NCBI GenBank assembly: GCA_963814355.1
Contig: CAWFCZ010000006.1
Location: forward strand, 190,746-254,745
Length of the DNA stretch: 64,000 nt
Reading direction: 5' to 3'
Source: an uncultured Actinomycetota bacterium
GTDB taxonomy: Bacteria > Actinomycetota > Actinomycetes > JADGOV01
In this document: piece by piece, positions 1 through 64,000 of the stretch
How positions within the stretch are numbered: the stretch's first letter is position 1
How the letters are laid out: each line of letters starts with the position of its first letter
Translations under genes and position numbers: made by a program
Notes under the pieces: model-generated
What the model saw: only the letters and a program-made list of their open reading frames with translations
Databases searched by the model: none
What the model was told of the DNA's origin: nothing

Positions 1-408
1 CTGAACCACCTCAAGCCGCACCCCGCCATCGGAGCCGACGCGAACCCGCTGTTCAGCGGACCGCACCACACGAGGCTGACCCGTTCCGGGGTCGCCAAGA
101 TCCTCGCCCGCCACGTGCGAGCCGTCCGGGCCCGCGAGCCCGGCTGGGCTCCCGGACTGCCGGTCACGCCCCATACCCTCAGGCGGAGCCGGGCGATGCA
201 CCTCATCCAAGCCGGCGTCAACCTGATCTACATCCGCGATCTGCTCGGCCACGCTGACGTCTCCACCACCGAGATCTACGCCCGCGCCGACGCCGAGACA
301 AAACGAAACGCGATCGAGAACGCCTACCAGCCGCTCACCCCGGACGCCCTGCCCGACTGGACCTCCGACACCTCTCTGGTCAGCTGGCTCGACACGCTCG
401 GGAAATGA
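1..408 (+). CDS. ritC: Tyrosine recombinase RitC, C-terminal part (5' end outside the window)
   Basis: Frame 1 is open from nt 1. The translation LNHLKPHPAIGADANPLFSG...SWLDTLGK is identical to the C-terminus of 23505-24548. It carries the HTLRRS...LLGH...EIY catalytic box. Confidence 0.85.
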   Translation: MNHLKPHPAIGADANPLFSGPHHTRLTRSGVAKILARHVRAVRAREPGWAPGLPVTPHTLRRSRAMHLIQAGVNLIYIRDLLGHADVSTTEIYARADAETKRNAIENAYQPLTPDALPDWTSDTSLVSWLDTLGK

Positions 409-414
409 CACCGG

Positions 415-505
415 CACCCGGGATTATGCGGACAACGACACGTCAAACCCGTTCCTCACAAGGCGGCCCGGGCCAGCAAGGCGCATAACGCGGCCGTCCG
501 CGTAA
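415..505. repeat. RIT-1 terminal inverted repeat (91 bp)
   Basis: Same sequence as 26863-26953 and the reverse complement of 23408-23498. It contains TTACGCGGAC, GTTATGCGCC and CCGCATAATCC submotifs. Confidence 0.85.
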
Positions 506-1545
506 TGCCGCAGATCGTGCAATGACCAATTCGCGCCCAACACCGCACTGGCGCGGGTGAACATCAACCGGGCGGCGTCGTAACCCAGCGCACGGAACGG
601 CTTGCGCAGCGTCCACCACAACGGCTGGTCCCGACCCGCCGGCACCAAGCCGTGCATCTGCGCCTCGTAGAGCCGCAGCCACACGAACGCGTCCGGCGAG
701 GCCGGCACCTGCTGCAACGCCCGCGTCCCCTTACGGATCACCGTGAGCAACTGCCGGCCGGGGTCCACGTCACCGACCGCGACGCCGAGCAACTCAGCGG
801 CCCGCGCGCCAGTCGAGACCCAGAACGCCACCAGCGCCCGGTCGCGGTGCGAGCCCAGCTGCGCGAAAACCTCGTTGAACCGCTCGTCCGGGATGCAGCG
901 CGGTGCGCGCTGCGCCAGCGTCGGACGGTACCGGCCCGTCCGCTGCGCGACCGGCGCCTCCATCGGGCTGCGATGCACCCGCCGGCCCCGGCTCAACGGG
1001 AACGGGTTCACCATCGGCCCGCTTCCGGCCTCGACATGGAAGTCGTAGAAGCCGCGCAGCACGCTCTCGCAATGCGCGACCGTCGTCGCCGCGAACCGCT
1101 CGCCCGGCCCGCGTTTACCGGTCACCTCGTTCGGCGCACCAGAGGTGTTCGCGCGGGATCGTTCCGGCTGCCGTTCGGGATAGCGCCAGTGCGGCCGTGC
1201 CGGCTTACTTGCGGTCTGCAGCCAACGGCAGAAATCCCGCGCCTCGGCCCGGGTCGCCTGGTCCCACGCGATCTCGACCGCCCACAGGAATCGGAACCAG
1301 CGCAACAGGTCCATGCCATAGGACCGCTGCGTCGCCGCCGAGCGGCCGCACGCCACCAACTCGGCGAAGAACACTCCCGCCGCGCCGATCACGGCACCGT
1401 CCGGGTCCAGCAGGCGGTACGGCTCGAACAGGTTCCCTGTCGCCTCCAACGAGCCCGACAGCGGGACCTTCAACAACGTCAGCTCACGCGGCGAATCGCC
1501 CTCGTTCAACACGAGGCCGCACGCTAGCTCCGCTGTCGCGTCCAA
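506..1545 (-). pseudogene. Tyrosine recombinase/integrase truncated after its HDLRH box by the RIT-1 insertion
   Basis: The ORF 424-1545 has an integrase N-terminal SAM-like region and a Box I (STGARAAELLGV). Native sequence ends at ...ANWSLHDLRH, after which the ORF reads into the RIT-1 repeat. The region carrying the catalytic Tyr is missing. Confidence 0.8.
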
Positions 1546-1593
1546 CGCGGGACCCGCCGTCGGCGTCCCCCAGTAGTTCGGCTAATTAACAGG

Positions 1594-1892
1594 TCCGTTT
1601 TGACCCGATCCCCGGATGGCCGCTGCAGCTTCGACGGCGCCGCCACCACACACCCGATGCCACGTCCGGTCAGGCCCCGGGCCAACCCGTAGCGTGTCGG
1701 CCCGGCCTCATACACCACCGCGACCGGACCGGGCAGGCCCCGCAACCAGCACAGCACCGCCTCCGGCTGTGGACACAGCCGCGCCCGGAACACCTCACCC
1801 GTGTCGCCGTCGATGCCGCAGGCCACCACCGACCGCGCGTGCACATCCAGACCGACACTCGTACGCTCTCGTTCCACCGGGGCCTCCCGCAA
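1594..1892 (-). pseudogene. IS110-family transposase, N-terminal fragment
   Basis: VGLDVHARSVVACGIDGDTGEV...VVYEAGPTRYGLARGL...CVVAAPSKLQRPSGDRVKTD matches the IS110 DEDD N-domain pattern. The similarity stops near 1594. Confidence 0.7.
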
Positions 1893-1984
1893 ATGTAGGC
1901 ACTACCGGCCAGGCTCACCCCGACCGGCAACCCACGACAACTTGCGAGCGAGGCCCCGGCCCGAACAACCAGGCACCTCCATAC

Positions 1985-2135
1985 CGTCTAATCCACCAGG
2001 TCTCCCGCGGCCTGCGCAGGGCGGCGGTGAACAACCTCGCGATCCAGGCGCTGGTAGCCGCCTACACCGCCGACAAGGCCATCGTCGACGAGTCCAGCGC
2101 CCGCGCCGCGGTCGCCGAAGTCACGGCAGACTGGC
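1985..2135 (+). pseudogene. ExeA/TniB-like AAA ATPase, C-terminal remnant
   Basis: LIHQVSRGL..AVNNLAIQALVAAYTADKAIVDESSARAAVAEVTAD is the same tail motif as the restored frame of the 8958-9381 fragment. No N-terminal part is present. Confidence 0.35.
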
Positions 2136-2187
2136 CAGCACCGCGTCGCGATCACCACGAAGCCCCGCCGGCCGAGCCGGCGGGGCT

Positions 2188-3120
2188 TCTCTTAGTACGT
2201 GTTGGGAAAGCGCCGGCGCGCCTACGTGACTGCGGTGGCCGGTGTGATCACTGTGAGGTGTGCGATCTTCTTCCCCGGACCGCTATCCCTCGGATCTGAC
2301 CGATAAGCAGTGGGCGCTGATCGAGCCGATGGTGCCTTTGCGCAGTGGTGGCCGGCCGGCGATCCACCCACGCCGGCGGATCGTTGAGGCGATCCTGTAC
2401 GTGAACCGGACGGGGTGCTCGTGGCGGCAGCTGCCGCACGACTTCCCGCCGTGGGACACCGTGTACTGGTACTTCAAGCGGTGGAACGCCGAGGGCACCA
2501 CCGACCGGATCCACGACGCGCTACGTGATGCGGCCCGCGACGCCGCCGGCCGGGACCCGTTGGCCTCGGCGGGGATCGTGGACGCCCAGTCGGTCAAGGG
2601 CGCCGACACCGTTGGCCGGAACTCCCGCGGCTTCGACGCGGGCAAGAAGGTCAACGGGCGCAAGCGTCATGTCGTCGTGGACACGATCGGCCTGCTGGTG
2701 GTGGTGCTGGTCACCGCGGCCAGCGTGCAGGACCGCGATGGCGGCCGGCTGGTGTTGGACAAGGCCCGGATGGCGATGCCCTCGATCGTGCTGGTGTGGG
2801 CCGATGGCGGTTACGCCGGGCGGTGTGTGGAGTTCGCCCGCCGGATGCTGGCGGGTCACCCTGCACATCGTGAGGAAGCCCGAGGGCCAGCGCACGTTCG
2901 AGGTCCTGCCCCGCCGTTGGGTGGTCGAGCGCACCCTGTCCTGGCTGGTGCGCTGCCGCCGCCTGGACCGCGACTACGAACGGTTGCCCTCCCACGCCGA
3001 GGCCATGGTCAAGTGGGCCATGATCGGACTGATGACCCGACGGCTCGCGCCGTCACCTGGCCGCCGGCCATGGCAGCCCGCCCGGGCCACATGATCCCTT
3101 TCCCAACACGTTCTTACACT
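2188..3120 (+). mobile_element. IS5-family insertion sequence (ends approximate)
   Basis: Imperfect terminal inverted repeats with core ACGTGTTGGGAAAG (2197-2210) and CTTTCCCAACACGT (3098-3111) flank the transposase. Confidence 0.65.
2260..3094 (+). pseudogene. IS5-family DDE transposase with a frameshift near 2850
   Basis: YPSDLTDKQWALIEP...NRTGCSWRQLPHDFPPW...WADGGYAG in frame 1 continues as VTLHIVRKPEGQRTFEVLPRRWVVERTLSWL in frame 2. There is one extra nucleotide around CTGGCGGGTC. Confidence 0.75.
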
Positions 3121-3128
3121 CAAACTAG

Positions 3129-3512
3129 ATCATCACCTTCAACGACGCCATCGTCGTCATCCCGCGCGTCGGTCAACACCAGGTCGGTGCGAACTCGACC
3201 ATACTCCCGTATGTCCGCATCGGTGCTGGTGCGCTTATCGGTGCCGGCTCTGTTGTGACTCGCGATGTGCCTGCCGGGATGGTCGCGTTCGGTAATCCTG
3301 CGTCAGTACAGAAAGGGGTCGAAGACCCTGACCCTATCGCCGGTTGGTCACAAGGCGTCGGTGAGCGCGCCACTGCGGATCACCCGCTCCAGCGTCTCCT
3401 ACCACTTCGTGAAGTGGTCCGACGGCGGCGCGGCGACCCACGGGGTCACCGTGACGGCGTGGAAGTCGCTCACCGTGACCTACGCCCGAGGGAGGTGAGC
3501 GGCCAAGCGTAA
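3129..3512 (+). pseudogene. Hexapeptide-repeat (LbH) acyl/acetyltransferase, C-terminal fragment cut by the IS5 element
   Basis: VGANSTILPYVRIGAGALIGAGSVVTRDVPAGMVAFGNPA is a typical LbH transferase tail. The frame opens directly after the IS5 end, with no start codon or N-terminal domain. Confidence 0.5.
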
Positions 3513-3817
3513 GGGGATCTTAGGAGTGCGCTCCGCACGACCGGATCGCCCGCCGACAAAGCGGCGGGCGGAAAGTGCCGTCCGCTCTTTGCGTCCCTCC
3601 CGCCGGAAACTTGAGCAAGCATCGCAGAGCGGTGCTGACCAAGCCCACCGTCTCCGACTGAAGTCGGCCAAGCCAACATGCTGCTACCGGCACCAGCAGG
3701 CCGCAACATCCGCCAAAGGTATGATCCGTAATGGATCTCAAAATCCCAGCATATACTGTGATAGACCGTGCAAGTGGCCCCGAAGTCTTCGGTCGGGGAA
3801 GCGAGCGCAGCAAGTGA

Positions 3818-5314
3818 ATGATCATCGGGCGTGCGGAGGGGGCGGGTCGACGTGGGACCGGTTGGTCGATGGGGCGGTTGGGCACTGAAGGTTATCTGGC
3901 GATGACCCAGGACGTCGACGAACTACAGGCAGTAGGGACGCTCGTCTCGGAGCCACCCCCTCCCGTATTGGACGATCGAGACCCGCACAAGAGCCGCCAG
4001 ACATGGCCACTGCTGCTGCTAGCGGATCTGGCGGCGCTGGCCGGCCCTGCCCTCATCGTCGACCACGGGCGGATGGCGATCGCGGGCTTGTCGTTGCTCA
4101 CTGTCCTTTTTCTTTATCAGGCTGGCATGTACCGGTCCCGATTGCACTTGTCTGTCTTGGACGAGATTCCGGTACTAGTCAGCCGGACTGCATGTGCCGC
4201 TCTAATCATCGGTATGAGCATTCAGGTGCTCAATCTCCAGACGCCGGTCAAGGCGTTCCTGTGGAACGGGGTAGTTGCAGCGCTGCTGTTGGTGACATCC
4301 CGTTGGTTGTCTTACCGCGTAGTTGGCGCATCCCGCATTTTGGGTAGAACTAGCCATCGGACCCTTATCATTGGTGGGGGCTTGGTCGCGGCACAGATCG
4401 CTACGTCGCTGAGAGATAATCCGAAGTATGGTCTTCGGCCCGTTGGATTTATGGATGTGGATCCGCTCATCGACCCAGCGAGTGGCCTAATCCCTTGCCT
4501 GGGTCACCCCGCGGAACTGCCCCGTGTGCTCATGGACTCTCGAATCAGGACTGTAGTAGTCGCCTTCGGGAATGCTCCGGAGTCGTCGATGGTGGATGCA
4601 CTTCGTGAAGCCTCTAACCGTGCCGTAGAGACTTATATAGTTCCTCGACTATATGAAGCCTTTCGACATGGCAGCGACTATGACCATATCGGTGCGGTAC
4701 CTGTTATCCGCGTAAGACCTAGTAGGCGTAACGGTGTTTCATGGATGTTCAAGAGGCTGTTCGATATTCTCGTTAGCGGAATCGCCATCTGCGCCATCTC
4801 ACCTGTGATGGCAATGGTAGCCATCGCTGTCCGACTGGAAGGCGGACCCGGCGTTCTGTTCCGCCAAGAAAGGATCGGGCGCCACGCAAAACCATTTCCC
4901 TTATTGAAGTTTCGTAGTATGCGCCCCCTGGATGACGAGGAGTCGGCCACACGCTGGAACGTAGCGGACGATGATCGTATAGGGCCGGTGGGCCGTTTCA
5001 TTAGGCGCACTTCGCTTGACGAACTACCGCAGCTGCTGAACATCATGCGCGGGGACATGAGTCTTGTAGGGCCGAGACCCGAGCGCCCATACTTTGTCGA
5101 CGAGTACACGAGCATTCACCCAAAGTATTATCATAGACACAGGGTTCCCTGCGGTCTGACGGGGCTAGCCCAAGTGAGTGGCCTCCGCGGTGATACGTCG
5201 ATCTCGGATCGGGCACGGTTCGATAACTACTACATCGAAAACTGGTCTCTCTGGCTGGATATCAAGATTCTGACGATGACTCTACGGGAGGTGTTGCAGG
5301 CACGGGGCCGCTAG
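3818..5314 (+). CDS. Polyprenyl glycosylphosphotransferase (WbaP/CpsE-like priming sugar transferase)
   Basis: N-terminal TM segments are followed by FKRLFDILVSG...LFRQERIG...PFPLLKFRSM...DELPQLLNIMRGDMSLVGPRPERP...GLTGLAQV. The start may instead be ATG 3902. Confidence 0.85.
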   Translation: MIIGRAEGAGRRGTGWSMGRLGTEGYLAMTQDVDELQAVGTLVSEPPPPVLDDRDPHKSRQTWPLLLLADLAALAGPALIVDHGRMAIAGLSLLTVLFLYQAGMYRSRLHLSVLDEIPVLVSRTACAALIIGMSIQVLNLQTPVKAFLWNGVVAALLLVTSRWLSYRVVGASRILGRTSHRTLIIGGGLVAAQIATSLRDNPKYGLRPVGFMDVDPLIDPASGLIPCLGHPAELPRVLMDSRIRTVVVAFGNAPESSMVDALREASNRAVETYIVPRLYEAFRHGSDYDHIGAVPVIRVRPSRRNGVSWMFKRLFDILVSGIAICAISPVMAMVAIAVRLEGGPGVLFRQERIGRHAKPFPLLKFRSMRPLDDEESATRWNVADDDRIGPVGRFIRRTSLDELPQLLNIMRGDMSLVGPRPERPYFVDEYTSIHPKYYHRHRVPCGLTGLAQVSGLRGDTSISDRARFDNYYIENWSLWLDIKILTMTLREVLQARGR

Positions 5315-5960
5315 TGTCGCGTGGTAGCGTAGCTTCTGGATTGCATACCGTGCGAACTCGATACCTCCCAGATGAAAACGGGTCGATGTGGTTGGATTTT
5401 GAAACCCGCTGATAGCATCGGCAAAGTGGCCCTCTAGTACTCCAGCCGTAGTGTGTCCTGAAGGACCGGAGGTGACCTGATGACGGGGTGATCTGCTGGT
5501 TCGTGCTCGTCGTCGCTTGCCGGGTTGAGTCCGGTCCGGGTAGCTGTCAGGAGGCCCGGTAGCAGACTGGCGGCTCGGGTTGGAAACGGTCCGGGTCGAA
5601 GCCCAGTGTCAGAGCCCATGTGGGGGAGCGACTGGACGGTCCGCAGCATGAAGCGAAGCCGGCAGCGTCGTTAGAGTTCCTGCCCGTGAGGGTGGGGGTA
5701 GAGGGAGCCGAGCCGCTTACGTCACGGTGAAGGCCATGGACGCGGTGAAGGTCCTGAAGATGCAGCCGCAAGGAACCCCCCGGCGTACGGGGCGTGGAAC
5801 GTTCAGATAGTGACGGCGGGAAAAGGAGAGGCCCTCCCCGGCCCGGTGGCCCGCGATAGATCGTCACCGGAGGTTCGTGCCCTATAACCGGTTCACGCCG
5901 GGAAGTGGGTGTCGTGTCGGGTGGGCGTCGGAGGCGGTCGTAGTGTGGTACACGGAAGGC

Positions 5961-7130
5961 ATGAAGGCGCGTCTGACATTGGTCTGCCTTGTCGTCGCTG
6001 GATCTCTTATGGCTGTGTTGGCTATGCCACGAATGACACCGGCGCGTCCTGGCCCACGCTCATGCACGGTGGAAGGTGCTCGACCCTCCGTCGATAGGAA
6101 GGGCCAAACCGGAACCTGCGACCCACCATTAGGTGCACGCACCATAACTGGTCACACCATAGGCGACTATGCGGGATTCTCTCCCGGTGGTCAACTCGCA
6201 TACTTGTCGGGTAACGCTCTGCGCCGAGACCTTGACACACAGGTGAGTGTGGGGGCGAAGTGGCTCCGGGTCGACTTTGCATGGGCCTTCGTAGAGCGCC
6301 GCGAGGGAACGTACGACTGGTCCGCCCTCGATGGGGTCGTTAGGGAGGCCAACTCCCGTCATCTCAAGATCCTAGCGTTAGCGGCTTACTCACCGGAGTG
6401 GGCCCGTCCAGCGCACACCACGGATAAGACGCCTCCGACCGACCCGAGCCGTTATGCCGCTTTCGTTCGAGCTGCAGCGGCACGATACTCGCCGCTGGAC
6501 GTACACCACTGGGAGATCTGGAATGAAGCCAACGTAGCTGTCTTTTGGCAGCCCAGGCCCTCCGTCGCTGCCTACTTAGGTTTGCTCTGCCAGGCTTATG
6601 CGGCGATTCACACAATCGATCCCAACGCTACGGTCATATCGTCCGGCCTAGCGCCTGCGACGGACAATTACAACGGTTCAGAGATCGCTCCGGGCACCTT
6701 TCTACGGCAGATTTATGACCTGAGTGGAGGGCTATGGTTCGACGCAGTTGGCGTACACGCTAACTCTTACCCCTACCGCCCCTCGTACCAGGTGCCGTGG
6801 AACACCTTCCGGCAGGTCCCTAAGCTTTATCGCATAATGCGGGAGAGTGGTGACGGTAGCAAAAAGGTGTGGCTCACGGAGTCCGGGTGGGCCACAGGCT
6901 CGGCACCGCGGGCAGTAACCCCGACGCAGCAGCGTGAGTACCTCGTCGAGCAGTATGAACTCTGGGCGCGGTGGCCGTGGGCCGGCCCCAACTTCACTTA
7001 TACGATGCGCGACATGGGAACGAACCCCAAGGACCTGAACCAGAACTTCGGTCTGCTCAGGTACAACTACTCGCCAAAGCCCTCCTGGTCAGCCTACAGA
7101 GCTGAGATGGCGTTACCGTACAGGTGGTGA
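5961..7130 (+). CDS. Secreted glycoside hydrolase, TIM-barrel (GH5/GH39-like)
   Basis: ATG 5961 follows GGAAGG and gives a signal-like N-terminus (MKARLTLVCLVVAGSLMAVLA). It has WEIWNEAN and WLTESGW acid/nucleophile-type motifs and is a paralogue of 18910-20301. Confidence 0.65.
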   Translation: MKARLTLVCLVVAGSLMAVLAMPRMTPARPGPRSCTVEGARPSVDRKGQTGTCDPPLGARTITGHTIGDYAGFSPGGQLAYLSGNALRRDLDTQVSVGAKWLRVDFAWAFVERREGTYDWSALDGVVREANSRHLKILALAAYSPEWARPAHTTDKTPPTDPSRYAAFVRAAAARYSPLDVHHWEIWNEANVAVFWQPRPSVAAYLGLLCQAYAAIHTIDPNATVISSGLAPATDNYNGSEIAPGTFLRQIYDLSGGLWFDAVGVHANSYPYRPSYQVPWNTFRQVPKLYRIMRESGDGSKKVWLTESGWATGSAPRAVTPTQQREYLVEQYELWARWPWAGPNFTYTMRDMGTNPKDLNQNFGLLRYNYSPKPSWSAYRAEMALPYRW

Positions 7131-7146
7131 GCCTTTATTGTCGATC

Positions 7147-8529
7147 CTATCTCGCCGTATCTGTCCGGGACGCTGCGTCGCTGCCCACTACCCGACTCCT
7201 GACGCCGGCAGTCGCGGGGGGCAATTCGGGTGGCGGGAGACAGGTCACCACGCCGAGCAATAGCCAGAACAGCAGATCTACCGGAAAGATCTCAAGATAG
7301 GTAGCGACAGTGGACGCGAGCGCAGCGGCGATTGTTGCGGCAGCGATACCCAACGCGACGGCAGAATTCTGCGCGTCAGGGCTGGCGGCCGCTCGATCCG
7401 CGGCAGCAGCCGCGGAGATGAAGAAGAGAACGAGCACCCAAAACCCGAGGACACCTAACTCATACGCAGTCTTGAAGTAGTAGTTGTCGGGCTGGTAGAT
7501 GCTGGTGGCAGCACCGTGCGTGAGGGTGGCGAGTTTGGCTGCTGCAGCGCCGCTGGCTCCAATCCCAGTGCCGAACGGCTCGCTCAGAATCACGTGAATG
7601 TTGGTGATCCAGCCCGTGCTCCTTTCCTTCAAGCTATTGGAGGACAACGCGGTGGCCAGTAGCCCGCTTGGGAGGAGGAGGACGGAAATTAGCAGGACCG
7701 GCGCCGTGGACACGAGTACTCGGTAACGACGTATCGTCAAATAGATAACGCCGGCAGCCAGCCCGACGTAGGCTGCCCGCACGAAGGAGGACAGTAGTCC
7801 AGCTACCAGCACGGGTGACGCAAGCAAGAACAGTCGGTTCCTCAACCGTGCGATATCGGTAAGAGCCACCGGTATCCCCACCAGCAGGACAACCATCTCG
7901 TACAATCCGAACGGAAACGGCTGTCGAAAGCTTGAAAAGGACCGGAGGTGACCGCCTGTCGTGCGGACGCTGACGTCGTAAGCGTATCCAAGATTATGCA
8001 GAGCCTGTTGTCCGACTGCTTGCTGCACCAACCCGTAGCACGCACAGATGAAGGCCGTGATCATAAGTATGGTGATTAATCGGTCCCGGTCCTGACGGTT
8101 GAACGGGTGTCGCCGCAGAATCACGACCAGCAAAACGTAGAAGAAGTCGACTTTGAGCCCCACGACAGCTTGTCGCCATGGCGTCACTATCGCGCTAGCA
8201 CAGGCGAGCATGACCAGCGCCAACAGGGCAGCCACCCATGGCGGCTGCGGGGCGCCCCGTCGCCGGGTCGGCCGGTGCACCAGGCTGGAAAGTAAAGAGG
8301 CACTGACCACTGTCTCTTTCCAGGCCGCGGCCCCGGAAGGTAAATTCGGGACCAGGACAAGGAGGCCGTCGAAGGGGACAAGCGTAGCCACGACGAGCAG
8401 CCCGAATTGCGGCCGCCGTGAGATCCGGGAGGCGCCGAACGTAAGCACGACGATAGCTGGTATCGCCACCCACAAAAGCACGCGTACCCCCAGCGATCGC
8501 GACCACCCAAGCACCTCGGCCGCGCGCAA
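7147..8529 (-). CDS. O-antigen ligase/polymerase-like (Wzy-type) integral membrane protein
   Basis: 460 aa with many predicted TM helices and one larger loop, located in a polysaccharide cluster. The family call rests on architecture only. Confidence 0.55.
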   Translation of the reverse strand: MRAAEVLGWSRSLGVRVLLWVAIPAIVVLTFGASRISRRPQFGLLVVATLVPFDGLLVLVPNLPSGAAAWKETVVSASLLSSLVHRPTRRRGAPQPPWVAALLALVMLACASAIVTPWRQAVVGLKVDFFYVLLVVILRRHPFNRQDRDRLITILMITAFICACYGLVQQAVGQQALHNLGYAYDVSVRTTGGHLRSFSSFRQPFPFGLYEMVVLLVGIPVALTDIARLRNRLFLLASPVLVAGLLSSFVRAAYVGLAAGVIYLTIRRYRVLVSTAPVLLISVLLLPSGLLATALSSNSLKERSTGWITNIHVILSEPFGTGIGASGAAAAKLATLTHGAATSIYQPDNYYFKTAYELGVLGFWVLVLFFISAAAAADRAAASPDAQNSAVALGIAAATIAAALASTVATYLEIFPVDLLFWLLLGVVTCLPPPELPPATAGVRSRVVGSDAASRTDTAR

Positions 8530-8957
8530 TCGTAGCCCGCCGAGAGGGGGACTGTCCGATCACGCAGCGGATCCGATTGGTGATGCTGCGGTCGTGCCCG
8601 CACCTCGGCCTCTCCCTTTCGTCTGTGGGATGGTCTTGGGCTGCGACACGGGGTGTGAACGCAGGGGAGTGCCTACCTGTTCGGGAACTGCTCATTGGCG
8701 AGGTCAGTAGCGAGCCCTGAACCACCCGGCGTGTCCGGAGGCTCCGGTCCGCGAGGATGGAGTCCGATGACAGGCATTGTCACATAGGTATCCGCAGGAG
8801 CTCAAGGAGTGTTAGCCGCCGCGCTGGATGAGGATTTCGGCGTCGCTGTCGCTGCGGATGGCTGGGATGAGGAAGGCCCCGTCCCGGGGTTCGGGGCGGG
8901 GTCTTCGGGGTCGGGGTGTCGGATTGGTGTTCGCAGTGTCGCTGGATCTGGCGGTGG

Positions 8958-9381
8958 TTATTCGGCGTTGACCTCGGTGATGGCGGCGCGGGCGGCGGAG
9001 GCGTCGACGATCGTCTTGTTCGCCGCGAAGGTGGCGACGAGGGCTTGCAGCGCGAGGTTGTTCACGGCTCTGGGTAGCCCGCGGCTGGTTTGGTGGATCA
9101 GGTCGGCGGGCGTCGTCGCTGAACAGTTGGTCGCTGCGGCCGACGAGTTTGAGGTGGTGGGTGAGGTAGTCCCGGGTCTCGGCTTGGGTCATGCCGGGCA
9201 GCGCGTAGCGGAGCATGATCCGCTGGTCCAGGGCGGCGAACGCGCCGAGTTTGATCCGGCGTCGCAGGGTGGGCTGGCCGAGCAGCAGACCGGTGAAGGG
9301 CGCGACGCTGTCCATCTCGCTGTTGGTGAGCAGACGCAGCTCTTCGAGTTGGTCGGCGGAGGGTAGGTGGGCTTCGTCCAC
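8958..9381 (-). pseudogene. ExeA/TniB-like AAA ATPase fragment (starts at Walker B, 1-nt frameshift)
   Basis: VDEAHL..QLEELRLLTNSEMDS..LLLGQPTLRRRIKLG..LDQRI.LRY..GMTQAETRDYL is present. After LFSDDA one extra C shifts the frame. The restored frame gives ADLIHQTSRGLPRAVNNLALQALV...EVNAE and a stop at 8958. Confidence 0.6.
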
Positions 9382-9461
9382 TTTACCGACCGCGGAGGCC
9401 GGGATTCCCCGTGTTTCCTGCGCTGGAACGAAGCGTACATGTCAGCGACAATCGCTTGCTG

Positions 9462-10103
9462 CTATTGGGACCGCGCGTCGTTGGTTCGCTCTGAATCGCG
9501 CTCCTTCCCCGTGGCGATGTGTTCCGGCGCGGCGAGTTGTGCTTCGAGGTCAGCGATGCGCCGGTCCTGGAACCGCAGGTTGGAGCGGGCGGCTTGGAGT
9601 CGTTCGTCGAGGGTGCGGTTGTCTGCGGTGAGCTGCTGCGCCCGCTGCTTGAGCGTGGTGTTCTCCATGCTGACATGCTGGATCTTGTCTCTGGTCCAGT
9701 GGGATTCGAGATCGCGGATGCGGCCGATGAGTTCGCCGATGCGGCCTCGTTGGGTGAGGATCTCGGCGTTGGCGGCCTTGAGCCCGTCCTCGGCATTGAG
9801 CGCTCGTTCACGCCAGGTCGACTCCTCCCGCTCGCTGCTTCGACCGGTGGATCCCTTGTCCCGCTGAGGGGCTTGCATGGCTGCCGCGTCGATGGCGGCC
9901 TTCGCGTCGGGGTTGCTGTAGAGGAACGTGCGGGACACGGCGGCGCGGCGGGCGAGGGCAGCGACGCTGACCGGCGTCTTCTCTCGGCGTAGGCGGGTGA
10001 TCGCGTCGGTAACGCGGTCGAGCGCGGCCTGGGTGCCACGGCGGCGGGCAGCCAGCGCTGCCGCGGTCCGGGGCTCAGGCCTTTCGATGTCAACGCTTGT
10101 CAT
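9462..10103 (-). CDS. TnpC-like coiled-coil protein of a Tn554-like module (orphan remnant V)
   Basis: MTSVDIERP...TPVSVAALARRAAVSRTFLYSNPD followed by long heptad-like repeats. Same architecture as 16212-16781 and 36790-37379. Its ATG overlaps the stop (ATGA) of an upstream ORF remnant that is cut by the IS3 end at 10251. Confidence 0.6.
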   Translation of the reverse strand: MTSVDIERPEPRTAAALAARRRGTQAALDRVTDAITRLRREKTPVSVAALARRAAVSRTFLYSNPDAKAAIDAAAMQAPQRDKGSTGRSSEREESTWRERALNAEDGLKAANAEILTQRGRIGELIGRIRDLESHWTRDKIQHVSMENTTLKQRAQQLTADNRTLDERLQAARSNLRFQDRRIADLEAQLAAPEHIATGKERDSERTNDARSQ

Positions 10104-10323
10104 GCGCAGGCCTCCTCGGCATCGTCGTCTTCGCTCCGGGTCGTCGTGTTCGGGCCTGCAGTGGCGGCGAGGTCGCTGGCGCGGAACGCGGTGGCCCAGA
10201 CGCGTTGGAAGTAGTCCTGCGGTTTGCGCAGGTCCATGTCGAGGGCCTGTTGAATCGTCCTGGATTTTCTGGAGGCTGCGGTTGGTTGGTTGCCTCGGTT
10301 GTTGGTCGGCTGGGTTGATTGTG

Positions 10324-10653
10324 TCAGGGCTGGAGAAGCTCCTCGATGGTGATGGGCTCGCCGCAGCAGGGGGAGTGCCCGCCGCTGCCGAGGCGACGCA
10401 TGAAGGTGCCGCAGTCTTCGCATCTTTGGGCGCCGAGGAGCCTGGTTTGGCACTCGGGGCATTCATAGATGGTGCCGGCCCGGCGGGATCGGGTGGGTGG
10501 GAGTTCGACGGCCGTCAGGGGCGGAGCGTGCCGCCGGCGCCAAGCGGCCTGGCGGCAGGCGTCGGAGCACCACTGCCGATTCCGGCCCGTGGGCAGCGGG
10601 GCGTCGCAGGCGCCGCAACGTGCCGTTACGATGTCGTTACGCGACGGGGTCAT
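10324..10653 (-). CDS. Small zinc-ribbon protein carried inside IS3 (stop/start overlap with orfB)
   Basis: CGAC...WCSDAC and YECPECQ..RCEDCG..GGHSPCCGEP cysteine pairs. The ATG overlaps the orfB stop (ATGA at 10650-10653). The ORF ends 73 bp before the IS3 terminus. Confidence 0.55.
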   Translation of the reverse strand: MTPSRNDIVTARCGACDAPLPTGRNRQWCSDACRQAAWRRRHAPPLTAVELPPTRSRRAGTIYECPECQTRLLGAQRCEDCGTFMRRLGSGGHSPCCGEPITIEELLQP

Positions 10654-11113
10654 CCGGCCTGCTCCTGGCCGGCCCGCCAGGCCAGTTCGTACTCGGCCGG
10701 GGGCAGATACCCGATCGAGGAGTGCAGCCTGGTCGAGTTGTACCAGTGCACCCAGGAGGCGGTCTCCCGTTCGACTTCGGCCCGCCCGGTCCAGGACCGT
10801 GCTCGGCGGTGGATCAGCTCGGTCTTGTACAACCCGATGGTCGACTCCATCAGGGCGTTGTCCAGGGCGTCGCCGACCGAGCCGATGGAGCCGGCGATCC
10901 CCGCTTCGACGAGCGCGTCGGTGAACGCGATCGACGTGTACTGCTCGGCATCGGAATGATGCACCAAGCCGGTTGCGGTGAACGGGAGTCGGCCCGGCGG
11001 CGGGTGAACAGCGCCTGCTCGAGGGTCGACATCACCAGCGGCGTCGTCTTGGAGCTACTCACCCGCCAGCCGAGGATCCGCCGGGAGAACACGTCGGTCA
11101 GCAGCGCCACATA
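10650..11113 (-). pseudogene. IS3 OrfB (DDE integrase core), C-terminal part, with an internal frameshift
   Basis: VALLTDVFSRRILGW... then HHSDAEQYTSIAFTDALVEAGIAGSIGSVGDALDNALMESTIGLYKTELI...YNSTRLHSSIGYLPPAEYE in a second frame. Confidence 0.75.
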
Positions 11114-12234
11114 CTAAGGAGAACGGAAGTAGGTCGACTGTCAGGCGGTGATGTAGGCGAGGTCGGGGTCTCCGAAGAAGCCGCGGACTAGGTGCGGCAT
11201 GCGCTGTAGCCGGCGGAGGGCGGCGATGACTTTGGAGGTGAACTCGTCGCGGGTTGTGACGCTGGTCCGTCCGACCCGGTCGTGTTTCACGTTCTTCCAG
11301 ACCCACTCGTCGGGGTTGAGCTGTGGGGAGTAGGCGGGGAGGATGAACAGCTTGAATCGGCCGCGGGTGGAGGCGACGAACGCTTTGACCGACTTGGCTT
11401 TGTGGGTGGGATGCCCGTCGACGATCAGGTACACGCCGCGGCCGGTGGCTCGTTCGGTGTCGGTGAGGAGTCTGGTGCAGAACTCGATGAACCGTTCGGC
11501 GGTGAACGACCCGGTGTAGGTGGCGAACCGCAGCAGACCTTGGCCGGTGACCGCGGAGATCATGTTCAGGCTGTGCCGGGCGCCGGTGGCCTTCACGATC
11601 GGGGTCCGCCCGACCGGCGCCCACGTCGTGCCGGCGTGGTAGTCCGATCGGATGCCGGCCTCGTCGGCGAAGTACACCGTGGCGCCTTCGGCTTTCGCCG
11701 CCGCCCGGATCGCCGGGAAGTCCTCGGTCTTCCACCGGGCCACCGCGTCGGGGTCGGCCTGCCAGGCCCGCCACAACGGCCGCTGCGGGGACAGCCCCAG
11801 CGTGCGGAGCAGTCGACCCACGCTGACCGCCGACAGCGACACCTTGAACTCGCGGCGGATCAGCTGCCGGACCAGATCCCGGGTCCACAACGCGAAGTCG
11901 AACTCCAGCTGCCGCGGATCGGACCCACAGACCAGCGTGTACACCCGGCGCATCTGCTCACCGCTCAGCTTCGGCGGGCGGCCCGGCACCGGCCTGGCCG
12001 CCAGCGCCCCCCGGCCACCCTCGCGGGCCTTCGCCAGCCAGCCGTACACCGTCTTACGGTGCATCCCCAGCGTCGCCGCCACATCTTTCGGATGCTGACC
12101 GGCCGCTACCGCGTCCACCGCCCGCAGCCGCAACTGCTCCAACGTCACATGATCAAGCTTCCGGCCATCGTTCTCGCGCACATCTCATTATCCCAGAAAC
12201 ACACCGCAAGTCGACTTACTTACGCTCGTGTTGG
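11114..12234 (-). mobile_element. IS630-family element inserted in IS3 orfB, with a TA target duplication
   Basis: Imperfect inverted repeats (GTCGACCTACTTCCGTTCTCC / GTCGACTTACTTACGCTCGTG). TA occurs at 11112-11113 and 12235-12236. Removing the element restores TTC TGC TAT GTG GCG (FCYVA) in orfB. Confidence 0.85.
11141..12181 (-). CDS. IS630-family transposase
   Basis: 346 aa and intact. HTH N-terminus and the DDE region ...VYFADEAGIRSD...LIVDGHPTHKA...LPAYSPQLNPDEWVW. Confidence 0.9.
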   Translation of the reverse strand: MRENDGRKLDHVTLEQLRLRAVDAVAAGQHPKDVAATLGMHRKTVYGWLAKAREGGRGALAARPVPGRPPKLSGEQMRRVYTLVCGSDPRQLEFDFALWTRDLVRQLIRREFKVSLSAVSVGRLLRTLGLSPQRPLWRAWQADPDAVARWKTEDFPAIRAAAKAEGATVYFADEAGIRSDYHAGTTWAPVGRTPIVKATGARHSLNMISAVTGQGLLRFATYTGSFTAERFIEFCTRLLTDTERATGRGVYLIVDGHPTHKAKSVKAFVASTRGRFKLFILPAYSPQLNPDEWVWKNVKHDRVGRTSVTTRDEFTSKVIAALRRLQRMPHLVRGFFGDPDLAYITA

Positions 12235-12692
12235 TAGCAGAACCCGGCGAGCGTCCAGACGTAGGTGACCTCCGCGACCCACCACTGGTCCGGCCGGGTT
12301 GGGGTGTCCCAGGCCCGGTCGAGAAGGTCCGGGTGCCGCGGCACCCGCTCGTCGCCGCGCCTGGTCGTGGTCGTGGTGTGCTCACCGCGTACGACGCCGG
12401 CGATGCCGGCGATCTTCATCAGCCTGGCGACCTGATCGCGGCCGACGTCATGCCCGGCGCGGCGCATCTCCCGCCACAGCTTGCGCACCCCGTAAACACT
12501 GCGGTTCACCCGGTACAGGTCCACCACAGCGTCGACGAGGTAGGCGGCGGCGAGTTCCGCCGCCGACACCCGGGTCTTCACCGCGGCGTAGTAGGTACTG
12601 GGGGCGATCTGCATGCCGTGCTCGGTCAGCACCCGGCAGATCGGCTCGACCCCGAAGCGGGCCCGGTAACCGTCGATGTAGGCGACGATCAC
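12235..12692 (-). pseudogene. IS3 OrfB, N-terminal part (upstream of the IS630 insertion)
   Basis: IVAYIDGYRARFGVEPICRVL...YGVRKLWREMRRAGHDVGRDQVARLMK...WVAEVTYVWTLAGFCY, then the IS630 end. Confidence 0.8.
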
Positions 12693-13012
12693 TTGAGTCG
12701 GCGGTCGAGCTCCGCCTGAGCGAAAAACGCCGACGCTGTCTTGAGGATCTCATTCGCCCGACGCAACTCCGAGACCTCACGACGCAGCGCTTTCAACTCC
12801 GCTGACTCCTCACTCGTCACCCCCGCACGAGCACCACTGTCGACCTCCTCCCGCTCGATCCAGTTCCGCAGCGTGGCCTGGTTGATGTCCAGTACCGCCC
12901 CGACCTGACGGCGGGCGGCCACCATCGACTCACCACGGTCGCGGAGCCGGTCCTGATACATCCGCACCGCTGGGGCGCGGGTCTCCCCGTCGTACTTCCT
13001 TGATGCAGGCAT
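12689..13012 (-). CDS. IS3 OrfA (HTH/leucine-zipper protein)
   Basis: MPASRKYDGETRAPAVRMY...LKALRREVSELRRANEILKTASAFFAQAELD. Overlaps the orfB start. A near-identical copy lies at 53673-54005. Confidence 0.85.
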   Translation of the reverse strand: MPASRKYDGETRAPAVRMYQDRLRDRGESMVAARRQVGAVLDINQATLRNWIEREEVDSGARAGVTSEESAELKALRREVSELRRANEILKTASAFFAQAELDRRLK

Positions 13013-13072
13013 CCCAGCAGTCTCCTTGCTGAATCAGAGCCTCCACCAGATCCAGGACGGTTCAGTCGTTCA

Positions 13073-13766
13073 GTCGTGGCGGATGCGGGCCCGGCACCGC
13101 CTGCATGAGCCGGAACGTCCGGTCGAGCGGGCCAGTGACATTGACATCGTCGCCGTGCTGCACGCCTGCCGTTCGGCGCGGGACCGGCTGATCGTGTTGC
13201 TGATGGCCCGGGCCGGGTTGCGCCGCGGCGAGGTGTGCGGGCTGCGTCGTAGCGACGTGCACCTGCTCGCCGACTCCGGAGCGTTGGGTTGCGGGGTCGC
13301 TCGGGCGCATCTGCATGTGCTGCGTCGTGAGGGCAATCCGAACGGGGCGTGGGCGAAGTCGCGCCGGCAGCGCAGCGTGCCGTTGGACGTCCTCACCGTG
13401 CAGGCATTCGACACCTACGTGTTCGAGCGGATGAGTGTGCCGCAGGCTGCGGACGGTGATTTCGTGCTGGTGAACCTGTTCCGGGCTCCGCTCGGTGCGC
13501 CGATGCGCCCGGACGCGATCGGTGAGCTGCTCGCCGGTGCCTCGCGACGGGCCGGGCTGGCGCAGGCGTTGCGTCCGCACCAACTGCGGCACGCCTTCGG
13601 TAGCAACGCCGCTGATGCCGGCTGCGGTCTCGACGTGGTCGCCGACCTGCTCGGTCACGCCTCGGTGTCCTCCTCTCAGGTGTATCTGCATCCGGACCCG
13701 GCGCGGCTGCGGGCCGCGGTGGACCTGGTGCCCGGCCCGCGCGAGCAGGCCGGGGTGCCCCGGTGA
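13073..13766 (+). pseudogene. TnpA-like tyrosine recombinase, 5'-truncated
   Basis: Identical to the C-terminal 230 aa of 31430-32602 (ARAGLRRGEVCGL...HQLRHAFGS...LLGHASVSSSQVY). Confidence 0.8.
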
Positions 13767-16215
13767 GCGGCGCCGCGTCGGCCGCGACGACACGATCCGC
13801 GGCCGCGGCCGCGGTTGTCTTCGACCACGTGCTGGCCGGGGTGGGATTGGACGGTCCGGCCGCGCGCCTGGCTGGCCTGCTCGAGTGTGGGTTTCTCATC
13901 GAGGCCGGCTGGGACCCGGTGACGCGGGTGCTGTCGCTGCCGGCCGCGCATCCGTTGCTGGGCCGGCCGCTGTGTCGGGTGGGCGGCTGTTCGACGACCA
14001 TGCATGGCAGGACCGGCGGGCTGTGCTGGCACTGCTTCACCCGGTTGGGTGCGCAGGGTCTGAGCGAGCAGCAGATCGCGGCGTCACCCGAGCTGCCATC
14101 GTTGCCGACGCGTCGACCGGCCGGCTGTGCGGTGCCCGGTTGTGAGCGCATGTCACCGATCCCGCGCTCGACATTGTGCGTGCCGCATCAGCGCCGGCTG
14201 CGTCGCACAGCGGGTGTCTCGCTGGAGCAGTTCCTTACCGACCCGCGGCTGCGTCCGCTGCCCGCGCTGGGACCCTGCCGGGTCGCCGCTTGCAGCCGCC
14301 GCGCCGAATCCGAACATGGCTACTGCGCGACCCATTACGTGCGGTGGCGCACCACGGTCACCACCGATCCCGTTGCCGACCAGCGGCACTGGCAGCTGAC
14401 CCAGCCGGCGGTCTCGCAGGGCGGTGAAGTGAGCCTGCGCGGATTGGCGCCGTTGGTGGTGGTCGAGGTGTTGTTCGGCGTTCAGCAGCGGGTCCGCGGC
14501 GGCGCGCAGATCGTTGAGGTGCCGCTGCGGGCGGTCTGCAACATGCTGCGCCGTGAGCAGGCGACCCAGATCGCGGCGTGCCCGGCCGAGCGCGTGACAG
14601 CGGGCAAGCCGGCCCGGCAGTTGCTGACCGCGTTCGTCTGCGATGTCCGCCGCGCGCTGGCCGATCCCGGTCGTGAGCGGGCCGGCGACAGCTGGGATCT
14701 GGCTCTGTTCGGTCACCGCGGGCGGCTGTCGTTCACCGGTATCAGCCAGCCCTGGCTGGCGTACGCCGCCAAAGCGTGGGCGGGTGAGCAACTGCCACGC
14801 CATCGCGGCGCCGGGGCCAGCAACGTGCGGATCAAGGTCAATGCGGTGGCCCGGTTGTCGGAAAGCCTGCGGGTTCGCGACGACCACGGACTATCACCCG
14901 ACCGGCTGGACCGGCCCCGATATCGAGGCGTTCCTCAACCGGCTGGCCTACCTGGAGTCCACGGGCACGATCAGCCGCTACCACCGCAACGTCATCTGCC
15001 GCGGCGTTCGGGCCGCGCTGTCCGGGATCCGCGCCCTGGGCCTGACCCGGCCCGGTCGGGTCGCCGCCGGGCTGCCCGGCGACTTCGCGATCGGGCGTGA
15101 CGACATCCCCGCCGAAGCGCACCGCGGCGAACCCGGCCGCGACCTCCCGCCGGAGATCATGACGGTGTTGTGCGCGAACCTGGACGGCCTGCGGCCGGCC
15201 GAACTCAAGGCCGCGATCCAGATCGGCATCGACACCGGCCGGCGCCCCGAAGACCTCCTCAACCTGCCGCTGGACTGCCTCCACCGTGACAAAGACGGCG
15301 GGCCCGTGTTGGTCTATGACAACGCCAAAGCCGACCGGCTCGGGCGCCGTCTGCCGATCAACGAGGCGACCGCCGCGGTGATCACCGCCCAGCAGTCGCG
15401 TGTGAAGCAACGCTTCCCCGCCACCCCGGCCGGTGAGCTGAAACTGCTGCCCTCGCCACGGCGAAACCCTGAACGGGAACCGGCGATGGGTCGACACGTT
15501 GGGTCCGCTGCATAGCCGTGACGGCGCCGAGTTCGACAAGTCCAAGATCGTCCCGTACGCCTATCGGCATAGCTACGCCCAGCGCCACGCTGATGCCGGC
15601 GTCGGGATCGACGTACTCGCCGAACTCCTCGATCATCGCAATTTGAACGTCACCCGGGGGTACTACCGGGTCGGGGAAGACCGGCGCCGCGCCGCCGTGG
15701 ACACGGTGACCGCGATGAGTTTCGACCGCCACGGCAACCGGGTCTGGCGCGAGGCCGCCGCCCTGTTGGACTCCGAACACGCCCGCTACGCCGTCGGCGA
15801 AGTCGCCGTCCCCTACGGACGCTGCACCGAGCCGTCCAACGTCGCCGCCGGGGGCGGCGCCTGCCCGGTCCGGTTCCGCTGCGCCGGCTGCGACCACTTC
15901 CGCACCGACGTGTCCTACCTGCCCGACCTCACCCTCTACCTCGACGACCTGCTGCAAACCCGTGAACGTCTGGCCGCCGCCATCGACGGCGTCGACGAGT
16001 GGGCCCGCGCCGACGCCACCCCCAGCCAGCAGGAGATCACCCGGATCCGGCGGCTCATCGGCCGCATCGACGGAGATCTCGGCCACGCCAGTGACACCGA
16101 ACGCGCCGTCATCGACGAGGCAGTCACCGTGATGCGCCGCCACCGCGCCGCATTCCTCGGCATGCCCAGCACCCGGGCGACCGCGCCCGACGCCTGTCCG
16201 GAGGCCACCGCATGA
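13763..16215 (+). pseudogene. TnpB-like large tyrosine recombinase with two frameshifts
   Basis: Three ORF pieces (13763-15100, 14643-15515, 15499-16215) are colinear with the intact 825-aa homologue at 34316-36793. Shared features are the Cys modules, YAYRHSYAQRHADAG and CPVRFRCAGCDHF. Confidence 0.75.
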
Positions 16216-16781
16216 CCAGCAACGCTCCCGCCGCCGAGCACAGCGAGCGCGCCACAGCAATGCGACAAGGCCGGCAAGCCGATTCCACGCGGCGACGCCA
16301 ACGCGTCCTCGCCGCGCTCAACCGCGCCGCCACCGACGGGACCGAGATCAGCGCCGCGAGCATCGCCCGTGCCGCCGGGGTCGATCGCAGTTTCCTCTAC
16401 CGCCACCGCGACCTGCTCGCCCAGATCCACGCCCTGGAGGCAACCCCACCGCCGGCCGGGACCGGCCAGGGGCCCGGCGTCACCCGCGCCTCGCTGCACG
16501 CCGACCTGCTCGCCGCCGGCGAACGAGCCGTCCGGCTGACCAGCCGGATCCGGCAACTGGAAACCCGCCTGTCCGAGACGCTCGGCGAGCAGGCCTGGCG
16601 CGAGTCCGGGCTCGGCGTCCCCGCCGACCTCGACGCCCTCAACCAGAAGATCAACAACCTCGAGCAGCAGAGCATCGACCTGCGCCTGCAACTCGTCGAA
16701 CGCGATCAGGACCTCGCGGCCGCACGCGCCGCCAACCGCGAGCTCATGGCCCAACTCAACACCCCGGCGCGACACCGGTAA
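16212..16781 (+). CDS. TnpC-like coiled-coil protein
   Basis: 189 aa. Start overlaps the tnpB stop. ISAASIARAAGVDRSFLYRHRD followed by a long coiled-coil-like tail. Confidence 0.7.
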   Translation: MTSNAPAAEHSERATAMRQGRQADSTRRRQRVLAALNRAATDGTEISAASIARAAGVDRSFLYRHRDLLAQIHALEATPPPAGTGQGPGVTRASLHADLLAAGERAVRLTSRIRQLETRLSETLGEQAWRESGLGVPADLDALNQKINNLEQQSIDLRLQLVERDQDLAAARAANRELMAQLNTPARHR

Positions 16782-16900
16782 CTCCCGGCGGGTCGTTCTT
16801 GCACCACACCTGTCGCGCACGCTATCGTTCCACGATCAGCTTATGAGCAAAGGGAAAGCTCCCGAGTCGCAGCCCCATACGCAAGCTGACCCCTGGAGAA

Positions 16901-17271
16901 CACGCCCGGCTCGGTCACCCACGGCCGGTGCACCCGCACCCGCCCCGCCCGATACGCCCGCCGCACCTGCAGCACCGCCCGGCGGTCGACCGCTCCGAAC
17001 CGGCATAACCCAACCCCAGCAGCTTCTCGTGCACCACATCAGCGCGGATCCGCCCGTTCGAGCGGTCCATCCACTCCTCCACCTTCGGGAGGAACCCGTC
17101 GACCAACCTCGGCCGGGCAGCCGGACGCGGCGGCGGCCCACCAGCCTCCCGCTCGGCGACATAACGGGCCACGGTGTGATGCGAACAGCCGGCCAGCTCG
17201 GCGGTGGTCCGCAACGACCCGGTCAAATCGAACGCTTCCAATATCTCCATGATCTCCCCTGCAGACTTCAC
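16901..17271 (-). pseudogene. istA: IS21-family IstA, N-terminal HTH fragment cut by element X
   Basis: MEILEAFDLTGSLRTTAELAGCSHHTVARYV...LPKVEEWMDRSNGRIRADVVHEKLLGLGY. In a second frame ...RVRVHRPWVTEPGV abuts the X terminus at 16900. Confidence 0.65.
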
Positions 17272-17368
17272 GGTGTCCCTTCTCGGATGCGCGGCGACTC
17301 AGCACCGCAAGCGCACCCGAGAAGGGGCCCCAACCGCAGGGCCTCGGCATTCTTGATCTGCCCGTTAT

Positions 17369-18619
17369 CTAACTCGTGTTGATCTTGACTTGTAGCAGCA
17401 GCGGTAAGACGCGGCTGGGATGTCGGGATACGTGGCGGGTCGCGGCGGCGATGTTGGTCGCGCCGTGATGACGGTGGACGCTGATGGCGAGGTTACGCAG
17501 GGAGGCCATCACTGCTGGGCCGTGTCCGGTGCGGATCTGCGAGCTGTCTTCGGCGAAGGTGACGTCGCGGACCCAGTGCAGCCGGTTTTCGATGTGCCAG
17601 TGTCCGCGGGCGATGTCGGCGAACTCGTCGGGGCGGATCTGGCTCTGGTCGAGGTCACTGATCGCGTAGACGGTCTCGGTCTTCCACCGTTTGCCGGTCA
17701 GTGGCCGTCGGCGGCGGGTGATCTGGATCGCGGTGGTCGCGTGCGGGAACCCGAGGCCGGCCGACACGGCAGTGATCTTCGCGATGCGTGTCTCGGCTCG
17801 GCCGTGGCCCTTGCCGCGGACGATGTCGAGGGCCGGGACTTCACGCCACGGCAGTGCCCGGAGTTGGGCGTGGAGCTTGGGCTGGTTCGCCTTCACAGTC
17901 AACAGGTAGTGCGCGCCGCGGCCGATCAGGTACTCGGCGTGCTGACGCTGAGTGTGCAGCGCGTCGGCGGTGACGATCGTGTCGGTGATGTCGATGCCGT
18001 CCAGCAGCGGCGCGAACTCGGTGATCTCGTTGGTCTTGCCGTCCACGACACGCTGGCCCAGCACCACCCCGCCGGCGTGTTCGAGCGCGGCGAGCAGGTG
18101 CACCGCACGGCCATCACCGACCCGGGCGCCACGGGCGGTCTTGCCGTCGATCGCGATCGCCCGCCACCGCCGCCCCGGCCAGTTCGACGGCTCGGCCGTC
18201 CCCGCGCGAGAGGCGAGCCAGCTACAGATCGTGCGGTCCAGCAGGTGCGGATCGATGGCCTGCAGCACCCGCCGAAACGCCGACTCGCTCGGCGGATCGC
18301 GTTCGATCCCCAGCCGCTCGCGCACGCCGGCGGGCAGATCGTGCGCCCACTCGGCGATCGCCACGTAGGAGCGGGCGCCGGCCAGCACCGCGCACACCGC
18401 AGGCCCCAGCACCGCGACCAATGGATGCCGCACGCCACGCCGACACCGCGGATCCGTGATCGCCCGCAACGCTGCCAGCAGGTCAGCAGGGACGTCCTCA
18501 CCAGCGAACACCTCGCAGTCGGCACTGCGCGTGGCGGTAGAGCAGATCAGCGACAATGCAGATGCGGGCACGGCACACGCTCCGAGGATCACGATGGCGT
18601 AAAGACCCTTCATGATCAC
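17369..18619 (-). CDS. ISAs1-family transposase
   Basis: ITDPRCRRGVRHPL..VLAGARSY.AIAEWA...IAIDGKTARG...VVDGKTNEITEF..LL...TADALHTQR.HA.YL...GAHYLLTVKANQP. The true start is probably downstream of 18619. Confidence 0.85.
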   Translation of the reverse strand: MIMKGLYAIVILGACAVPASALSLICSTATRSADCEVFAGEDVPADLLAALRAITDPRCRRGVRHPLVAVLGPAVCAVLAGARSYVAIAEWAHDLPAGVRERLGIERDPPSESAFRRVLQAIDPHLLDRTICSWLASRAGTAEPSNWPGRRWRAIAIDGKTARGARVGDGRAVHLLAALEHAGGVVLGQRVVDGKTNEITEFAPLLDGIDITDTIVTADALHTQRQHAEYLIGRGAHYLLTVKANQPKLHAQLRALPWREVPALDIVRGKGHGRAETRIAKITAVSAGLGFPHATTAIQITRRRRPLTGKRWKTETVYAISDLDQSQIRPDEFADIARGHWHIENRLHWVRDVTFAEDSSQIRTGHGPAVMASLRNLAISVHRHHGATNIAAATRHVSRHPSRVLPLLLQVKINTS

Positions 18620-18909
18620 CAGCGGTGCCGTGTCCGCCCGGCTACTACACCATCACCGGCGTGTCACCCACCGACACGCCCAAGATCACGACTTTGCCGA
18701 CCCCCTGGCCCCAACCGCGGCAAGCGGCGGAGCAGACGACGTCGTGTCAGGCAGATCCCGCGGCCGCCAGCGGGCAATTCTCATGGCCGCCAGCGGGCAC
18801 TTCCATGGCCGTCTCCGGGCAGGATCTCGTGTCCGCTGCCAGGTAGTGAGTTCGGCGAGCGACACCACCACGCACCGACCTGCCGGTGGGCGGCGGAGCC
18901 GGCACCAAG

Positions 18910-20301
18910 TCAGCGCCTGCCCCAGGGAATTGCGGACGCCTCGAGTGAGGGCTTGCTCACTCGGGGTCCTGACACGCTCCTCACGCGGAAGTAGTAAGTG
19001 ATGCCAGCAGTGAGCCTAGAAACGATCATGCTGGTCCCAGCCGTCGTCGATGTCACGGTCCAAGTGCGACTCATCGCTGCAGGCGGCTGAGTGGACCACT
19101 CCGCACGGTAAGCGGAAACGCTTCCAGAGCCGACCGGCGTCCAAGTCAACGTCGCGGCTCGTCGCATGGCCTGAGCGGCGAGTCCGGAAGGCGCAGCGGG
19201 GGCCGGCGTACCGCCGAACGGATTCGGCGCGGCCATCTCTGTGACGAACGTCGACCACGCTGGCTTCGCAGACCAGCCGTTCCTTAACAGGCCGAAATTC
19301 TGCTCGAGATCCGCCGCATCGCTGCCGGTGTCCCGGAGCATATAGGTGAAGAACGGACCGGCGAACGACCACGTAGCAAAAGTATCGTACTGCGCCCGGA
19401 TGTAATCCGATTGCTCTTGTTCAGTGTTCGCCCGTGCTGACGTGCCTGTTGGAAATCCGGACTCCGTCAACCACACTTTCTTCGCGTCGTCGCCGTGGTC
19501 AGCCATGATCTGATGAACCATGGGCGTTTGCTGGAAGGTGTTCCACCCGGAGCTGCCGGGTGTTAGCGGGCTGTAAGGGAACGAGTAAGGGTGCAAGCCC
19601 ACGGCGTCGAAGAACCCTTTCGCGCCGAGAGCGTACATCTGCCGCACAAACGTCATGGGTGCGATCTGCGACCCGTCCGCAGCATCCAGCGCCGGAGACA
19701 AGCCTCCTGATATGACCGTGGCGTTCGCATCCGCGGAATGTATGGCCTTGTAGGCACCCGCGAGTAGGTCCACGTACCCGGAGACGCTAGGCCGAGGGGC
19801 CCAGAAGTTCGAGATGTTCGGTTCGTTCCATACTTCCCAAGAGTGCACGCCGCGCAACGCGTAACGCGCAGCGGCGGCTCCTACAAAGGCGGCGAAAGCG
19901 GCCGGATCGGTGGGCGCAGTCTTGTCCGTCGTGCCAGTGGGCCGCGCCCACGCAGGGGTATATGCCGGAAGCGCCAGGATTTCTAGCCCGTGGTTGCTTG
20001 CCGCCGTAACAACACGGTCGATGGCGGACCAGTCGAAAGTGCCCTTGTTCCGTTCGACGACGCTCCAAGGAAAGTCAAGTCGCAACCATTTGGCACCGCT
20101 TCGAAACATAAGGTCGAGGTCCTGACTAAGGGATGAGTCGTTCTCCCAGAGAAAGTTCCCACCGGGTGAGAACCCGGCACGGGATCCAATCGAGTCGCTT
20201 GACTCCTGCGCTGCGACGTGTACAACCGGTCCGAGGGACAGGGCCGTGCAAGCGAGAGTGGCGGCCACGATACTGCAGAGGCGAGAAGGCAAGGCGCGCA
20301 T
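18910..20301 (-). CDS. Secreted glycoside hydrolase (paralogue of 5961-7130) with a C-terminal fibronectin-III-like domain
   Basis: Signal-like N-terminus, WEVWNEPN and WLTESGFP motifs, and a C-terminal tail ...LTWTPV...YRAEW...ITYYFRVRS. Confidence 0.7.
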   Translation of the reverse strand: MRALPSRLCSIVAATLACTALSLGPVVHVAAQESSDSIGSRAGFSPGGNFLWENDSSLSQDLDLMFRSGAKWLRLDFPWSVVERNKGTFDWSAIDRVVTAASNHGLEILALPAYTPAWARPTGTTDKTAPTDPAAFAAFVGAAAARYALRGVHSWEVWNEPNISNFWAPRPSVSGYVDLLAGAYKAIHSADANATVISGGLSPALDAADGSQIAPMTFVRQMYALGAKGFFDAVGLHPYSFPYSPLTPGSSGWNTFQQTPMVHQIMADHGDDAKKVWLTESGFPTGTSARANTEQEQSDYIRAQYDTFATWSFAGPFFTYMLRDTGSDAADLEQNFGLLRNGWSAKPAWSTFVTEMAAPNPFGGTPAPAAPSGLAAQAMRRAATLTWTPVGSGSVSAYRAEWSTQPPAAMSRTWTVTSTTAGTSMIVSRLTAGITYYFRVRSVSGPRVSKPSLEASAIPWGRR

Positions 20302-20598
20302 GGCGTGGACCCTTCAGCACACCCGACACTGAAGCGTCGAATCATGCGGTCGGTCGGTAGCGGACGCTTGAGTCATCGGGCCTTGCGGAGTCGTCTAAAG
20401 TGCGCATCCGGGTGAACGGGCCGAGGCGCCCCCAGGCATGCGGTGGATGCTCCGCTACAACGGTTCGATGGGCCCCTTCGGTGCCGAAGCCCCCGGTCGG
20501 CCACTTGTCACTGGTTTGCGCCTGAGTTAGCGATACAGATCGATCTTGGTATCAGACAACATCTCGTGGGGTCGTCGACTCAACGAGGAGGATCGATC

Positions 20599-20943
20599 GT
20601 GGACGAGGACAGACGCGGTGTCGAGGGCGCGGGGCGTCGGAGGAAGCGGTTCTTGACGCCGTTGCAGAAGTGCGAGATTTGGCTTCAGCTGCTGCGCCAG
20701 GAGGTCACGATGGCCGAGGCGGCGGTGAACTATCAGGTCGACCGTTCGACGGTCGTACGGATCCGGGAGGTCGCCAAGCGGGGCGCGTTGGCGGCGCTGT
20801 CGGAGTCCCGGCCCGGTACTCGGGCGGCGGCCCGGGACTCCGAGTTGGAGGCGGCCAGGGCGGAGATTGTCCGGCTGAGCGAGACGGTCAAGGAGCAGGC
20901 CGTCAGGTTGATGTTGATCGAGGGAAAAGGGGGTTGGGGCTGA
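20599..20943 (+). CDS. IS3-family OrfA-like HTH protein
   Basis: GTG follows GAGGAGG. FLTPLQKCEIWLQLLRQEVTMAEAAVNYQVDRSTVVRIRE plus a leucine-zipper-like tail. Confidence 0.6.
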   Translation: MDEDRRGVEGAGRRRKRFLTPLQKCEIWLQLLRQEVTMAEAAVNYQVDRSTVVRIREVAKRGALAALSESRPGTRAAARDSELEAARAEIVRLSETVKEQAVRLMLIEGKGGWG

Positions 20944-21132
20944 GTGGCCGGGTCCCTCGCCGGGTCGACGCGGCCACCAAGGCGGCGTTGCTGGGCCTGC
21001 TGTCTGGTGCGGGGGACGCCGGCTGGTCGCTGGGCCGGGCGGCGGAGGTTCTGGAGCTCGGCCGGGTCCGCGCGCACCGCTAGGCCGGGCGGGCGCAGCG
21101 CGCGGCGCTGGCGGACCGCCGCCCCGGTGGCA
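20944..21132 (+). pseudogene. IS3-family OrfB N-terminal remnant (in-frame stop, cut by the IS256 end)
   Basis: RVPRRVDAATKAALLGLLSGAGDAGWSLGRAAEVLELGRVRAHR, then TAG. The sequence stops at the IS256 left terminus. Confidence 0.45.
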
Positions 21133-21214
21133 CCCCGGTGCAGGGCGTGTCAGATGGTCTGTGTGAGGCGGGTGCCCCGATTCTGAGGCCTACCGGTCTT
21201 GAGAGGGAGCACTG

Positions 21215-22091
21215 ATGAGCGTGATGACAGGGAATGACGGCTTGCTGCCGGCGGTGGAGCCGGGTGGTGAGCCGGCTGGTCCGCCGCGGGTGTCGGGGCG
21301 GCAGCTGCGGGAGTTGCTGGCTGATGATCTGTGGCTGGATGAGTTGATCGATCGGGCCGGTGAGGGTGGGGTCCGGTTGACCGGGGAGGGCGGGTTCCTC
21401 CCGGAGTTGGTGAAAGCGGTCCTGGAGCGCGGGCTGCAGGCGGAGCTGACCGGCCACCTGGGTATGAGCCTGGTGATCCGGCTGGTCGGGGGTCGGGGAA
21501 CTCGCGGAATGGTGGCACGCCGAAGACGCTGTCGACGGAGGTCGGCCCGGTCGGGATCGACACCCCGCGGGATCGGGTTGGGTCGTTCGAGCCGCGGTTG
21601 GTGCCGAAGGGGCAGCGCCGCTTGGGCGGCCTGGACGAGATCATCATCTCGCTGTATGCGGGTGGGATGACGGTCCGGGACATCGGGCATCATCTGCGGC
21701 GCACGGTGGGCACCGAGTTGTCCCACGACACCATCAGCAAGGTCACTGATGCGGTGGTGGAGGAGGTGAAGGCCTGGCAGACCCGGCCGCTGGATGAGAT
21801 CTACCCGATCGTCTATCTGGATGCGCTGGTGGTGAAGGTCCGGGACGGGCATCAGGTGCGGAACAAGGCGGCGCACCTGGCGGTCGGGGTGGATCTGGAC
21901 GGCGTGAAGCACGTGCTGGGGATCTGGGTGCAGTCCACCGAGGGGGCGACGTTCTGGGCGGGGGTGTGCGCGGAGTTGGCGAACCGCGGGGTGCGGGACA
22001 TTCTGATCGCCTGCTGCGACGGCCTGGAGGGCCTGCCGGCGGCGATCGAGGCGACCTGGTCCAGGGTGACGGTGCAGACCTGTGTGGTGCA
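21215..22091 (+). pseudogene. IS256-family transposase, N-terminal ~290 codons (1-nt frameshift near 21470)
   Basis: ...LQAELTGHLG then, in another frame, YEPGDPAGRGSGNSRNG..PKTL.TEVGPVGIDTPRDR.GSFEPRLVPKGQRRLGGLDEIIISLYAGGMTVRDI...VYLDALVVKVR...VTVQTCVVH. Confidence 0.8.
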
Positions 22092-22175
22092 TTATGCCGA
22101 TCTTCGGATTATGCCGCTGTGGTCGCGGGATCCGTTGCGGGGCAGGGGGTTCGGCTTGGCGAGGTCGGCATAATC
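22092..22175. repeat. RIT-2 terminal inverted repeat (ritA side)
   Basis: The exact reverse complement of 27195-27278, and the same as 56149-56232. TTATGCCG / CGGCATAA submotifs occur three times. Confidence 0.85.
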
Positions 22176-22223
22176 CGGTGAGTTGATCGACGCTTGCCTC
22201 TTCCGTCTGGAGAGGAGAGCGTC

Positions 22224-23207
22224 ATGGTCAAGGTGTTGTCGTCGTTCGTGCGCGGGCCGTTGGAGCGACACGTCACGGGATTGGCCGAGGAACTGCTGCG
22301 GCAGGGCTATTCGGGGACCTCGGCCGCGCAGCATGTGTGTTTCATCGCCCATCTGGATCGCTGGATGAGCGCCGAGGACGTCGAGATCGGCGGCTTGAGC
22401 GGTCCGGTCATCGAGCGCTATCTCGCGCGGCGGCGCTCGGCGGGCTATGTGCAGTACCGGTCGGTGAGAGCGCTCCGGCCGCTGTTGGACTTCCTCGCGC
22501 CGCTTGGCGTATTGCCGGTCGCGTCGCTGGTTCCGCCGGGCCCGGTAGAGGGACTGCTTGTCCGCTACCGCGATTACCTGGTCGGTGAGCGCGGCCTGAC
22601 GCAGGGGACTGCGCGCGGCTACGTGGACTTGGTCCGCCCGTTCGTCGCCACCCGCGCCCACGGCGACGTGCTCGACCTGACCGGGATCACGGCGGCAGAC
22701 GTCAACGGCTTCGTGCTGTCGGCCTGCCCGGGTCGGGCTGTCGGGTCGGCGAAGCTGATCGTCTGCGCGCTGCGGTCGCTGCTGCGCTGGCTGCACTTGA
22801 CCGGGCAGATGTCGGTATCGCTGGCGAGCGCGGTGCCGTCGGTGGCGGGCTGGCGATTGTCGAGCCTGCCGACGGGCTTGGAACGGGGAGAGCTGCGCGG
22901 GCTGCTCGGCTCGTGTGATCGGCGCACCCGCACTGGGCGTCGGGACTACGCGATGATGCTGCTGCTGTCCCGGCTCGGGCTGCGCGCCGGGGAGGTCGCC
23001 CGCCTCGGGCTGGACGACATCGACTGGCGACGCGGCGAGATCGCAATCCGCGGCAAGGGCAACCGCGCCGAACGGCTGCCGCTGCCGGCCGACGTCGGGG
23101 CGGCGATCACGGCCTACCTGCGCGCGGGCCGGCCGACCACCGCCGAGGGCCGCAGCGTGTTCGTGCGGGTGCACGCCCCGCACCGGGCGCTGACCACGGG
23201 CGGGGTC
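22224..23207 (+). pseudogene. ritA: RitA of RIT-2, first ~328 codons, fused to a ritC tail by deletion
   Basis: Identical to 56281-57264 up to ...HRALTTGGVT. The sequence then diverges, lacking the AHRLRHTAATAM box present in copy 2. Confidence 0.75.
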
Positions 23208-23407
23208 ACCGTCGCGGCGCTGCGCCGTTATCAGCGGCTGCGCGACCAATCCGCGTCAGCGACCGGGACCGTGGCGTTCTTCGTCTCCCTGGCCGGAACC
23301 CGGCTGATCTACTGCAACGTCCACAACGCGTTCCACCGGCTCGTGCGCCTGGCCGGGCTCACCGCACGGTCAGCGTCGTGCCGCCCGCGCATCCACGACC
23401 TGCGGCA
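23208..23407 (+). pseudogene. ritC: RitC of RIT-2, internal segment ending at HDLRH where RIT-1 is inserted
   Basis: ...FFVSLAGTRLIYCNVHNAFHRLVRLAGLTARSASCRPRIHDLRH, then the RIT-1 terminus. Confidence 0.6.
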
Positions 23408-23498
23408 TTACGCGGACGGCCGCGTTATGCGCCTTGCTGGCCCGGGCCGCCTTGTGAGGAACGGGTTTGACGTGTCGTTGTCCGCATAATCCCGGGTG
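23408..23498. repeat. RIT-1 terminal inverted repeat (ritC side)
   Basis: Reverse complement of 26863-26953 with a few mismatches. Confidence 0.85.
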
Positions 23499-23504
23499 CC
23501 GGTG

Positions 23505-24548
23505 TCATTTCCCGAGCGTGTCGAGCCAGCTGACCAGAGAGGTGTCGGAGGTCCAGTCGGGCAGGGCGTCCGGGGTGAGCGGCTGGTAGGCGTTCTCGAT
23601 CGCGTTTCGTTTTGTCTCGGCGTCGGCGCGGGCGTAGATCTCGGTGGTGGAGACGTCAGCGTGGCCGAGCAGATCGCGGATGTAGATCAGGTTGACGCCG
23701 GCTTGGATGAGGTGCATCGCCCGGCTCCGCCTGAGGGTATGGGGCGTGACCGGCAGTCCGGGAGCCCAGCCGGGCTCGCGGGCCCGGACGGCTCGCACGT
23801 GGCGGGCGAGGATCTTGGCGACCCCGGAACGGGTCAGCCTCGTGTGGTGCGGTCCGCTGAACAGCGGGTTCGCGTCGGCTCCGATGGCGGGGTGCGGCTT
23901 GAGGTGGTTCAGGTAGTCGGCGAGGAGGCGGGCCGTCGGGTCCATGACGGGGACGTAGCGGATCTTGGAGCCTTTGCCGTGGATGCTCACGGTGATCGGT
24001 GTGGAGCGGCGGACGTCGGCGACGTCGAGGTCGCAGAGCTCTTGGACGCGGGCGCCGGTGTCGTAGGCCAGGGCGAGCAGAACGGTGTCCCTGACCGCGC
24101 GTGTGGTGGCGGTGCCTGGTTCGGCGAGCAGGGCCTTGATCTCCTCGCCGGTCAGGTGCCCGAGGTCCGGGGCCGGGGTGTTCTTCTGCCGGATCGCCAG
24201 TACGTGAGTGATCTGGTCGAGGTGGGCGGGCTGTTCGACGGCGGTGTAGCGGCAGAACGACTTGATCACCGCGAGGCGCTGGTTGCGGGTGGCCGGCGAG
24301 CAGCCGCGCTCGGTCTCCAGCCAGCCGAGGAACCGCAGGACCCGTGAGCGGTCGATGTCGACGAGGCGTAGCTTCTCGGGCGGTATGTGCTCGACGTCTT
24401 TGAACCAGGTGAGCAGCAGCTTCATCGCGTCCCGGTAGGAGGCTATGGTCCGGGCCGACGCGGCGCGTTCCCCGGCCAAGTGGTCGGTGAAGAACTTCGT
24501 CAGCCACCGCCCGGCCGGATCCGCCGGTGGCGCCGGCCGCGGGCTCAC
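23505..24548 (-). CDS. ritC: Tyrosine recombinase RitC
   Basis: GTG 24548 overlaps the ritB stop (GTGA). Box I is DTGARVQELCDL and box II is HTLRRSRAM...LLGHADVSTTEIY. The longer ORF reaching 24731 overlaps ritB and is unlikely. Confidence 0.8.
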   Translation of the reverse strand: MSPRPAPPADPAGRWLTKFFTDHLAGERAASARTIASYRDAMKLLLTWFKDVEHIPPEKLRLVDIDRSRVLRFLGWLETERGCSPATRNQRLAVIKSFCRYTAVEQPAHLDQITHVLAIRQKNTPAPDLGHLTGEEIKALLAEPGTATTRAVRDTVLLALAYDTGARVQELCDLDVADVRRSTPITVSIHGKGSKIRYVPVMDPTARLLADYLNHLKPHPAIGADANPLFSGPHHTRLTRSGVAKILARHVRAVRAREPGWAPGLPVTPHTLRRSRAMHLIQAGVNLIYIRDLLGHADVSTTEIYARADAETKRNAIENAYQPLTPDALPDWTSDTSLVSWLDTLGK

Positions 24549-25510
24549 GACCGGTCTCCGGCCGGTTCGGGGATGACGTAGCCGAAGCGGACCTGGGCCT
24601 TGGCCATCACCTCGGGGTAGGCGTCCGCGGTCAGCCGCAGGTAGTACTGGGTTCCGCGAAGATCGGTGTGGCCCATGTAGCAGGCCAGGTAGGGCAGCAT
24701 CACGGCCAGGTCGGCGTTGTCGGTGGCCCACCGTCGCAGGTTGGCGACGGCGAAGCCGTGGCGCAGCGAGTGCGGATGCGGGCCACCGGTGAAGTGCGGG
24801 ATGTCGGCGTCGGCGAGGTAGCCGCGGAAGCGCAGGTAGACGGTCGACTGGTTGATCGGCCTTCCTCCCGCCCTGCTGTAAAACACGTGGTCGCTGGGTT
24901 CCGGGGCCGGGTGCGCGGCCGCGGTGTAGGCGTGCAGGGTGGCGGCGAGCCGGGCGGTGACCGGGATGGTCCTGCCCTCACCGTTCTTCGAATCGCGGAT
25001 CTGCAGCGTCGCGGCGCTCGTGTCCACGTCCGGCAGGAGCAGGTTCAGCGCCTCGGACACCCGCAGCCCGGCGCCGTAGAGCACCCGGAACAGGACCGGG
25101 TCGACCAGCGCCTTGTTCGAGAAGCTCGACATCGGCTGGGAGTCGATCGCGGTGAACAACCGCCGCGTCTCGGCGTCGGTGAACACATACGGCGGCTGAT
25201 GGGGGACCCGCACCTGGGTGGCCGCGTCCGGGAGATGCGCATCCCAGCCAGCGGCTCGGGCATGCTCGGCCAGTTGCCGCAGCACCAACTCGTTGCGCCG
25301 GACCGTGGAGGCCCGCAGGTGTCGGCCGTAGCGGAACCCGTCGACCGCCTCCTTGGTGATCGAGGCGTCCGGGTAGCCCTGCCGCCGGCAGTGCTCAACG
25401 AACTGGCGCAGCACCCGCTGTGGGACCTTGAACCGGTACCCGCCGGCGTGCCGCAGCGCGGCAAGCTCGGCGACCAGCTCCGGCAGCGTCGGTTCAGGTG
25501 TCGCGCTCAC
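24545..25510 (-). CDS. ritB: Tyrosine recombinase RitB
   Basis: 321 aa. GAGLRVSEALNL, HSLRHGFAV, YMGHTDLRGTQYY. There are 4-bp overlaps with both neighbours. Confidence 0.85.
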   Translation of the reverse strand: MSATPEPTLPELVAELAALRHAGGYRFKVPQRVLRQFVEHCRRQGYPDASITKEAVDGFRYGRHLRASTVRRNELVLRQLAEHARAAGWDAHLPDAATQVRVPHQPPYVFTDAETRRLFTAIDSQPMSSFSNKALVDPVLFRVLYGAGLRVSEALNLLLPDVDTSAATLQIRDSKNGEGRTIPVTARLAATLHAYTAAAHPAPEPSDHVFYSRAGGRPINQSTVYLRFRGYLADADIPHFTGGPHPHSLRHGFAVANLRRWATDNADLAVMLPYLACYMGHTDLRGTQYYLRLTADAYPEVMAKAQVRFGYVIPEPAGDRS

Positions 25511-26772
25511 CGGCGCTCACCGGCCCGGTCGCCTTCGGTGACGTCTTCGACGTCCAACGCGCAACGGCGTAGCCGTTCGACGTCGAAACGCAGGTAGTAG
25601 GCCTGGGTCGTGTCGCTCGAGGCGTGTCCCAGCACGGCCGACACCACCGGGATCGGGGTGCCTCCGCCGATCATCGCGACCGCGAGCGCGCCGCGCAGGG
25701 AATGCATCCCGCAGACCTGGCCCGGCGGGAACACGATCCCGGCCCGGGCGGCGTGCCGCGGCAGCCGGGAGGCGACCGAGGATGAGGACCCGAACACGTC
25801 GAACGGGTGCCGATGCTTGATGAACACCTTCGGGCAGGCCGTCTCGGGCCGGCCGTCGCGGATGTAGTCAATGATCGCCCAGCCGACGTCGTCGAGCAGC
25901 GGCAGCCGCAACGGCCGTCCGGTTTTCTGTTGGACGATCGTGACCTGTTTCGCGCGCCAGTCGAGATCGCCCAGTTCCAGGCCGCGCAGATCCGAGATCC
26001 GCAGCCCCAGCCGGGCGGTCGTCAGGATCATCGCGTAGTCGCGCTTCCCGGTGGCGGACTGGCGGTCGATCCTGGCCAGTAACTGGCGGATCTCCTCCGC
26101 GGTCCACAGGTGCGGGTCGGACTCGTGACGGACGTGGCGGTGCGGCGGCAGACGATCTGCCAGGCCGGCCGGTGCCTGCCCCGCCGCGGCCAAGGCGCCG
26201 AGGAAGTCGGCCAGGCATGACCTCAGGGACGCGATCGTCGTGCGTCGCAGCCCACGTTGACGCAGCAAGAACCCGGACACGTCACGCACGCCGAGCGCCG
26301 CGAGATCGTCGATGCCCATCTCGACCAGGTAGGCCAAGAACCGGCTGGCCGCCCTGTCCTTCGTGACCACGGTCGCCTCGGCGTTGCCGCGACGGCGGCA
26401 CGAGGCGAGGTAGTCGTCCCTGAGCTGACGGAACCTTGCCGGACACCCGTCCTTCGCCGGGATCACTGGGCGGTCGACGTCGACCGCCCGGCCAGCCAGC
26501 ACCTCCGCCATCAACAGCACCGGCCGACGAACGGCCTGGACAGCCCTGTCTTTGACCGGCTCACGCAACGCCGCCAACCGGACGCCGGTCTGGTTCGCGA
26601 TGAAGTCGATGCACACCAACTCGCTTGCGGTGTCCACGCCGCGACCCGTCAAGAAAGCAGCGAACCGTTCCAGCACGACCTGGTACCTGCAGACCGTGTA
26701 CTCATCCCGCCCCGCATCGCGCACCACCGCCACCACGCGGTCCGCGGCGTCCCTGACACCAACATCGCCCAT
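25507..26772 (-). CDS. ritA: Tyrosine recombinase RitA
   Basis: 421 aa. TARLGLRISDLRGL, HSLRGALAV, VLGHASSDTTQAYY. It is the first gene of the trio. Confidence 0.85.
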   Translation of the reverse strand: MGDVGVRDAADRVVAVVRDAGRDEYTVCRYQVVLERFAAFLTGRGVDTASELVCIDFIANQTGVRLAALREPVKDRAVQAVRRPVLLMAEVLAGRAVDVDRPVIPAKDGCPARFRQLRDDYLASCRRRGNAEATVVTKDRAASRFLAYLVEMGIDDLAALGVRDVSGFLLRQRGLRRTTIASLRSCLADFLGALAAAGQAPAGLADRLPPHRHVRHESDPHLWTAEEIRQLLARIDRQSATGKRDYAMILTTARLGLRISDLRGLELGDLDWRAKQVTIVQQKTGRPLRLPLLDDVGWAIIDYIRDGRPETACPKVFIKHRHPFDVFGSSSSVASRLPRHAARAGIVFPPGQVCGMHSLRGALAVAMIGGGTPIPVVSAVLGHASSDTTQAYYLRFDVERLRRCALDVEDVTEGDRAGERR

Positions 26773-26862
26773 CGCGAATCACCCTTCATCCAGAATCGGA
26801 ATGAACAGGCGATTCTTCGCCGAGCAGGCGCAGCGCTCAGCACGCCGGGAAGCTGGCCCCGA

Positions 26863-26953
26863 CACCCGGGATTATGCGGACAACGACACGTCAAACCCGT
26901 TGGTCACAAAGCGGCCCGGGCCAGCAGGGCGCATAACACGGCCGTCCGCGTAA
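26863..26953. repeat. RIT-1 terminal inverted repeat (ritA side)
   Basis: See 23408-23498. Confidence 0.85.
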
Positions 26954-26985
26954 TGCCGGTTATGGGGAATTCCCCATAAGCGGCA
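26954..26985. repeat. 32-bp 13-6-13 palindrome abutting the RIT-1 end (TGCCGGTTATGGG GAATTC CCCATAAGCGGCA)
   Basis: Read directly. There is one arm mismatch. The outer 6 nt of the right arm (GCGGCA) equals the hexamer found at the other junction (23402-23407). Confidence 0.8.
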
Positions 26986-27196
26986 CACCACCGCAATGCG
27001 CCTGCTCCGAGCTGGCGTCGACACCAGCGTGATCGCCCTCTGGCTTGGCCACACCAGCGTCGAAACCACCCAGATCTACCTGCACGCCGACCTCGAACTC
27101 AAGGAGAAAGCACTTGCCAGAACCAAACCACCCACCGCCCGAGCAGGACGCTACAAACCGCCCGACACGCTCATCGCTTGGCTCGAAGCCCTCTGA
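26986..27196 (+). pseudogene. ritC: RitC of RIT-2, C-terminal 69 codons (resumes after the RIT-1 insertion)
   Basis: (H)TTAMRLLRAGVDTSVIALWLGHTSVETTQIYLHADLELKEKAL...IAWLEAL, with the stop inside the RIT-2 inverted repeat. Confidence 0.65.
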
Positions 27197-27278
27197 TTAT
27201 GCCGACCTCGCCAAGCCGAACCCCCTGCCCCGCAACGGATCCCGCGACCACAGCGGCATAATCCGAAGATCGGCATAA
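27195..27278. repeat. RIT-2 terminal inverted repeat (ritC side)
   Basis: Exact reverse complement of 22092-22175. Confidence 0.85.
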
Positions 27279-27310
27279 TGCACCTTATGCCGACGTCGGC
27301 ATAAGGTGCA
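27279..27310. repeat. 32-bp perfect 13-6-13 palindrome abutting the RIT-2 end (TGCACCTTATGCC GACGTC GGCATAAGGTGCA)
   Basis: Read directly. The outer 6 nt (GGTGCA) equals the target hexamer at 22086-22091. A second copy lies at 54981-55012. Confidence 0.85.
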
Positions 27311-27560
27311 CCTGATCCGCGCCTCGATGAGGTTCGTGTCCTACACCGACCGCAAGCGGGTCGCCGCCGCGCTCCGCGCCGTCTACACCGCGCCGACGGT
27401 GGAGGCGGCGGAGACCGCGCTCCTCGCGTTCGGCGAGTCCGAACTCGGCCGGCGCTATCCGGCGACCGTGGCGACCTGGGAGCGGGCGTGGGAGCGGTTC
27501 ATCCCGTTCCTCGCGTTCCCGCCCGCCGTCAGGAAGATCATCTACACCACGAACAGCATC
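27311..27560 (+). pseudogene. IS256-family transposase, middle segment
   Basis: (V)HLIRASMRFVSYTDRKRVAAALRAVYTAP...FPPAVRKIIYTTNSI continues ...QTCVVH from 22091 and is followed by ESLNFQLRK at 38476. Confidence 0.8.
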
Positions 27561-27681
27561 GTTATCTTGAGCCGCCCACCGGGTGTCCGTCATGTCGTTG
27601 ACGGGCGGCTGATGGTGTGCGGGCTGCGTGCTGGACGTGGTTATCTGCGGTCGTCCAGCAGGCGGCTTGCGGGAGGGTTCG

Positions 27682-28295
27682 GTGTTCGTTCAGCGGGTGG
27701 TGCTGCCCGACTCGCGGCGTGAATCGTGGACGGTGGTCGGTGATGATGCGGCGCCGATCGAGCCGGTGGAGCGGTATCTGGCGTTCTTGACCGACGTGGC
27801 CCGGTCACCGACACGGTGAAGGCTTACGCGCATGATTTGAGGGACTGGTTCGGGTTCTTGGCCGGCCGGTCGACGGACTGGCGCCAGGTGCGGCTGGAGG
27901 ACGTCGGCGAGTTCGTCGCCTGGCTGCGGCTGCCGCCGGCGGCCCGGGACGGCCGGGTGGCGGTGCTGCCGTCGGTCGGCGGGCATTGCACCGAGGCGAC
28001 GATCAACCGCAAGTTGTCGGCGGTGTCGGCGTTCTACCAGCACTCGGCGCGCAACGGTGTCGAGCTCGGGGACCTGCTGCGGACCTGGCAGCCGGCCGGT
28101 CGTCGCGGCAGCGGCTGGCGACCGTTCCTGCACCACATCAGCAAGGGTCGACCGGCGGCGCGGCGGGCGATCCGGTTGAACAGTGCGCGCAAGCATCCTC
28201 GGGTCCTCGGCCCGACCGAGGTGCAGGCCGTGTTGGACGCCTGTGATCGGCTACGCGACAGGCTGCTGTTCGCGGTGCTTTATGACACCGGGATG
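27682..28295 (+). pseudogene. W recombinase, part 1 (frameshift near 27812), ends at Box I
   Basis: VFVQRVVLPDS...PVERYLAFLTDVARSPT / VKAYAHDLRDWFGFL...DRLLFAVLYDTGM, then the Y terminus. Confidence 0.65.
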
Positions 28296-28414
28296 TTCTC
28301 CAGGGGTCAGCTTGCGTATGGGGCTGCGACTCGGGAGCTTTCCCTTTGCTCATAAGCTGATCGTGGAACGATAGCGTGCGCGACAGGTGTGGTGCAAGAA
28401 CGACCCGCCGGGAG

Positions 28415-28984
28415 TTACCGGTGTCGCGCCGGGGTGTTGAGTTGGGCCATGAGCTCGCGGTTGGCGGCGCGTGCGGCCGCGAGGTCCTGATCGCGTTCGA
28501 CGAGTTGCAGGCGCAGGTCGATGCTCTGCTGCTCGAGGTTGTTGATCTTCTGGTTGAGGGCGTCGAGGTCGGCGGGGACGCCGAGCCCGGACTCGCGCCA
28601 GGCCTGCTCGCCGAGCGTCTCGGACAGGCGGGTTTCCAGTTGCCGGATCCGGCTGGTCAGCCGGACGGCTCGTTCGCCGGCGGCGAGCAGGTCGGCGTGC
28701 AGCGAGGCGCGGGTGACGCCGGGCCCCTGGCCGGTCCCGGCCGGCGGTGGGGTTGCCTCCAGGGCGTGGATCTGGGCGAGCAGGTCGCGGTGGCGGTAGA
28801 GGAAACTGCGATCGACCCCGGCGGCACGGGCGATGCTCGCGGCGCTGATCTCGGTCCCGTCGGTGGCGGCGCGGTTGAGCGCGGCGAGGACGCGTTGGCG
28901 TCGCCGCGTGGAATCGGCTTGCCGGCCTTGTCGCATTGCTGTGGCGCGCTCGCTGTGCTCGGCGGCGGGAGCGTTGCTGGTCAT
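28415..28984 (-). CDS. TnpC-like coiled-coil protein (identical to 16212-16781)
   Basis: Identical 189-aa translation. Confidence 0.7.
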   Translation of the reverse strand: MTSNAPAAEHSERATAMRQGRQADSTRRRQRVLAALNRAATDGTEISAASIARAAGVDRSFLYRHRDLLAQIHALEATPPPAGTGQGPGVTRASLHADLLAAGERAVRLTSRIRQLETRLSETLGEQAWRESGLGVPADLDALNQKINNLEQQSIDLRLQLVERDQDLAAARAANRELMAQLNTPARHR

Positions 28985-31433
28985 GCGGTGGCCTCCGGAC
29001 AGGCGTCGGGCGCGGTCGCCCGGGTGCTGGGCATGCCGAGGAATGCGGCGCGGTGGCGGCGCATCACGGTGACTGCCTCGTCGATGACGGCGCGTTCGGT
29101 GTCACTGGCGTGGCCGAGATCTCCGTCGATGCGGCCGATGAGCCGCCGGATCCGGGTGATCTCCTGCTGGCTGGGGGTGGCGTCGGCGCGGGCCCACTCG
29201 TCGACGCCGTCGATGGCGGCGGCCAGACGTTCACGGGTTTGCAGCAGGTCGTCGAGGTAGAGGGTGAGGTCGGGCAGGTAGGACACGTCGGTGCGGAAGT
29301 GGTCGCAGCCGGCGCAGCGGAACCGGACCGGGCAGGCGCCGCCCCCGGCGGCGACGTTGGACGGCTCGGTGCAGCGTCCGTAGGGGACGGCGACTTCGCC
29401 GACGGCGTAGCGGGCGTGTTCGGAGTCCAACAGGGCGGCGGCCTCGCGCCAGACCCGGTTGCCGTGGCGGTCGAAACTCATCGCGGTCACCGTGTCCACG
29501 GCGGCGCGGCGCCGGTCTTCCCCGACCCGGTAGTACCCCCGGGTGACGTTCAAATTGCGATGATCGAGGAGTTCGGCGAGTACGTCGATCCCGACGCCGG
29601 CATCAGCGTGGCGCTGGGCGTAGCTATGCCGATAGGCGTACGGGACGATCTTGGACTTGTCGAACTCGGCGCCGTCACGGCTATGCAGCGGACCCAACGT
29701 GTCGACCCATCGCCGGTTCCCGTTCAGGGTTTCGCCGTGGCGAGGGCAGCAGTTTCAGCTCACCGGCCGGGGTGGCGGGGAAGCGTTGCTTCACACGCGA
29801 CTGCTGGGCGGTGATCACCGCGGCGGTCGCCTCGTTGATCGGCAGACGGCGCCCGAGCCGGTCGGCTTTGGCGTTGTCATAGACCAACACGGGCCCGCCG
29901 TCTTTGTCACGGTGGAGGCAGTCCAGCGGCAGGTTGAGGAGGTCTTCGGGGCGCCGGCCGGTGTCGATGCCGATCTGGATCGCGGCCTTGAGTTCGGCCG
30001 GCCGCAGGCCGTCCAGGTTCGCGCACAACACCGTCATGATCTCCGGCGGGAGGTCGCGGCCGGGTTCGCCGCGGTGCGCTTCGGCGGGGATGTCGTCACG
30101 CCCGATCGCGAAGTCGCCGGGCAGCCCGGCGGCGACCCGACCGGGCCGGGTCAGGCCCAGGGCGCGGATCCCGGACAGCGCGGCCCGAACGCCGCGGCAG
30201 ATGACGTTGCGGTGGTAGCGGCTGATCGTGCCCGTGGACTCCAGGTAGGCCAGCCGGTTGAGGAACGCCTCGATATCGGGGCCGGTCCAGCCGGTCGGGT
30301 GATAGTCCGTGGTCGTCGCGAACCCGCAGGCTTTCCGACAACCGGGCCACCGCATTGACCTTGATCCGCACGTTGCTGGCCCCGGCGCCGCGATGGCGTG
30401 GCAGTTGCTCACCCGCCCACGCTTTGGCGGCGTACGCCAGCCAGGGCTGGCTGATACCGGTGAACGACAGCCGCCCGCGGTGACCGAACAGAGCCAGATC
30501 CCAGCTGTCGCCGGCCCGCTCACGACCGGGATCGGCCAGCGCGCGGCGGACATCGCAGACGAACGCGGTCAGCAACTGCCGGGCCGGCTTGCCCGCTGTC
30601 ACGCGCTCGGCCGGGCACGCCGCGATCTGGGTCGCCTGCTCACGGCGCAGCATGTTGCAGACCGCCCGCAGCGGCACCTCAACGATCTGCGCGCCGCCGC
30701 GGACCCGCTGCTGAACGCCGAACAACACCTCGACCACCACCAACGGCGCCAATCCGCGCAGGCTCACTTCACCGCCCTGCGAGACCGCCGGCTGGGTCAG
30801 CTGCCAGTGCCGCTGGTCGGCAACGGGATCGGTGGTGACCGTGGTGCGCCACCGCACGTAATGGGTCGCGCAGTAGCCATGTTCGGATTCGGCGCGGCGG
30901 CTGCAAGCGGCGACCCGGCAGGGTCCCAGCGCGGGCAGCGGACGCAGCCGCGGGTCGGTAAGGAACTGCTCCAGCGAGACACCCGCTGTGCGACGCAGCC
31001 GGCGCTGATGCGGCACGCACAATGTCGAGCGCGGGATCGGTGACATGCGCTCACAACCGGGCACCGCACAGCCGGCCGGTCGACGCGTCGGCAACGATGG
31101 CAGCTCGGGTGACGCCGCGATCTGCTGCTCGCTCAGACCCTGCGCACCCAACCGGGTGAAGCAGTGCCAGCACAGCCCGCCGGTCCTGCCATGCATGGTC
31201 GTCGAACAGCCGCCCACCCGACACAGCGGCCGGCCCAGCAACGGATGCGCGGCCGGCAGCGACAGCACCCGCGTCACCGGGTCCCAGCCGGCCTCGATGA
31301 GAAACCCACACTCGAGCAGGCCAGCCAGGCGCGCGGCCGGACCGTCCAATCCCACCCCGGCCAGCACGTGGTCGAAGACAACCGCGGCCGCGGCCGCGGA
31401 TCGTGTCGTCGCGGCCGACGCGGCGCCGCTCAC
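28981..31433 (-). pseudogene. TnpB-like large tyrosine recombinase, two frameshifts (identical to the copy in X)
   Basis: Same three ORF pieces as 13763-16215. Confidence 0.75.
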
Positions 31434-32602
31434 CGGGGCACCCCGGCCTGCTCGCGCGGGCCGGGCACCAGGTCCACCGCGGCCCGCAGCCGCGCCGGGT
31501 CCGGATGCAGATACACCTGAGAGGAGGACACCGAGGCGTGACCGAGCAGGTCGGCGACCACGTCGAGACCGCAGCCGGCATCAGCGGCGTTGCTACCGAA
31601 GGCGTGCCGCAGTTGGTGCGGACGCAACGCCTGCGCCAGCCCGGCCCGTCGCGAGGCACCGGCGAGCAGCTCACCGATCGCGTCCGGGCGCATCGGCGCA
31701 CCGAGCGGAGCCCGGAACAGGTTCACCAGCACGAAATCACCGTCCGCAGCCTGCGGCACACTCATCCGCTCGAACACGTAGGTGTCGAATGCCTGCACGG
31801 TGAGGACGTCCAACGGCACGCTGCGCTGCCGGCGCGACTTCGCCCACGCCCCGTTCGGATTGCCCTCACGACGCAGCACATGCAGATGCGCCCGAGCGAC
31901 CCCGCAACCCAACGCTCCGGAGTCGGCGAGCAGGTGCACGTCGCTACGACGCAGCCCGCACACCTCGCCGCGGCGCAACCCGGCCCGGGCCATCAGCAAC
32001 ACGATCAGCCGGTCCCGCGCCGAACGGCAGGCGTGCAGCACGGCGACGATGTCAATGTCACTGGCCCGCTCGACCGGACGTTCCGGCTCATGCAGGCGGT
32101 GCCGGGCCCGCATCCGCCACGACATCCGCCCGTCGCCGTCGCGGGCAGCCTCGGGCAGGTCTCGGTCCCCGGCCACCTCATACAACAGCGCGAGCAGATG
32201 CCCGCCCGCCTGCCCGACGACGACCGCATGCACCACCATCTCGCGCACCGCGCTCAGCACGCCGTTGACCCGCCGGGCCCCGCGCACCGGGACGCTGCCC
32301 GGCCCGGCCAGCACCGCCGTGGCAGTCTCCCCGCCCGAGGCGGACAGCCCTGCATAGGTCAACCACGTCATGAACAGCGCCAGCTGTTCGGCCCCGGCCT
32401 GCCAGCTGCGCCCGGTCCGCGCGCACCAGCGCAGGAACAACGCGATCGAGTTCGCGTAACTCTTCGTCGTCGACTCCGCACCATCGCGGCCGAAACGCAC
32501 ATGCCGCAGGAAACCGTCAGCGACCGGCACGACAGCCAGGTCCTCGTCCAGCACAGTCCAGTACCTCGCGCCGGACGGCAACCTCACTGGGAACGCCCGC
32601 AT
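31430..32602 (-). CDS. TnpA-like tyrosine recombinase
   Basis: ATG 32602 follows GGGAGGATCGAAGG. MRAFPVRLPSGARYWTVLDEDL...ARAGLRRGEVCGL...HQLRHAFGS...LLGHASVSSSQVY. Confidence 0.8.
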   Translation of the reverse strand: MRAFPVRLPSGARYWTVLDEDLAVVPVADGFLRHVRFGRDGAESTTKSYANSIALFLRWCARTGRSWQAGAEQLALFMTWLTYAGLSASGGETATAVLAGPGSVPVRGARRVNGVLSAVREMVVHAVVVGQAGGHLLALLYEVAGDRDLPEAARDGDGRMSWRMRARHRLHEPERPVERASDIDIVAVLHACRSARDRLIVLLMARAGLRRGEVCGLRRSDVHLLADSGALGCGVARAHLHVLRREGNPNGAWAKSRRQRSVPLDVLTVQAFDTYVFERMSVPQAADGDFVLVNLFRAPLGAPMRPDAIGELLAGASRRAGLAQALRPHQLRHAFGSNAADAGCGLDVVADLLGHASVSSSQVYLHPDPARLRAAVDLVPGPREQAGVPR

Positions 32603-32741
32603 CCTTCGATCCTCCCGATCACATCGTGGGCCCGTGAACAACTACCAGCCACGAGCACCACACCCCGGGAGACCCGCCGTGAAACCCCAGCAACACGACG
32701 TTCAAGCAACGTCATGCAACACCCAGCTGACCCCTGGAGAA

Positions 32742-33074
32742 GGCATGCGGATCGGTGAGGCGCTCGGACTGCGCCACGAGGACTGGGCCGCAGCGGAGCG
32801 GCAGGTCGCGGTGGTGCCGCGGGTGAATGACAACAAGGCCCGGTCGAAGTCCGCCGAGCCGCGGGTTGTTCCGGTCAGCGCCGAGCTGATCCGCCTCTAC
32901 GCCGACTACCTGCACGGCGAGTACGGCGACTGCGATTCCGACTACGTGTTCGTCAATCTGTGGGGCTCGCCGCGCAATCATCCGCTGGGCTATCCGGCGG
33001 TCTACGACCTGGTCCGGCGGCTCCGTCGGCGCACCGGGCTGGATTTCGATCCGCACTGGTATCGGCATACCTAC
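32742..33074 (+). pseudogene. W recombinase, part 2 (Box I Arg to the HxxRH box)
   Basis: (GM)RIGEALGLRHEDW...YVFVNLWGSPRNHPLGYPAVYDLVRRLRRRTGLDFDPHWYRHTY, then the Z terminus. Confidence 0.7.
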
Positions 33075-33131
33075 GTTATCTCCCGTGCCCGTGTCGCCTG
33101 AGCGACGTGCGGCGATGCCGTCGGGAGAGGC

Positions 33132-34319
33132 GTGCCTGATGAGTATCCGGAACTTGTCGGTGCTGCCAGTTACGTTCGCCGGGTGGTGGAGCCAGTCGGT
33201 GTTTCCTTCCGTGCCGAGCGGGCCGTCTCACCGGTGGACGGCAGCGAGTGTTGGGTCGTGCTCGACGCTGATCTTCTTCCGCATCGGGAGGCGGGCGAGT
33301 TCCTGCGGTGTCTGAGTGGGGCGAGCCGCTCACCGCACACGATCCGCGCCTATGCCGGAAGGACGGCGTTCTTCTTGGGCTGGTGCGCCGCGCAGGGCGT
33401 GGATTGGCGGCGGGTCAGCCTGGCCGAGTTGGCCCGGTTCAAGCACTGGGCGGAGGTGAGCCCGACCCGGGCGGGCAGGGTCCGGTCGGGGGCGACGGTC
33501 AATGCGATCCTCACCGCGGTTTGCGAGTTCCTGCGTTTTTGCGGCCGGGCCGGGTTGATCGAGGCCGTGGTCGCCGACCGGTTGTCCGAGCCGCGCTGGC
33601 TGCGGTTCACTCCGCCGGGTTTCGACGCCGGCGAGTCCGGACAGTTCCGCGCGATACGCGCTCGAGTGTTGCAGGCACGCGCTGCGGTGCCGTTTCCCGA
33701 GGCGCTGACAGCCGAGCAGTTCCAGACGTTGCTTGGTCGCTGCCGGCGGCCCCGGGAGCGCTTCTTGGCGGTGTTGCTGCACGACACCGGCCTGCGCATT
33801 GGTGAGGGGTTGGGGTTGCGCCGGGCCGATATGCACCTGCTGCCGGACTCGCGCGGCTTGGGTTGTCCGATGGTGGGCGCGCACCTCCACGTGCGCCATC
33901 GGGTCAACCCGAACGGGGCGCTGGCCAAGTCCCGGTTTCCGCGCAGCGTGCCGGTCAGCGACGCGGTGCTTGTCTGCTACGCCGACTATCAGCACGAGCG
34001 GGCCGCGCTGACCGAGGAGGAGGGGTCGGACCTGGTGCTGGTCAACCTCTACCACGCGCCGCTGGGCGCGCCGATGTCCTACCGGGCGGCGAAGGGCTTC
34101 TTCGACCGGCTGGCGCGCGAGTGCGGCTTCCCGGTCCGGCCGCACATGTTCCGCCACACCGCGGCGACGAACTGGGTGCGGGCCGGGGTCGATCTTGATG
34201 TGGTGCAGGCGCTGCTCGGGCACGCCTCGCTGGCCTCGACGACCGTTTACCTGCACGCCCGGGACGAGGACAAACGCCGTGCCGTCGAGGTGGTGGCCTC
34301 GGGTGGTCGGTTCCGATGA
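33132..34319 (+). CDS. TnpA-like tyrosine recombinase
   Basis: 395 aa. HDTGLRIGEGLGL, HMFRHTAATNW, LLGHASLASTTVY. Confidence 0.85.
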   Translation: MPDEYPELVGAASYVRRVVEPVGVSFRAERAVSPVDGSECWVVLDADLLPHREAGEFLRCLSGASRSPHTIRAYAGRTAFFLGWCAAQGVDWRRVSLAELARFKHWAEVSPTRAGRVRSGATVNAILTAVCEFLRFCGRAGLIEAVVADRLSEPRWLRFTPPGFDAGESGQFRAIRARVLQARAAVPFPEALTAEQFQTLLGRCRRPRERFLAVLLHDTGLRIGEGLGLRRADMHLLPDSRGLGCPMVGAHLHVRHRVNPNGALAKSRFPRSVPVSDAVLVCYADYQHERAALTEEEGSDLVLVNLYHAPLGAPMSYRAAKGFFDRLARECGFPVRPHMFRHTAATNWVRAGVDLDVVQALLGHASLASTTVYLHARDEDKRRAVEVVASGGRFR

Positions 34320-36793
34320 GCGCACCCGCGCTGCGGGCCGTGCAGCCCGATGCCACGCCCGGCGGGGGGATCGAGTCGGGGTGGCGGCAGTGGCTGGCCT
34401 CGCGCCTGGACCCGAGCTGGCGGCCCGGCGAGTGGGACGAACGGCTCGCGTTGTTCACCGGCGACCTGAGCAGCGAGCGGACCGCGGCGTGGGCATGCCG
34501 CACGCCGGGGTGCCCGAGCGCGACCCGCTACCACCACCGGCGCTGCAACAACTGCCGGAGGTCGCGGGCGAGCCTGGGTGTCGGCTGGGACCAGTTCGAC
34601 GCCGACCCGCCCCGCCATCGCCTCCGGCCATCCGATCGCGGCGCCTGCCTGGTGCCCGGCTGTCAAGGCGAGCGGCACTGCGTTGGCCTGTGTTTTCGGC
34701 ACGAGCGGTCGTGGCGGAAGGACCCGGCCGAGCCGGTCGCCTCGTTCGCCGCCCGCGCCCGGCCGCTGGTCCGCGGCGGGGACTGCCGGGTCTCGGGCTG
34801 TGGCCGGGAGGCGATCGCGCCCCGGCGGGGGCTGTGCCGGTTCCACGACCAGCGGGTGCACCGCCGCCACGACCTTTCGCGGTTCAGCGCCGAGCAGCTG
34901 GCGTCCTGGATCGCCGCCGAGTCACCGCTGCTGGGAATCCACCAGTTCTCCTTGGCCGGGTTGGCGCCGACGGTTCGCCTCGAGCTGCGCTACGCACTGC
35001 AGTGCCGCGACGCATCCCCACCACCGCTTGACCCGAGCGCGATGCGGATCTTGACGCGGCGGCTGGCCGGGACCCAGTCGATGCGCGATGCCAACGCCGT
35101 GGCCATCTGCGCATCCGGCGGTCAGCAGTACGACGCGATGATCCGCGGACTGTTTCGCGACCTGCGCCGGCACCTGGACCAGGCGTGGGCCGCGTTCACC
35201 GGCGTCGACCCGTTCGGCGGCGACGTCTGGCAGGTGGCGCTGCTCGACCTGCAGACGAACGCCTCGCGGCGCTGGCCGGCCACCCGCGGCGTGGTCGACT
35301 TCCGTGCCGTCGAACTTCCCTGGCTGCGCGAGGTGGCCAAGGACTGGGCCCGCGCCACTCGGCCGCATCTGCAGCGGCTGCGGGAAACGCTGCGCGCCTG
35401 CCAGTCCGCCTCGGTGGTGCTGGTCGCCGCCGGCCGGACCGACCCGACCGAACTGGGCGCCGGAGACTTCACCCGCATCGTCGCCGCACTGCGCGAGCAG
35501 CACCGCGATGACGGCAGCTTGTACTCGGCGTCGCATCGCAACCTGCTGACCCACCAGTTCTGCGAGGTGATCGACCACGGCCGCGCCGCCGGTCTGCTGG
35601 CCGACGTGCCGGACACCTTCCGAGCCGTCCGCCGACGCTGGCACGTCGCCGAGCAGGCCAACGAAGACGAGCTCGGCAAGGCCCTGCCCGAGTCGGTGAT
35701 CCGCCAGCTCGATGCCCACCTGCACGTGCTCGGACCGGCCGGCCACGCCGGCTCCATCAGCGGTGAGCAGCTGCGGGCGATGCACCAGACGATCTACCGC
35801 ATCCTACGCGACACCGGTCGCCGGCCGGGTGAGGTCACCAGCCTGCGGATCGGCTGCATCGAGATGATCGAGGACCAGCACAACCTCGTCTATGACAACC
35901 ACAAGGCCGGCCGGATGCGCCGGCGGCTGCCGATCACCGAAGAAACCGCAGCGACCATTCTGGACTGGCAGCCTCAACGCGAGCGGTGGTCCACCCCGCC
36001 GGCGCAGCGGAACTGGCTGTTCCCCAGTCCACTGCTGCGCGCCCAACAGTCCCAGGGCCACCTCACCGCCTCGGCGGTCGCCGGGGCGTTCAAGGCCTGG
36101 GTGGCACGCATCGGCCGCATCGACAGCGAGCTGCTCGGTCCAGACGGCTCGCCCGTCCCCTACGACCCGTCGCTGATCGTGCCGTACGCGCTGCGCCACT
36201 CCTACGCCCAACGCCACGCCGACGCCGGCGTCCCCGTCGACGTGCTCAAAGAGCTCATGGACCACGTCTCGGTGACCACCACCATGGGCTACTACCGAAT
36301 CAGTCTCAAGCGCAAGCAACAGGCCATCCGCTCGGTCGGGGCGCTGGCCACCGACGCGTCGGGCAGGCCAGCGCCGTTCACCGAGCCGGCGGCCTACGAG
36401 CGGGCGTCGGTGTCGGTGCCGTTCGGCAACTGCACCGAACCCTCCAACGTCAAGGCCGGAGGCGGTGCCTGCCCAATCCGCTTCCAGTGCGCCGGCTGCG
36501 GCTTCTACCGACCCGACCCCTCCTACCTGCCGGCGCTCGAACAGCACATCGCCGAATTGCGCGCCGAACGGGAAACCGCGCGGGCGATGCAGGCCGCCGA
36601 CTACGTACTCGCCAACCTCACCGCCCAGATCGAGTCGTTCACCGGCGCCGCCGAAACAATGCGCCGCCGACTCGCCGAACTCGGCCCCGCCGAGCGCGCC
36701 GACGTCGAAGACGCCAGCCGGCTGCTGCGCCGCGCCAGGGCGGCCCGGCACCTCCCGCTGCTGCCCACCCCCTCGGCCGGGCACGCCGGATGA
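34316..36793 (+). CDS. TnpB-like large tyrosine recombinase (825 aa, intact) with N-terminal Cys modules
   Basis: 4-bp overlap with tnpA. RDTGRRPGEVTSL, YALRHSYAQRHADAG, MDHVSVTTTMGYY, CPIRFQCAGCGFY. Confidence 0.85.
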   Translation: MSAPALRAVQPDATPGGGIESGWRQWLASRLDPSWRPGEWDERLALFTGDLSSERTAAWACRTPGCPSATRYHHRRCNNCRRSRASLGVGWDQFDADPPRHRLRPSDRGACLVPGCQGERHCVGLCFRHERSWRKDPAEPVASFAARARPLVRGGDCRVSGCGREAIAPRRGLCRFHDQRVHRRHDLSRFSAEQLASWIAAESPLLGIHQFSLAGLAPTVRLELRYALQCRDASPPPLDPSAMRILTRRLAGTQSMRDANAVAICASGGQQYDAMIRGLFRDLRRHLDQAWAAFTGVDPFGGDVWQVALLDLQTNASRRWPATRGVVDFRAVELPWLREVAKDWARATRPHLQRLRETLRACQSASVVLVAAGRTDPTELGAGDFTRIVAALREQHRDDGSLYSASHRNLLTHQFCEVIDHGRAAGLLADVPDTFRAVRRRWHVAEQANEDELGKALPESVIRQLDAHLHVLGPAGHAGSISGEQLRAMHQTIYRILRDTGRRPGEVTSLRIGCIEMIEDQHNLVYDNHKAGRMRRRLPITEETAATILDWQPQRERWSTPPAQRNWLFPSPLLRAQQSQGHLTASAVAGAFKAWVARIGRIDSELLGPDGSPVPYDPSLIVPYALRHSYAQRHADAGVPVDVLKELMDHVSVTTTMGYYRISLKRKQQAIRSVGALATDASGRPAPFTEPAAYERASVSVPFGNCTEPSNVKAGGGACPIRFQCAGCGFYRPDPSYLPALEQHIAELRAERETARAMQAADYVLANLTAQIESFTGAAETMRRRLAELGPAERADVEDASRLLRRARAARHLPLLPTPSAGHAG

Positions 36794-37379
36794 GCACCGT
36801 CCGACCCGGACACAACCCCCGCGCCGACGCGCTCCGCGCGGCCCGGTCGCGAGCAGCCAGGACAAGCGTCGACGCGTCCTCGACGCCCTACAGGCGCTGG
36901 AGAACACCGGCACGCCGATCACCGCCGCCCGGCTCGCCGCGGCCGCAGGAGTATCCGCCTGGCTGGTCTACGCCGACGGCGTCCGCGGACACCTCGACGC
37001 CGCGCGGCGCCGCCAAGCCGAGCACGACAGCCCACCAACCCCGGCGGTCCCCACGACCGGACGCGAACCCGCCAGCATGGCCAGCCTGCGCACCGACCTC
37101 GCCGTCGCCCGCGCCGAAATCCGCCGACTGCGCGCCGAAGGCGACAAGCTCCGCAACCGACTACGCCTGCACCTGGGCGCCGAGATCGAGGGACCAGAAC
37201 GGGCCGAACTCATCGCCCGCGTCGCCGACCTCGAAACCAACGCCCGCCACCTGATCGTCGAACGCGACGCCCGCGCAGCAGAGGCCGACCAGGCCCGCCG
37301 CCAGGTCCGCGAACTCGAAGACGACCTCACCGCCGCACGAGAAAGCCTGCGCCGCATCATCCGAGAAACCAACACATGA
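36790..37379 (+). pseudogene. TnpC-like coiled-coil gene; the ATG frame and the conserved frame differ (probable early frameshift)
   Basis: ATG 36790 overlaps the tnpB stop, but the family-like sequence (KRRRVLDALQALENTGTPITAARLAAAAGVSAWLVY...coiled coil...RRIIRETNT) is in the frame of ORF 36465-37379. Confidence 0.55.
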
Positions 37380-37471
37380 CCACGCCGGCCTCGTGGCTGA
37401 CCTGCCTCACCTGCCTCAGACCACGAAACACCGCCCGACCAGGACACTTTCAAGATCGACTACAGATAAAC

Positions 37472-37983
37472 TGTGGCACCCGGCTGATCAACCAGGACGT
37501 GCCGCAGGAAGTCGTCCGCCGCATCCTCGACCACGACTCGGCGCAGATGACGGCCCACTACGCCCGCCTGCACGACACCACCGTCCGCCGGCACTGGGAA
37601 GCCGCCCGCAAGGTCGATAGCAGCGGGCGGCCGGTGGTCATCGACCCTGACGGCCCGCTCGCCGACGCCGCCTGGGCCAACCAGCGGCTCGGCCGGGCCA
37701 CCCAGGCACTGTCCAACGGCTACTGCGGCCTGCCGGTGCAGCGAAGCTGCCCGCACGCCAAGCCTGCCTGACCTGCCCGATGTTGCTGACCACGGCCGAG
37801 TTCCTGCCCCACCATCGCAGCCAGCGCCAGCAAACCGTGCAGATCATCAGCGGCGCCGAGGCCCGCGGACAGGTCCGGCTGGTCGAGATGAACAGGCAAG
37901 TGCTCGCGAACCTCGACCGGATCATCACCGCCCTCGACGACGAGCCCGGCCCGGCAAGTGAGGAGGCCGCCAATGCGAGCTGA
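37472..37983 (+). pseudogene. W recombinase, part 3 (C-terminal region, frameshift near 37765)
   Basis: CGTRLINQDVPQEVVRRILDHDSAQMTAHYARLHDTTVRRHWEAA...CGLPVQRSCPHA / CLTCPMLLTTAEFLPHHR... Confidence 0.65.
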
Positions 37984-38394
37984 CAACACCGGCCACCTCA
38001 CCGCCGCCGCCCGGCGACGCTCCCAGAACACCCGCCAACGCGCCGAAGCCGCCTGCGACGGCTCGATGCAGCCGGGAGACCGATCACCTTCGACGCACTC
38101 GCCCGCGAGGCGAACGTCTCCCGCTCCTGGCTCTACTCCCAGCCCGACCTGCGCTCGCAGATCCAGCGGCTACGCGACCAACAACCACCGCATCGCCACC
38201 GCATCCCCGACCGGCAGCGCGCCAGCGACGCGTCCCTGCAACGCCGCCTCGACATCGCCGTCGAACGCGTGCGCCAGGTCGAAGTCGACAATCAGCGGCT
38301 CCGGCAGGCCCTCGCCGAAGCCCTCGGCGACCGCCGCCGTGATCGCGACACGCCGATCCGACGACGAACTTCTACCGTGATTGGACCATGCTGA
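37973..38394 (+). pseudogene. TnpC-like gene of W (frameshift after ~27 codons)
   Basis: MRADNTGHLTAAARRRSQNTRQRAEAA, then in another frame ITFDALAREANVSRSWLYSQPDLRSQIQRL...VDNQRLRQALAEAL, with a stop at 38392. Confidence 0.55.
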
Positions 38395-38470
38395 ACAGCC
38401 GTGTCGTGGACACCGTCCACCGCGCAAACCCGCAGTTCAGCGCCACGATCGTCAGGAGACCTCAAGATAA

Positions 38471-38748
38471 GCATCGAGTCGTTGAACTTCCAACTCCGGA
38501 AGATCATCAAGAATCGGGGGCATTTCCCGAACGACGACGCGGTGATCAAGCTGTTGTGGCTGGCGATCCGCGATATCGAGGACAAATGCGCCCGCGCGCG
38601 GGCGGCCGAAGCAGAGAAGGGCGTCCCGAAGGGTCAGCGGGCCGCCCCCGGCCGGCTCGTCGAAGGCGCCGCCACCCAAGGGTGGAAGACCGCCCTCGGC
38701 GCGCTGTCCCTCGCCTACCCCGGACGGCTCCCCGAAGGCGCCCTGTGA
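38471..38748 (+). pseudogene. IS256-family transposase, C-terminal segment
   Basis: (I)[37 protein letters not shown]...[14 protein letters not shown], with a stop at 38746. Confidence 0.8.
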
Positions 38749-38947
38749 TGCCCGGCGCCGTCTACGAATGCGCCGGGTGCGGCGAGCGGATGCTCGAGCG
38801 CCGGTGCGAAGACTGCAACCAGTTCACCCGCAAACTCGGCCCAGGAGGGCCGTGCCCAGCCTGCGACGAGGCGATCCTCGTGGCAGAGCTACTCGACCAG
38901 AACCAAGATCAACCGGTGCCCGCTTACACAGGAAAGTTGACAAGCTC
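38748..38947 (+). CDS. Small zinc-ribbon ORF carried by IS256; it is still open at the IS terminus
   Basis: The ATG overlaps the transposase stop (TGATG). YECAGCG..RCEDCN..GGPCPACDE. There is no stop codon before the IS end at 38947. Confidence 0.5.
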
Positions 38948-39824
38948 TGGACCGGCGCCGGTCATGCGGTATCGGCGCGGACGGTGGCCAACCTGCTGAA
39001 GGAGTCCGGGTACAGCTTGCAGGCGAACATCAAAACCCTCGAAGGCGCCCAGCATCCCGACCGGGACGCCCAATTCGGTTATCTCAACGCCCAGGCGGCA
39101 CAGTTTCAGGCAGCCGGTGATCCGGTGATCAGCGTCGACACGAAGAAGAAGATGCTGATCGGCAACTTCGCCGCTGCCGGTCGGGAATGGGAACCCGCCG
39201 CTGCGCCGAGGAAGAGGAATGTGCACGACTTCCCCGACCCGGCACTGGGCAAGGTCGCCCCCTACGGGATCTATGACATCACCACCAACACCGGCTGGGT
39301 CAACGTCGGTACCGACGCCGACACAGGACAGTTCGCGGTCGAATCGATCCGTCGCTGGTGGACCGAGATGGGCAAGGCCGTCTATCCCAGCGCGGCACAG
39401 CTGTTGATCACCGCGGACTCCGGTGGAATCCAACGGCTCCCGGCTACGGCTCTGGAAAACCGAACTCGCCACCCTGGCCACCGAAGCCGGGCTGACCATC
39501 ACCGTCTGCCACCTCCCACCCGGGACCTCGAAATGGAACAAAATCGAGCACCGGCTGTTCTCCGCGATCAGCCGAAGCTGGCGCGCCCGGCCCCTGGAAT
39601 CCCACGAAGTGGTCATCGAAACCCTCAAGGCCGTCACCACGAAGACCGGGCTCACCGTGCACGCCGAACTCGACACCAACACCTACCCCCGCGGCATCAA
39701 GATCCCCAACCAAGACATGAAAACCCTCGAAACAAAAGGAATCCTCACCCGCCACGATTTCCACGGCGACTGGAACTACTCCCTCACGCCCGACACCACG
39801 ACACTCCCGACACAACCCACCTAA
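38948..39824 (+). pseudogene. ISAzo13-family transposase, 5'-truncated and frameshifted near 39420
   Basis: ...SGYSLQANIKTLEGAQHPDRDAQF.YLN...ISVDTKKK..IGNF...HDFPDP.LGK..PYGIYD...NTGWVNVGTD.DT..FAV.SIRRWW...ITADSGG / SNGSRLRLWK.EL..LA.E.GL.I.V.H.PPGTSKWNKIEHRLFS. Confidence 0.7.
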
Positions 39825-39849
39825 AAACTGCGCGAGACCTAAGCACCGC

Positions 39850-41231
39850 ATCGCCGAGGATTACCTGCGCGAGCACACGGTCGGCGTTGGGGTGTTCTTG
39901 ATCCTGGTGGCCCGGGCTCCGGCGCCGGTGTGGAAGGTCGCCCGCACCGCCGCCGGGGTGATCCGCAACCTGGAGAAGACCCGGCAGTTCGTCAACCACT
40001 ACTCCTTCCACATCATGGACCCCACCTGGGGCCACGTGACGATCAAGATGAGCGGGCATCCGCCGTTCGGCGCGCAGGTGATCCTCAACGGCCACGAGTA
40101 CGTCGCCTGCGCCGGTCAGTCGGCGGGCATCGGCTTCGTCCAGGAGGGGAACTGTTTCACCCGGGTCGATGACCCCGCACGCCTGGCTCAGGTCGCAGAC
40201 ACCTTGTCCCAGCCCGGGACGATAGGGCGCCTGAGCCAGGTCATCGACCGGTGGATCTACACCGCGTGCCTGTGCTTCGGACTCGACCGCGCCGAGCAGG
40301 AACGCAGCGGCTTCGGCTACGGCTACTCGATCTACCAGGTCGAGTACAGCCGTAACCTGCTGTTCGCCTCCGGCGCGGTGATGGACCGGATCTTCGACGC
40401 GGTGGTGGACCGCACCCGGTCCCGGCTGGACTTGCCGAAGGTGCGCACGCTGTTCGGCAGCAAGGGCCGTCCGCACCGTAAACCCGGCGCCGAACTGTCA
40501 CCTCGGCAGGCGGTCGTGATCGAGAGACCTCGGTGGGACCTGACCATCTTCAAAGTCCACTTCGGGCTGTTGACGTTGAAGGGGTACACCAAAGGCGAAC
40601 ACGTCCTGCGCTTCGAGGCCATCGTGCACAACACCAGACAGCTCGGCTGCGGCCGGGTGCTCGCGCGCTTCCCCGAGATCGTCGGTCGACTGGCCGGGAT
40701 GGTCGACCGGTTCACCAGCATGCTGGACTGTGTCGACGTCGGCTTCATCCCGGACGGTGTCCTCGACCAGCTGCCGTTGCCCTCCCAGATCGGGGCGACC
40801 CGAGTCGGAGGCGTCGACGTGAACAAGACCCGCATCCGCGCGGCGCTCGCCGCCGTGCTCGCGTTGGCGGTGGCGCCCGAGGGTTCACCGTCGCCCAATT
40901 CGCCGCCAAGGTACAAACCATGACAGGGCAGACCGACGCCGACTACACCAGCCGCCAAGGTGCCTACGACCTGCGCAAGCTGCGCGGCAAACAGCTCGTC
41001 GTCAAACCCGGCCGGAGCCGGCGCTACCACGTGCCAGCAGCCGCCGCCCGCACCATCGCCGCGCTACTCACCCTCCGCGACAAGGTCATCGCGCCGCTGC
41101 TGGCAGGAGCCCGCATCCCGCGACGGGGACGGCCGCCCACTACCCTCACCCGCGTCGACCGCGACTACGAAGCGCTCCAGACCGGTATGCAGACCCTCTT
41201 CCGCGATCTCGGCATCGCCGCAGCCGCATAA
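39850..41231 (+). pseudogene. Uncharacterised transposase-like protein, 5'-truncated, frameshift near 40880
   Basis: FVNHYSFHIMDPTWGHVTIKMSGHPPFGAQVILNGHEYVA... and, in a second frame, FTVAQFAAKVQTMTGQTDADYTSRQGAYDLRKLRGKQLVVKPGRSRRYHV...RVDRDYEALQTGMQTLF. From memory this is a recurrent actinobacterial family, but I cannot name it. Confidence 0.4.
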
Positions 41232-41239
41232 ACAACTTC

Positions 41240-41632
41240 TTGTCGATCGACCTTCGGCAAGCCTCTAGGGCCAGCAGCAAGCCTCTGGTCCTCGGCATAC
41301 ATAAACCAACGCTCGACGTGGACGGGCCGCGGCGTCGCCGCCCGGCGGATGCAATGAACGGCACCCACGGCCCAGTCGACAGTCGTCGCGCGATCCGGGA
41401 TATCGGCGGATTCCAGCAGTTGACGGGACGCCAGCTTTGGCTTGCGGAGGCGGGGCGGAATGAGCCCGGTGACGAGCGCCGTCATCACACTGGGAAATCG
41501 GTGCATGCTGTGTTGAACTGACCCCTCGTCATCCAAGAGCAGCGGAGCCACCAACGCGCTCCGCGGATCCGCCATGAGCGTTTCGAACAGTATCCGAAGG
41601 GATCCGGGCTCGGGCGCAGGATCGGGGTTGAG
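41240..41632 (-). pseudogene. GT2 glycosyltransferase, distal part (downstream of the ISL3 insertion, 3'-truncated)
   Basis: Continues 43077-43339 in frame across the 8-bp duplication: ...LLALNP|DPAPEPGSLRILFETL...TVDWAVGAV...RWFMYAEDQ. Confidence 0.5.
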
Positions 41633-43076
41633 GGCTCTTCGAACTTGAGGGGGAAGTGGCACCCTCAGCAGGCGGTGGCCCGGCGTTGTTGCCGGGTGCG
41701 GGCGAAGCGTACCCGGCGGCGTTGGTTGTTGAGGTTGCGGAAGCCGTGGGCGGTCCGTGCCACCGTTTGACCGTCCGGTTCGTGGCCTCGGTTCCGGCGT
41801 TGGTGACGCCGGTCTGCAGGAACCCGAGCACCTCCGGCCACCAGGCTTCGATGGTGGCGGCGAGCCGTTCGAGTTCGGGCATGTCGGAGCGGGCGCACCA
41901 GTCGTTGAAGCGGTGCAGCCGGTGGGCGACGTCGTGGCGCTGCCCGCCGGTGCGGGCGGTGGCGAGCAGCGCGCGGAGTTCCTCCTGTCGATCCAGGCGG
42001 TGAGGATCTGCCCGCTCGGGTCGCCGTCGAGAAGACCGTTCCACATCGTGGTGAACTGTTTCTCGCTGAGCCGTTCCCGGCCGCGCAGCAGCCGGCGGCG
42101 GGCGGCCCACGCCGGGTCGGTCTTTCGCCCGCGCCGGCCGTGGGTGTCCCAGGTGACGCGGCGGCGGACGTCGGTCAGCGCCTGGTTCGCCAGGCGCACC
42201 AGGTGGAAGTGGTCGGCGCGATCAGGGCGTTGGGCAGCGCCTCGCGCACGGCGGCCCGATACGACGCGCAGGGGTCCATCGCCACGATCGCCACGGCGTC
42301 CTTCCACTGCTGCCCTCGCGCGTCGAGCCAGGCCACCACCGCGGCGCTGGTGCGCCCGGCGGTCTGGCCCAGCAGGCCGCCGGCGCCGGCCAGATCGACG
42401 AAGTTGGTCTCGAACCGCTCGGTCAACCGCCACTTTCCGGTGCTCGGGTCCTGCACCCACACCGGCCGGCCGCGGCGGGTCTCATCGATCCCGAGCACCG
42501 CGGTCGGCGCCGGCTCGGCGATCCGCGCCTCGGCATGTGCGACCCACGCCGCGTGCCCGATCGGCCAGCTCACCAGGCCCTCGCAGGCGCCGCTGACCGC
42601 CATCCCGTCAGCCACCCGCCCGGCGACGTGGCGGCGCAACCGGCCGGTAAGTCGGGCGCCAGCCGGCACCTCCGGGATGGCCTCGGTGAACGCCTTCCGC
42701 GGGCAGCGCCGCTCCCGGGGAGAAGTACTGGGTCTTGTGCCAGCGCACCACCAACGCCGCCTCGCCGTAACGCAGATCACGCGGGCGGGTCGTGCGGCGC
42801 TGCCGCACGCTGGTGGAGAACACCCCGCACACCGGGCAGGCCGTCGCGCTCTCCTCCTCGGTCAGCACGTGCACCGTACGCGCCCCGTCGGCGGCGCGGA
42901 CGACCTCACGCACCCGCACCCCGGGCAATCCGAACAGAATCGTCGTACCGTCTGGACTCACTCGTGGCCCCTCCGCTGTCGGCTCGTGAACACCGCCAGC
43001 GTCGAGGGGCCACGGGCTGACAGCCCGCAACCCAGCGACCTACAAGATCGTGTCGCCCCCCCCAGTTCCAAGAGCC
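41633..43076 (-). mobile_element. ISL3-family element with an 8-bp target duplication GGGTTGAG
   Basis: Inverted repeats GGCTCTTCGAACTTGAGGGGG (41633-) and CCCCCCCAGTTCCAAGAGCC (-43076). GGGTTGAG occurs at 41625-41632 and 43077-43084. Confidence 0.85.
41665..43030 (-). pseudogene. ISL3-family transposase with several frameshifts
   Basis: FGLPGVRVREV...ACPVCGVFSTSVRQRRTTRPRDL.YGE..LVVRWHK; LGIDETRRGRPVW...FETNFVDL..AGGLLGQT.GRT; VAMDPCASYRAAV; RRRLLRGRERLS; TNAGTEATNR.VK..ARTAHGFRNLNNQRRRVRF. These are spread over three frames. Confidence 0.8.
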
Positions 43077-43339
43077 GGGTTGAGGGCGAGTAAGGTGGGT
43101 ACATGCGTGTCCAGGAGCGCCCGGTTCATAGCTCGGGCGTAACCCTGGTTGAGATTGTTCTTGATGATTCGCACGCCGGGAAACCTCCCGGCCACGGTAA
43201 CACTGTCATCTATCGAGCCATTGTCCACGACGACTATTTCCGCGGAGAGGCCGTCAAGGGCCGCTGGCAGCGCCGCGAGGCACCGATTCAAGAGGCGCGC
43301 AGTGTTGTAACTGACGATGCCGATCCGTAAATCCGTCAC
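43077..43339 (-). pseudogene. GT2 glycosyltransferase, N-terminal part (interrupted by ISL3)
   Basis: MTDLRIGIVSYNTARLLNRCLAAL...EIVVVDNGSIDDSV...NLNQGYARAMNRAL. Confidence 0.7.
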
Positions 43340-44427
43340 TCAAGCGACCGTCCTCTCACGGATAACACGGTCCTGACCAGCTCCTCCATACGCTCGCTCA
43401 ACGCCAACCGATCGGCGACTCGCTGGCGCCCCAACCGTGAGAGGCGACGGCGTTCCTGCGGATCTGCCAGCAACATCTCCAGTGCCCCCGCGAGGGCCGT
43501 CGGGTCACGTGGAGGTACGAGCACACCTGCCCTCCCGACGATCTCGGAGACCCCACCATGCTCGGTCGCGACCACCGGTATCCCGACGCTCATGGCCTCG
43601 GCGGCTACGAGGGGGCCAGCCTCCGGTTCGACGCTACTGCTTACCGCAATGGTCCAACGGCGCATGGCGGCCAACACGTCCGTGACCGGTCCCACGAAAT
43701 CGACACGACCGGCGAGGTCGGGCTGCTGAGCCCGCTGCCTAATTGTTCGAACGTAGTCCCCGTCCTTGGGAAACGCATCGCCGACCAGTTCCAGCCGGAC
43801 GTCTCGTCGAGGCAAGCACGCGACCGCCTCCAATAAGACGTCCTGTCCTTTCCAAGACGTCAACAGACCAGCGCAGCCGATGATGGGCCGTCCGGCTGCC
43901 GATTCCTCGGCTGGGACGACGGGCCACGGGGTCCCGTTGAGCACCACGCGGACTGGAAGGCCGAAGCGTTCGAGACTTTCCGCCACCGCGTTCGACACAG
44001 CAATCACCAGCGTGATCCGATGCCTTACGGCCTGCAGCAGGGCAAACATATCGCGCCGGGTGATCACGTCGTGGGCTAGCCAGACAACCGGAATGGATAG
44101 CCTCGCCATGGCTACCGCCGGGAGCGCCAGCAAGCCGTTGACAACGACGATGTCGGCGTCCCGAGCCGCGCTGCGGAGGGTCAAGGCCGCGCGTGCGGAC
44201 CGTACGAGAGCGAGCACAACCCCGACGACGCGCGGTCCAGCGCTCAGCGTCAATTCCGGTATCGCCTTGATCAGGACACGTTCCGCGCGCAGCACCGTAC
44301 TCAGGGGGCCTGCCGGCGTCACTGCGACAACATCCACGCCACGGGCGGTAAGCGCCTTGACAAGCCGGACAAGCACCTGTTCGGCGCCTGACCGTCGTCC
44401 GGTATGGGACACGGCCACGATCTTCAC
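43336..44427 (-). CDS. GT4-family (GT-B) glycosyltransferase
   Basis: GTG 44427 overlaps the flippase stop (GTGA). VKIVAVSHTGRRSGAEQVL... and a C-terminal EPEAGPLVAAEAMSVGIPVV motif. Confidence 0.8.
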   Translation of the reverse strand: MKIVAVSHTGRRSGAEQVLVRLVKALTARGVDVVAVTPAGPLSTVLRAERVLIKAIPELTLSAGPRVVGVVLALVRSARAALTLRSAARDADIVVVNGLLALPAVAMARLSIPVVWLAHDVITRRDMFALLQAVRHRITLVIAVSNAVAESLERFGLPVRVVLNGTPWPVVPAEESAAGRPIIGCAGLLTSWKGQDVLLEAVACLPRRDVRLELVGDAFPKDGDYVRTIRQRAQQPDLAGRVDFVGPVTDVLAAMRRWTIAVSSSVEPEAGPLVAAEAMSVGIPVVATEHGGVSEIVGRAGVLVPPRDPTALAGALEMLLADPQERRRLSRLGRQRVADRLALSERMEELVRTVLSVRGRSLE

Positions 44428-45893
44428 GCCCACACCGCTCCTCTGTTGATGAGGCTGCCGAACCTCGGGCCCATAAACAACGGAACGCCCAGCACGAGAA
44501 CGACGTAAAGCGTGGCCACGAGAGTTGCAGCGTACGGCCATGGCACCGAACTACGGACCAATAATCCTAGCCCGACGGCGAGGCCTGTGGCAATGGCGAC
44601 AACCGCCAGCGCGCATACCGGAAACGGTCGCACCCCCCGCACATTGAAGACGACGCCAACGCCAACAGCCGCAGCACCGACCTGCGTCAACAGAGTGGCG
44701 ATTGCCGCCCCGTTGTAAGAGAGAGCCGGGATAAGAAACAGGTTAAGAGACACGTTTAGTAGTAGCGCGCATAGGGCGATGGCCACATAGGTCCGGTTGC
44801 GCCGCAATGCGACCAATACGTTGACCGTAAGAATGAAGAAGACTAGCATGCACTGACCGCTCACGCACATCAAGGCAGCATGAGCCGTCACAACATATCG
44901 CTCTCCGTAGAAGAGTCGGATAATGTCCGCCGCGAATGGCGCGAAGACCACAAGCACAAGCCCGGAAACCACAGCGGCTAGCTCTGTACCGCGCGAAAGT
45001 GCAGTATTGAAGCCGGCGGGATCATCCACGACGGTTCGCACGAGAACCGTAAGCAACGGGACACCGAGTGCGACGGCAAGGAAGCCGACGAGCGTGGCGA
45101 ATTTGCTAGCGACACCGTAAAGGCCAACCGCGCTGAAGGTGTCGAGTCGCGAAAGCATGACAATATCGACTTGGGAGGCGAGGGTAACCACAACGGCCCC
45201 AATGGCCAACGGCGTCGACTCCCGCAGTATAGATAGCCAGTCGCGCAAATCTATGCCGTACTGAAACCTAGTTATCGCGCGGGCCGCGCGCCACTTCCAC
45301 ATGCCGGCGACCGTGTCGAAGGTCAACGCTGGAAGGACAAAGAGCAGGAGGGTGGGGGCAGTCTTCGCGACCAGGACGGTACACACCAGCTGAACACTCT
45401 GACCAACAACATTCGCCACAGCGACCACCCCCATCCTCAGTCGGAACTGGAATAGGGCCTCGAGACTATGCGAGATCGCCCCCGCGATAAGGGCCAACGC
45501 CGCGAAAGCCATGGCTTGAACGACGGCAGGCGGGTAGCCGGTCACCAGCACGAAGCCCACCGCAAGTAGGTAGGCAACAAACCCGAGCGTCGCGCGAAGC
45601 AGGAGGTACGAACCTAGGAACGAGCCGATTCCCTCACCGAACTGGGCCAAGCGGAGCAGGACAACGCGACTGCTGCCGAAGTCTGTCAGTATCCCCAACA
45701 GCGCGGTAGTCGCGAAGACGAACGAGTATTGTCCCCACTCGGCCGCAGTGAGATGTCTGACTACTAAAACAGTGCCAGCCCAACCTAAAGCGGCGACAGC
45801 AACTCGGCTTGCCATCAAAGAGGCAGCGTTGCCGACGAAGCCTCGTGCCAATCGTTCATCCGCTATTCCGCCCGCGGTCCGACCCTCAGTCAC
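44424..45893 (-). CDS. Polysaccharide/oligosaccharide flippase (Wzx/MOP-type)
   Basis: 489 aa with about 12-14 hydrophobic helices and the typical N-terminus ...NAASLMASRVAVAALGWAGTVLVVRHLTAAEWGQYSF. Confidence 0.7.
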   Translation of the reverse strand: MTEGRTAGGIADERLARGFVGNAASLMASRVAVAALGWAGTVLVVRHLTAAEWGQYSFVFATTALLGILTDFGSSRVVLLRLAQFGEGIGSFLGSYLLLRATLGFVAYLLAVGFVLVTGYPPAVVQAMAFAALALIAGAISHSLEALFQFRLRMGVVAVANVVGQSVQLVCTVLVAKTAPTLLLFVLPALTFDTVAGMWKWRAARAITRFQYGIDLRDWLSILRESTPLAIGAVVVTLASQVDIVMLSRLDTFSAVGLYGVASKFATLVGFLAVALGVPLLTVLVRTVVDDPAGFNTALSRGTELAAVVSGLVLVVFAPFAADIIRLFYGERYVVTAHAALMCVSGQCMLVFFILTVNVLVALRRNRTYVAIALCALLLNVSLNLFLIPALSYNGAAIATLLTQVGAAAVGVGVVFNVRGVRPFPVCALAVVAIATGLAVGLGLLVRSSVPWPYAATLVATLYVVLVLGVPLFMGPRFGSLINRGAVWA

Positions 45894-45920
45894 GGTAGTC
45901 AGTTGGGGTTTGAGTACGCA

Positions 45921-46871
45921 CTAAGTTCCAGCGAGGCGAGCGACGATGGGTTCCACAGCCGCTGCATCGGCGCCGAGGTGCAGGTAGCTGAAGCCGTACT
46001 TCTCGCGGCGCTCCTGCAGCAAGTCTACACACTGGTGGACGTCACCCACTAGCACGGCTGGGGAGTCCTGAAGGACCTCCCCGGCGGCTTCAATCATGCT
46101 CGAGAAGGTCGCTGATGACCGTTTCGTGGGCTCCGTTCCGGACAACACACAGCAATGAAGCACGCTCAACTGCAACTCGATATTGCGGGGGTCGCGGCCT
46201 GCCGCTTCCGCCTCAGCCCGCACCCACGCCACCTTCGCCGCCATCCGATCGGCTCGCAAATCATCCACCGCCCGTTGATCAGCGACCCCGTTGGGCAACG
46301 AGCAATAGACCCCTACGATGTCAGCCTCCCGAGCCGCGAGGCCGAGAATGCGCCGCCCACCTCCCCCAATGAGCAGAGGCGGCCGTGGCTTCTGTACCGG
46401 CTTAGGCAGGCCGATCAGGTTGCTAATATTGTAGTGGCTTCCCTTTAGCGTGACTGCGTCGTCTCCGAATAGCGCTTTTATAATCCTCACCGACTCGCTT
46501 AGGCGCTCTACCCGCACCCCTGCCGGCGGCATGATAATCCCGGCCGCGGAGTAGTCGGCGGACATCCAACCGGCACCCAGGCCCAGTTCTACTCGGCCGG
46601 CCGAAAGCACGTCCATGGTGGCTGCCATCTTGTGAACCAGCACTGGATGGCGGTAGTCGTTACCGAGGACAAGGGAGAGGACACGCAGCCCCGGGGCAGC
46701 GTCTGCGGCGGCCTGCATGGCGATCATAGGTTCCATGGCCCATCCAGACGACATATGGTCCGACACGGAGACCGTCGAGAAACCCATGTCCTCAAGACGC
46801 CGAACCTGACCTTGCCACTCCGCTAGCGAGCCGCCCGGCACCGGTAGGGTAGCTATGAAACGGAATTGCAC
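45921..46871 (-). CDS. Luciferase-like (LLM class), probably F420-dependent oxidoreductase
   Basis: FSTVSVSDH...GRVELGLGAGW...PKPVQKPRPPLLIGGGGRRILGLAARE. Confidence 0.75.
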   Translation of the reverse strand: MQFRFIATLPVPGGSLAEWQGQVRRLEDMGFSTVSVSDHMSSGWAMEPMIAMQAAADAAPGLRVLSLVLGNDYRHPVLVHKMAATMDVLSAGRVELGLGAGWMSADYSAAGIIMPPAGVRVERLSESVRIIKALFGDDAVTLKGSHYNISNLIGLPKPVQKPRPPLLIGGGGRRILGLAAREADIVGVYCSLPNGVADQRAVDDLRADRMAAKVAWVRAEAEAAGRDPRNIELQLSVLHCCVLSGTEPTKRSSATFSSMIEAAGEVLQDSPAVLVGDVHQCVDLLQERREKYGFSYLHLGADAAAVEPIVARLAGT

Positions 46872-47097
46872 CGGTCGGCCCTGCTCTGCGCTGACATAAA
46901 CTCGTGCGGCCGAGGAGCGCGTGTCTTCGACGTTGCGGACATAGGGGAAGCACCCCGTCTCGAGCCCACGAGTGGCTGGCGCGCGCTGCGATGCACCTCG
47001 GAGTGGGTCACCACAAAATTGCAGTGCCGAGAGAAGCTAAGGGTCCCTCGCGCGATAGAAGGGATCCAAGCATGCCTTGGACTGCTCACCGAAAGTA

Positions 47098-48213
47098 TCA
47101 TTGAGCGGCGTCCTCGGGAAAGTGGGAATAGGGTGCATTCGAGGCGTCGCCCGTACCGACCGCCGGCTTCATGCCGGTTGAGGAGGCAGTAAGAGAGTCG
47201 AGCCCCCCGCGCCAGGGAGATCGGCCCCGTCGCAGCAATTGCAGTGATTGGTCAAAGCCGATGGCGAGGTCGCGACCGAGGCGCAGAACCTGAGTACCGG
47301 CATAGGCGCCTAGACCTAAATAGCATCTCGCTCTCTCATTATATGGCAACTCGCTTCGGTGCACCCTGCGGAAGTATTCGGCAAGCAAGTCCCATTCGGG
47401 AAACACTATGCGGCCAGTCTTGCGGGGATCCCAAGCCTCGGACGGAGGCCATGGGCCAGGACTCAACCTACGAGTGAGGACCATACCGGGCCTCAATCGA
47501 ATGCCGGATCTAGTACTCCGGTCATTGTGCTCTCGATTGTAGAACAAGACATTCCCGATCTTGGCCATTGGGCCCAGTAGCGCCAGTCTGGCCAGCAGGA
47601 CACGGTCACCATAGGCGTGCGAGCTCATGCCACCGGCGCGCCGAACGGCCGCCGACCGGAAGACGCCATACTGTTCATCGACGCCGTGGATCCACGGCCG
47701 GGCGGAGATGACCTTGAGAAAGCGAGCACTCGGCGCCTCGTCGCTGAGATCAAGGACAAGGCGTTGCGAAGGAAGGGTCGCACCGTCCGACGCGATCATG
47801 GCTGTCTCGCCGTAACACCCAATAATGGTGGACGTAGCGTCGAGAACATCAACTGCATGCTGGACGTATGTCTGAGCAATTCGGTCGTCCGCTGCACACC
47901 ACTTGAAAAACTCACTGTTGCAGTACTGCAAGCATCGATTGTAGTTCGTAACAACGTCAACGAAGTCAGGATGACGTTTATAGCGAACACGGGTGTCTCG
48001 GGCCGCGCAGTCTCGCGCGACCGCCTCAGTTTGATCAGTGGAGGCGTTGTCTACCACAACGATGTCGAGGTCTTCGAACGACTGACTCGTGATATCCGCT
48101 AAAGTCTCAGCGAGGAAACGGGCACCGTTATGCACCGGGAGGGCAAGGCACACCCTTGCACCAGCGCCGCTCGGGCCATCCGTGACGGCTGAGGAGTACG
48201 TCTTACGCTGCAT
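47098..48213 (-). CDS. GT2-family glycosyltransferase
   Basis: VCLALPVHNGARFLAETLADITSQSFEDLDIVVVDNASTDQTEAVAR. The start is uncertain (48213, 48231 or 48306). Confidence 0.75.
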   Translation of the reverse strand: MQRKTYSSAVTDGPSGAGARVCLALPVHNGARFLAETLADITSQSFEDLDIVVVDNASTDQTEAVARDCAARDTRVRYKRHPDFVDVVTNYNRCLQYCNSEFFKWCAADDRIAQTYVQHAVDVLDATSTIIGCYGETAMIASDGATLPSQRLVLDLSDEAPSARFLKVISARPWIHGVDEQYGVFRSAAVRRAGGMSSHAYGDRVLLARLALLGPMAKIGNVLFYNREHNDRSTRSGIRLRPGMVLTRRLSPGPWPPSEAWDPRKTGRIVFPEWDLLAEYFRRVHRSELPYNERARCYLGLGAYAGTQVLRLGRDLAIGFDQSLQLLRRGRSPWRGGLDSLTASSTGMKPAVGTGDASNAPYSHFPEDAAQ

Positions 48214-48318
48214 GTGACCCCTTAACGACATCAAGCATGCGTTCGAAGGAAAACTCCCCGGTAACCCTGTCAGATCCAAGGTTGTTCGGTAAGCGGTGCA
48301 AAACACCCAATTGAGCAG

Positions 48319-49365
48319 TCATACGAGCCTACGATAGACCTCGACGGTCTGCTCGGCACAGAGTCGCCAGTTCAAGTGGGCAATCCCGTCCCCTTGCACT
48401 GCCAAGACGTGCGAGCGGAAGTCGGCATCCATGGTGACGTTACGTATCGCCTCGCTAAGCGCGCAGGCATCACCAATCGGCACGAGGAACCCGTCTGCCA
48501 CAGGGAAGAGTTCAGGTAGCGCTCCGACTGCCGTCGCCACCACAGGTGCACCGGTAGCCATAGCTTCCAGCGGCGGAAGTCCAAATCCTTCGTAGCGTGA
48601 CGGGTAGGCCACAACGCTTGCGGCCTTGTACAAGCCCGGTAGCGCGTCAGCCGGAACGCGACCCAAGCAGATGGCTGGGCTAGGCTGGACTCGGCCGAGC
48701 CTTCCTGCGAGCACAAGAGGAATGGTCAGATTTGCACACACGGTTGCCAGCATCACAAGATCCTTACGTGGCTCGACCGTCCCCACGTGCAAGACGAATC
48801 GTTCCGGTAGTTCGAAGGCTTGTCGAGCCCGCTCTACCTCCTCCTCGGTCGGCGGTGCGAACTCGGGTGCGGGCGCGAGCCGCGTGACCTCCGCTTCCCG
48901 CCCGAACCTGTCGAGAAGCCGCTCCGCGGTGAACCGGGACACCGCTATCAGGGCATCGGCGCGTCGAACCGTAGCGGCGATCAGGGCGCGTTCCGCAGCA
49001 GCGCGGTGACGCTGAAAAGCCCAGGGCACGTCGAAGGCGGATAGATCGTGCACGGTTGCTACCAACGGCGCCGTTCGGCGCAGCGGAAGATCCACATCCA
49101 ACCCGTGGATAATATCCTGTGTTCCGGGGAAGGATCGACTGGACTCCCATAACCGGCGGATGCCCGCGCAGTCGGGACGCACCACCCGGCCGGCGGCGCT
49201 GAGTGCCGCTGCGGCTGCGTGTCGCTGTACGCGGGCAGTCAGGCCGATATCAGCGTCAACCTGCGGTATGGCGGCCATGAGGTTGCGGATGTACGTCTGA
49301 ACCCCGCTACCCGGAACCGTCAAAGCCAGCGCGTTGAGACCCACCCGAAGCACCGACCACTCCAA
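48319..49365 (-). CDS. GT4-family glycosyltransferase
   Basis: Contains the motif SRYEGFGLPPLEAMATGAPVVA; the sequence is consistent with a GT-B fold. Confidence 0.8.
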   Translation of the reverse strand: MEWSVLRVGLNALALTVPGSGVQTYIRNLMAAIPQVDADIGLTARVQRHAAAAALSAAGRVVRPDCAGIRRLWESSRSFPGTQDIIHGLDVDLPLRRTAPLVATVHDLSAFDVPWAFQRHRAAAERALIAATVRRADALIAVSRFTAERLLDRFGREAEVTRLAPAPEFAPPTEEEVERARQAFELPERFVLHVGTVEPRKDLVMLATVCANLTIPLVLAGRLGRVQPSPAICLGRVPADALPGLYKAASVVAYPSRYEGFGLPPLEAMATGAPVVATAVGALPELFPVADGFLVPIGDACALSEAIRNVTMDADFRSHVLAVQGDGIAHLNWRLCAEQTVEVYRRLV

Positions 49366-49432
49366 CTCGTTCGTTCGTCGGCCGGGCGTGCCAAGCCGCG
49401 GTACACTCAGCTTAGGCTACTCCGGAGGGCTG

Positions 49433-50818
49433 GTGGACACGCGCGAACACTTCGCATCGCTCTGGGCGATGCGGGTACCTGCCGTCCTGCTGGCACTGAT
49501 CCCCGCAGTAGCCGTCGCGGCACTGGCTTACCTGTCCCCCGTCAGATACGCGTCGAGCGCTGTCCTTGTGATCCATGGGCAGGATGGGACTGCCGAAGGG
49601 GCTAACTTCGTAGCTAGTTCTTTTGTTGCGCTGACGAGCACCCGGGCCCTCCAAGCTGACGTGGGTCGACTGTCCGGACACGCCGTCGACGGTGCTACAC
49701 TGTCGGCGACGCCAGCAGCGTCATCGACACTTATCACCGTCTCGGCGGTATCGACCATGCAGGCATCCCGCCGCTTGGCCCTCGCGCTTGGTGACGCGCT
49801 CATCGCGAAGGTGCAGCAAGACCGAAGGATCGAACAGGAAGCCGACCTCGCCTTCATGACGGGAGAACTCGACCGGGTCTCCTCTCAGTTATCTGAGGTT
49901 TCCTCGTTGCCGCCCAGCGAGCGCAAGATTCGGGCGTCCGCGCTACAGGCGGTGTACAACTCACTTAGCGCCGGAATCATCACTCGAAACAGTCAGCCTG
50001 CTCCCTCGCTCGTTTGGCTGTCGACGCCGCCGACAGTGACGACAGTCAATGCGTCATCAGCGCCGTGGAAGCCGGCTTTGGTCGCGTTTCTGATCTCCTT
50101 AATCGTCGCCTCAGAAGGGCTCCTTGCGCTGAGGCGACTTCGCGGCCACTTGTCACCCGGTGATCCGGCACGTCACGCCTCATCCCTAACCGATACCCAG
50201 TTGCTAGTGGCAGTGACGCAGCGATTCGGTAAACCGATAAGCCCTAGCGACCTGGTCGAGGTGGCGGTTGCTCTGCGACTCAAAGATCCCCGGCAGCGGC
50301 GCCCGGTAGTCATATTGGGCACCGGTAACGCCGCGACGGCCGCGGCAACCGCCGTGGCGCTAGCCGAATTGCTTGGCAGTCTAGGCATGCGTGCTGCTTC
50401 CGTCGGGAGCAAGTCAGGAGAGCCTCCCCACAATGGCGCTATTAGTGACGCCCGCGCTGAAGCACATTATGATGGCCGAGCTATCGCGGGCGGGGGAGAC
50501 GCGGGAGAAGTCCCGGTGACCGAGTCGGCCCCACGGCAAACCGTCGTGTGCGGGCCCTTGCTTGATGATCTTTTCGCTGTGGCCGCGCTTCACACCCCAG
50601 CAGGCGCCGTCGTGGTCGTTGTCGTCGATGGTCCGACCACCAACGTTCACACACTGGTTCGCGGTATCAAGACAATACGATTGCAAAAGCTTGAACTGCT
50701 AGGCATCGTCTCAGTTAATTCCACTGGAATTGGATCACGGCGAGAGGAACCAGCCGAGGGACCGGCGCCGATCCACGGCGACATGGTGACCTACCTGTCG
50801 GGACACGGCGCGAGATGA
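49433..50818 (+). CDS. Wzz-like chain-length determinant fused to a BY-kinase-like domain with a degenerate P-loop
   Basis: N-terminal TM (VPAVLLALIPAVAVAALAYL), a coiled periplasmic-type region and a second TM. The C-terminal VVILGTGNAATAAATAVALAELL sits where BY-kinases have GxGK[ST]. The start is uncertain (GTG 49433 or ATG 49469). Confidence 0.55.
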   Translation: MDTREHFASLWAMRVPAVLLALIPAVAVAALAYLSPVRYASSAVLVIHGQDGTAEGANFVASSFVALTSTRALQADVGRLSGHAVDGATLSATPAASSTLITVSAVSTMQASRRLALALGDALIAKVQQDRRIEQEADLAFMTGELDRVSSQLSEVSSLPPSERKIRASALQAVYNSLSAGIITRNSQPAPSLVWLSTPPTVTTVNASSAPWKPALVAFLISLIVASEGLLALRRLRGHLSPGDPARHASSLTDTQLLVAVTQRFGKPISPSDLVEVAVALRLKDPRQRRPVVILGTGNAATAAATAVALAELLGSLGMRAASVGSKSGEPPHNGAISDARAEAHYDGRAIAGGGDAGEVPVTESAPRQTVVCGPLLDDLFAVAALHTPAGAVVVVVVDGPTTNVHTLVRGIKTIRLQKLELLGIVSVNSTGIGSRREEPAEGPAPIHGDMVTYLSGHGAR

Positions 50819-50941
50819 CGGGGTGGCATGCTCGTCCCCGCCGTATACGCGGTGATCTGGAATCTCTTCCCCGTCCCGATTTCGGTACTATCGCCCCCCT
50901 CCTTGCATGCGGGCGGAAAATCCTCTGCGAGGGTCGCTAGC

Positions 50942-52102
50942 GTGCGCATCACTATTGTACATGAGCGATTTACCGAGCCCGGCGGGTCAGAGGCGGTTGT
51001 TGACGAGATGTTGGGCATCTGGCCGGATGCCCAGGTGCGAGCGCCCATCGTCGACCGTCGAGCCCTACCTTCGCGCCTAGCATCGAGCCAACTGCGTAGC
51101 ACCTGGCTTCAGCATCTTTACCTGGGCGGCCCGCGGTACGCTCATCTACTGCCCTTACTACCGGTGGCTATGTCGAGCATCGATACGTCAGGCAGCGACG
51201 TTGTCATCGGCAGCCACCATGCTTTCGCAAATCGCGTGCGTGTGGCAGACGGCACGCCATTCGTTCTCTACACGCACACGCCGGCCCGCTGGATGTACGA
51301 GGCCACGATGAGAGAGGATGAGCCGGGCGGGCTGGTCGGGCGAAGTCTGCTGGCTACTTTTGCCGCGTTCGAGCGACCACGGGACAGAGCGGCGGCACAA
51401 CGGGTCACAACCATACTGGCGAACTCCAGCGCCGTCGCGGCGCGCATTGAGAAATACTGGCGGAGGCGCGCCCAAGTACTACATCCGCCAGTGGATGTGG
51501 ACTATTACCAACCGCCGACACAGTTGAGCTCGCCGAGTCAATACTTCTTGATGGCTGGACGACTCGTGCCATACAAGCGGCCGGACGTTGCCGTCATGGC
51601 AGCTCGCAAGGTCGGCGCGCCGCTTACAGTGATCGGCGAAGGCCGTAGCCGCTCGCAATTGGAGAAGTTGGCGGGTCCCGCAACACACTTTCTCGGTCGC
51701 GTGAGTCGCGCCGAACTTCGCACACTGATGCAGGGCGCTCAAGCGTTGCTGTTTCCCGGGATCGAAGATTTCGGTATCGTCCCCGTTGAAGCTATGGCCT
51801 GCGGCACTCCGGTAATTGCTCAGTCGGGTGGCGGAGTCCTGGACTCGGTCATACCGGGTCGGACCGGCGTACTGTACGTGCCGAATGACGACCCCGTGAC
51901 AGCGTTGGGTGGGGAATTGCGACGTTTCGACCGAGGCGTCTTTGACAGCAGCATCATCAGGGGACAAGCACAGCGATTCTCCGCGACCAATTTTCGTGAC
52001 AACCTCCGACGTCACGTCGAGAAAGTAGTGGCCCAACGCGTTGAGGTCCGACATCCGCGGTGTCGCAAGCGCTCGAGAAGGTCAAGAACTGACGCGACGT
52101 AG
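50942..52102 (+). CDS. GT4-family glycosyltransferase
   Basis: VRITIVHERFTEPGGSE... and a C-terminal GIEDFGIVPVEAMACGTPVIA motif. The ORF is open from 50828. Confidence 0.75.
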   Translation: MRITIVHERFTEPGGSEAVVDEMLGIWPDAQVRAPIVDRRALPSRLASSQLRSTWLQHLYLGGPRYAHLLPLLPVAMSSIDTSGSDVVIGSHHAFANRVRVADGTPFVLYTHTPARWMYEATMREDEPGGLVGRSLLATFAAFERPRDRAAAQRVTTILANSSAVAARIEKYWRRRAQVLHPPVDVDYYQPPTQLSSPSQYFLMAGRLVPYKRPDVAVMAARKVGAPLTVIGEGRSRSQLEKLAGPATHFLGRVSRAELRTLMQGAQALLFPGIEDFGIVPVEAMACGTPVIAQSGGGVLDSVIPGRTGVLYVPNDDPVTALGGELRRFDRGVFDSSIIRGQAQRFSATNFRDNLRRHVEKVVAQRVEVRHPRCRKRSRRSRTDAT

Positions 52103-53071
52103 CCAAATCTCACGCCAGTATGGGTAGATCGCTCGGGGGCAATACCGATGGTATACCGCTTTGCACGTCACGCCGCTCAAAATGATGCAGTCCCGGGGCA
52201 GCGAAAGCATGCGCCCAGTGCGCTCGTCAATGATCTTTTCGACCCGACGTAATACACGGAACCGCCTGCCGCAGTACGGAAGCATCTCACTGTCAAAGAG
52301 AAGACCTCGATTACGAGCACCCTTGTTTAGCGTGGCAAGGATTTCCTCGTGGGACTTAACTTCGACCAGTTCCCCCGGCCGCAGATCCAACGTCTCAATA
52401 GGCGTGCTGGTTGACTCTCCCGTGATGTGTGGGAACCATTGACCAGCATTTATACGCAAGCGTCGAGGGAGCACCCTCTTGGATAGACTCTGGTACTTGT
52501 TCACCAAAAAGAGTGCAAGAATGCGAAACAGCCCCAGCAAGCCAACGTTACCTGCTCGCAAGTCCTGCACATACTGGCCCGCCATCCGCCACGGAAGGGG
52601 GGCGGAAGCATTAATCAGCTCCGTCGCCTGGCAGAAATAGCGATCCCCTTGAGAGGTGGTGGCCTCGAGGGCTGACAGGCGGGCGCGTGACGGCTTACGC
52701 GCGTCTGGTTCTGCACTCGGTGCCTCCAGCCACTCCTCCTTCCAGAACAGCAGACATCCGGCTTGGCATCCACCATGCGCAGACCCGTCGCAACGCAAGT
52801 CCTCCAAGTGGACGGTGCCGGTCAGTCGGCGCATTCCCCACGTATCGCTAATCGTGTCGCACGTCTTGTCAGCGCGCGCTCGAACCTCTACCGTCTCGCC
52901 GCACCAGCGCAGTGCCTCTGGCATGAAAGGCAGCCCCTCCAGCCGGCCATTCTCGTCCAGCGAGCTGAGGATCTCAGTAGCGCTCTTGATGCGAACACGA
53001 TCCCCCCGCTGAAGGGAGCCGTGGGGCTTGCTCCGGCTGATCTTAGTCATCGCTTTGGTCCTCCTAACCAA
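52082..53071 (-). CDS. Hypothetical protein with two related small modules
   Basis: 329 aa. GDRVRIKSATEILSSLDENGRLEGLPFMPEALRWCGETVEV and PGELVEVKSHEEILATLNKGARNRGLLFDSEMLPYCGRRFRV are internal repeats. I recognise no family. Confidence 0.55.
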   Translation of the reverse strand: MVRRTKAMTKISRSKPHGSLQRGDRVRIKSATEILSSLDENGRLEGLPFMPEALRWCGETVEVRARADKTCDTISDTWGMRRLTGTVHLEDLRCDGSAHGGCQAGCLLFWKEEWLEAPSAEPDARKPSRARLSALEATTSQGDRYFCQATELINASAPLPWRMAGQYVQDLRAGNVGLLGLFRILALFLVNKYQSLSKRVLPRRLRINAGQWFPHITGESTSTPIETLDLRPGELVEVKSHEEILATLNKGARNRGLLFDSEMLPYCGRRFRVLRRVEKIIDERTGRMLSLPRDCIILSGVTCKAVYHRYCPRAIYPYWREIWLRRVSS

Positions 53072-53162
53072 TGCCGTGCCGAACCGCCCACTTATCCGTG
53101 CGGGGGTCTGTCTCTAGCTCCTCTGTCAAGCTGCAACTGAATCGCCCCGGCGTGGCGGACGC

Positions 53163-53365
53163 TCACGATGTCGGGAGCAGCTCTCCGGCTGGGGCTGCTC
53201 TATGACGGTAGTGTGCCTCCTCGACTTCTGCTGGAGTGAAGTCCGCGCAGCGGTGTGCAGCCGGCGGTGGTTGTGTCAGTCGACCCACTCGAGGGTGGCG
53301 ATCTCGACGTCGTCGAGGTTGCGCCACGGCCCTTGCCGCCGGATGACTTCGGTCTGAACAGCCCG
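53163..53365 (-). pseudogene. IS3-family OrfB C-terminal remnant (in-frame stop and frameshift)
   Basis: TEVIRRQGPWRNLDDVEIATLEWVD*HNHRRLH, then in another frame DFTPAEVEEAHYRH. Confidence 0.5.
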
Positions 53366-53437
53366 ATCTCCGACTCTGCTGCCGCTCGCCGAAATTCCCC
53401 AGAGTTGCTAGATCATCTTCCCCAGGTCTGGCGGTGT

Positions 53438-53618
53438 TCAGCGTAGCCGTTTAGGGGGGGTCTTGGGGTGCATAGCCGCTCCGTCCGTGGTGTCGGGGGT
53501 GAGGTCCCGGAAGGCGACTGGCTCATCGCAGTGGGGGCAGTTGCCGCCGGTGCCGAGTCGCTGGCAGGGTCGGTTGCAGTCGGGACACCACAGCGGTAGA
53601 CGGTGGTCGCGCGTCGCG
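53438..53618 (-). pseudogene. Zinc-ribbon ORF, 5'-truncated by IS3 copy 2
   Basis: ...LWCPDCNRPCQRLGTGGNCPHCDEPVAFRDL is the second half of the motif seen at 10324-10653 and 38748-38947. Confidence 0.45.
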
Positions 53619-53672
53619 GATGAACCGTCCTGGATCTGGTGGAGGCTCTGATTCAGCAAGGAAACTGCTGGG

Positions 53673-54005
53673 ATGCCTGCATCAAGGAAGTACGACGGGG
53701 AGACCCGCGCCCGAGCGGTGCGGATGTATCGGGACCGGCTCCGCGACCCTGGTGAGTCGATGGTGGCCGCCCGCCGTCAGGTCGGGGCGGTACTGGACAT
53801 CAACCAGGCCACGCTGCGGAACTGGATCGAGCGGGAGGAGCGGGAGGAGGTCGACAGTGGTGCTCGTGCGGGGGTGACGAGTGAGGAGTCAGCGGAGTTG
53901 AAAGCGCTGCGTCGTGAGGTCTCGGAGTTGCGCCGGGCGAATGAGATCCTCAAGACAGCGTCGGCGTTTTTCGCTCAGGCGGAGCTCGACCGCCGACTCA
54001 AGTGA
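53673..54005 (+). CDS. IS3 OrfA
   Basis: 110 aa. Near-identical to 12689-13012, with a 3-aa EER insertion. Confidence 0.8.
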   Translation: MPASRKYDGETRARAVRMYRDRLRDPGESMVAARRQVGAVLDINQATLRNWIEREEREEVDSGARAGVTSEESAELKALRREVSELRRANEILKTASAFFAQAELDRRLK

Positions 54006-54258
54006 TCGTCGCCTACATCGACGGTTACCGTGCCCGCTTCGGGGTCGAGCCGATCTGCCGGGTGCTGACCGAACACGGCATGCAGATCGCCCCCAGTACC
54101 TACTACGCCGCGGTGAAGACCCGGGTGTCGGCGGCGGAACTCGCCGACGCCTACCTCGTCGACGCTGTGGTGGACCTGTACCGGGTGAACCGCAGTGTTT
54201 ACGGGGTGCGCAAGCTGTGGCGGGAGATGCGCCGCGCCGGGCATGACGTCGGCCGCGG
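54002..54258 (+). pseudogene. IS3 OrfB, N-terminal 85 codons
   Basis: IVAYIDGYRARFGVEPICRVL...RKLWREMRRAGHDVGR, then the IS256 end. Confidence 0.8.
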
Positions 54259-54458
54259 GAGCTTGTCAACTTTCCTGTGTAAGCGGGCACCGGTTGATCT
54301 TGGTTCTGGTCGAGTAGCTCTGCCACGAGGATCGCCTCGTCGCAGGCTGGGCACGGCCCTCCTGGGCCGAGTTTGCGGGTGAACTGGTTGCAGTCTTCGC
54401 ACCGGCGCTCGAGCATCCGCTCGCCGCACCCGGCGCATTCGTAGACGGCGCCGGGCAT
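54259..54458 (-). CDS. Small zinc-ribbon ORF of IS256 copy 2 (open at the IS terminus)
   Basis: Same as 38748-38947: MPGAVYECAGCGERMLERRCEDCNQFTRKLGPGGPCPACDEAILVAELL. Confidence 0.5.
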
Positions 54459-54985
54459 CACAGGGCGCCTTCGGGGAGCCGTCCGGGGTAGGCGAGGGAC
54501 AGCGCGCCGAGGGCGGTCTTCCACCCTTGGGTGGCGGCGCCTTCGACGAGCCGGCCGGGGGCGGCCCGCTGACCCTTCGGGACGCCCTTCTCTGCTTCGG
54601 CCGCCCGCGCGCGGGCGCGTTTGTCCTCGATATCGCGGATCGCCAGCCACAACAGCTTGATCACCGCGTCGTCGTTCGGGAAATGCCCCCGATTCTTGAT
54701 GATCTTCCGGAGTTGGAAGTTCAACGACTCGATGCTGTTCGTGGTGTAGATGATCTTCCTGACGGCGGGCGGGAACGCGAGGAACGGGATGAACCGCTCC
54801 CACGCCCGCTCCCAGGTCGCCACGGTCGCCGGATAGCGCCGGCCGAGTTCGGACTCGCCGAACGCGAGGAGCGCGGTCTCCGCCGCCTCCACCGTCGGCG
54901 CGGTGTAGACGGCGCGGAGCGCGGCGGCGACCCGCTTGCGGTCGGTGTAGGACACGAACCTCATCGAGGCGCGGATCAGGTGCAC
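54458..54985 (-). pseudogene. IS256-family transposase, C-terminal 175 codons
   Basis: (V)HLIRASMRFVSYTDRK...[33 protein letters not shown]... Confidence 0.85.
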
Positions 54986-55012
54986 CTTATGCCGACGTCG
55001 GCATAAGGTGCA
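54981..55012. repeat. Second copy of the RIT-2 32-bp palindrome
   Basis: TGCACCTTATGCCGACGTCGGCATAAGGTGCA, followed immediately by the IS1595 insertion. Confidence 0.85.
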
Positions 55013-55013
55013 C

Positions 55014-56141
55014 CAGGGCTATCCATCTGAGCCGACTAGTCTGGCGCGGTGCAGATCGATCATCCACGCGGTGGGGTGCACTACCCGCGATCGCTGGGCG
55101 AGTTCCAGTCGTGGTTCGCCACGGACGCGGACTGCCTGGACTACCTGGAGTGGCTGCGCTGGCCGGACGGGTTCGTCTGCGCGCGCTGTGGGAACGTCGG
55201 TGGTTGGCGTGTCGCGGACGGCGGCTTCAAGTGCACCGGATGCAAGGCCCAGACCGCGGTAACGGCGGGCACGCTGTTCGATCGTCGCCGGACGCCGCTG
55301 ACGGTGTGGTTTCAGGTGTGCTGGGAGTTCGCCACGGCCAAGGACGGCGTCTCGGCGCTGGCGCTGAAGCGAACACTGCAGATCGGCTCGTACCAGACGG
55401 CGTGGGCGATGCTGCACCGATTGCGCTCGGTGCTGATCCGTCCCGGTCGGGAGCTGCTGTCGGGGCAGGTGGAGGTAGACGAGACCTACATCGGCGGCGA
55501 GGAGGCCGGACTGGCCGGCGGGCGGGCCAAGGGCAAGAAGGCACTGGTCGCCGTTGCGGTAGAAGTGACGTCGCCCAAGGGGTTCGGGCGCTGCCGGATG
55601 CGCATCATCCCCGACGGCTCCGCCAGCACCCTGCACCCGTTCATCACCGACAACCTCGCTCCCAGGTCCACAGTGATCACCGACGGATGGAGCGGCTACC
55701 TGGGCATCAACAAGGCCGGCTACACCCACGACCGGCGCAGCCAGCGTGCCGCGAAGGCCCTGGGCGAGGACATCGACAAGCTGTTGCCCGGTGTGCACAG
55801 GGTCGCGTCGCTGGCCAAGCGCTGGCTGCTGTCCACCCACCAAGGCGCCGTGGATACCGAGCACCTGACTGGTTACCTGGACGAGTTCTGCTTCCGGTTC
55901 AACCGTCGCCGCTCGCGCAGTCGCGGCCTGGTGTTCCTGCGGGTGCTGCAACTGGCCGTTGGCCACGACCCGGTGCGCTACCGGGAGATCATCGCGAACC
56001 CCACGCCGAAGAAGGTCCGGCCGACGCCGCCCGCCCGCCGGGGACACCCGCCCAGCCTGGATCGCCCTCGCGCCGGGCGGCCTTGGCGTCACGCTCCCTC
56101 CGCAACGGAGGTGGACTAGTCGGCTCAGATGGATAGCCCTG
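55014..56141 (+). mobile_element. IS1595-family element
   Basis: Inverted repeats CAGGGCTATCCATCTGAGCCGACTAGTC / GACTAGTCGGCTCAGATGGATAGCCCTG. 8-bp flanks AGGTGCAC (55006-55013) and AGGTGCAT (56142-56149). Confidence 0.85.
55049..56119 (+). CDS. IS1595-family (ISXO2-like) transposase
   Basis: N-terminal Zn-ribbon (CARCGN...FKCTGC), EVDETYIGG, ITDGWSGY, LDEFCFRFNRR. Confidence 0.85.
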   Translation: MQIDHPRGGVHYPRSLGEFQSWFATDADCLDYLEWLRWPDGFVCARCGNVGGWRVADGGFKCTGCKAQTAVTAGTLFDRRRTPLTVWFQVCWEFATAKDGVSALALKRTLQIGSYQTAWAMLHRLRSVLIRPGRELLSGQVEVDETYIGGEEAGLAGGRAKGKKALVAVAVEVTSPKGFGRCRMRIIPDGSASTLHPFITDNLAPRSTVITDGWSGYLGINKAGYTHDRRSQRAAKALGEDIDKLLPGVHRVASLAKRWLLSTHQGAVDTEHLTGYLDEFCFRFNRRRSRSRGLVFLRVLQLAVGHDPVRYREIIANPTPKKVRPTPPARRGHPPSLDRPRAGRPWRHAPSATEVD

Positions 56142-56148
56142 AGGTGCA

Positions 56149-56232
56149 TTATGCCGATCTTCGGATTATGCCGCTGTGGTCGCGGGATCCGTTGCGGGGC
56201 AGGGGGTTCGGCTTGGCGAGGTCGGCATAATC
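56149..56232. repeat. RIT-2 terminal inverted repeat (ritA side), copy 2
   Basis: Identical to 22092-22175. Confidence 0.85.
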
Positions 56233-56280
56233 CGGTGAGTTGATCGACGCTTGCCTCTTCCGTCTGGAGAGGAGAGCGTC

Positions 56281-57501
56281 ATGGTCAAGGTGTTGTCGTC
56301 GTTCGTGCGCGGGCCGTTGGAGCGACACGTCACGGGATTGGCCGAGGAACTGCTGCGGCAGGGCTATTCGGGGACCTCGGCCGCGCAGCATGTGTGTTTC
56401 ATCGCCCATCTGGATCGCTGGATGAGCGCCGAGGACGTCGAGATCGGCGGCTTGAGCGGTCCGGTCATCGAGCGCTATCTCGCGCGGCGGCGCTCGGCGG
56501 GCTATGTGCAGTACCGGTCGGTGAGAGCGCTCCGGCCGCTGTTGGACTTCCTCGCGCCGCTTGGCGTATTGCCGGTCGCGTCGCTGGTTCCGCCGGGCCC
56601 GGTAGAGGGACTGCTTGTCCGCTACCGCGATTACCTGGTCGGTGAGCGCGGCCTGACGCAGGGGACTGCGCGCGGCTACGTGGACTTGGTCCGCCCGTTC
56701 GTCGCCACCCGCGCCCACGGCGACGTGCTCGACCTGACCGGGATCACGGCGGCAGACGTCAACGGCTTCGTGCTGTCGGCCTGCCCGGGTCGGGCTGTCG
56801 GGTCGGCGAAGCTGATCGTCTGCGCGCTGCGGTCGCTGCTGCGCTGGCTGCACTTGACCGGGCAGATGTCGGTATCGCTGGCGAGCGCGGTGCCGTCGGT
56901 GGCGGGCTGGCGATTGTCGAGCCTGCCGACGGGCTTGGAACGGGGAGAGCTGCGCGGGCTGCTCGGCTCGTGTGATCGGCGCACCCGCACTGGGCGTCGG
57001 GACTACGCGATGATGCTGCTGCTGTCCCGGCTCGGGCTGCGCGCCGGGGAGGTCGCCCGCCTCGGGCTGGACGACATCGACTGGCGACGCGGCGAGATCG
57101 CAATCCGCGGCAAGGGCAACCGCGCCGAACGGCTGCCGCTGCCGGCCGACGTCGGGGCGGCGATCACGGCCTACCTGCGCGCGGGCCGGCCGACCACCGC
57201 CGAGGGCCGCAGCGTGTTCGTGCGGGTGCACGCCCCGCACCGGGCGCTGACCACGGGCGGGGTCACCGAAGTCGTCTTCGACGCCGCACAGCGCGCGGGG
57301 CTGCCCAAGATGTACGCCCATCGGCTCCGGCACACCGCCGCGACCGCGATGCTTGCCGCCGGCAGCCCATTGCCCGAGGTCTGGCAGGTGCTTCGGCACC
57401 GGTCGATGCTGAGCACGGCGATCTACGCGAAGGTCGACCGCACCGCGTTGGCCGTGCTGGCCAGACCCTGGCCACTCGACCCGCGCGGCGGTGTGTCATG
57501 A
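56281..57501 (+). CDS. ritA: Tyrosine recombinase RitA of RIT-2 (intact)
   Basis: ATG 56281 follows GGAGAGGAGAG. SRLGLRAGEVARL, AHRLRHTAATAM, VLRHRSMLSTAIY. Confidence 0.8.
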   Translation: MVKVLSSFVRGPLERHVTGLAEELLRQGYSGTSAAQHVCFIAHLDRWMSAEDVEIGGLSGPVIERYLARRRSAGYVQYRSVRALRPLLDFLAPLGVLPVASLVPPGPVEGLLVRYRDYLVGERGLTQGTARGYVDLVRPFVATRAHGDVLDLTGITAADVNGFVLSACPGRAVGSAKLIVCALRSLLRWLHLTGQMSVSLASAVPSVAGWRLSSLPTGLERGELRGLLGSCDRRTRTGRRDYAMMLLLSRLGLRAGEVARLGLDDIDWRRGEIAIRGKGNRAERLPLPADVGAAITAYLRAGRPTTAEGRSVFVRVHAPHRALTTGGVTEVVFDAAQRAGLPKMYAHRLRHTAATAMLAAGSPLPEVWQVLRHRSMLSTAIYAKVDRTALAVLARPWPLDPRGGVS

Positions 57502-57560
57502 CCGCCCCGCTGCGCGAGCGGCTGGCCGACTACCTCGCGCTGCGACGGGCGCTTGGTTAC
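57498..57560 (+). pseudogene. ritB: RitB of RIT-2, first ~21 codons only
   Basis: The ATG overlaps the ritA stop (ATGA). MTAPLRERLADYLALRRALGYRL resembles the RitB N-terminus of RIT-1. The break point is approximate. Confidence 0.5.
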
Positions 57561-57719
57561 CGGCTAACTAACGGGGCTTCGCCCCAGCCCGACGAGCGGT
57601 GTGCGCGCGGGTGCGGGGCGTAGGCTCCGGTCGCGGGTCTCACGGGAAGCGTGCTTCCCGTGATTGACCGCTCGAGGCGGTGGGGTGGCCCGTGGGCCGA
57701 CTCACGACCGGAGCTTGCT

Positions 57720-57794
57720 ATGACGGTAGCCCGAAGTGTCGCCGATGTCTTGGCCGAGCACGTGAGTTTCGAGGTGGAGTGCATCGACCGGTTG
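57720..57794 (+). pseudogene. Transposase-like ORF, exon 1 (25 codons) upstream of the twintron
   Basis: MTVARSVADVLAEHVSFEVECIDRL, then GTGCG. The reading frame resumes at 63925. Confidence 0.55.
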
Positions 57795-58163
57795 GTGCGC
57801 CACGAGGCGCTGGTGCGCCGTGAGGCGCTGGAAACCGAAGGAGGTGCAAGTCCTTCTCGCCGGGTTGTCGCAGCAGCCCGGTAGGAGCTGAGCGCAGTCC
57901 GAGCCGGGAGACGCCGGGGAGGGCGGGAAGCAGCGCTGACAAAGCCGGGACGGCCTGGTACTGCCAGACGGGTCGGGCCCGGCGAGCGAGATCAGACGGT
58001 ATACGAGAGTGGACTTTCGCACTTTCCCGATGATGGCTGGCTGATGTAGCGCCGGGGTTGCCGGTGCTGGCTTCGCGCGAGACACACCCCCCTTGATCCG
58101 TGATTCGGCGCCTGCGTCGCGAGACCCTCTGTCTGCGTAAACGCAAACAGAGAGAAGAATGGC

Positions 58164-58493
58164 ATGGCCATGTCGAACACACCGCCCAAGGGGACACCGC
58201 AGCTGCTGCGCGGATCCCTGGTGACGCTGCGCCGCCGGTGCGGCAAGGCGAGCTGCCGGTGCGCCGATGGGCAGGCACTGCACGAAGCGCCGGCGTTGAG
58301 CTACTCCGAGAATGGGCGGACTCGGATGCTGACGCTGGCCGACACCGACGTGCCGGGCGTGGCCGCGGCGCTGGAGCGCTACCGGGCCGCGCAGTCCGAG
58401 CTGGAGGGCAAAGCCAACTCCGGGCTGGTCGCGCTGGGCAACAAGATCGCCGCCGACCGGGCCGCGGGCCGCCGCCCGCGGCGGGGCCGGTGA
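58164..58493 (+). CDS. Small accessory protein with a CGKxxCxC motif
   Basis: LLRGSLVTLRRRCGKASCRCADGQALHEAPALSYSENGRTRMLTL. Its stop overlaps the GTG of the transposase (GTGA). Confidence 0.5.
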   Translation: MAMSNTPPKGTPQLLRGSLVTLRRRCGKASCRCADGQALHEAPALSYSENGRTRMLTLADTDVPGVAAALERYRAAQSELEGKANSGLVALGNKIAADRAAGRRPRRGR

Positions 58494-59776
58494 CCGGGTG
58501 GACGGCGCTGCTGGAAGGCACCCGCACGGTGTTCCGCGCGCCCAGCTTCGCCCTGTTCACCGAGCTGCTCACCGGCTGGGTGTGCGCGCCCGGCCGGCGC
58601 ACCATCACCGCGATGATCGCGGTCGCCGACCCGGCCGGGCGCCGCGCCCACGACGCCTACCACCGGTTCGTCCGCGACGGCGCCTGGAGCATGAGCCGGC
58701 TCTGGCAGGTGCTGGCCGGGCACGCGGTCGCCAGGTTCGCCCCCACCGGGGTGATCGCCCTGGACTGTGACGACACCCTGTTCCACAAGACCGGAACCCA
58801 GGTCAACGGTGCCGGGATCTTCCGGGACGCGGTGCGCTCCACGCTGCGCCGCGTCGTCTACGCGCTCGGGCTCAACCTGGTCGTGGTCACCCTACGGGTC
58901 CCCCCGCCGTGGGGCGGGGGCCCGATCGCCGTCCCGGTCAACGCCCGGCTGCACACCAAGCGGGACACCACGACCACCGCCGGGCACGCGGCCGCGATGA
59001 TCCGCGAGCTCGCCGGATGGCTACCGGACCGGCGGCTGCACCTGTGCGCGGACGGCGCCTACGCCTGCCTGGCCGGGGCCGGCCTGCCCCGCACCCAGGT
59101 CACCTCCCGGATGCGCCGCGACGCCGCCCTCTACCAGCCCGCACCGCCGCGCACCGGCAAACGCGGGCGGCCCCGCACCAGGGGCGACCGGCTACCCACC
59201 CCGACCGAACTGGCCGCGCAGGCCGGCAAGAGGGACTGGGCCACGGTCACCGTCGACGAGCGAGGCAAACCCGTGCCACGCCTCGTCCACGTCCTCGACG
59301 TGCTCTGGTACGCGGTCAACAAGACCGACCTGGTCCGGCTGGTCATCATCCGCGACCCGACCGGGGTGCAACCCGACGACTTCTTCCTCACCACCGACCT
59401 GGCCGCCACCGGCGCTCAAGTCGCCTCCCGCTACGCCGGACGCTGGTCCATCGAGGTGTGCTTCCGCGACGTCAAACAGGCCCTCGGCGGGGAGAACCCG
59501 CAGTCCTGGAAACGCGCCGGCCCCGAACGAGCCGCCGCCCTCTCGCTGTGGCTCCACGGACTCACCTGGTGCTGGTACCTCGAAGCACACCCGGCCGGCG
59601 GAACCTGGATCCCCCGACCCTGGTACCGGACCAAGGCCACCCCCAGCTTCCTCGACGCCCTCGCCGCGCTACGCAGAACCCTGTGGGCACAACGAATTAC
59701 AGCCATGTCAGCCAGCGAAGCCGAGAACCACAAAATCAACGAGGCACTGCTGGACACGGTCGCCTACGCGGCATGA
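58490..59776 (+). CDS. DDE transposase, IS701/IS4-like
   Basis: FRAPSFALFTELLTGWVCAPGRRTIT, IALDCDDTLFHKTG, LCADGAYAC, RYAGRWSIEVCFRDVKQ. Confidence 0.6.
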   Translation: MTGWTALLEGTRTVFRAPSFALFTELLTGWVCAPGRRTITAMIAVADPAGRRAHDAYHRFVRDGAWSMSRLWQVLAGHAVARFAPTGVIALDCDDTLFHKTGTQVNGAGIFRDAVRSTLRRVVYALGLNLVVVTLRVPPPWGGGPIAVPVNARLHTKRDTTTTAGHAAAMIRELAGWLPDRRLHLCADGAYACLAGAGLPRTQVTSRMRRDAALYQPAPPRTGKRGRPRTRGDRLPTPTELAAQAGKRDWATVTVDERGKPVPRLVHVLDVLWYAVNKTDLVRLVIIRDPTGVQPDDFFLTTDLAATGAQVASRYAGRWSIEVCFRDVKQALGGENPQSWKRAGPERAAALSLWLHGLTWCWYLEAHPAGGTWIPRPWYRTKATPSFLDALAALRRTLWAQRITAMSASEAENHKINEALLDTVAYAA

Positions 59777-60210
59777 GCCCACGCGGACACTGCGAAACTC
59801 CACCGAGAGGAACCAGTGGTAAAGCTCCGTAAGCGTGGCACCGGCTCAAATCTGGTGGATATGGGCCGGGGTGCAGTGCGTGGTCATCCGCGGTGGATGG
59901 CCGACTCCGTAGCCGGCTTGGCGTGCCGGTGGGGAGGCCACGGTGAAAGCCTGCGGCGTAACCGTGGCGATGCTGCCGGGGCAAAGCTGGGTGCCAAGCT
60001 GATCGATCGGTTTGCAGTGAACACGGGAACCATCCCGTGCCGTTCCGGTCGCCCGGAATCCATCCGGGCCGTCGGGATAGACACGTCGTCGGTTGAAGGC
60101 GCGGGATGGGGCGGAGGCTCCGTAGTAGTCCGAGCGGGCGAGAAGCCCGCACATGGCGAAGGGAGCCAGCAAGTCAGCAGCCGAAGTACTGGAATGCCAG
60201 GAGGCCGTTG

Positions 60211-61629
60211 GTGAACACCGACGATCCGGATAGCGCTCTGCCGCAAGCAGAACGCCGGGTACTGGAGATCCAGACCAAGCTGCACCGTTGGGCCAGTGAT
60301 GACTCTCATCGCCGGTTCGATGATCTCTATAACCTTGTCGCCGATCCCGCGTTCCTGCTGGTCGCGTGGGGTCGGGTGCGGGGTAACAGGGGTGCACGCA
60401 CCGCCGGGGTGGACGGCGAGACCGCCCACTACATCGAGGCGGTGCGTGGGCTGCAGGGGTTTCTGTCCGAGCTGCGGGCTGATCTCAAGGCCGGCACGTT
60501 CGAGCCTCTGCCGGTGCGGCGACGCGCGATTCCCGAGGCAGGCGGCAAGCTGCGCTATCTCGGGATCGCGACCATCCGTGACCGAGTAGCCCAGGCGTCC
60601 TTGAAGCTGGTGTTGGAGCCGATCTTCGAAGCGGATTTTCTCCCGTGCTCCTACGGGTTCCGTCCGAACCGCCGGGCGCATGACGCGGTGGCCGAGGTGC
60701 ATCACTTCGCGTCCCGCTCCTACGAGTGGGTCGTCGAGGGTGACATCAAAGCCTGTTTCGACGAAATCTCGCATTCGGCCCTGATGGATCGGGTGCGCGA
60801 TCGGGTCGGTGACAGACGGGTCCTGGGCCTGGTGAAGGCGTTTCTGAAAGGTGGCATCCTTACTGAGGACGGCACGCTTTCAGATACCGACGCCGGCACC
60901 CCGCAAGGGTCGATTCTCTCCCCGTTGCTGAGCAACGTGGCCTTGTCGGTCCTGGACGAATACATCGCCCAGGCACCTGGAGGCCCCGCCGCCAGCGCGT
61001 ATGAACGGGCCAAGCGTCGCCGTCAGGGTCTGCCCAACTACCGGCTCTGCCGGTACGCGGACGACTGGTGCCTGGCAGTGTCGGGCACCAGGGCGCACGC
61101 CGAAGCCCTGCGGGAAGAGATCGCCGGGGTCCTCGCCGGGATGGGCCTGCGCCTGTCACCGGAGAAGACCCTGATCACCCACATCGATGAGGGCCTCGTC
61201 TTCCTCGGCTGGCGCATCCAGCGCCACCGTAAGCGGGGTACCGGCAGGAGCTACGTCTACGTCTATCCGGCCAAGAAGGCGCTGGTCGCCGTCATGGCCA
61301 AGGTGAAGACACTCTGTCGACAGAGCACGAACCTGCCGCTCGATGTCCTGCTACATCGGCTCAACCGGATGCTGCGGGGCTGGACCGCGTACTTCAAGTA
61401 CGGCTGCTCGAACGCGACCTTCAGCTACCTGAGGTCCTACCTGTGGAAACAGGTCATCAGGTGGCAGGAGCGCAAGCATCGGCGCACTGGCTGGAAGGAG
61501 TTGCGCCGACGCTACGGCAGATGGCCCGCCGACGGTGGCGTGGAACTGTTCGACCCGGCGAGGGTGCGCGCGAAGCGCTACTACTACCGGGGAGCCCGAA
61601 TCCCGACACCCTGGCCGAGCACAGCATGA
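60211..61629 (+). CDS. Group II intron reverse transcriptase/maturase (inner intron IEP)
   Basis: GTG follows AGGAGG. RT blocks: IPEAGGKLRYLGIATIRDRV, SYGFRPNRRAHDA, TPQGSILSPLLSNV, RYADDWCL. Maturase region: LGWRI...RGWTAYFKYG. No HNH tail. Confidence 0.9.
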   Translation: MNTDDPDSALPQAERRVLEIQTKLHRWASDDSHRRFDDLYNLVADPAFLLVAWGRVRGNRGARTAGVDGETAHYIEAVRGLQGFLSELRADLKAGTFEPLPVRRRAIPEAGGKLRYLGIATIRDRVAQASLKLVLEPIFEADFLPCSYGFRPNRRAHDAVAEVHHFASRSYEWVVEGDIKACFDEISHSALMDRVRDRVGDRRVLGLVKAFLKGGILTEDGTLSDTDAGTPQGSILSPLLSNVALSVLDEYIAQAPGGPAASAYERAKRRRQGLPNYRLCRYADDWCLAVSGTRAHAEALREEIAGVLAGMGLRLSPEKTLITHIDEGLVFLGWRIQRHRKRGTGRSYVYVYPAKKALVAVMAKVKTLCRQSTNLPLDVLLHRLNRMLRGWTAYFKYGCSNATFSYLRSYLWKQVIRWQERKHRRTGWKELRRRYGRWPADGGVELFDPARVRAKRYYYRGARIPTPWPSTA

Positions 61630-62370
61630 GATGCACCGCAAAACCCCACGGGGCTTGTGGAGAGCCCGGTGCGCTGTGAGGCGCACGCCGGGTTCGGGAG
61701 GCGACACGGGGAAACCCACCGGTAGCAATGCCGGCAGGGCGCCCCGTGTCGACCTCACTGTGTTCGAGTGGAGGTGAGAGACCTGCACCGTCAGGCCGTC
61801 GCAGCGGTCTGATGAAGCTGGGGGCAGTCCGATCCGGGGGACGCCGGTGAGGGCGGCAAGCAGCCCCGACAACGACGGGATGCGTCGGTACTGCCAGACG
61901 ACGCAGGTCCGGCAAGCAAGGCCAGAAGGCGTACGCGAGGAACCAACGTGTAACGCCCCGTAAGCGATGCGCCGGCTCCAACCTGGCGGATATGGGCCGG
62001 GGTGCAGCGCACGGCCCCTTCGTGAATGTGGGGGGGTCGACTCCGAAGCCCGTTAATTCGGCGGGTCAGGAGGCCGCGTCGAAGGTCTGCGGCGTAGGCG
62101 CGGCGAGGCTGCCGGGGCAAAGTTGGGCGCCCATCCTGGCCAATCGACATGCAGTGAACGTGGGAACCAGCCGAGGTCGCCCGTTCCCCGGCCAGCCAGG
62201 CCGATGGGCGGGCAGGTTCGTCGCCGACTGATGGTCTCGGGTGGGGCGGAGGCCCCGTAGTAGTCGCGGGAATCACGAACCCGTCGCGGAGTCCGGGAGA
62301 GCCGGATGCAGGGCGAAGGGGGCCAGCAAGTCAGCAGTCGAGGAACTGGAAGACCAGGAGGAGGACGTAG

Positions 62371-63798
62371 GTGAACACCGACGTGCTGGAGCAGGCTAAG
62401 TTCGACGCCGAGCGCCGGGTACTGGAGATTCAGACCAAGCTGCACCGTTGGTCGGCGGCTGATGCTGGGCGCCGATTCGACGACCTGTACAACCTCGTCT
62501 GCGATCCGGCCTTCCTGCTGGTGGGCTGGCTTCGCGTGCGGGCCAATAAGGGTGCGCGCACCGCTGGGGTGGACGGTCAGACCGCCCGCTATATCGAGGC
62601 GGTGCGCGGGGTGGAGGAGTTCCTCACGGAACTGCGGTCGGCGTTGAAAGACCGCAGCTTCCAGCCTCTGCCCACGCGTCAGCGGGCGATTCCCAAGGCG
62701 GGCGGCAAGCTCCGCTACCTGGGGATCGCGACTATCCGCGACCGCGTGGTGCAGGCGTCCTTGAAGCTGGTGTTGGAGCCGATCTTCGAGGCGGACTTCC
62801 AGCCGTGCAGTTACGGCTTCCGCCCGAAGCGCCGGGCACACGACGCGGTGGCCGAGGTGCGCCACCTCACCTCCCACTCCTATGAGTGGATCGTTGAGGG
62901 CGACATCAAGGCCTGCTTCGACGAAATCTCGCATCCGGCCTTGATGGATCGGGTGCGGGCACGCGTCGGGGACAAACGCGTACTGGCCCTGGTGAAGGCG
63001 TTCCTCAAAGCGGGCGTCCTCGATGAGGATCGTGTGCTGCGAGACACCGATGCCGGCACTGCGCAAGGGTCGATCCTTTCGCCGTTGCTGAGTAACGTGG
63101 CCCTTTCGGTGCTCGACGATCACATCGCCCGAGCACCGGGCGGGCCCGCGATCAGCCTCTACCGCCGCGCGAAGCGCCGCGCCCACGGTCTGCCCAACTA
63201 CCGGCTGGTCCGGTTTGCGGACGACTGGTGCCTGATGATCTCCGGCACGCGGGCTGACGCGGAAGCGCTGCGGGAGGAAACGGCGGACGTCCTCGCGACG
63301 ATGGGCTTGCGCCTCTGGCCGGAGAAGACGCTGATCACCCATATCGACGAGGGCCTGAACTTCCTGGGCTGGCGCATCCAACGTCACCAGAAGAAGGGCA
63401 CCAACCGGCGCTACGTTTATACCTACCCGTCCAAGAAGGCCCTTGCGGCCATCCAGGACAAGGTACGCGCGTTGTGCCGACAGGGCGTCAACCTGCCGCT
63501 GGCAGTTCTGCTGCATCGGCTCAACCAGGTGCTGCGGGGCTGGACCGCCTTCTTCCGGCACGGCGTGTCGCATGCCACCTTCCAATACCTGCGCGCCTTC
63601 ACCTGGCGGCAGGTCTTCAGATGGTTGCGACGCAAACACCGCCGGGCCAACTGGAAGGATCTCCGCCGCCGCTACTGCGGCGGCGGGTGGTGGCCGCGAG
63701 ACGGCGAGATGACGTTGTTCAATCCCGGCGCGGTGCGCACCAACTGGTACCGGTACCGGGGAACGGCGATCCCCTCCCCGTGGCCCAGCGCGGCGTGA
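62371..63798 (+). CDS. Group II intron reverse transcriptase/maturase (outer intron IEP)
   Basis: Same block structure, with RFADDWCL. By eye roughly three-quarters identical to the inner IEP. Confidence 0.9.
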   Translation: MNTDVLEQAKFDAERRVLEIQTKLHRWSAADAGRRFDDLYNLVCDPAFLLVGWLRVRANKGARTAGVDGQTARYIEAVRGVEEFLTELRSALKDRSFQPLPTRQRAIPKAGGKLRYLGIATIRDRVVQASLKLVLEPIFEADFQPCSYGFRPKRRAHDAVAEVRHLTSHSYEWIVEGDIKACFDEISHPALMDRVRARVGDKRVLALVKAFLKAGVLDEDRVLRDTDAGTAQGSILSPLLSNVALSVLDDHIARAPGGPAISLYRRAKRRAHGLPNYRLVRFADDWCLMISGTRADAEALREETADVLATMGLRLWPEKTLITHIDEGLNFLGWRIQRHQKKGTNRRYVYTYPSKKALAAIQDKVRALCRQGVNLPLAVLLHRLNQVLRGWTAFFRHGVSHATFQYLRAFTWRQVFRWLRRKHRRANWKDLRRRYCGGGWWPRDGEMTLFNPGAVRTNWYRYRGTAIPSPWPSAA

Positions 63799-63924
63799 AC
63801 ATCATCGTCACCAACGGGGCTTGTGGAGCGCCCGTTGCCCGGGAACGGGCACGGCGGGTGCGGAGGGCGGTCCGGGGAAACGGGCTGGTCGCAAGGCCAG
63901 CACCGCGCCCCGGACCGACCCTAC

Positions 63925-64000
63925 GTGCTCAACGCCTACTTCCCGCTGGGGCACAGCCCTGGTGGGTTCCGGGTGTGGTGGCGGAGATGGCATGACGACA
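63925..64000 (+). pseudogene. Transposase-like ORF, exon 2 (continues beyond the window)
   Basis: VLNAYFPLGHSPGGFRVWWRRWHDD, in frame with exon 1 (…ECIDRL|VLNAY…). Confidence 0.5.

Follow-up and report, generated by a model that had tools for sequence, protein, structure and literature searches.

RIT (recombinase-in-trio) elements are widespread across bacterial phyla, their means of movement has been an open question since 2009, and they were reportedly treated by Van Houdt et al. in 2009 and by Ricker et al. in 2013. They comprise adjacent, overlapping tyrosine-recombinase (YR) genes, ritA, ritB and ritC (Van Houdt 2012, PMC3414803), measure about 3.5 kb, carry flanking inverted repeats with a palindrome at one end, occur as identical copies within one genome and often lie inside other mobile elements, in all of which RIT-1, the element described here, resembles them. 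Copies have been reported from a Tn6049 transposase gene and from radC, together with 'complex combinations' that include truncated rit genes and with repeats that 'do not fit' usual recombinase sites (Van Houdt 2012, PMC3414803). Rit proteins are counted among the 'simple', Xer-like YRs (Smyshlyaev 2021). According to Idola et al. 2023 (PMC10214605), the target specificity of RITs had yet to be tested, and their transposition had never been reproduced. The searchable literature yielded no report on RIT target choice, and a target, defined ends, an intermediate or laboratory transposition were not reported in the literature found.

Two copies of RIT-1 lie in the window, the 64,000-nucleotide stretch of DNA analysed here. 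RIT-1 is very probably an active RIT element of ~3.57 kb that is site-specific for the DNA of box II (H-D-L-R-H) of other YR genes; these targets are for the most part phage-type integrases and the ritB- or ritC-like genes that other RITs carry. A transposon homing to a conserved recombinase motif had been proposed in a sequence-only reading of the window, and the proposal gains support from a pattern that recurs in ~150 independent flanks.

RIT-1 and its two sites in the window

The features of the two sites are as follows.
1..408, plus strand: RIT-1 copy A, ritC 3' portion, truncated where the window begins, with HTLRR at 172-186; identical to copy B
409..505, plus strand: copy A, ritC-side terminal inverted repeat, ending in GTCCGCGTAA
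506..511, minus strand: overlap (crossover) box GCGGCA of site 1, comprising the codon for Arg and a CA that belongs both to the target's His codon and to the tip of the element, CATTA
512..1545, minus strand: site 1 target, N-terminal 344 codons of a YR gene, ending WSLHDL(R); Pfam PF02899, and PF00589 positions 20-133 of 172
512-519, minus strand: site 1 left arm CACGATCT
22086..27310, plus strand: RIT-2 copy A, host of RIT-1 copy B, itself within an IS256-type transposase gene
22086-22091 and 27305-27310, plus strand: overlap boxes GGTGCA of RIT-2 copy A
23212..23401, plus strand: upstream half of the site 2 target, from the RitC-like portion of a RIT-2 deletion derivative, with PRIHDL at its end
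23394-23401, plus strand: site 2 left arm CACGACCT
23402..23407, plus strand: site 2 overlap box GCGGCA, palindrome-free junction
23403-23526 and 26835-26958: terminal inverted repeats of copy B (124 nt, 88%)
23408..26953, minus strand: RIT-1 copy B body, 3,546 bp, TTACGCGG...CCGCGTAA
23505..24548, minus strand: ritC, Pfam PF00589 (E=9e-29)
24545..25510, minus strand: ritB, Pfam PF00589 (E=8e-24); box II HSLRH, CAC TCG CTG CGC CAC, at 24758
25507..26772, minus strand: ritA, Pfam PF00589 (E=5e-21) plus a SAM-like domain; box II HSLRG
26954..26959, plus strand: inverted spare overlap box TGCCGG (reverse complement CCGGCA)
26960..26979, no strand: 20-bp perfect palindrome TTATGGGGAATTCCCCATAA, read as two predicted inner recombinase-binding arms
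26980..26985, plus strand: overlap box GCGGCA, palindrome-bearing junction, direct repeat of 23402-23407
26986..27197, plus strand: site 2 target, downstream half, (H)TTAMRLLRAGVD...LGH...YLH... and stop; PF00589 133-169 of 172; RitC-like
27285-27304: palindrome TTATGCCGACGTCGGCATAA of RIT-2 copy A
The window is repeat-rich and also holds a separate Tn554-like unit at 13026-16781.

As in other RITs, three YR genes lie side by side on one strand (PF00589 E-values from 5e-21 to 9e-29) within an element of ~3.5 kb that has inverted repeats and a palindrome at one end, and copies A and B agree over all 505 element bases that they share. Gene overlaps are within the 4-8 bp range of RITs: ritA and ritB share 4 bp (25507-25510), and ritC overlaps the ritB stop by GTGA if it begins at its probable GTG start at 24548, its longest ORF reaching 24731. 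The sizes of the proteins (421, 321 and ~347 aa) and the SAM-like domains of the first and third would agree with the expected gene order, and RitB homologues from annotated plasmid trios match the middle gene. Members of the RIT-1 family span 3,350-3,640 bp between tips. Assignment of RIT-1 to the Tn554-like transposons was ruled out, because its three YRs are of normal size, its inverted repeats long and its targets numerous.

Both copies adjoin CACGAYCTGCGGCA, each inside a different and unrelated YR gene, as the sequence-only reading had recognized. The 22-nt junction string CACGAYCTGCGGCATTACGCGG is present exactly twice in the window (498-519, minus strand; 23394-23415, plus strand), with none expected from 100 shuffles. 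Each host ORF, at 506-1545 on the minus strand and at 22194-23407 on the plus strand, encodes a YR cut at PF00589 profile position 133 of 172, and the two proteins share no significant similarity (BLASTP E=0.07); the right flank of copy B (26981-27197) picks up again at position 133 (Pfam). Whilst the target location given in that reading holds, the boundary is a 6-bp overlap rather than a blunt end. The site 2 host had been called the ritC remnant of RIT-2; the ORF is a chimera, in which a RIT-2 ritA portion identical to 56251-57268 is joined at 23211 to a RitC-like 3' part. Insertion had also been thought to destroy the HxxR catalytic box, and here the HxxR residues persist in the upstream fragment, the host YR being stripped instead of everything downstream, including His/Trp-III and the Tyr nucleophile.

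Junctions across related insertions

To these sites we compared a census of 158 loci from one-per-species genomes and metagenomes, mostly metagenome-assembled genomes or metagenome contigs, picked by the presence of the element. Among 184 classified element ends, 85 lay at an in-frame [H/Y]xxR, 72 at the 20-bp palindrome, which is followed by CAY and the remainder of the same YR gene, and 27 were other or rearranged. All 84 unique upstream flanks had in-frame [H/Y]xxR at the junction (HDLR in 47) with synonymous variation (CAY GAY CTN MGN), which upholds the earlier target rule, and nearly all of the 70 unique downstream flanks began with His and continued into YR box II. PF00589 matched 37 of the 40 flank ORFs tested, and in complete elements with one junction of each type the flanks were the two halves of a single YR gene (21 of 21). 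About 13% of ends (25 unique) lay away from YR box II; some of these can be put down to an indel, to a shortened palindrome or to membership of another family. Three elements had the palindrome-bearing junction at both ends and one had the palindrome-free junction at both, arrangements that would need secondary recombination between copies.

The preferred target of the RIT-1 family is 5'-CAY GAY CTN MGN / CAY (the slash marks the joint), and the joining point falls in a 6-bp box, NMGNCA, made of the Arg codon and the CA of the His codon. One junction type reads target-left / NMGNCA / TTAxGCGGAC..., the other ...GTCCGCxTAA / TGNCKN / 20-bp palindrome / NMGNCA / target-right. Three boxes share the composition N-[C/A]-G-N, namely that of the palindrome-free junction, that following the palindrome and, when reverse-complemented, the spare box; the CA and G of the overlap are invariant. 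Compared over 4 nt, the two flanking boxes were identical in 8 of 21 elements, against 1.8 expected (P=0.00015), and differed in 13; because they are so often non-identical, insertion is not a simple target duplication, and a classical transposon with a fixed-length duplication was rejected on this count. The palindrome was always on the His (downstream) side of the target, with none beside the HxxR half among the classified ends, whilst the rit genes pointed either way (about 11 against 11 orientations in loci L001-L038). The idea of the palindrome as a fixed ritA-side part was dropped, since it occurs on either side, as was the use of loci L007 and L008 as proof of in-situ inversion, since a repeated host element present in two copies would explain them just as well.

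An outer arm GTCCGCATAA and an inner arm TTCCGCATAA form near-identical inverted arms around the box, giving a family consensus core of TTCCGCATAA-NMGNCA-TTATGCGGAC; the arms of the RIT-2 core are perfect (TCGGCATAA-GGTGCA-TTATGCCGA). The target overlap NMGNCA has the same composition as the overlap of the element core. At the level of sequence, RIT-1 thus has the core of a conservative tyrosine recombination, that is, inverted arms and an overlap of 6-8 bp common to the target. A comparison of target arms with element arms gave no convincing similarity.

We propose that the joined ends would give a mirror-image pair of dif-like core sites, each with inverted arms of 9 bp around a 6-bp spacer, that share the palindrome as inner arms, and that a circular or fold-back intermediate would recombine with the target via either core, by strand exchange of the conservative tyrosine-recombinase type. 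Exchange would require the G..CA positions of the overlap and tolerate heterology elsewhere, which would account for flanking boxes that are related yet often different, much like the coupling sequences known from Tn916, CTnDOT and Tn554. Since target arms and element arms are unlike each other, a dedicated role at the target may fall to one of the three recombinases, possibly RitA; the parts played by RitA, RitB and RitC are conjectural throughout. A catalytic-motif landing site in other mobile elements would be harmless, widespread and horizontally travelling, and choosing it would also disable a competitor element.

A single-stranded or hairpin route, in which one strand exchange is followed by replication, as for integron attC sites or CTX phage at dif, is a possible but doubtful alternative to a double-stranded circle with two strand exchanges. 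Joined ends would make a perfect long palindrome, the palindrome variants keep their symmetry through paired changes (51 of 70 perfectly symmetric), overlap boxes are often heterologous, and hairpins have been proposed from exonuclease-resistant RIT DNA that lacked a circle junction (Nielsen et al. 2017, PMC5737581). The one end-palindrome-end junction, at L122, sits where a contig begins and is a perfect fold-back of 124 nt, which could be an assembly artefact. Two inverted protein-binding arms, however, explain a symmetric palindrome equally well; the sequence data fit both routes, and the choice between them concerns mechanism only, not target specificity.

Target choice and its alternatives

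An [H/Y]xxR precedes a random position with a null frequency of 0.55%, against 85 of 112 classified palindrome-free flanks, which bears out the enrichment in HxLRH codons expected by the sequence-only reading. Because all targets code the same motif, the effects of DNA recognition and of coding constraint cannot be told fully apart in a logo. In 858 kb, the strict motif CAYGAYCTNMGNCAY was found 44 times at RIT junctions and 7 times free, and the relaxed motif, with any second codon, 76 times occupied and 182 times free, figures that are biased because the loci were recruited by element presence. Since the relaxed motif is mostly free, recognition reaches beyond CTGCGGCA, as had been suspected from the unoccupied CAACTGCGGCAC in tnpA of X and Y, which is indeed present (13581 and 31604). 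Non-Asp HxLRH sites were mostly free, including every own ritB copy of the elements. The avoidance of the string by the element's own genes was likewise read correctly: the ritA, ritB and ritC codon strings are all as described, and across the family RitA has HSLRG in 68 of 70 elements, RitB HSLRH in 70 of 70 and RitC HTLRR or HVIRR in 75 of 80, with HDLRH encoded by the own rit genes of 0 of 70-80 members.

Loose targeting, for example of any ...G..CA, with purifying selection sparing only hits in dispensable mobile-element genes, would agree with targets that are mostly such genes, with insertions free of host cost, with the ~13% of ends elsewhere and with the modest information content outside coding-constrained positions. 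It is nevertheless very unlikely, as selection cannot fix 85 insertions to one codon boundary and polarity in genes of ~1 kb, the rit and Tn554-like genes of the same loci are no less dispensable yet have largely empty HSLRH, HRLRH and HQLRH boxes, and the strict motif is occupied in 44 of 51 cases. We consider it still less probable that RIT-1 is a regulated gene switch, whose excision restores a recombinase gene in the manner of the skin and nifD elements, rather than selfish homing. Were the two 6-bp boxes to recombine precisely, the ORF would be intact again, but the boxes are often non-identical, both orientations are found, the targets are many unrelated genes in many taxa, other families strike transposases and intron reverse transcriptases, and no conserved host benefit is apparent.

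The 14 nt common to both sites might have belonged to the element, as the end of a longer inverted repeat, and not to the target; this reading is refuted by flank diversity and an empty site and retains almost no credibility. A repeat finder carries the identity of copies A and B to 519, and the copy B inverted repeat begins at 23403, within the 14 nt; that repeat, however, shares only CA (here CGGCA), as expected of a crossover box. Window 1-519 is the reverse complement of 23394-23912 save for T/C at 514, a synonymous third codon position. Between the 84 flanks, the 12 nt differ at third codon positions, and even the second residue is not constant. The same ORF continues past the other end of copy B, and a 95%-identical paralogue in L071 carries the motif uninterrupted (...CHLFR/HTMATLML), without the element. 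One duplicated segment, which the sequence-only reading had itself named as the outcome that would overturn it, or chance coincidence, can be dismissed as practically refuted despite a window full of repeats, as the likeness ends sharply at 520, after 14 nt, with unrelated upstream DNA and proteins, a junction string not expected in shuffles and a pattern repeated in ~150 independent flanks.

Other RIT families and comparison with known systems

Other RIT families were reached by protein search with RitB, a whole-element DNA search of plasmids having returned only two distant Rhodococcus matches, and the inverted repeats of plasmid RITs were located by a blastn-based finder, which found none in L165 and L166. 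The junctions of these families are built like those of RIT-1 and lie within conserved motifs of genes from other mobile elements, at the following targets.
L061: YR, three codons upstream of the box II site of the RIT-1 family
pHG1: YR, catalytic-Tyr codon, TTER/Y
Rhodococcus plasmid and pTiS4: group II intron reverse transcriptase, Gly-Gly codons of PQGG
Bacillus plasmid: intron reverse transcriptase, same region as PQGG, adjoining on one side only
Pseudomonas and Paraburkholderia plasmids: IS66 transposase, CDD(F/Y)xGY
Mesorhizobium: IS66 transposase gene, split (position within the gene not mapped)
RIT-2 of the window: IS256 transposase, CVV/HLIR
A further target: IS3 transposase, W..DI/T
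A further target: IS701-type transposase, DETGF
The C-terminal fragment of the pHG1 target had no Pfam match, and its identity as a YR comes from NCBI genome annotation and motif spacing (HDLR ... WH + 9 = Y).

We lean slightly towards the view that RITs as a class parasitise mobile elements, each lineage reading the DNA of a conserved, often catalytic, enzyme motif through the same twin dif-like core. If so, the puzzle of three recombinases would be explained by a split of labour between element arms and unrelated target arms. Such a general class would build nested structures like those in the window, and would explain the frequent annotation of a truncated integrase or transposase next to three integrases, as well as assembly breaks in actinobacterial and proteobacterial genomes. 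For RIT-1, the 15-bp target, 6-bp crossover box and pair of core sites make the system directly testable, and motif-directed, orientation-free integration by simple Xer-like recombinases may interest genome engineers.

Compared with known RITs, RIT-1 adds a precise target (the codons of YR box II), an overlap box of 6 bp, a pair of dif-like 9-6-9 cores and independence of orientation. Its strategy of settling in a conserved sequence of another mobile element or in an active site is shared with hunters of elements or motifs, such as the Tn5053/Tn402 'res hunters' and IS1111-type insertion sequences in integron attC sites, and with residents of catalytic-motif codons, namely homing endonucleases, inteins and group II introns. 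This strategy secures targets in new hosts at low host cost, and its enzymology differs from that of RIT-1, relying on DDE transposases, homing nucleases or retrohoming. None of these elements is known to attack its own enzyme superfamily at the catalytic box by means of the same superfamily, whereas RIT-1 turns tyrosine recombinases against the tyrosine-recombinase genes of rival elements and keeps its own three genes off-target.

Tn916 and CTnDOT perform tyrosine-recombinase exchange across a short, possibly heterologous overlap, as proposed for RIT-1, and CTnDOT requires only a conserved dinucleotide beside the cleavage site, where the RIT-1 family has an invariant CA and G. Elements exploiting Xer, such as CTX phage at dif, use short arms and a 6-bp central region, and the RIT-1 geometry is dif-like. 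Unlike RIT-1 with its three recombinases, Tn916, CTnDOT and CTX use one recombinase or the host XerCD, and their targets are AT-rich sites or dif rather than coding motifs of recombinase genes. In Tn554-type elements, as in RIT-1, several YR genes act together and insertion is site-specific without a true target duplication; in such elements, as proposed for RIT-1, a 6-bp junction sequence moves along from the previous site to the next. The ends of Tn554-type elements are asymmetric and their orientation is fixed; they use one or a few att sites in the chromosome and have an additional protein that is not a recombinase (TnpC, Srap or GinD), whereas RIT-1 combines long inverted repeats and a palindromic junction with insertion in both orientations at a protein-motif-coding target found in many genes.

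RIT-1 insertions in the window

The 22-nt sequence CACGAYCTGCGGCATTACGCGG has exactly two occurrences in the window, one on the minus strand (498-519) and one on the plus strand (23394-23415), against an expectation of 0 from 100 dinucleotide-preserving shuffles. The reverse complement of 23394-23912 equals positions 1-519 with a sole difference at 514 (T versus C), and the two sites are unrelated from 520 onward; the sites thus hold two copies (A and B) of a single element beside different DNA, and a single duplicated segment is ruled out. Both neighbouring ORFs encode tyrosine recombinases (YRs; Pfam PF00589), matching the profile at positions 20-133 (506-1545, minus strand) and 7-133 (22194-23407), and the match restarts at profile position 133 on the far side of copy B (26981-27197). 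Apart from this, the proteins show no significant similarity to each other (BLASTP E=0.07). The sequence-only reading, which had placed RIT-1 at one shared sequence in two unrelated YR genes, is confirmed; its codon strings for the element's own rit genes and its list of unoccupied CAACTGCGGCAC sites were likewise all correct.

Genes of RIT-1 copy B
25507-26772, minus strand: ritA, YR gene
24545-25510, minus strand: ritB, YR gene
23505-24548, minus strand: ritC, YR gene, start probable

The rit genes overlap by 4 bp, and 124-nt inverted repeats (23403-23526 and 26835-26958, 88% identical) bound the copy, whose two junctions are unlike each other. On the ritC side the target passes directly into the element (...ATC CAC GAC CTG CGG CA/TTACGCGG, slash marking the junction), and on the ritA side the order is the tip ...CCGCGTAA, TGCCGG, the perfect palindrome TTATGGGGAATTCCCCATAA (20 bp, 26960-26979), GCGGCA and, last, C ACC ACC GCA ATG..., the DNA past GCGGCA carrying on the interrupted ORF as (R)HTTAMRLLRAGVD...LGH...Y. 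The 6-bp GCGGCA stands at both junctions. From these two readings, the target before insertion was ATC CAC GAC CTG CGG CAC ACC ACC.

Nesting in the window is three levels deep, with RIT-1 inside RIT-2, a second element of the same kind, inside an IS256-type transposase gene. The RIT-2 copy that houses RIT-1 copy B (22086-27310) is an internal deletion derivative about 1.9 kb short of a full RIT, in which ORF 22194-23407 fuses ritA (identical to 56251-57268) with the 3' portion of a RitC-like gene, the fusion point being 23211. It is cleanly inserted at TCVV/HLIR of an IS256/Mutator transposase (21364-22091 and 27305-27560; rejoined ORF PF00872, E=1e-94), with the junction layout of RIT-1: GGTGCA at both junctions, a spare box TGCACC and a 20-bp palindrome (TTATGCCGACGTCGGCATAA, 27285-27304). 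In a second RIT-2 copy (54987-56146), the junction with the palindrome is the one beside ritA and adjoins an IS256-type fragment (98% identical); an insertion sequence of the IS1595 family (~55024-56141; transposase 55040-56119) lies exactly in the terminal overlap box of this copy, and a DDE_5 transposase (58100-59776) lies downstream of its ritA (56251-57501). Elsewhere, a 3.83-kb perfect inverted repeat (13073-16902 / 28294-32123) contains a Tn554-like unit with a YR (13026-13766), long ORFs whose C-terminus is of YR type, and DUF6262; the HQLRH box of the unit is free in both copies.

Insertion-site census and target recognition

Relatives of RIT-1 were collected from one-genome-per-species contigs by a protein-guided scan (38 loci) and from metagenome contigs by a pattern scan with the element tip (at least 120 further loci). 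Using the tip pattern ...CATAAC-N4-CCGTCCGC-N-TAATG, 198 tips were classified among the loci listed.

Classes of element ends among the loci listed
Class A: 85 ends, 84 unique flanks; [H/Y]-x-x-R in the junction-fixed frame
Class B: 72 ends (+4 short), 70 unique flanks; tip + 4 nt + 20-bp palindrome + 4 nt + CAY..., on into YR box II, the catalytic H-D-L-R-H motif
Other: 27 ends, 25 unique flanks; fits neither pattern
Too short: 10 ends; no class possible

Among these loci, unique A flanks most often carried HDLR (47), HTLR (7), HDFR (5), YDLR (4) and HVLR (3), and B flanks usually continued HTFA.. or HSFA..; [H/Y]xxR precedes a random position in the census sequences in 0.55% of cases by chance. 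PF00589 was matched by 37 of 40 diverse A-flank ORFs, one of which, looked at in detail, stops at position 133 of the profile as do the window genes, and the N- and C-terminal parts of a single YR gene flanked all 21 elements with one A and one B end. One contig (L071) holds an uninterrupted paralogue, 95% identical to an occupied gene (empty site ...TGT CAT CTG TTT CGG CAC ACG ATG...; occupied site ...TGT CAC CTG TTC CGG CAT TAT GTG GAC GG...). This pair shows that the motif is part of the target DNA and that the element begins inside or just past the CA.

A logo built from the 84 A flanks has (near-)invariant C at -12 and A at -11, followed by Y at -10, G at -9 (67/84), A at -8 (65/84), T at -5 (80/84), M at -3, G at -2 (84/84) and CA at +1/+2, which gives CAY GAY CTN MGN CAY as the preferred site. 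Across the 858 kb of sequences in hand, this strict pattern occurred 44 times at a RIT junction and 7 times free, in RitB-like genes every time, whereas a relaxed pattern allowing any second codon was occupied 76 times and free 182 times. Free sites include every ritB copy of the elements themselves (CAC TCG CTG CGC CAC), HRLRH boxes of RitA-like genes and the HQLRH box of the window's Tn554-like recombinase (CAC CAA CTG CGG CAC). These sites answer the earlier caveat, by which recognition goes past CAACTGCGGCAC unless the unoccupied copies are merely unhit: recognition does extend further. Both checks proposed by the sequence-only reading, mapping further copies with a flank logo and measuring motif enrichment over background, bore out its transposon homing to a recombinase motif, so that precise homing of RIT-1 to catalytic-box codons of rival recombinase genes is now supported at scale. 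At RIT-1-family junctions (L001-L158), AGR (AGG, AGA) arginine codons made up 36% at occupied HxLRH sites versus 13% at free ones, an excess that is unusual for high-GC actinobacteria and may point to a preference at DNA level within the overlap, or to sequence left or carried over by the element.

When 64 A-flank ORFs (at least 110 aa) were assigned to their best match among the window Rit proteins, an approximate classification with four reference proteins only, 25 matched RitB, 20 RitC, one RIT-2 RitA (the window's own chimeric ORF) and 18 none. Judged by the RitB and RitC matches, the main prey look to be the rit genes that other RIT families carry, with other integrases in second place. 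The element's own genes had been said to avoid the HDLRH string, and this extends over 70-80 family members: the box is HSLRG in RitA (68/70), HSLRH in RitB (70/70) and HTLRR or HVIRR in RitC (75/80), RitA and RitC being without the His codon, the source of the invariant CA, and RitB without the Asp codon. These boxes are consistent with immunity against self-insertion, and could also reflect mere conservation inside each subfamily.

Junction structure and candidate mechanism

Three 4-nt boxes, before CATTA at the A junction, past the palindrome and, as reverse complement, preceding the palindrome, are all N-[C/A]-G-N in composition with CA next in each. Near-identical inverted repeats surround the 6-bp box: an outer arm, GTCCGCATAA, and an inner arm, which is a palindrome half (TTCCGCATAA). 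In RIT-2 the arms are perfect (TCGGCATAA-GGTGCA-TTATGCCGA). Joined ends would present two mirror-image dif-like core sites with the palindrome in common, either of which could recombine with the asymmetric target; the intermediate (circular or fold-back), the order of strand exchange and the binding site of each Rit protein are inferences. Recombination of either core would explain why the palindrome lies on the His side throughout (0 exceptions in 84 A and 70 B flanks among the loci listed), why rit genes run in either direction (~11 versus 11 oriented loci) and why the B junction holds a spare box in inverted orientation.

The boxes flanking an insertion were identical in 8 of 21 elements versus 1.8 expected (P=0.00015). 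They differ in the other 13, which is at odds with a staggered-cut target duplication, and the pattern fits a YR overlap that would tolerate heterology, as tolerated in Tn916, CTnDOT and Tn554. The sole end-palindrome-end junction found (L122, 1-124) is a perfect 124-nt fold-back starting its contig, in the order element tip, GCGG, palindrome, CCGC, element tip, and may represent a circle junction, the end of a hairpin or an artefact of assembly. On two unrelated contigs (L031 ~633-660, L133 ~940-962), a RIT-1-family palindrome is broken near its centre by unrelated sequence starting TTATCTG.

Other RIT families and known systems

Flanks of other RITs were rejoined in silico, giving back a continuous ORF in most cases.

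Targets of other RIT families
Rhodococcus plasmid RIT (L159): group II intron reverse transcriptase (RVT_1 + GIIM); Gly-Gly codons of TPQGG, overlap ACCACC
pTiS4 RIT (Allorhizobium, L161): group II intron reverse transcriptase (RVT_1 + GIIM); same Gly-Gly codons as the Rhodococcus RIT, VPQ/GG/VLSPLLSNI
Bacillus plasmid RIT (L162): reverse transcriptase, single flank only; flank begins LLNI..YADD
Pseudomonas plasmid RIT (L163): IS66 transposase, rejoined ORF E=3e-56; VCDDFAG/GYKAGF
Paraburkholderia plasmid RIT (L164): IS66 transposase, single flank, read by eye; VCDDY/SGY
Mesorhizobium plasmid RIT (L167): IS66 transposase gene, split per annotation
C. necator pHG1 RIT (L160), 3030-3061 and 6559-6599: annotated integrase; ...WHVQPSTTER/YLGY, overlap GCGCTA, 32-bp perfect palindrome
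Family in L019 (~430-520) and L114 (~10580-10660): IS3-type transposase genes; PNQ.W..DI/
Family in L018 (~9380-9480) and L048: IS701-type (DDE_5) gene; ...DETGFLKS/, flank read in L018 only
L061: YR; three codons upstream of the RIT-1 site

Such genes house seven of the nine plasmid RITs examined; for the other two, L165 and L166, the search found no inverted repeat. With 1-3 cases only in each other family, generalisation of the target architecture is a strong lead, not a result. The C-terminal fragment of the pHG1 target gave 0 Pfam matches; by motif spacing, that insertion lies at the catalytic-Tyr codon. The Rhodococcus, pTiS4 and Bacillus RITs belong to distant families from three phyla, all in group II intron reverse-transcriptase genes and two exactly at the PQGG Gly-Gly codons, and the Pseudomonas and Paraburkholderia RITs share the IS66 motif CDD(F/Y)xGY. 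In L114, N-terminal halves of two IS3-type genes lie on either side of a palindrome without a RIT body. An 'integrase + IS91-family transposase' unit begins exactly at the expected palindrome position in L164 (~6556) and L167 (~6553) and has similar ends in both (...actaaaccgc / ...actaacccgc); it may be another element targeting RIT tips.

Van Houdt et al. 2012 (PMC3414803) described RITs in a Tn6049 transposase gene and in radC, truncated rit genes in 'complex combinations', and a palindrome overlapping an inverted repeat, which 'do not fit' usual sites. Nielsen et al. 2017 (PMC5737581) reported palindromic RIT ends and sought circle junctions, finding none, and Idola et al. 2023 (PMC10214605) gave RIT target specificity and movement as not tested. 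A full-text search, which did not cover Ricker et al. 2013, found no RIT target rule in the literature; homing to the codons of the catalytic box in rival recombinase genes, along with the resulting junction rules, appears undescribed so far, and these features make RIT mobility experimentally tractable. RIT-1 itself is a further member of the known RIT class, having the trio, short gene overlaps, size, inverted repeats and identical intragenomic copies. Its closest functional analogues, for overlap behaviour, are Tn554, SE and GInt elements together with Tn916/CTnDOT, and in strategy it comes closest to the res-hunting Tn5053 family and to homing endonucleases, inteins and introns. RIT-1 is a member of neither group.

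Follow-up and report, generated by a model that had tools for sequence, protein, structure and literature searches.

A putative recombination module at one end of RIT elements: a 20-bp back-to-back arm pair between two 6-bp spacers

RITs and related tyrosine-recombinase systems

RITs are widespread on bacterial chromosomes and plasmids, and the Rit proteins belong to the tyrosine recombinases that are termed "simple" and Xer-like. The described elements share an overlapping ritA-ritB-ritC trio, imperfect inverted repeats and the presence of identical copies within a genome (Van Houdt 2009/2012), and the two families found in the window (the whole 64,000-nt stretch of DNA analysed here) are alike in these respects: both RIT-1 and RIT-2 carry the trio, with adjacent, overlapping genes in the order ritA-ritB-ritC in RIT-1, and both have terminal inverted repeats of the imperfect RIT kind and near-identical copies in the same genome. 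In the literature, the mechanism of RIT movement is still given as "not tested", and no laboratory has yet reproduced transposition. Palindromes at RIT ends have been mentioned before, as an inverted repeat with an "overlapping palindromic sequence" (Van Houdt 2012) and as 47-51-bp imperfect palindromic repeats (Nielsen 2017), so that the novelty claimed for the palindromes in a preliminary description of this DNA is roughly right but not absolute. Ricker 2013 aside, the earlier RIT papers contain neither the anatomy of three arms and two 6-bp spacers described below nor the inheritance of hexamers, the target polarity or the bridging of circle ends by a 20-bp palindrome (P20).

The core site of the Xer/dif system consists of two ~11-bp inverted arms around a 6-bp centre, and the RIT sites likewise read arm-6 bp-arm. 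RITs differ from Xer/dif in having three serial arms, in which a back-to-back arm pair is common to both spacers, in spacers that change with each insertion rather than being fixed sequences, and in a target partner without recognisable arms. In loxP and FRT (13-8-13), inverted arms also enclose a short spacer used by a tyrosine recombinase, whereas in RITs the outer 6 nt are insertion-specific and the apparent spacer is mostly conserved arm. Tn916 employs coupling sequences, in which the hexamer of the previous site is carried on and identity is not strictly required. Similarly, Tn554/SE has a 6-bp footprint and carries the previous-site hexamer to the new site, again without a strict requirement for identity. 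As in Tn916/CTnDOT and Tn554/SE, RITs are flanked by variable hexamers and the previous-site hexamer travels; moreover, the circular form of Tn916/Tn554-type elements carries a hexamer, as does one circular RIT contig (L215), although a tandem array would assemble alike. Unlike Tn916 and Tn554, RITs possess long inverted repeats, a third, internal hexamer in inverted orientation and two alternative crossover positions around P20. Finally, CTX attP(+) and integron attC also place a palindrome beside the crossover point of a tyrosine recombinase, and folding could build a full site, but many RIT hexamer triads cannot pair in the required manner, and a form that is double-stranded, either circular or tandem, has been observed.

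RIT-1 and RIT-2 in the window

At one end of each element lies a 32-mer composed of an inner 6-bp spacer (h2), the 20-bp P20 and an outer 6-bp spacer (h3), such that this end reads terminal repeat arm-h2-arm·arm'-h3-target, and the opposite end target-h1-terminal repeat arm. P20 is built as 9 bp-2 bp-9 bp, with arms of the kind found at the end of each terminal inverted repeat; because the GA..TC flanking the central 2 nt belongs to the arms, the conserved unit is 9-2-9 and the hexamers are the spacers. Features below are given on the plus strand unless marked otherwise, and the P20s and the second RIT-2 module are given without strand.

RIT-2 copy 1 (22092-27278) splits an IS256-family (Transposase_mut) transposase gene into a 5' part (21484-22091) and a 3' part (27311-27563; …HLIRASMRF…). 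At its simple junction (X-h1-IR), the target hexamer h1, GGTGCA (22086-22091), falls in IS256-type Val-His codons and abuts the ritA-side terminal inverted repeat (22092-22175), which begins with the terminal arm TTATGCCGA and contains a second arm copy from position 18. The other terminal inverted repeat (27195-27278) terminates in TCGGCATAA, and the two are 100% identical over 90 nt, hexamers included. Beyond it follow h2, TGCACC (27279-27284), the reverse complement of the target hexamer; P20, TTATGCCGACGTCGGCATAA (27285-27304), with the back-to-back arms TTATGCCGA-CG-TCGGCATAA; and h3, GGTGCA (27305-27310), a direct repeat of h1, after which the target gene resumes with its 3' part. The terminus TTATGCCGAT and the P20 half TTATGCCGAC are one base apart, just as first described, and more than 30 other genomes have the same 20-mer at a distance of 6 bp from a RIT end.

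A second 32-mer (54981-55012), identical in sequence to the module at 27279-27310, comprises an outer hexamer TGCACC (54981-54986) adjoining an inverted IS256 3' part, P20 (54987-55006) and an inner hexamer GGTGCA (55007-55012). The end of RIT-2 copy 2 lies 1.1 kb from this module because an IS1595-family insertion sequence (55014-56141), which is not part of the module, has inserted in the inner hexamer with the duplication AGGTGCA; the duplicated hexamer GGTGCA (56143-56148) and the terminal inverted repeat of copy 2 (from 56149) together span 56143-56232. The two copies are 99.9% identical (22083-23211 versus 56140-57268), and in copy 2 it is the ritA-side end that faces P20, the orientation of the trio relative to P20 being opposite to that in copy 1.

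The RIT-1 element (23408-26953) is preceded by h1, GCGGCA (23402-23407), derived from the L-R-H codons of a RitB-like gene of RIT-2. Its terminal inverted repeats, on the ritC side (23408-23526, terminal arm TTACGCGGA) and the ritA side (26835-26953, terminating in TCCGCGTAA), are 88% identical over 124 nt. The trio ritC/ritB/ritA (23505-26772, minus strand) consists of three overlapping tyrosine-recombinase genes, all matching Pfam Phage_integrase PF00589: ritC at 23505-24731, ritB at 24545-25510 and ritA at 25507-26772, all on the minus strand. The ritA and ritB reading frames overlap by 4 bp, and ritB and ritC by 187 bp if counted from the first start codon, but ritC may in fact start downstream of the listed codon; RitA has a longer N-terminus. 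At the module-bearing end, h2, TGCCGG (26954-26959), shows one mismatch to the reverse complement of h1 and, read outward from P20 as CCGGCA, is a hexamer of the Arg-His type that differs from the present target by one base; it is followed by P20, TTATGGGGAATTCCCCATAA (26960-26979), with the arms TTATGGGGA-AT-TCCCCATAA, a 20-mer that recurs beside a related RIT (L113), and by h3, GCGGCA (26980-26985), which runs into a RitC-like 3' gene part (HTTAMRLL…). The end of a second RIT-1 copy with its hexamer (1-511, minus strand; element to 505, TGCCGC at 506-511) forms a simple junction within another tyrosine-recombinase gene, at its HDLRH motif (…SLHDLRH), and the two copies are 99.8% identical (1-519 versus 23394-23912). 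A comparison of RIT-1 DNA with the plasmid collection gave no match, and exact-protein look-ups of its RitB and RitA returned no record.

All three 32-mers lie where the preliminary description placed them, and every statement it made about their sequence holds, including that the distal hexamer equals that of the opposite junction (h3 = h1) in both RIT-1 and RIT-2 and that the proximal hexamer is the inverse of the target, exactly in RIT-2 and with the single mismatch in RIT-1. A degenerate 20-mer pattern covering both palindromes occurs in the window at exactly these three sites, and had 0 matches in 100 dinucleotide-preserving shuffles of the window. Low-GC matches of the degenerate 20-mer proved to be a coding palindrome, unrelated to RITs, in an ORF that we take, by eye, to be KilA-N-like.

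The module, its targets and its hexamers in other RITs

In a RitB-seeded survey of 50 diverse RITs from many phyla, with both flanks covered, the module was found at 36 loci, compared with 5 matches in 177 kb of control coding sequence, and 33 of the 36 carried it at a single junction. A third arm copy at the 6-bp offset accompanied 38 of 95 flank palindromes, each of the other offsets from 0 to 15 being represented at most three times. Four finished plasmids, from E. coli, Paraburkholderia, Cupriavidus and Mesorhizobium, also carry the module. It was not detected by the criteria used in 14 of the 50 surveyed RITs; a diverged module below these criteria can be discerned by eye in L128, and three elements (L124, L129 and L138) have clean repeats without a module. 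RITs lacking the module exist, and it is therefore not indispensable for every RIT.

Comparison of the arms in 49 modules revealed perfectly matching arms in 32, with 0.43 mismatches per 9 positions within an element versus 3.7 between elements. The P20 arms covary with the termini of their own element and are often nearer the consensus or a subterminal repeat than the element's own terminal arm. Separate terminal-type and P20-type arms, as in the XerC/XerD dif site, were considered but find no support: the RIT-2 arms are identical over 9 nt, and other differences are not position-specific. The central six bases of P20 usually form a palindrome (e.g. GACGTC, GAATTC, GAGCTC, AAGCTT, GATATC), and the two-nucleotide centre is self-complementary in 36 of 46 cases; some centres are non-palindromic (AG, CT, GT, CC, others) and 1-nt centres occur. 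A pure model of two half-sites needs no self-complementary centre, and such a centre could hint at a hairpin or cruciform role.

Judged from these sequence comparisons, the palindrome is a conserved, barely described part of RITs, a 20-bp back-to-back arm pair between two 6-bp spacers, and the initial suggestion of a functional recombination site fits the occurrence of the module in 36 of 50 diverse RITs, the covariation of its arms and the exact 6-bp spacing. The terminal arm and the facing P20 arm form an inverted pair, each 9 bp or longer, with h2 between them as a spacer of constant 6-bp length. Candidate core-type sites would be terminal arm-6-P20 arm and P20 arm-6-target, and the module would accordingly combine a complete dif-like arm-6-arm core site inside the element with an outward half-site that forms the true target junction.

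The module lands in codons for conserved motifs: C-x-x-H in IS256 transposases, L-R-H in recombinases, G-K-T/S in IstB-like proteins and D-P-F-x-G-S-G in methylases. With RIT-2 and 26 bp removed, the IS256-family gene in the window reads continuously and yields one Pfam PF00872 match (E=1.2e-93); the exact empty site of this IS256 copy had 0 matches in the genome contigs. An occupied site on an E. coli plasmid (L218) reads X-GACCCG-P20-CGGGTC-RIT-GACCCG-Y; in the corresponding empty allele (L222), whose type occurs in about 4,200 plasmids, the sequence is X-GACCCG-Y, with a single hexamer and no palindrome. Neither the reconstructed IS256-type gene nor the E. coli empty site contains the palindrome, which disposes of the alternative that it was a pre-existing target feature; the module inserts together with the element. 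Comparison shows that the target hexamer is duplicated on insertion, giving h1 = h3, and that h2 and P20 are co-transferred to new sites.

Hexamer triads were compared in about 38 complete elements, of which 16 had all three hexamers concordant, and the odd hexamer was h2 in 6, h1 in 7 and h3 in 3. Hexamers vary between copies and can be derived from a previous site, in the manner of Tn916 and Tn554 (L168/L170, L023/L160, L063/L032, L197, L120): two Kibdelosporangium copies have h2 in common, one of them (L168; compare L170) with a new direct repeat, AGCTTC; h1 of L023 is the hexamer of L160 and L061; h2 of L063 is the reverse complement of h1 of L032; and the hexamers of L197 are all three of the Arg-His kind but differ from one another. 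In the outward direction from P20, h2 has the same final CA as the targets in all 28 elements of the IS256 and tyrosine-recombinase target classes, even where it differs from h3.

P20 lies on one constant side of the target motif in 17 of 17 IS256-class and 11 of 11 recombinase-class insertions. The trio gene adjoining P20 is ritA at 17 loci and ritC at 16, and two insertions at the same site (L143 and L146) have opposite trio orientations. The only circular contig found, L215 from a metagenome (3,428 bp, with a 99-bp terminal overlap, although a tandem array would assemble alike), contains an intact trio and the arrangement IR-TGCCTC-P20-TCGTCA-IR, in which both hexamers are target-like when read outward. 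P20 with RIT ends on either side is also present in L211 and L214. Four further metagenome contigs (L212, L213, L216 and L217) end 26-39 nt past a perfectly symmetric read-through and were set aside, as they may be assembly fold-backs. P20 with RIT arms on both sides had 10 matches in the genome contigs, mostly chance arm-like target sequence, of which just two were informative, L204, at the end of a contig, and L201 with its tandem P20; the same kind of pattern had 0 matches in the viral contigs.

Models of RIT movement

The best explanation of these data, which we consider probable by a small measure, is a mobile unit consisting of RIT, h2 and P20 that passes through a circle with a two-fold symmetric attachment site, the hexamers acting as crossover regions. 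The hexamers would represent the overlap or coupling regions of tyrosine-recombinase strand exchange, with the recombinases predicted to bind the arms and to cleave where arm and spacer meet, and exchange between the h1 and h3 sites would excise the unit as a circle in which P20 bridges both repeats (IR-hexamer-P20-hexamer-IR). As this site would be two-fold symmetric, integration could cross over at either hexamer; hence the P20 side would be constant, the trio could take either orientation and the unused hexamer would become h2, an inverted record of an earlier target. Strand exchange would have to tolerate non-identical hexamers, as in Tn916 and Tn554. Both orientations could also have arisen solely by inversion of the trio after insertion, but the symmetric circle accounts for the data without such a step. 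Against movement by a circle stand exonuclease-protected RIT DNA that yielded no circle-junction reads (Nielsen 2017) and three triads (L063, L148 and L184) that need several successive events. The fuller proposition that RITs in general move by a circle with a two-fold symmetric attachment site, in which P20, as a central pad for a recombinase dimer, is flanked by two alternative crossover hexamers that are homology-tolerant and by the two inverted repeats, is put forward tentatively, as it may well not hold.

An unlikely alternative is a folded single-strand substrate, as for CTX phage attP(+) or integron attC, in which the repeats pair on one strand, extended by h1·h2, and the P20 hairpin stacks on the repeat stem to give a complete arm-6-arm site with a nick-like branch point, movement proceeding by a single strand exchange and then replication. 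In its favour, the repeats in many cases continue across the hexamers (h1 and h2 are reverse complements in 16 + 3 elements), and most P20s are perfectly palindromic right through the centre. The model predicts exactly the triads of L120, L130 and L181, in which the donor hexamer and its reverse complement are accompanied by the target hexamer, and the mobilome data with protected RIT DNA and no circle junctions (Nielsen 2017) agree with such folding. However, pairing of h2 with h1 is absent in 13 complete elements, which contradicts the simplest form: in six, h1 = h3 with h2 unpaired, and in seven, h2 pairs with h3 and not h1. The non-palindromic and 1-nt P20 centres and the double-stranded circular or tandem form (L215) also speak against it.

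It is quite unlikely that P20 and the hexamers are a stationary landing pad or footprint, perhaps with P20 as a recombinase-titrating or regulatory site, and that only the repeat-bounded trio moves. Such a nested arrangement would accommodate RITs without P20, the tandem P20s of L201 and the solo P20s without a RIT end on either side, which make up about 10 of 47 exact-pattern matches and are mostly flanked by inverted hexamers in typical target genes (L036, L052, L056, L111). Yet naive targets gain P20 along with the element (the E. coli empty and occupied sites; L168 versus L170), P20 is present in the circular contig, and solo and double modules would also be expected from exchange between copies, the outer flanks of L198 and L200 being inverted homologues.

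That the palindrome is itself the crossover or resolution site, whether lox-like (13-6-13 or 7-6-7) or cut at its centre in the manner of a telomere resolvase to give hairpin ends, is improbable, even though its central six bases are usually a palindromic hexamer and hairpin intermediates were proposed by Nielsen 2017. The 13-6-13 lox/FRT-like geometry initially proposed does not withstand comparison: the six outermost nucleotides of each supposed 13-bp arm differ between insertions with the same P20 and are often non-complementary, and the supposed 6-bp spacer varies only in its central 1-2 nt and, being palindromic, would confer no directionality. When a naive target is hit, its other junction receives no P20 half and the junctions lie at the hexamers, which places the exchange with the target there, and a cut at a single P20 would break the chromosome. 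Finally, a functionless ghost, the final 10 + 10 bp of a second, almost fully deleted tandem copy, is highly improbable. The preliminary description offered a ghost of a deleted copy as its other reading, and the P20 halves do resemble element termini (9/10 positions in RIT-2), but the survey effectively refutes it: the module spans phyla (36 of 50 diverse RITs), changes in one arm are compensated in the other, the 6-bp spacing is exact, the P20 arms are often nearer the consensus or subterminal repeat than the terminal arm, and the polarity of P20 relative to the target is fixed.

The module supplies a site map that places the three arms, both 6-bp spacers and the junction predicted for the circle, with which the mechanism of RIT transposition becomes testable, and gives clear predictions for binding, cleavage and transposition assays; its anatomy also explains the failure of earlier searches for conventional core and arm sites. 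For annotation, it provides a sequence signature by which RITs can be delimited exactly, and the inner hexamer, as a built-in record of an earlier target, could be used for tracing movement between genomes. That simple Xer-like recombinases insert with fixed polarity in the codons of conserved motifs suggests that they recognise their targets with unusual precision. If RITs do move by the symmetric circle, insertion polarity would be fixed and gene orientation random, each element would preserve a legible record, two sites deep, of its earlier targets, and Xer-like recombinases would be able to target conserved-motif codons in the genes of other mobile elements and of methylases.

Palindromic junctions of the two RIT families

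In both recombinase-in-trio (RIT) families of the window, one end of the element adjoins a 20-bp palindrome (P20), enclosed by an inner (h2) and an outer (h3) hexamer, with a further hexamer (h1) at the opposite junction. The RIT-1 element (23408-26953), which has 124-nt terminal repeats with 88% identity and whose minus-strand genes ritA, ritB and ritC each encode a Pfam Phage_integrase protein, lies between h1 GCGGCA (23402-23407) and the series h2 TGCCGG (26954-26959), P20 TTATGGGGAATTCCCCATAA (26960-26979) and h3 GCGGCA (26980-26985). RIT-2 copy 1 (22092-27278) is similarly flanked by h1 GGTGCA (22086-22091) and by h2 TGCACC (27279-27284), P20 TTATGCCGACGTCGGCATAA (27285-27304) and h3 GGTGCA (27305-27310). 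All three 32-mers (h2-P20-h3) of the preliminary description are present, with positions and sequences as reported there; the third (54981-55012) is part of another RIT-2 copy, the repeat of which begins at 56149, after an IS1595-family insertion sequence (55014-56141) that sits in the inner hexamer, encodes zinc-ribbon and DDE_Tnp_IS1595 domains, has perfect 28-bp inverted repeats and duplicated AGGTGCA at insertion. A degenerate pattern spanning both 20-mers matched only these three sites in the window; in 100 shuffles it had no match. Mobile elements nested within each other make this region a mosaic.

RIT-2 copy 1 (22194-23407 and 26986-27195) is a chimera, in which the 5' part of ritA is joined near 23211 to a ritB-like segment, followed by RIT-1 and then by a 3' end resembling ritC, so that parts of two different recombinase genes flank RIT-1. 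RIT-2 copy 2 (56251-57501) retains ritA only. The window further contains a 3.8-kb inverted repeat (13073-16909 and 28288-32123; 99.9% identical) with a tyrosine-recombinase-like gene, repeated IS fragments (12437-13064 and 53621-54257; 38470-38947 and 54259-54736) and two direct copies of ~1.65 kb (59804-61422 and 61934-63582; 76% mutual identity).

Prevalence and geometry of the module

Scanning 185,579 genomes with the degenerate 20-mer yielded at least 120 stretches. Among the matches listed, 47 were high-GC, most with a RIT-type end exactly 6 bp away, in taxa including Arthrobacter, Halomonas, Mycobacterium, Actinoplanes and Acidobacteriota, and ~10 were solo P20s, most with inverted hexamers. 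The low-GC matches (L001, L004, L006 and ~70 others among the matches listed) were rejected as RIT modules, the palindrome being coding sequence unrelated to RIT: a perfect 32-bp palindrome, TTTTAA-TTATGGCGAATTCGCCATAA-TTAAAA, forms part of a conserved ORF (…NPNFNYGEFAIIKSQAGLNSY…) of low-GC bacteria of many phyla, which, recognised by eye alone, we take to be KilA-N-like.

A protein-seeded survey, which made no prior assumption about the 20-mer, started from an alignment of 12 RitB proteins and retrieved 80 diverse RIT loci from many phyla (RitB identity 25-38%), 50 of which had both flanks and were scored. The arrangement [arm']–6–[arm–1/2 nt–arm']–6 was found in 36 of these 50, on the ritA side only in 17, on the ritC side only in 16 and on both in 3, compared with 5 matches in a control of 177 kb of trio coding sequence. 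A third arm copy lay exactly 6 bp off in 38 of 95 flank palindromes, and at any other offset from 0 to 15 in at most 3. By the survey criteria, the module was not detected in the remaining 14 loci; some of those scored negative, such as L128, have a diverged 20-mer visible by eye, and others with clean repeats (L124, L129 and L138) showed none on such inspection. Four finished plasmids (from E. coli, Paraburkholderia phymatum, Cupriavidus and Mesorhizobium) all carry the module as well. Its generality among RITs, a question raised in the preliminary description, is borne out by the survey.

Comparison of 49 modules showed that the arms of P20 (consensus T-T-A-T-G-Y-N-G-A) match within an element, perfectly in 32 modules and with a mean of 0.43 mismatches per 9, and differ between elements by 3.7 per 9; all four bases occur at positions 6-9, yet both arms still match. 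The terminal arm is slightly degenerate, and the P20 arms often resemble the subterminal copies of the repeat more closely. Inside P20, just 1-2 nt at the centre are unconstrained, and the flanking hexamers vary by insertion, even where elements carry identical P20s. The conserved unit is therefore 9-2-9, with the hexamers as spacers, and the lox-like 13-6-13 geometry proposed initially is a coincidence of cases in which the two spacers are complementary by chance. The 2-nt centre is self-complementary (GC, AT, CG, TA) in 36 of 46 cases, against a chance expectation of 25%; the true arms may be 10 bp, or the centre may serve a hairpin or cruciform.

Target sites, polarity and hexamers

Joining 22091 to 27311 restores an unbroken IS256-family transposase (…VTVQTCVVHLIRASMRF…), with a single Pfam Transposase_mut match spanning the join, while an exact search of the genome contigs returned no match to an empty copy of this target. 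On an E. coli IncFIA plasmid, the RIT junctions read …GTGCTG-GACCCG-[TTATGTGAAACTCAACATAA]-CGGGTC-[RIT]-GACCCG-TTTGCAGG…, and the RIT-free DNA-methylase gene, matched by flanks only in ~4,200 E. coli plasmids and taken from pSK1144, reads …GTGCTG-GACCCG-TTTGCAGG…. On insertion, the site therefore gains P20 together with an inverted hexamer, and the 6-bp hexamer of the target becomes duplicated. Neither this empty allele, which has no palindrome, nor the continuous IS256-family ORF points to a pre-existing 32-mer, indicating that the module is not part of the target.

RITs hit codons of conserved motifs, always in a single polarity (window 22086-22091 and 23402-23407; loci L002-L120, L121-L123 and L218/L222): C-x-x-H of IS256-family transposases (17 loci and RIT-2 of the window), L-R-H of tyrosine recombinases (11 loci and both RIT-1 copies), Walker A G-K-T/S of IstB-like proteins (L121-L123) and motif I D-P-F-x-G-S-G of the DNA methylase (L218/L222). 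RIT-1 is inserted at the H-D-L-R-H codons of a RIT-2 recombinase gene, and its second copy, with an end at 505, at the same motif of a different recombinase gene. P20 lies on the same side of the motif in 17/17 IS256-class and 11/11 recombinase-class insertions, and the trio occurs in both orientations relative to it: L143 and L146 share the site in homologous genes, P20 and hexamers with the trio reversed, and the two RIT-2 copies of the window are likewise opposite.

Across ~38 complete elements, the three hexamers were concordant (h1 = h3, h2 their reverse complement) in 16, whereas the odd one out was h2 in 6 (including RIT-1 of the window and L168, with 2 differences), h1 in 7 and h3 in 3. 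Two Kibdelosporangium copies share h2 GAGGCC, and one of them, L168, has a new direct repeat, AGCTTC, at its borders; h2 and P20 thus move together with the element, which duplicates the hexamer of its target. In other elements, the reverse complement of h1 (L032) equals h2 of another locus (L063), h1 CTCCAA (L023) is the hexamer of the related L160 and L061, with h3 fitting the local codons, or all three hexamers differ and are Arg-His (L197). In the outward direction from P20, the last two bases of h2 are CA, as in the target hexamers, in 28/28 elements of the IS256 and recombinase classes, including 9 of 16 partial loci in which h2 differs from h3. RIT hexamers thus behave like Tn916-type coupling sequences and the 6-bp footprint of Tn554 and SE.

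A circular or tandem form and a proposed model of RIT movement

Metagenomes were searched for P20s bordered by a RIT repeat on either side. One 3,527-bp contig (L215) has a 99-bp terminal overlap and closes into a 3,428-bp circle, although a tandem array would assemble alike; it contains an intact trio and IR–TGCCTC–P20–TCGTCA–IR (IR, terminal inverted repeat), both hexamers being Arg-His-like in outward reading, and its repeats part after ~30 bp, one running into the ritA side and the other into the ritC side, so that the contig is not a fold-back. Two other contigs (L211 and L214) have RIT ends on either side of P20; in L214, a full RIT is followed in tandem by a ~0.97-kb mini-RIT (3539-4560), which is bounded by repeats and has a P20 of its own. 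L201 carries a tandem pair of P20s 6 bp apart (732-777). In L198 and L200, P20 is present at each end and the outer flanks are inverted homologues, as expected from exchange between two copies.

In the accessible literature, the mechanism of RITs is described as unknown and untested; a palindrome at RIT ends was judged to differ from conventional core and arm sites (Van Houdt 2012), and imperfect palindromic repeats of 47-51 bp were described there, with hairpins suggested (Nielsen 2017). From sequence comparison, we infer as the simplest account that the mobile unit would be RIT + h2 + P20 and that, in its circle, the attachment site IR–hexamer–P20–hexamer–IR would have two-fold symmetry. To integrate, the circle would cross over, through one or the other hexamer, with a target that has a polarity and is recognised specifically; the hexamer left unused would become h2. 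On this view, P20 would always come to lie on one side, the trio would point either way at random, h2 would resemble an inverted target, and each of the three hexamers could be the odd one out. However, a single circle was found, the survey detected no module in 14 of 50 RITs, the model does not explain the self-complementary P20 centre, and the mobilome study of Nielsen 2017 has no circle junctions. A folded single strand as the substrate, or crossover at the palindrome centre with hairpins, would accommodate that centre, both being considered unlikely. A stationary landing pad, compatible with solo P20s, would be expected in the empty E. coli allele, which has no palindrome. The ghost of a deleted second copy, suggested by the likeness of the P20 halves to the element termini, fares worst given the recurrence of the module.

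The P20 module is part of already known RIT elements, and the arm triad, spacers, hexamer inheritance, polarity and circle, for which we found no description in the accessible RIT literature (Ricker 2013 lies outside this scope), are apparently new. The initial description misjudged the geometry of the palindrome, which is 9-2-9, but one of its two readings, a functional recombination site, fits the comparisons.

Follow-up and report, generated by a model that had tools for sequence, protein, structure and literature searches.

A group II twintron in an uncultured actinomycete, its inner intron apparently from a clade that homes to the 5' end of other introns

In Thermosynechococcus elongatus, ORF-less TeI3/F3 introns confined to one genome lie within TeI4/F1 introns, at a domain IV site flanked by the first and second ATGs of the intron ORF, with the outer ribozyme left intact; the inner copies are alike and the outer copies diverged, targets are recognized mainly by EBS/IBS pairing, and TeI4g is also broken by an insertion sequence (IS) (Mohr et al., 2010; PMC2882425). 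The locus described here resembles this system in its apparent homing into a conserved intron site, its IS-broken intron and its EBS/IBS recognition; the site, however, lies between nt 18 and 19 of domain I, adjoining the 5' splice site, the inner intron has an RT/maturase ORF of its own, and the habit extends across many actinomycete genera, soil metagenomes and several host-intron types. In Methanosarcina acetivorans, repeated site-specific homing into group II introns has been described (Dai & Zimmerly, 2003, as summarized in PMC4424553), that summary treating the nested arrays as a 'perpetual homing site' kept in balance by recombination among the copies. Those introns are archaeal and have flanks without coding exons, whereas our outermost intron lies in a protein-coding gene. 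Their homing sites are said, in the title of the original report, to lie in related intron ORFs; the target here is instead the 5'-terminal 18 nt of the ribozyme.

For a twintron in a protein-coding gene of Trichodesmium erythraeum, sequential splicing has been shown (Pfreundt & Hess, 2015; PMC4649490). Ours is likewise a bacterial twintron within a protein-coding gene, but the Trichodesmium twintron occupies one locus, in a host gene that is conserved, and its splicing has been demonstrated, whereas here the host gene is multi-copy and uncharacterized and an IS splits the inner intron. In Euglena chloroplast twintrons the internal intron must be removed first, because it interrupts an essential part of the external ribozyme (Copertino & Hallick, as cited in PMC4424553). 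Our inner intron also breaks an essential part of the outer ribozyme; the Euglena elements, in contrast, are organellar, mostly degenerate and ORF-less, and are not known to make up a single lineage directed to one conserved site. RmInt1 of Sinorhizobium exemplifies the bacterial IIB-like introns that lack an endonuclease domain and home into IS genes. Our introns resemble that group in having a protein of RT and X domains only, in recognizing the target through EBS1, EBS2 and EBS3, and in the apparent IS transposase genes that house relatives of the outer intron; read from their flanking codons, these look like IS3-, IS110-, IS256- and ISAzo13-type transposases.

The window, a 64,000-nt stretch from an uncultured Actinomycetota bacterium, contains the following nested elements.

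57720-57794 (+): 5' exon (MTVARSVADVLAEHVSFEVECIDRL), the opening 25 codons of a gene in 'family A' (about 537 aa)
57795-57812 (+): outer intron nt 1-18, with 5' splice site GUGCG and a local hairpin GCGCC-ACGA-GGCGC; also the putative inner homing site
57813-58008 (+): inner intron nt 1-196, 5' part of domain I
58009-59803 (+): IS701-family IS, 1795 bp, with CGAGA duplicated at 58004-58008 and 59804-59808
59809-61758 (+): inner intron nt 197-2146, 3' end ..GACCUCAC
61759-63924 (+): outer intron nt 19-2184, 3' end ..GACCCUAC
63925-64000 (+): 3' exon (VLNAYFPLGHSPGGFRVWWRRWHDD), truncated where the window ends, from a 'family B' gene paralogous to family A

The first-pass annotation had proposed a twintron in which the inner intron, itself split by an IS, lies between nt 18 and 19 of the outer one; our analysis agrees with this nesting order, and every coordinate proved exact to the base. 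Joining 57795-57812 to 61759-63924 gives an outer intron of 2184 nt, and joining 57813-58008 to 59809-61758, once the IS is taken out, an inner intron of 2146 nt; the two reassembled introns align end to end with 74.5% identity. Both begin with GUGCG and end in ..AC, and each has an intron protein, a domain V and a domain VI bearing a bulged A. At the 5' junction GTGCGCCACGAGGCGCTG (57795-57812) directly abuts GTGCGCCGTGAGGCGCTG (57813-57830), GTGCGCCRYGAGGCGCTG being matched only twice in the window (0 expected from 100 shuffles), and the downstream outer part lacks 18 nt only. Since the two 18-mers differ at just 2 positions and such an 18-mer precedes inner-type introns, the arrangement might be read as a tandem duplication of the inner 5' end beside a 5'-truncated copy posing as the outer intron. 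We consider this explanation, already raised in the first-pass annotation, extremely improbable: the outer remainder begins exactly at nt 19, the 18-mer shows complementarity to inner EBS2 and EBS1, which would be expected of a target but not of intron sequence, its type changes together with the intron that continues past the inner 3' end, and single-copy outer relatives join the 18-mer directly to the sequence seen from 61759. The source genome was absent from the loci returned for comparison, all relatives being from other genomes; more than 50 (about 70) single-copy relatives are colinear with the reassembled outer intron from its first nucleotide, the outer 18-mer is identical to the first 18 nt of many of them (L023, L033, L037, L050, L075 and L078), and one on Streptomyces plasmid NZ_CP109267 reads GTGCGCCACGAAGTTCTG-TGTGATCGAGTGGAGGTG unbroken.

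The twintron is further defined by the coding and ribozyme features below, TIGR04416 being the group II RT/maturase model.

58164-58493 (+): IS orf1, DUF6788
58490-59776 (+): IS transposase, NF049999 IS701 family transposase (288 bits against a cut-off of 170)
60211-61629 (+): inner RT/maturase ORF, RVT_1 and GIIM, passes TIGR04416
61662-61695 (+): inner domain V, AGC triad
61752 (+): inner branch A, domain VI
62371-63798 (+): outer RT/maturase ORF, RVT_1 and GIIM, passes TIGR04416; FADD variant
63828-63861 (+): outer domain V, CGC triad with compensating partner
63918 (+): outer branch A, domain VI

In the outer intron protein Pfam reported RT and maturase (X) domains only, and no endonuclease domain. 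The 34-nt domain V hairpins with a 2-nt bulge, as first described, do fold so in both introns, each being followed by a domain VI with its bulged A at position -7. Rfam recognized the inner DV-DVI alone (61660-61758, 49.9 bits), and its D1-D4 models gave no match even at E ≤ 1. The earlier account of a 1,795-bp IS that splits inner domain I and is flanked by a CGAGA duplication was likewise borne out; the element has terminal inverted repeats GTGGAsTTTCGCA, is inserted ~25 nt upstream of inner EBS2 and occurs at the 58009 site in none of the relatives.

In order to place EBS1, EBS2 and EBS3 we used covariation across 54-56 relatives. EBS2 was fully complementary to exon positions -14 to -9 in 40/56 introns (against 1.4% of mismatched intron-exon pairings), an EBS1 loop carried a 6-nt complement of exon positions -6 to -1 in 19/56 (against 4%), and EBS3 was Watson-Crick with +1 in 46/54. 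Pairings could thereby be identified for both homing sites, as the first-pass annotation had suggested.

57781-57786 (+): outer IBS2 GCATCG, in the 5' exon
57790-57794 (+): outer IBS1 GGTTG, in the 5' exon
57799-57804 (+): inner IBS2 GCCACG, in the outer 18-mer
57807-57812 (+): inner IBS1 GCGCTG, in the outer 18-mer
59834-59839 (+): inner EBS2 CGTGGC
59919-59924 (+): inner EBS1 TGGCGT
59984 (+): inner EBS3 A
61965-61970 (+): outer EBS2 CGATGC
62054-62058 (+): outer EBS1 TAATT
62120 (+): outer EBS3 A

The outer 18-mer suits the inner intron at each of these three elements: EBS2 CGUGGC is complementary to outer nt 5-10 (GCCACG), EBS1 UGGCGU pairs with nt 13-18 (GCGCUG), three G-U pairs included, and EBS3 A pairs with nt 19 (U). 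The outer EBS1-IBS1 pairing is weak, with 5 bp of which 3 are G-U. In two variant inner-type introns (L038 and L052), EBS1 UGCGAU and EBS2 CGUGUC compensate for a differing host 18-mer, GTGCGACACGAAGTCGCw.

The same junction recurs widely. All eight inner-type introns with 5' context in actinomycete genomes have an intron 18-mer in front, and three more with 3' context only are followed by the host-intron continuation; nesting after nt 18 of another intron was seen in 11/11 informative copies, from Streptomyces, Nocardia and Nonomuraea genomes and from Streptosporangiaceae and Pseudonocardiaceae MAGs. Among the metagenome matches listed, 97 of 110 contexts (81 of 93 distinct) are nested likewise, in a scan whose pattern required an inner-type 5' end and whose fractions describe the sampled contexts only. 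About 12% of the listed contexts are not clearly intron 18-mers; some start CUGCG, UUGCG or AUGCG and not GUGCG, with intron identity confirmed for some. As in the Methanosarcina arrays, three or more 18-mers are stacked in at least two metagenome contigs (L089 and L197). The 18-mer type tracks the continuing intron, GTGCGACACGAGGTCGCA occurring with CATGTGCGAGTGAAC.. and GTGCGCCGCGAGGCGCTG with TGTCGTATCCCC.., and the host introns fall into at least three types; proteins of the host introns in L030, L038, L052 and L060 are merely 29-36% identical to the outer protein, indicating that several intron types have been invaded. The inner-type proteins, on the other hand, group in a single clade and share 85-89% identity with the inner protein of the window.

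A single ectopic insertion at a target look-alike, with no specialization for introns, is a reading to which group II introns lend themselves, as they do retrotranspose to ectopic sites; the outer clade itself targets IS genes and other genes, and the G-U pairs at the window's IBS1 also suit it. It is nevertheless very unlikely given that the nt 18 junction recurs with differing exons and hosts in the genomes and metagenomes above, that the inner-type proteins are monophyletic, that a second kind of host 18-mer is matched by covarying changes in EBS1 and EBS2, and that GTGCGCCACGAGGCGCTG is the commonest target, in 28/74 listed contexts whose 18-mer starts GTG[CT]G. Spread of one ancestral twintron as a unit is opposed by the upstream exons and host introns, which are not identical among these contexts. 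The comparative evidence indicates that the whole clade of the inner intron regularly homes to nt 18/19, which contradicts the earlier view of a singular frozen accident.

The host ORF was said to resume in frame after 6130 bp. The frame does resume, at a junction position that suits both families, but the two exons come from different ones. The 5' exon and the 150 nt before it match family A, DNA at 57567-57790 aligning at 70% with family A locus L082, and full-length family A homologues (P0047-P0166) start MTVARSV..C[IV]DRM and read ..C[IV]DRM|YCNVYVPQLQ across the junction. Family B reads ..CVDRI|VLNAYFPLGHSPGGFRVWWRRWHDD, and its locus L084 shares 85.5% DNA identity with the 3' exon. A search with the spliced 50-aa peptide gave 46 proteins, not one of which had both halves. 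By these alignments the host ORF is chimeric, its 5' exon coming from family A and its 3' exon from family B. Outer EBS3 (A) predicts U at +1, where family A would have TAC and the window has G; as 8/54 relatives mismatch too, this is only suggestive of a swapped 3' exon. The description of the ORF as transposase-like found no support in Pfam, NCBIfam, PDB sequence or fold searches. Two features lie upstream.

56142-56232 (+): 91-bp repeat, also bounding a three-recombinase block at 22086-27284
56251-57501 (+): intact tyrosine recombinase gene

Together they may form the left end of a RIT-like element, the rest of which would lie beyond the window. Of the RIT-2 context given in the first-pass annotation the window shows only this part, with no recombinase trio on this side. 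Near-identical repeats crowd the window.

An assembly artefact of repeated intron copies might account for the nesting, or at least for the exon join: the chimera falls exactly at the intron borders, near-identical repeats occur throughout, and many genomes carry the family's introns in multiple copies, at several loci each. We consider this unlikely. The inner/outer junctions are reproduced independently in many unrelated assemblies, so the nesting itself appears to be real biology; the two introns, at ~75% identity, are too divergent for simple repeat collapse; and real recombination between nested copies has been described in Methanosarcina (PMC4424553), which the window's chimeric exons fit. 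Homologous recombination is most likely the route of the 3' exon exchange, an assembly join across repeated introns being the alternative.

Our preferred reading, to which we assign a probability of about 0.88, is a group II twintron assembled through successive insertions of mobile elements, with an inner clade that homes to the 5' 18 nt of other introns. The outer intron would first have retrohomed into a family A gene after ..GCAUCGACCGGUUG, as its EBS/IBS fit suggests. The inner intron, from a sister clade, would then have retrohomed into a DNA copy of the outer one between nt 18 and 19, finding its site by RNA-DNA base pairing; the complementarity is observed, and reverse splicing is presumed from the established retrohoming mechanism. 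Next in the proposed order, an IS701-family element transposed into inner domain I, duplicating CGAGA, and the 3' exon would have been exchanged for that of a paralogous family B gene, most probably by homologous recombination with an intron copy at the equivalent family B site.

With its 5' splice site 3.9 kb from its ribozyme, the outer intron would splice only after removal of the inner one, which the IS probably blocks; it is a reasonable inference that the inner intron is probably dead and the outer dependent on its removal. Both RT/maturase ORFs are intact and could act in trans. Twintrons formed by homing into a conserved intron site were already known from Thermosynechococcus and Methanosarcina; what is new here is that the target is the 5' end of the host intron, and with these conserved 18 nt as the normal homing site, each dispersed host intron would be a fresh target.

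The outer intron occupied positions 57795-57812 and 61759-63924, with the inner intron (57813-58008 and 59809-61758) inserted between its nucleotides 18 and 19, such that the first 18 nt of the outer intron (the 18-mer) stood alone upstream of the inner one. The junction reads as follows.

57777-57836, + strand: end of the 5' exon, outer 18-mer and start of the inner intron, reading ..GAGTGCATCGACCGGTTG / GTGCGCCACGAGGCGCTG / GTGCGCCGTGAGGCGCTGGAAACC..

Within the window the only matches to GTGCGCCRYGAGGCGCTG were the two 18-mers, where none would be expected by chance. The reassembled outer intron (2184 nt) and the inner intron (2146 nt) could be aligned end to end at 74.5 % identity, and excision of 57813-61758 restored an intron of 2184 nt that was colinear with single-copy relatives and had neither lost nor gained a base. 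Both ends of the inner intron were complete, and its point of insertion fits its own exon-binding sequences (EBSs). When the two intron proteins were searched against a single genome of each species, 80 loci were obtained, the best match to the window being a metagenome-assembled genome (MAG; 85 %), and ∼70 of these aligned colinearly with the reassembled outer intron from nt 1. The best plasmid match, from Streptomyces sp. NBC_01643, carried the outer-type intron uninterrupted, as GTGCGCCACGAAGTTCTG-TGTGATCGAGTGGAGGTG, within an IS3 transposase gene. As this copy is uninterrupted and ∼70 loci are colinear from the first nucleotide, the split of the outer intron is, on these alignments, placed correctly to the base. 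A tandem duplication of the 18-mer, which the first-pass annotation had named as the possible undoing of its reading, was ruled out, as single-copy relatives join the 18-mer straight to the rest of the outer intron; its observation of an intron nested within an intron was confirmed, with the outer split and the inner removal exact against relatives, and its central interpretation as a twintron was right. That the inner intron would splice before the outer one we infer solely from the position of the insertion. A separate relative of the outer intron, in Streptomyces sp. NPDC020379 (locus L022, ∼1475-3951), contained an insertion of ∼2.5 kb between nt 525 and 579.

Both elements displayed the features of group II introns. 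Each begins with GUGCG and ends in AC, in agreement with the GUGYG/AY rule and aligning at its ends with >50 relatives; in each, domain V measures 34 nt and contains a 2-nt bulge (fold z-scores of −4.3 and −3.8) and domain VI carries a bulged A at −7, seven nucleotides from the end. The intron ORFs were intact, encoding within domain IV a reverse transcriptase (RT)/maturase with RVT_1 and GIIM domains (TIGR04416, 356 and 350 bits versus a cut-off of 300). The nearest solved structures to these proteins were the group II intron RTs 6ME0, 5G2X and 6AR1, and comparison with solved intron proteins was uninformative regarding intron class, with CL, ML and IIC RT matches about equally distant. At its active site (63208-63219), the outer RT has FADD in place of YADD, a variant found in just 3 of 53 family members. 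The Rfam search proposed in the first-pass annotation gave matches in part: the inner domain V-VI region reached the gathering score of RF00029 (49.9 versus 40), whereas in 57500-64000 at E ≤ 1 neither the outer domain V-VI region nor a D1-D4 model for either intron was detected. We attribute the failure of the Rfam Intron_gpII model to match the outer domain V to its triad, which is CGC, with a compensating G on the other strand, instead of AGC. CGC was present in 24 and AGC in 23 of the 47 scored relatives (L001-L081), always with the matching partner base; as about half of the family carries CGC, this comparison identifies it as a family trait and not as decay.

Membership of class C (IIC) was considered on account of the hairpin target and the CGC domain V. 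Class C ribozymes are smaller, lack EBS2 and insert behind a stem-loop using just a short IBS1/IBS3; here, the EBS2-IBS2 pairing was strongly supported and the non-coding RNA part of the introns measured ∼750 nt, and the assignment was rejected. IIC-like hairpin targeting as the main mechanism was likewise rejected because the EBS2 pairing is clear, although the hairpin in the target 18-mer may still matter. The first 18 nt of the introns fold as GCGCC-NNNN-GGCGC, a hairpin that other host introns keep through the compensatory change GCGAC..GUCGC, and a search for a distal partner of nt 9-20 (a long-range stem versus the local 5' hairpin) returned none that was consistent. A string very similar to this hairpin, GUGCGCUGUGAGGCGCAC, also lies in the inner domain V (61669-61686).

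In order to locate the EBSs, domain I of 54-56 introns at many different sites was aligned, and columns complementary to the flanking exons were sought. EBS1 was scored on the hairpin loop alone, an earlier version using a 70-nt region having been non-discriminating (control rate 47 %).

Exon-binding sequences in aligned domain I, with the position paired and the rate of pairing
EBS2: 6 nt in ..GUAAG-NNNNNN-ACCGG..; exon −14 to −9; full complement in 40/56, mismatched pairings 1.4 %
EBS1: loop of a GCCGG/CCGG hairpin; exon −6 to −1; 6-nt complement in 19/56, control 4 %
EBS3: one base, flanked as GGGGYA-N-AGCUGG; 3' exon +1; Watson-Crick pair in 46/54

All three were found in both introns, and the inner set fits the outer 18-mer plus nt 19, a target that can be written as GTGCGCCACGAGGCGCCA followed by T. 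Inner EBS2 (CGUGGC, 59834-59839) pairs with outer nt 5-10 (GCCACG, 6/6), EBS1 (UGGCGU, 59919-59924) with nt 13-18 (GCGCUG, 6/6, comprising three G-C and three G-U pairs) and EBS3 (A, 59984) with the U at nt 19 (1/1). Two relatives of the inner intron lying behind the 18-mer GTGCGACACGAAGTCGCw carried matching changes, with EBS1 UGCGAU and EBS2 CGUGUC. For the outer intron, EBS2 (CGAUGC, 61965-61970) pairs perfectly with GCAUCG of the 5' exon (6/6), EBS1 (UAAUU, 62054-62058) pairs weakly with GGUUG (5/5, three of them G-U), and EBS3 (A, 62120) mismatches the G that now follows the intron.

Relatives of the inner intron (inner-type), recognized by the 5' end GTGCGCCGTGAGGCGC, the 3' end GGGyCGACCUCAC or both, numbered twelve among the genome loci, and derived from Streptomyces, Nocardia and Nonomuraea genomes as well as from Streptosporangiaceae and Pseudonocardiaceae MAGs. 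Of these, the eight with 5' context all lay behind the first 18 nt of another intron; in a further three, with 3' context only, a host intron continued after the 3' end, and one lay at a contig end. Intact inner-type copies include those in Streptomyces bluensis JCM 4729 (locus L024) and Streptomyces sp. NPDC006602 (L032). Using the inner-type 5' end as the sole pattern, with the upstream sequence unconstrained, we retrieved at least 120 metagenome contigs, most of which, among the matches listed, bear soil-type JGI sample identifiers. Contexts with at least 48 nt upstream were scored for an 18-mer core within two mismatches of either of two intron 5'-end consensuses, and an intron 18-mer was present in 97 of 110 contexts, or 81 of 93 distinct ones, among the matches listed. 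Several of the remainder were further motif variants or lay inside domain I of another intron. At two loci, L089 (∼4404, − strand) and L197 (∼4231), three or more 18-mers were stacked in tandem before the inner-type intron, a sequence arrangement that indicates nesting to a depth of three or more at one and the same position.

The exons upstream of inner-type contexts differed widely, and the host introns were of at least three kinds, with host proteins in four loci sharing just 29-36 % identity with the outer protein. The inner-type proteins grouped as one clade in a neighbour-joining tree, at 85-89 % identity to the inner copy in the window, whilst sister clades target IS and other genes. 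Judged by these contexts, the clade of the inner intron normally homes to position 18/19. A further reading, at a probability of roughly 0.6, makes the inner intron a representative of a widespread actinobacterial clade of RT-encoding 'introns of introns' that would home regularly, and perhaps obligately, to the conserved 5'-terminal 18 nt (GUGCG plus a short hairpin) of other group II introns of several structural types. On this reading, as the target adjoins the host 5' splice site, mutational escape may be closed to the host, which could not splice before its parasite. No description of a clade homing to the 5' 18 nt of its host was found in the part of the literature covered, and the clade is probably undescribed.

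The IS that splits the inner domain I (58009-59803, 1795 bp) has inverted ends GTGGAsTTTCGCA and a 5-bp CGAGA duplication, and encodes a DUF6788 protein and a transposase (NF049999, 288 bits versus a cut-off of 170; Pfam DDE_5); by transposase, inverted repeats and target duplication alike it belongs to the IS701 family. By an RNAalifold consensus prediction, the IS sits within an internal loop, ∼25 nt 5' of EBS2. A 1.8-kb insert at this location would probably block folding of the inner intron, in which case the outer 5' splice site would stay apart from the outer ribozyme. The twintron in the window is most likely inert, such that its effect on the cell would be small; both intron proteins, being intact, could act on other copies.

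As to the interrupted gene, the first-pass annotation had the intron site and reading frame right, but the two halves that it joined come from different families. The spliced 50-aa peptide matched 46 proteins in two groups, one sharing its first half (MTVARSVADVLAEHV.FE..CIDR[ML] YLNVY..) and the other its second (..SYDCVDRI VLNAYFPLGHSPGGFRVWWRRWHDD), and none of the 46 had both. At the DNA level, 57567-57790 was 70 % identical to a locus of family A, the host-gene family of the 5' exon, and 63925-64000 was 85.5 % identical to a locus of its paralogue, family B. Full-length family A proteins (∼537 aa) read DRM/YCNVYVP across the intron site (slash), which is homologous in both families and hence preserves the frame. 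By these comparisons the ORF is a chimera and not one gene. The outer EBS1 and EBS3 suit the family A site better than the family B site. An assembly join across repeated introns is an alternative source of the chimera; we prefer the reading that intron copies at equivalent sites of the two paralogues recombined, which would place the crossover downstream of EBS3. Recombination between nested intron copies has been described in Methanosarcina (PMC4424553).

The description of this gene as transposase-like was not supported, there being no sequence match for the family in Pfam, NCBIfam or PDB, and an AlphaFold model (mean pLDDT 58) giving only weak Foldseek matches to MarR/ArsR-type winged helices (best E-value 0.05), which we attribute to its better-modelled C-terminal part. 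Family A comprises at least 8000 clusters, many on contigs of ∼2 kb, multi-copy behaviour that suggests mobility of the host gene; the family (5' exon 57567-57794; loci L082 and L083; proteins P0047-P0166) looks like an unclassified mobile element. Elsewhere in the window, a distant paralogue of the superfamily (39892-41231; 24 % identity over 230 aa) adjoins, and may be interrupted by, an ISAzo13-type ORF (38768-39901; DDE_Tnp_ISAZ013).

The twintron is preceded by a 91-bp repeat (56142-56232) and then an intact tyrosine recombinase (56251-57501); the repeat also borders a three-recombinase block (22086-27284). A RIT-like outermost host is on this account plausible, and its remaining two recombinases would fall beyond 64000. 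At least seven tyrosine recombinases were present in the window (22194, 23508(−), 25510(−), 31433(−), 33132, 34316 and 56251), with one on each arm of a 3.8-kb inverted repeat of 99.9 % identity (13073-16909 and 28288-32123). Two ALIL pseudoknots (53963-54094, +; 12600-12731, −), known as IS3-family frameshift signals, mark two copies of one IS that are 97 % identical in DNA. A full-length match to Rfam group-II-D1D4-4 (5517-5651, +; 90 bits, E-value 1.5 × 10−18) is flanked by a sugar-transferase gene (3818-5314) and by an ORF (5877-7130) that matches GH42 weakly. The three neighbouring ORFs that were scanned showed no RT domain, and the match may represent an ORF-less or orphan group II-like RNA within a polysaccharide locus.

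Insertion into a conserved site of other introns, as an evolved habit, has precedents in Thermosynechococcus elongatus, whose inner introns lack an ORF and occupy a site in domain IV (PMC2882425), and in Methanosarcina acetivorans, there as nested arrays (PMC4424553); a spliced bacterial twintron has been reported from Trichodesmium (PMC4649490). The system described here resembles those of Thermosynechococcus and Methanosarcina in its working, by homing into a conserved intron site, but differs in its target, the first 18 nt of the host intron, in having an inner intron with an RT gene of its own, and in a wide spread across actinomycetes and several host intron types. Bacterial twintrons have been described as rare (PMC4649490), with twintrons and other multi-intron sequences making up ∼4 % of entries in a 2013 GenBank intron-pipeline test set (PMC4028801), and the outer partner often escapes automated intron finders (PMC8919778). 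For annotation, an orphan 18-nt 'GTGCG..' preceding an intron should be regarded as the mark of a split host intron. The clade found from this locus makes twintrons reproducibly, at a single defined position, and is present in numerous actinomycete genera as well as on at least 120 metagenome contigs; it deserves a proper census and a test of mobility. It offers a natural system for hierarchical splicing and for the parasitism of one retroelement on another, as well as a case for study of a target site kept constant by the catalytic needs of the host element itself.
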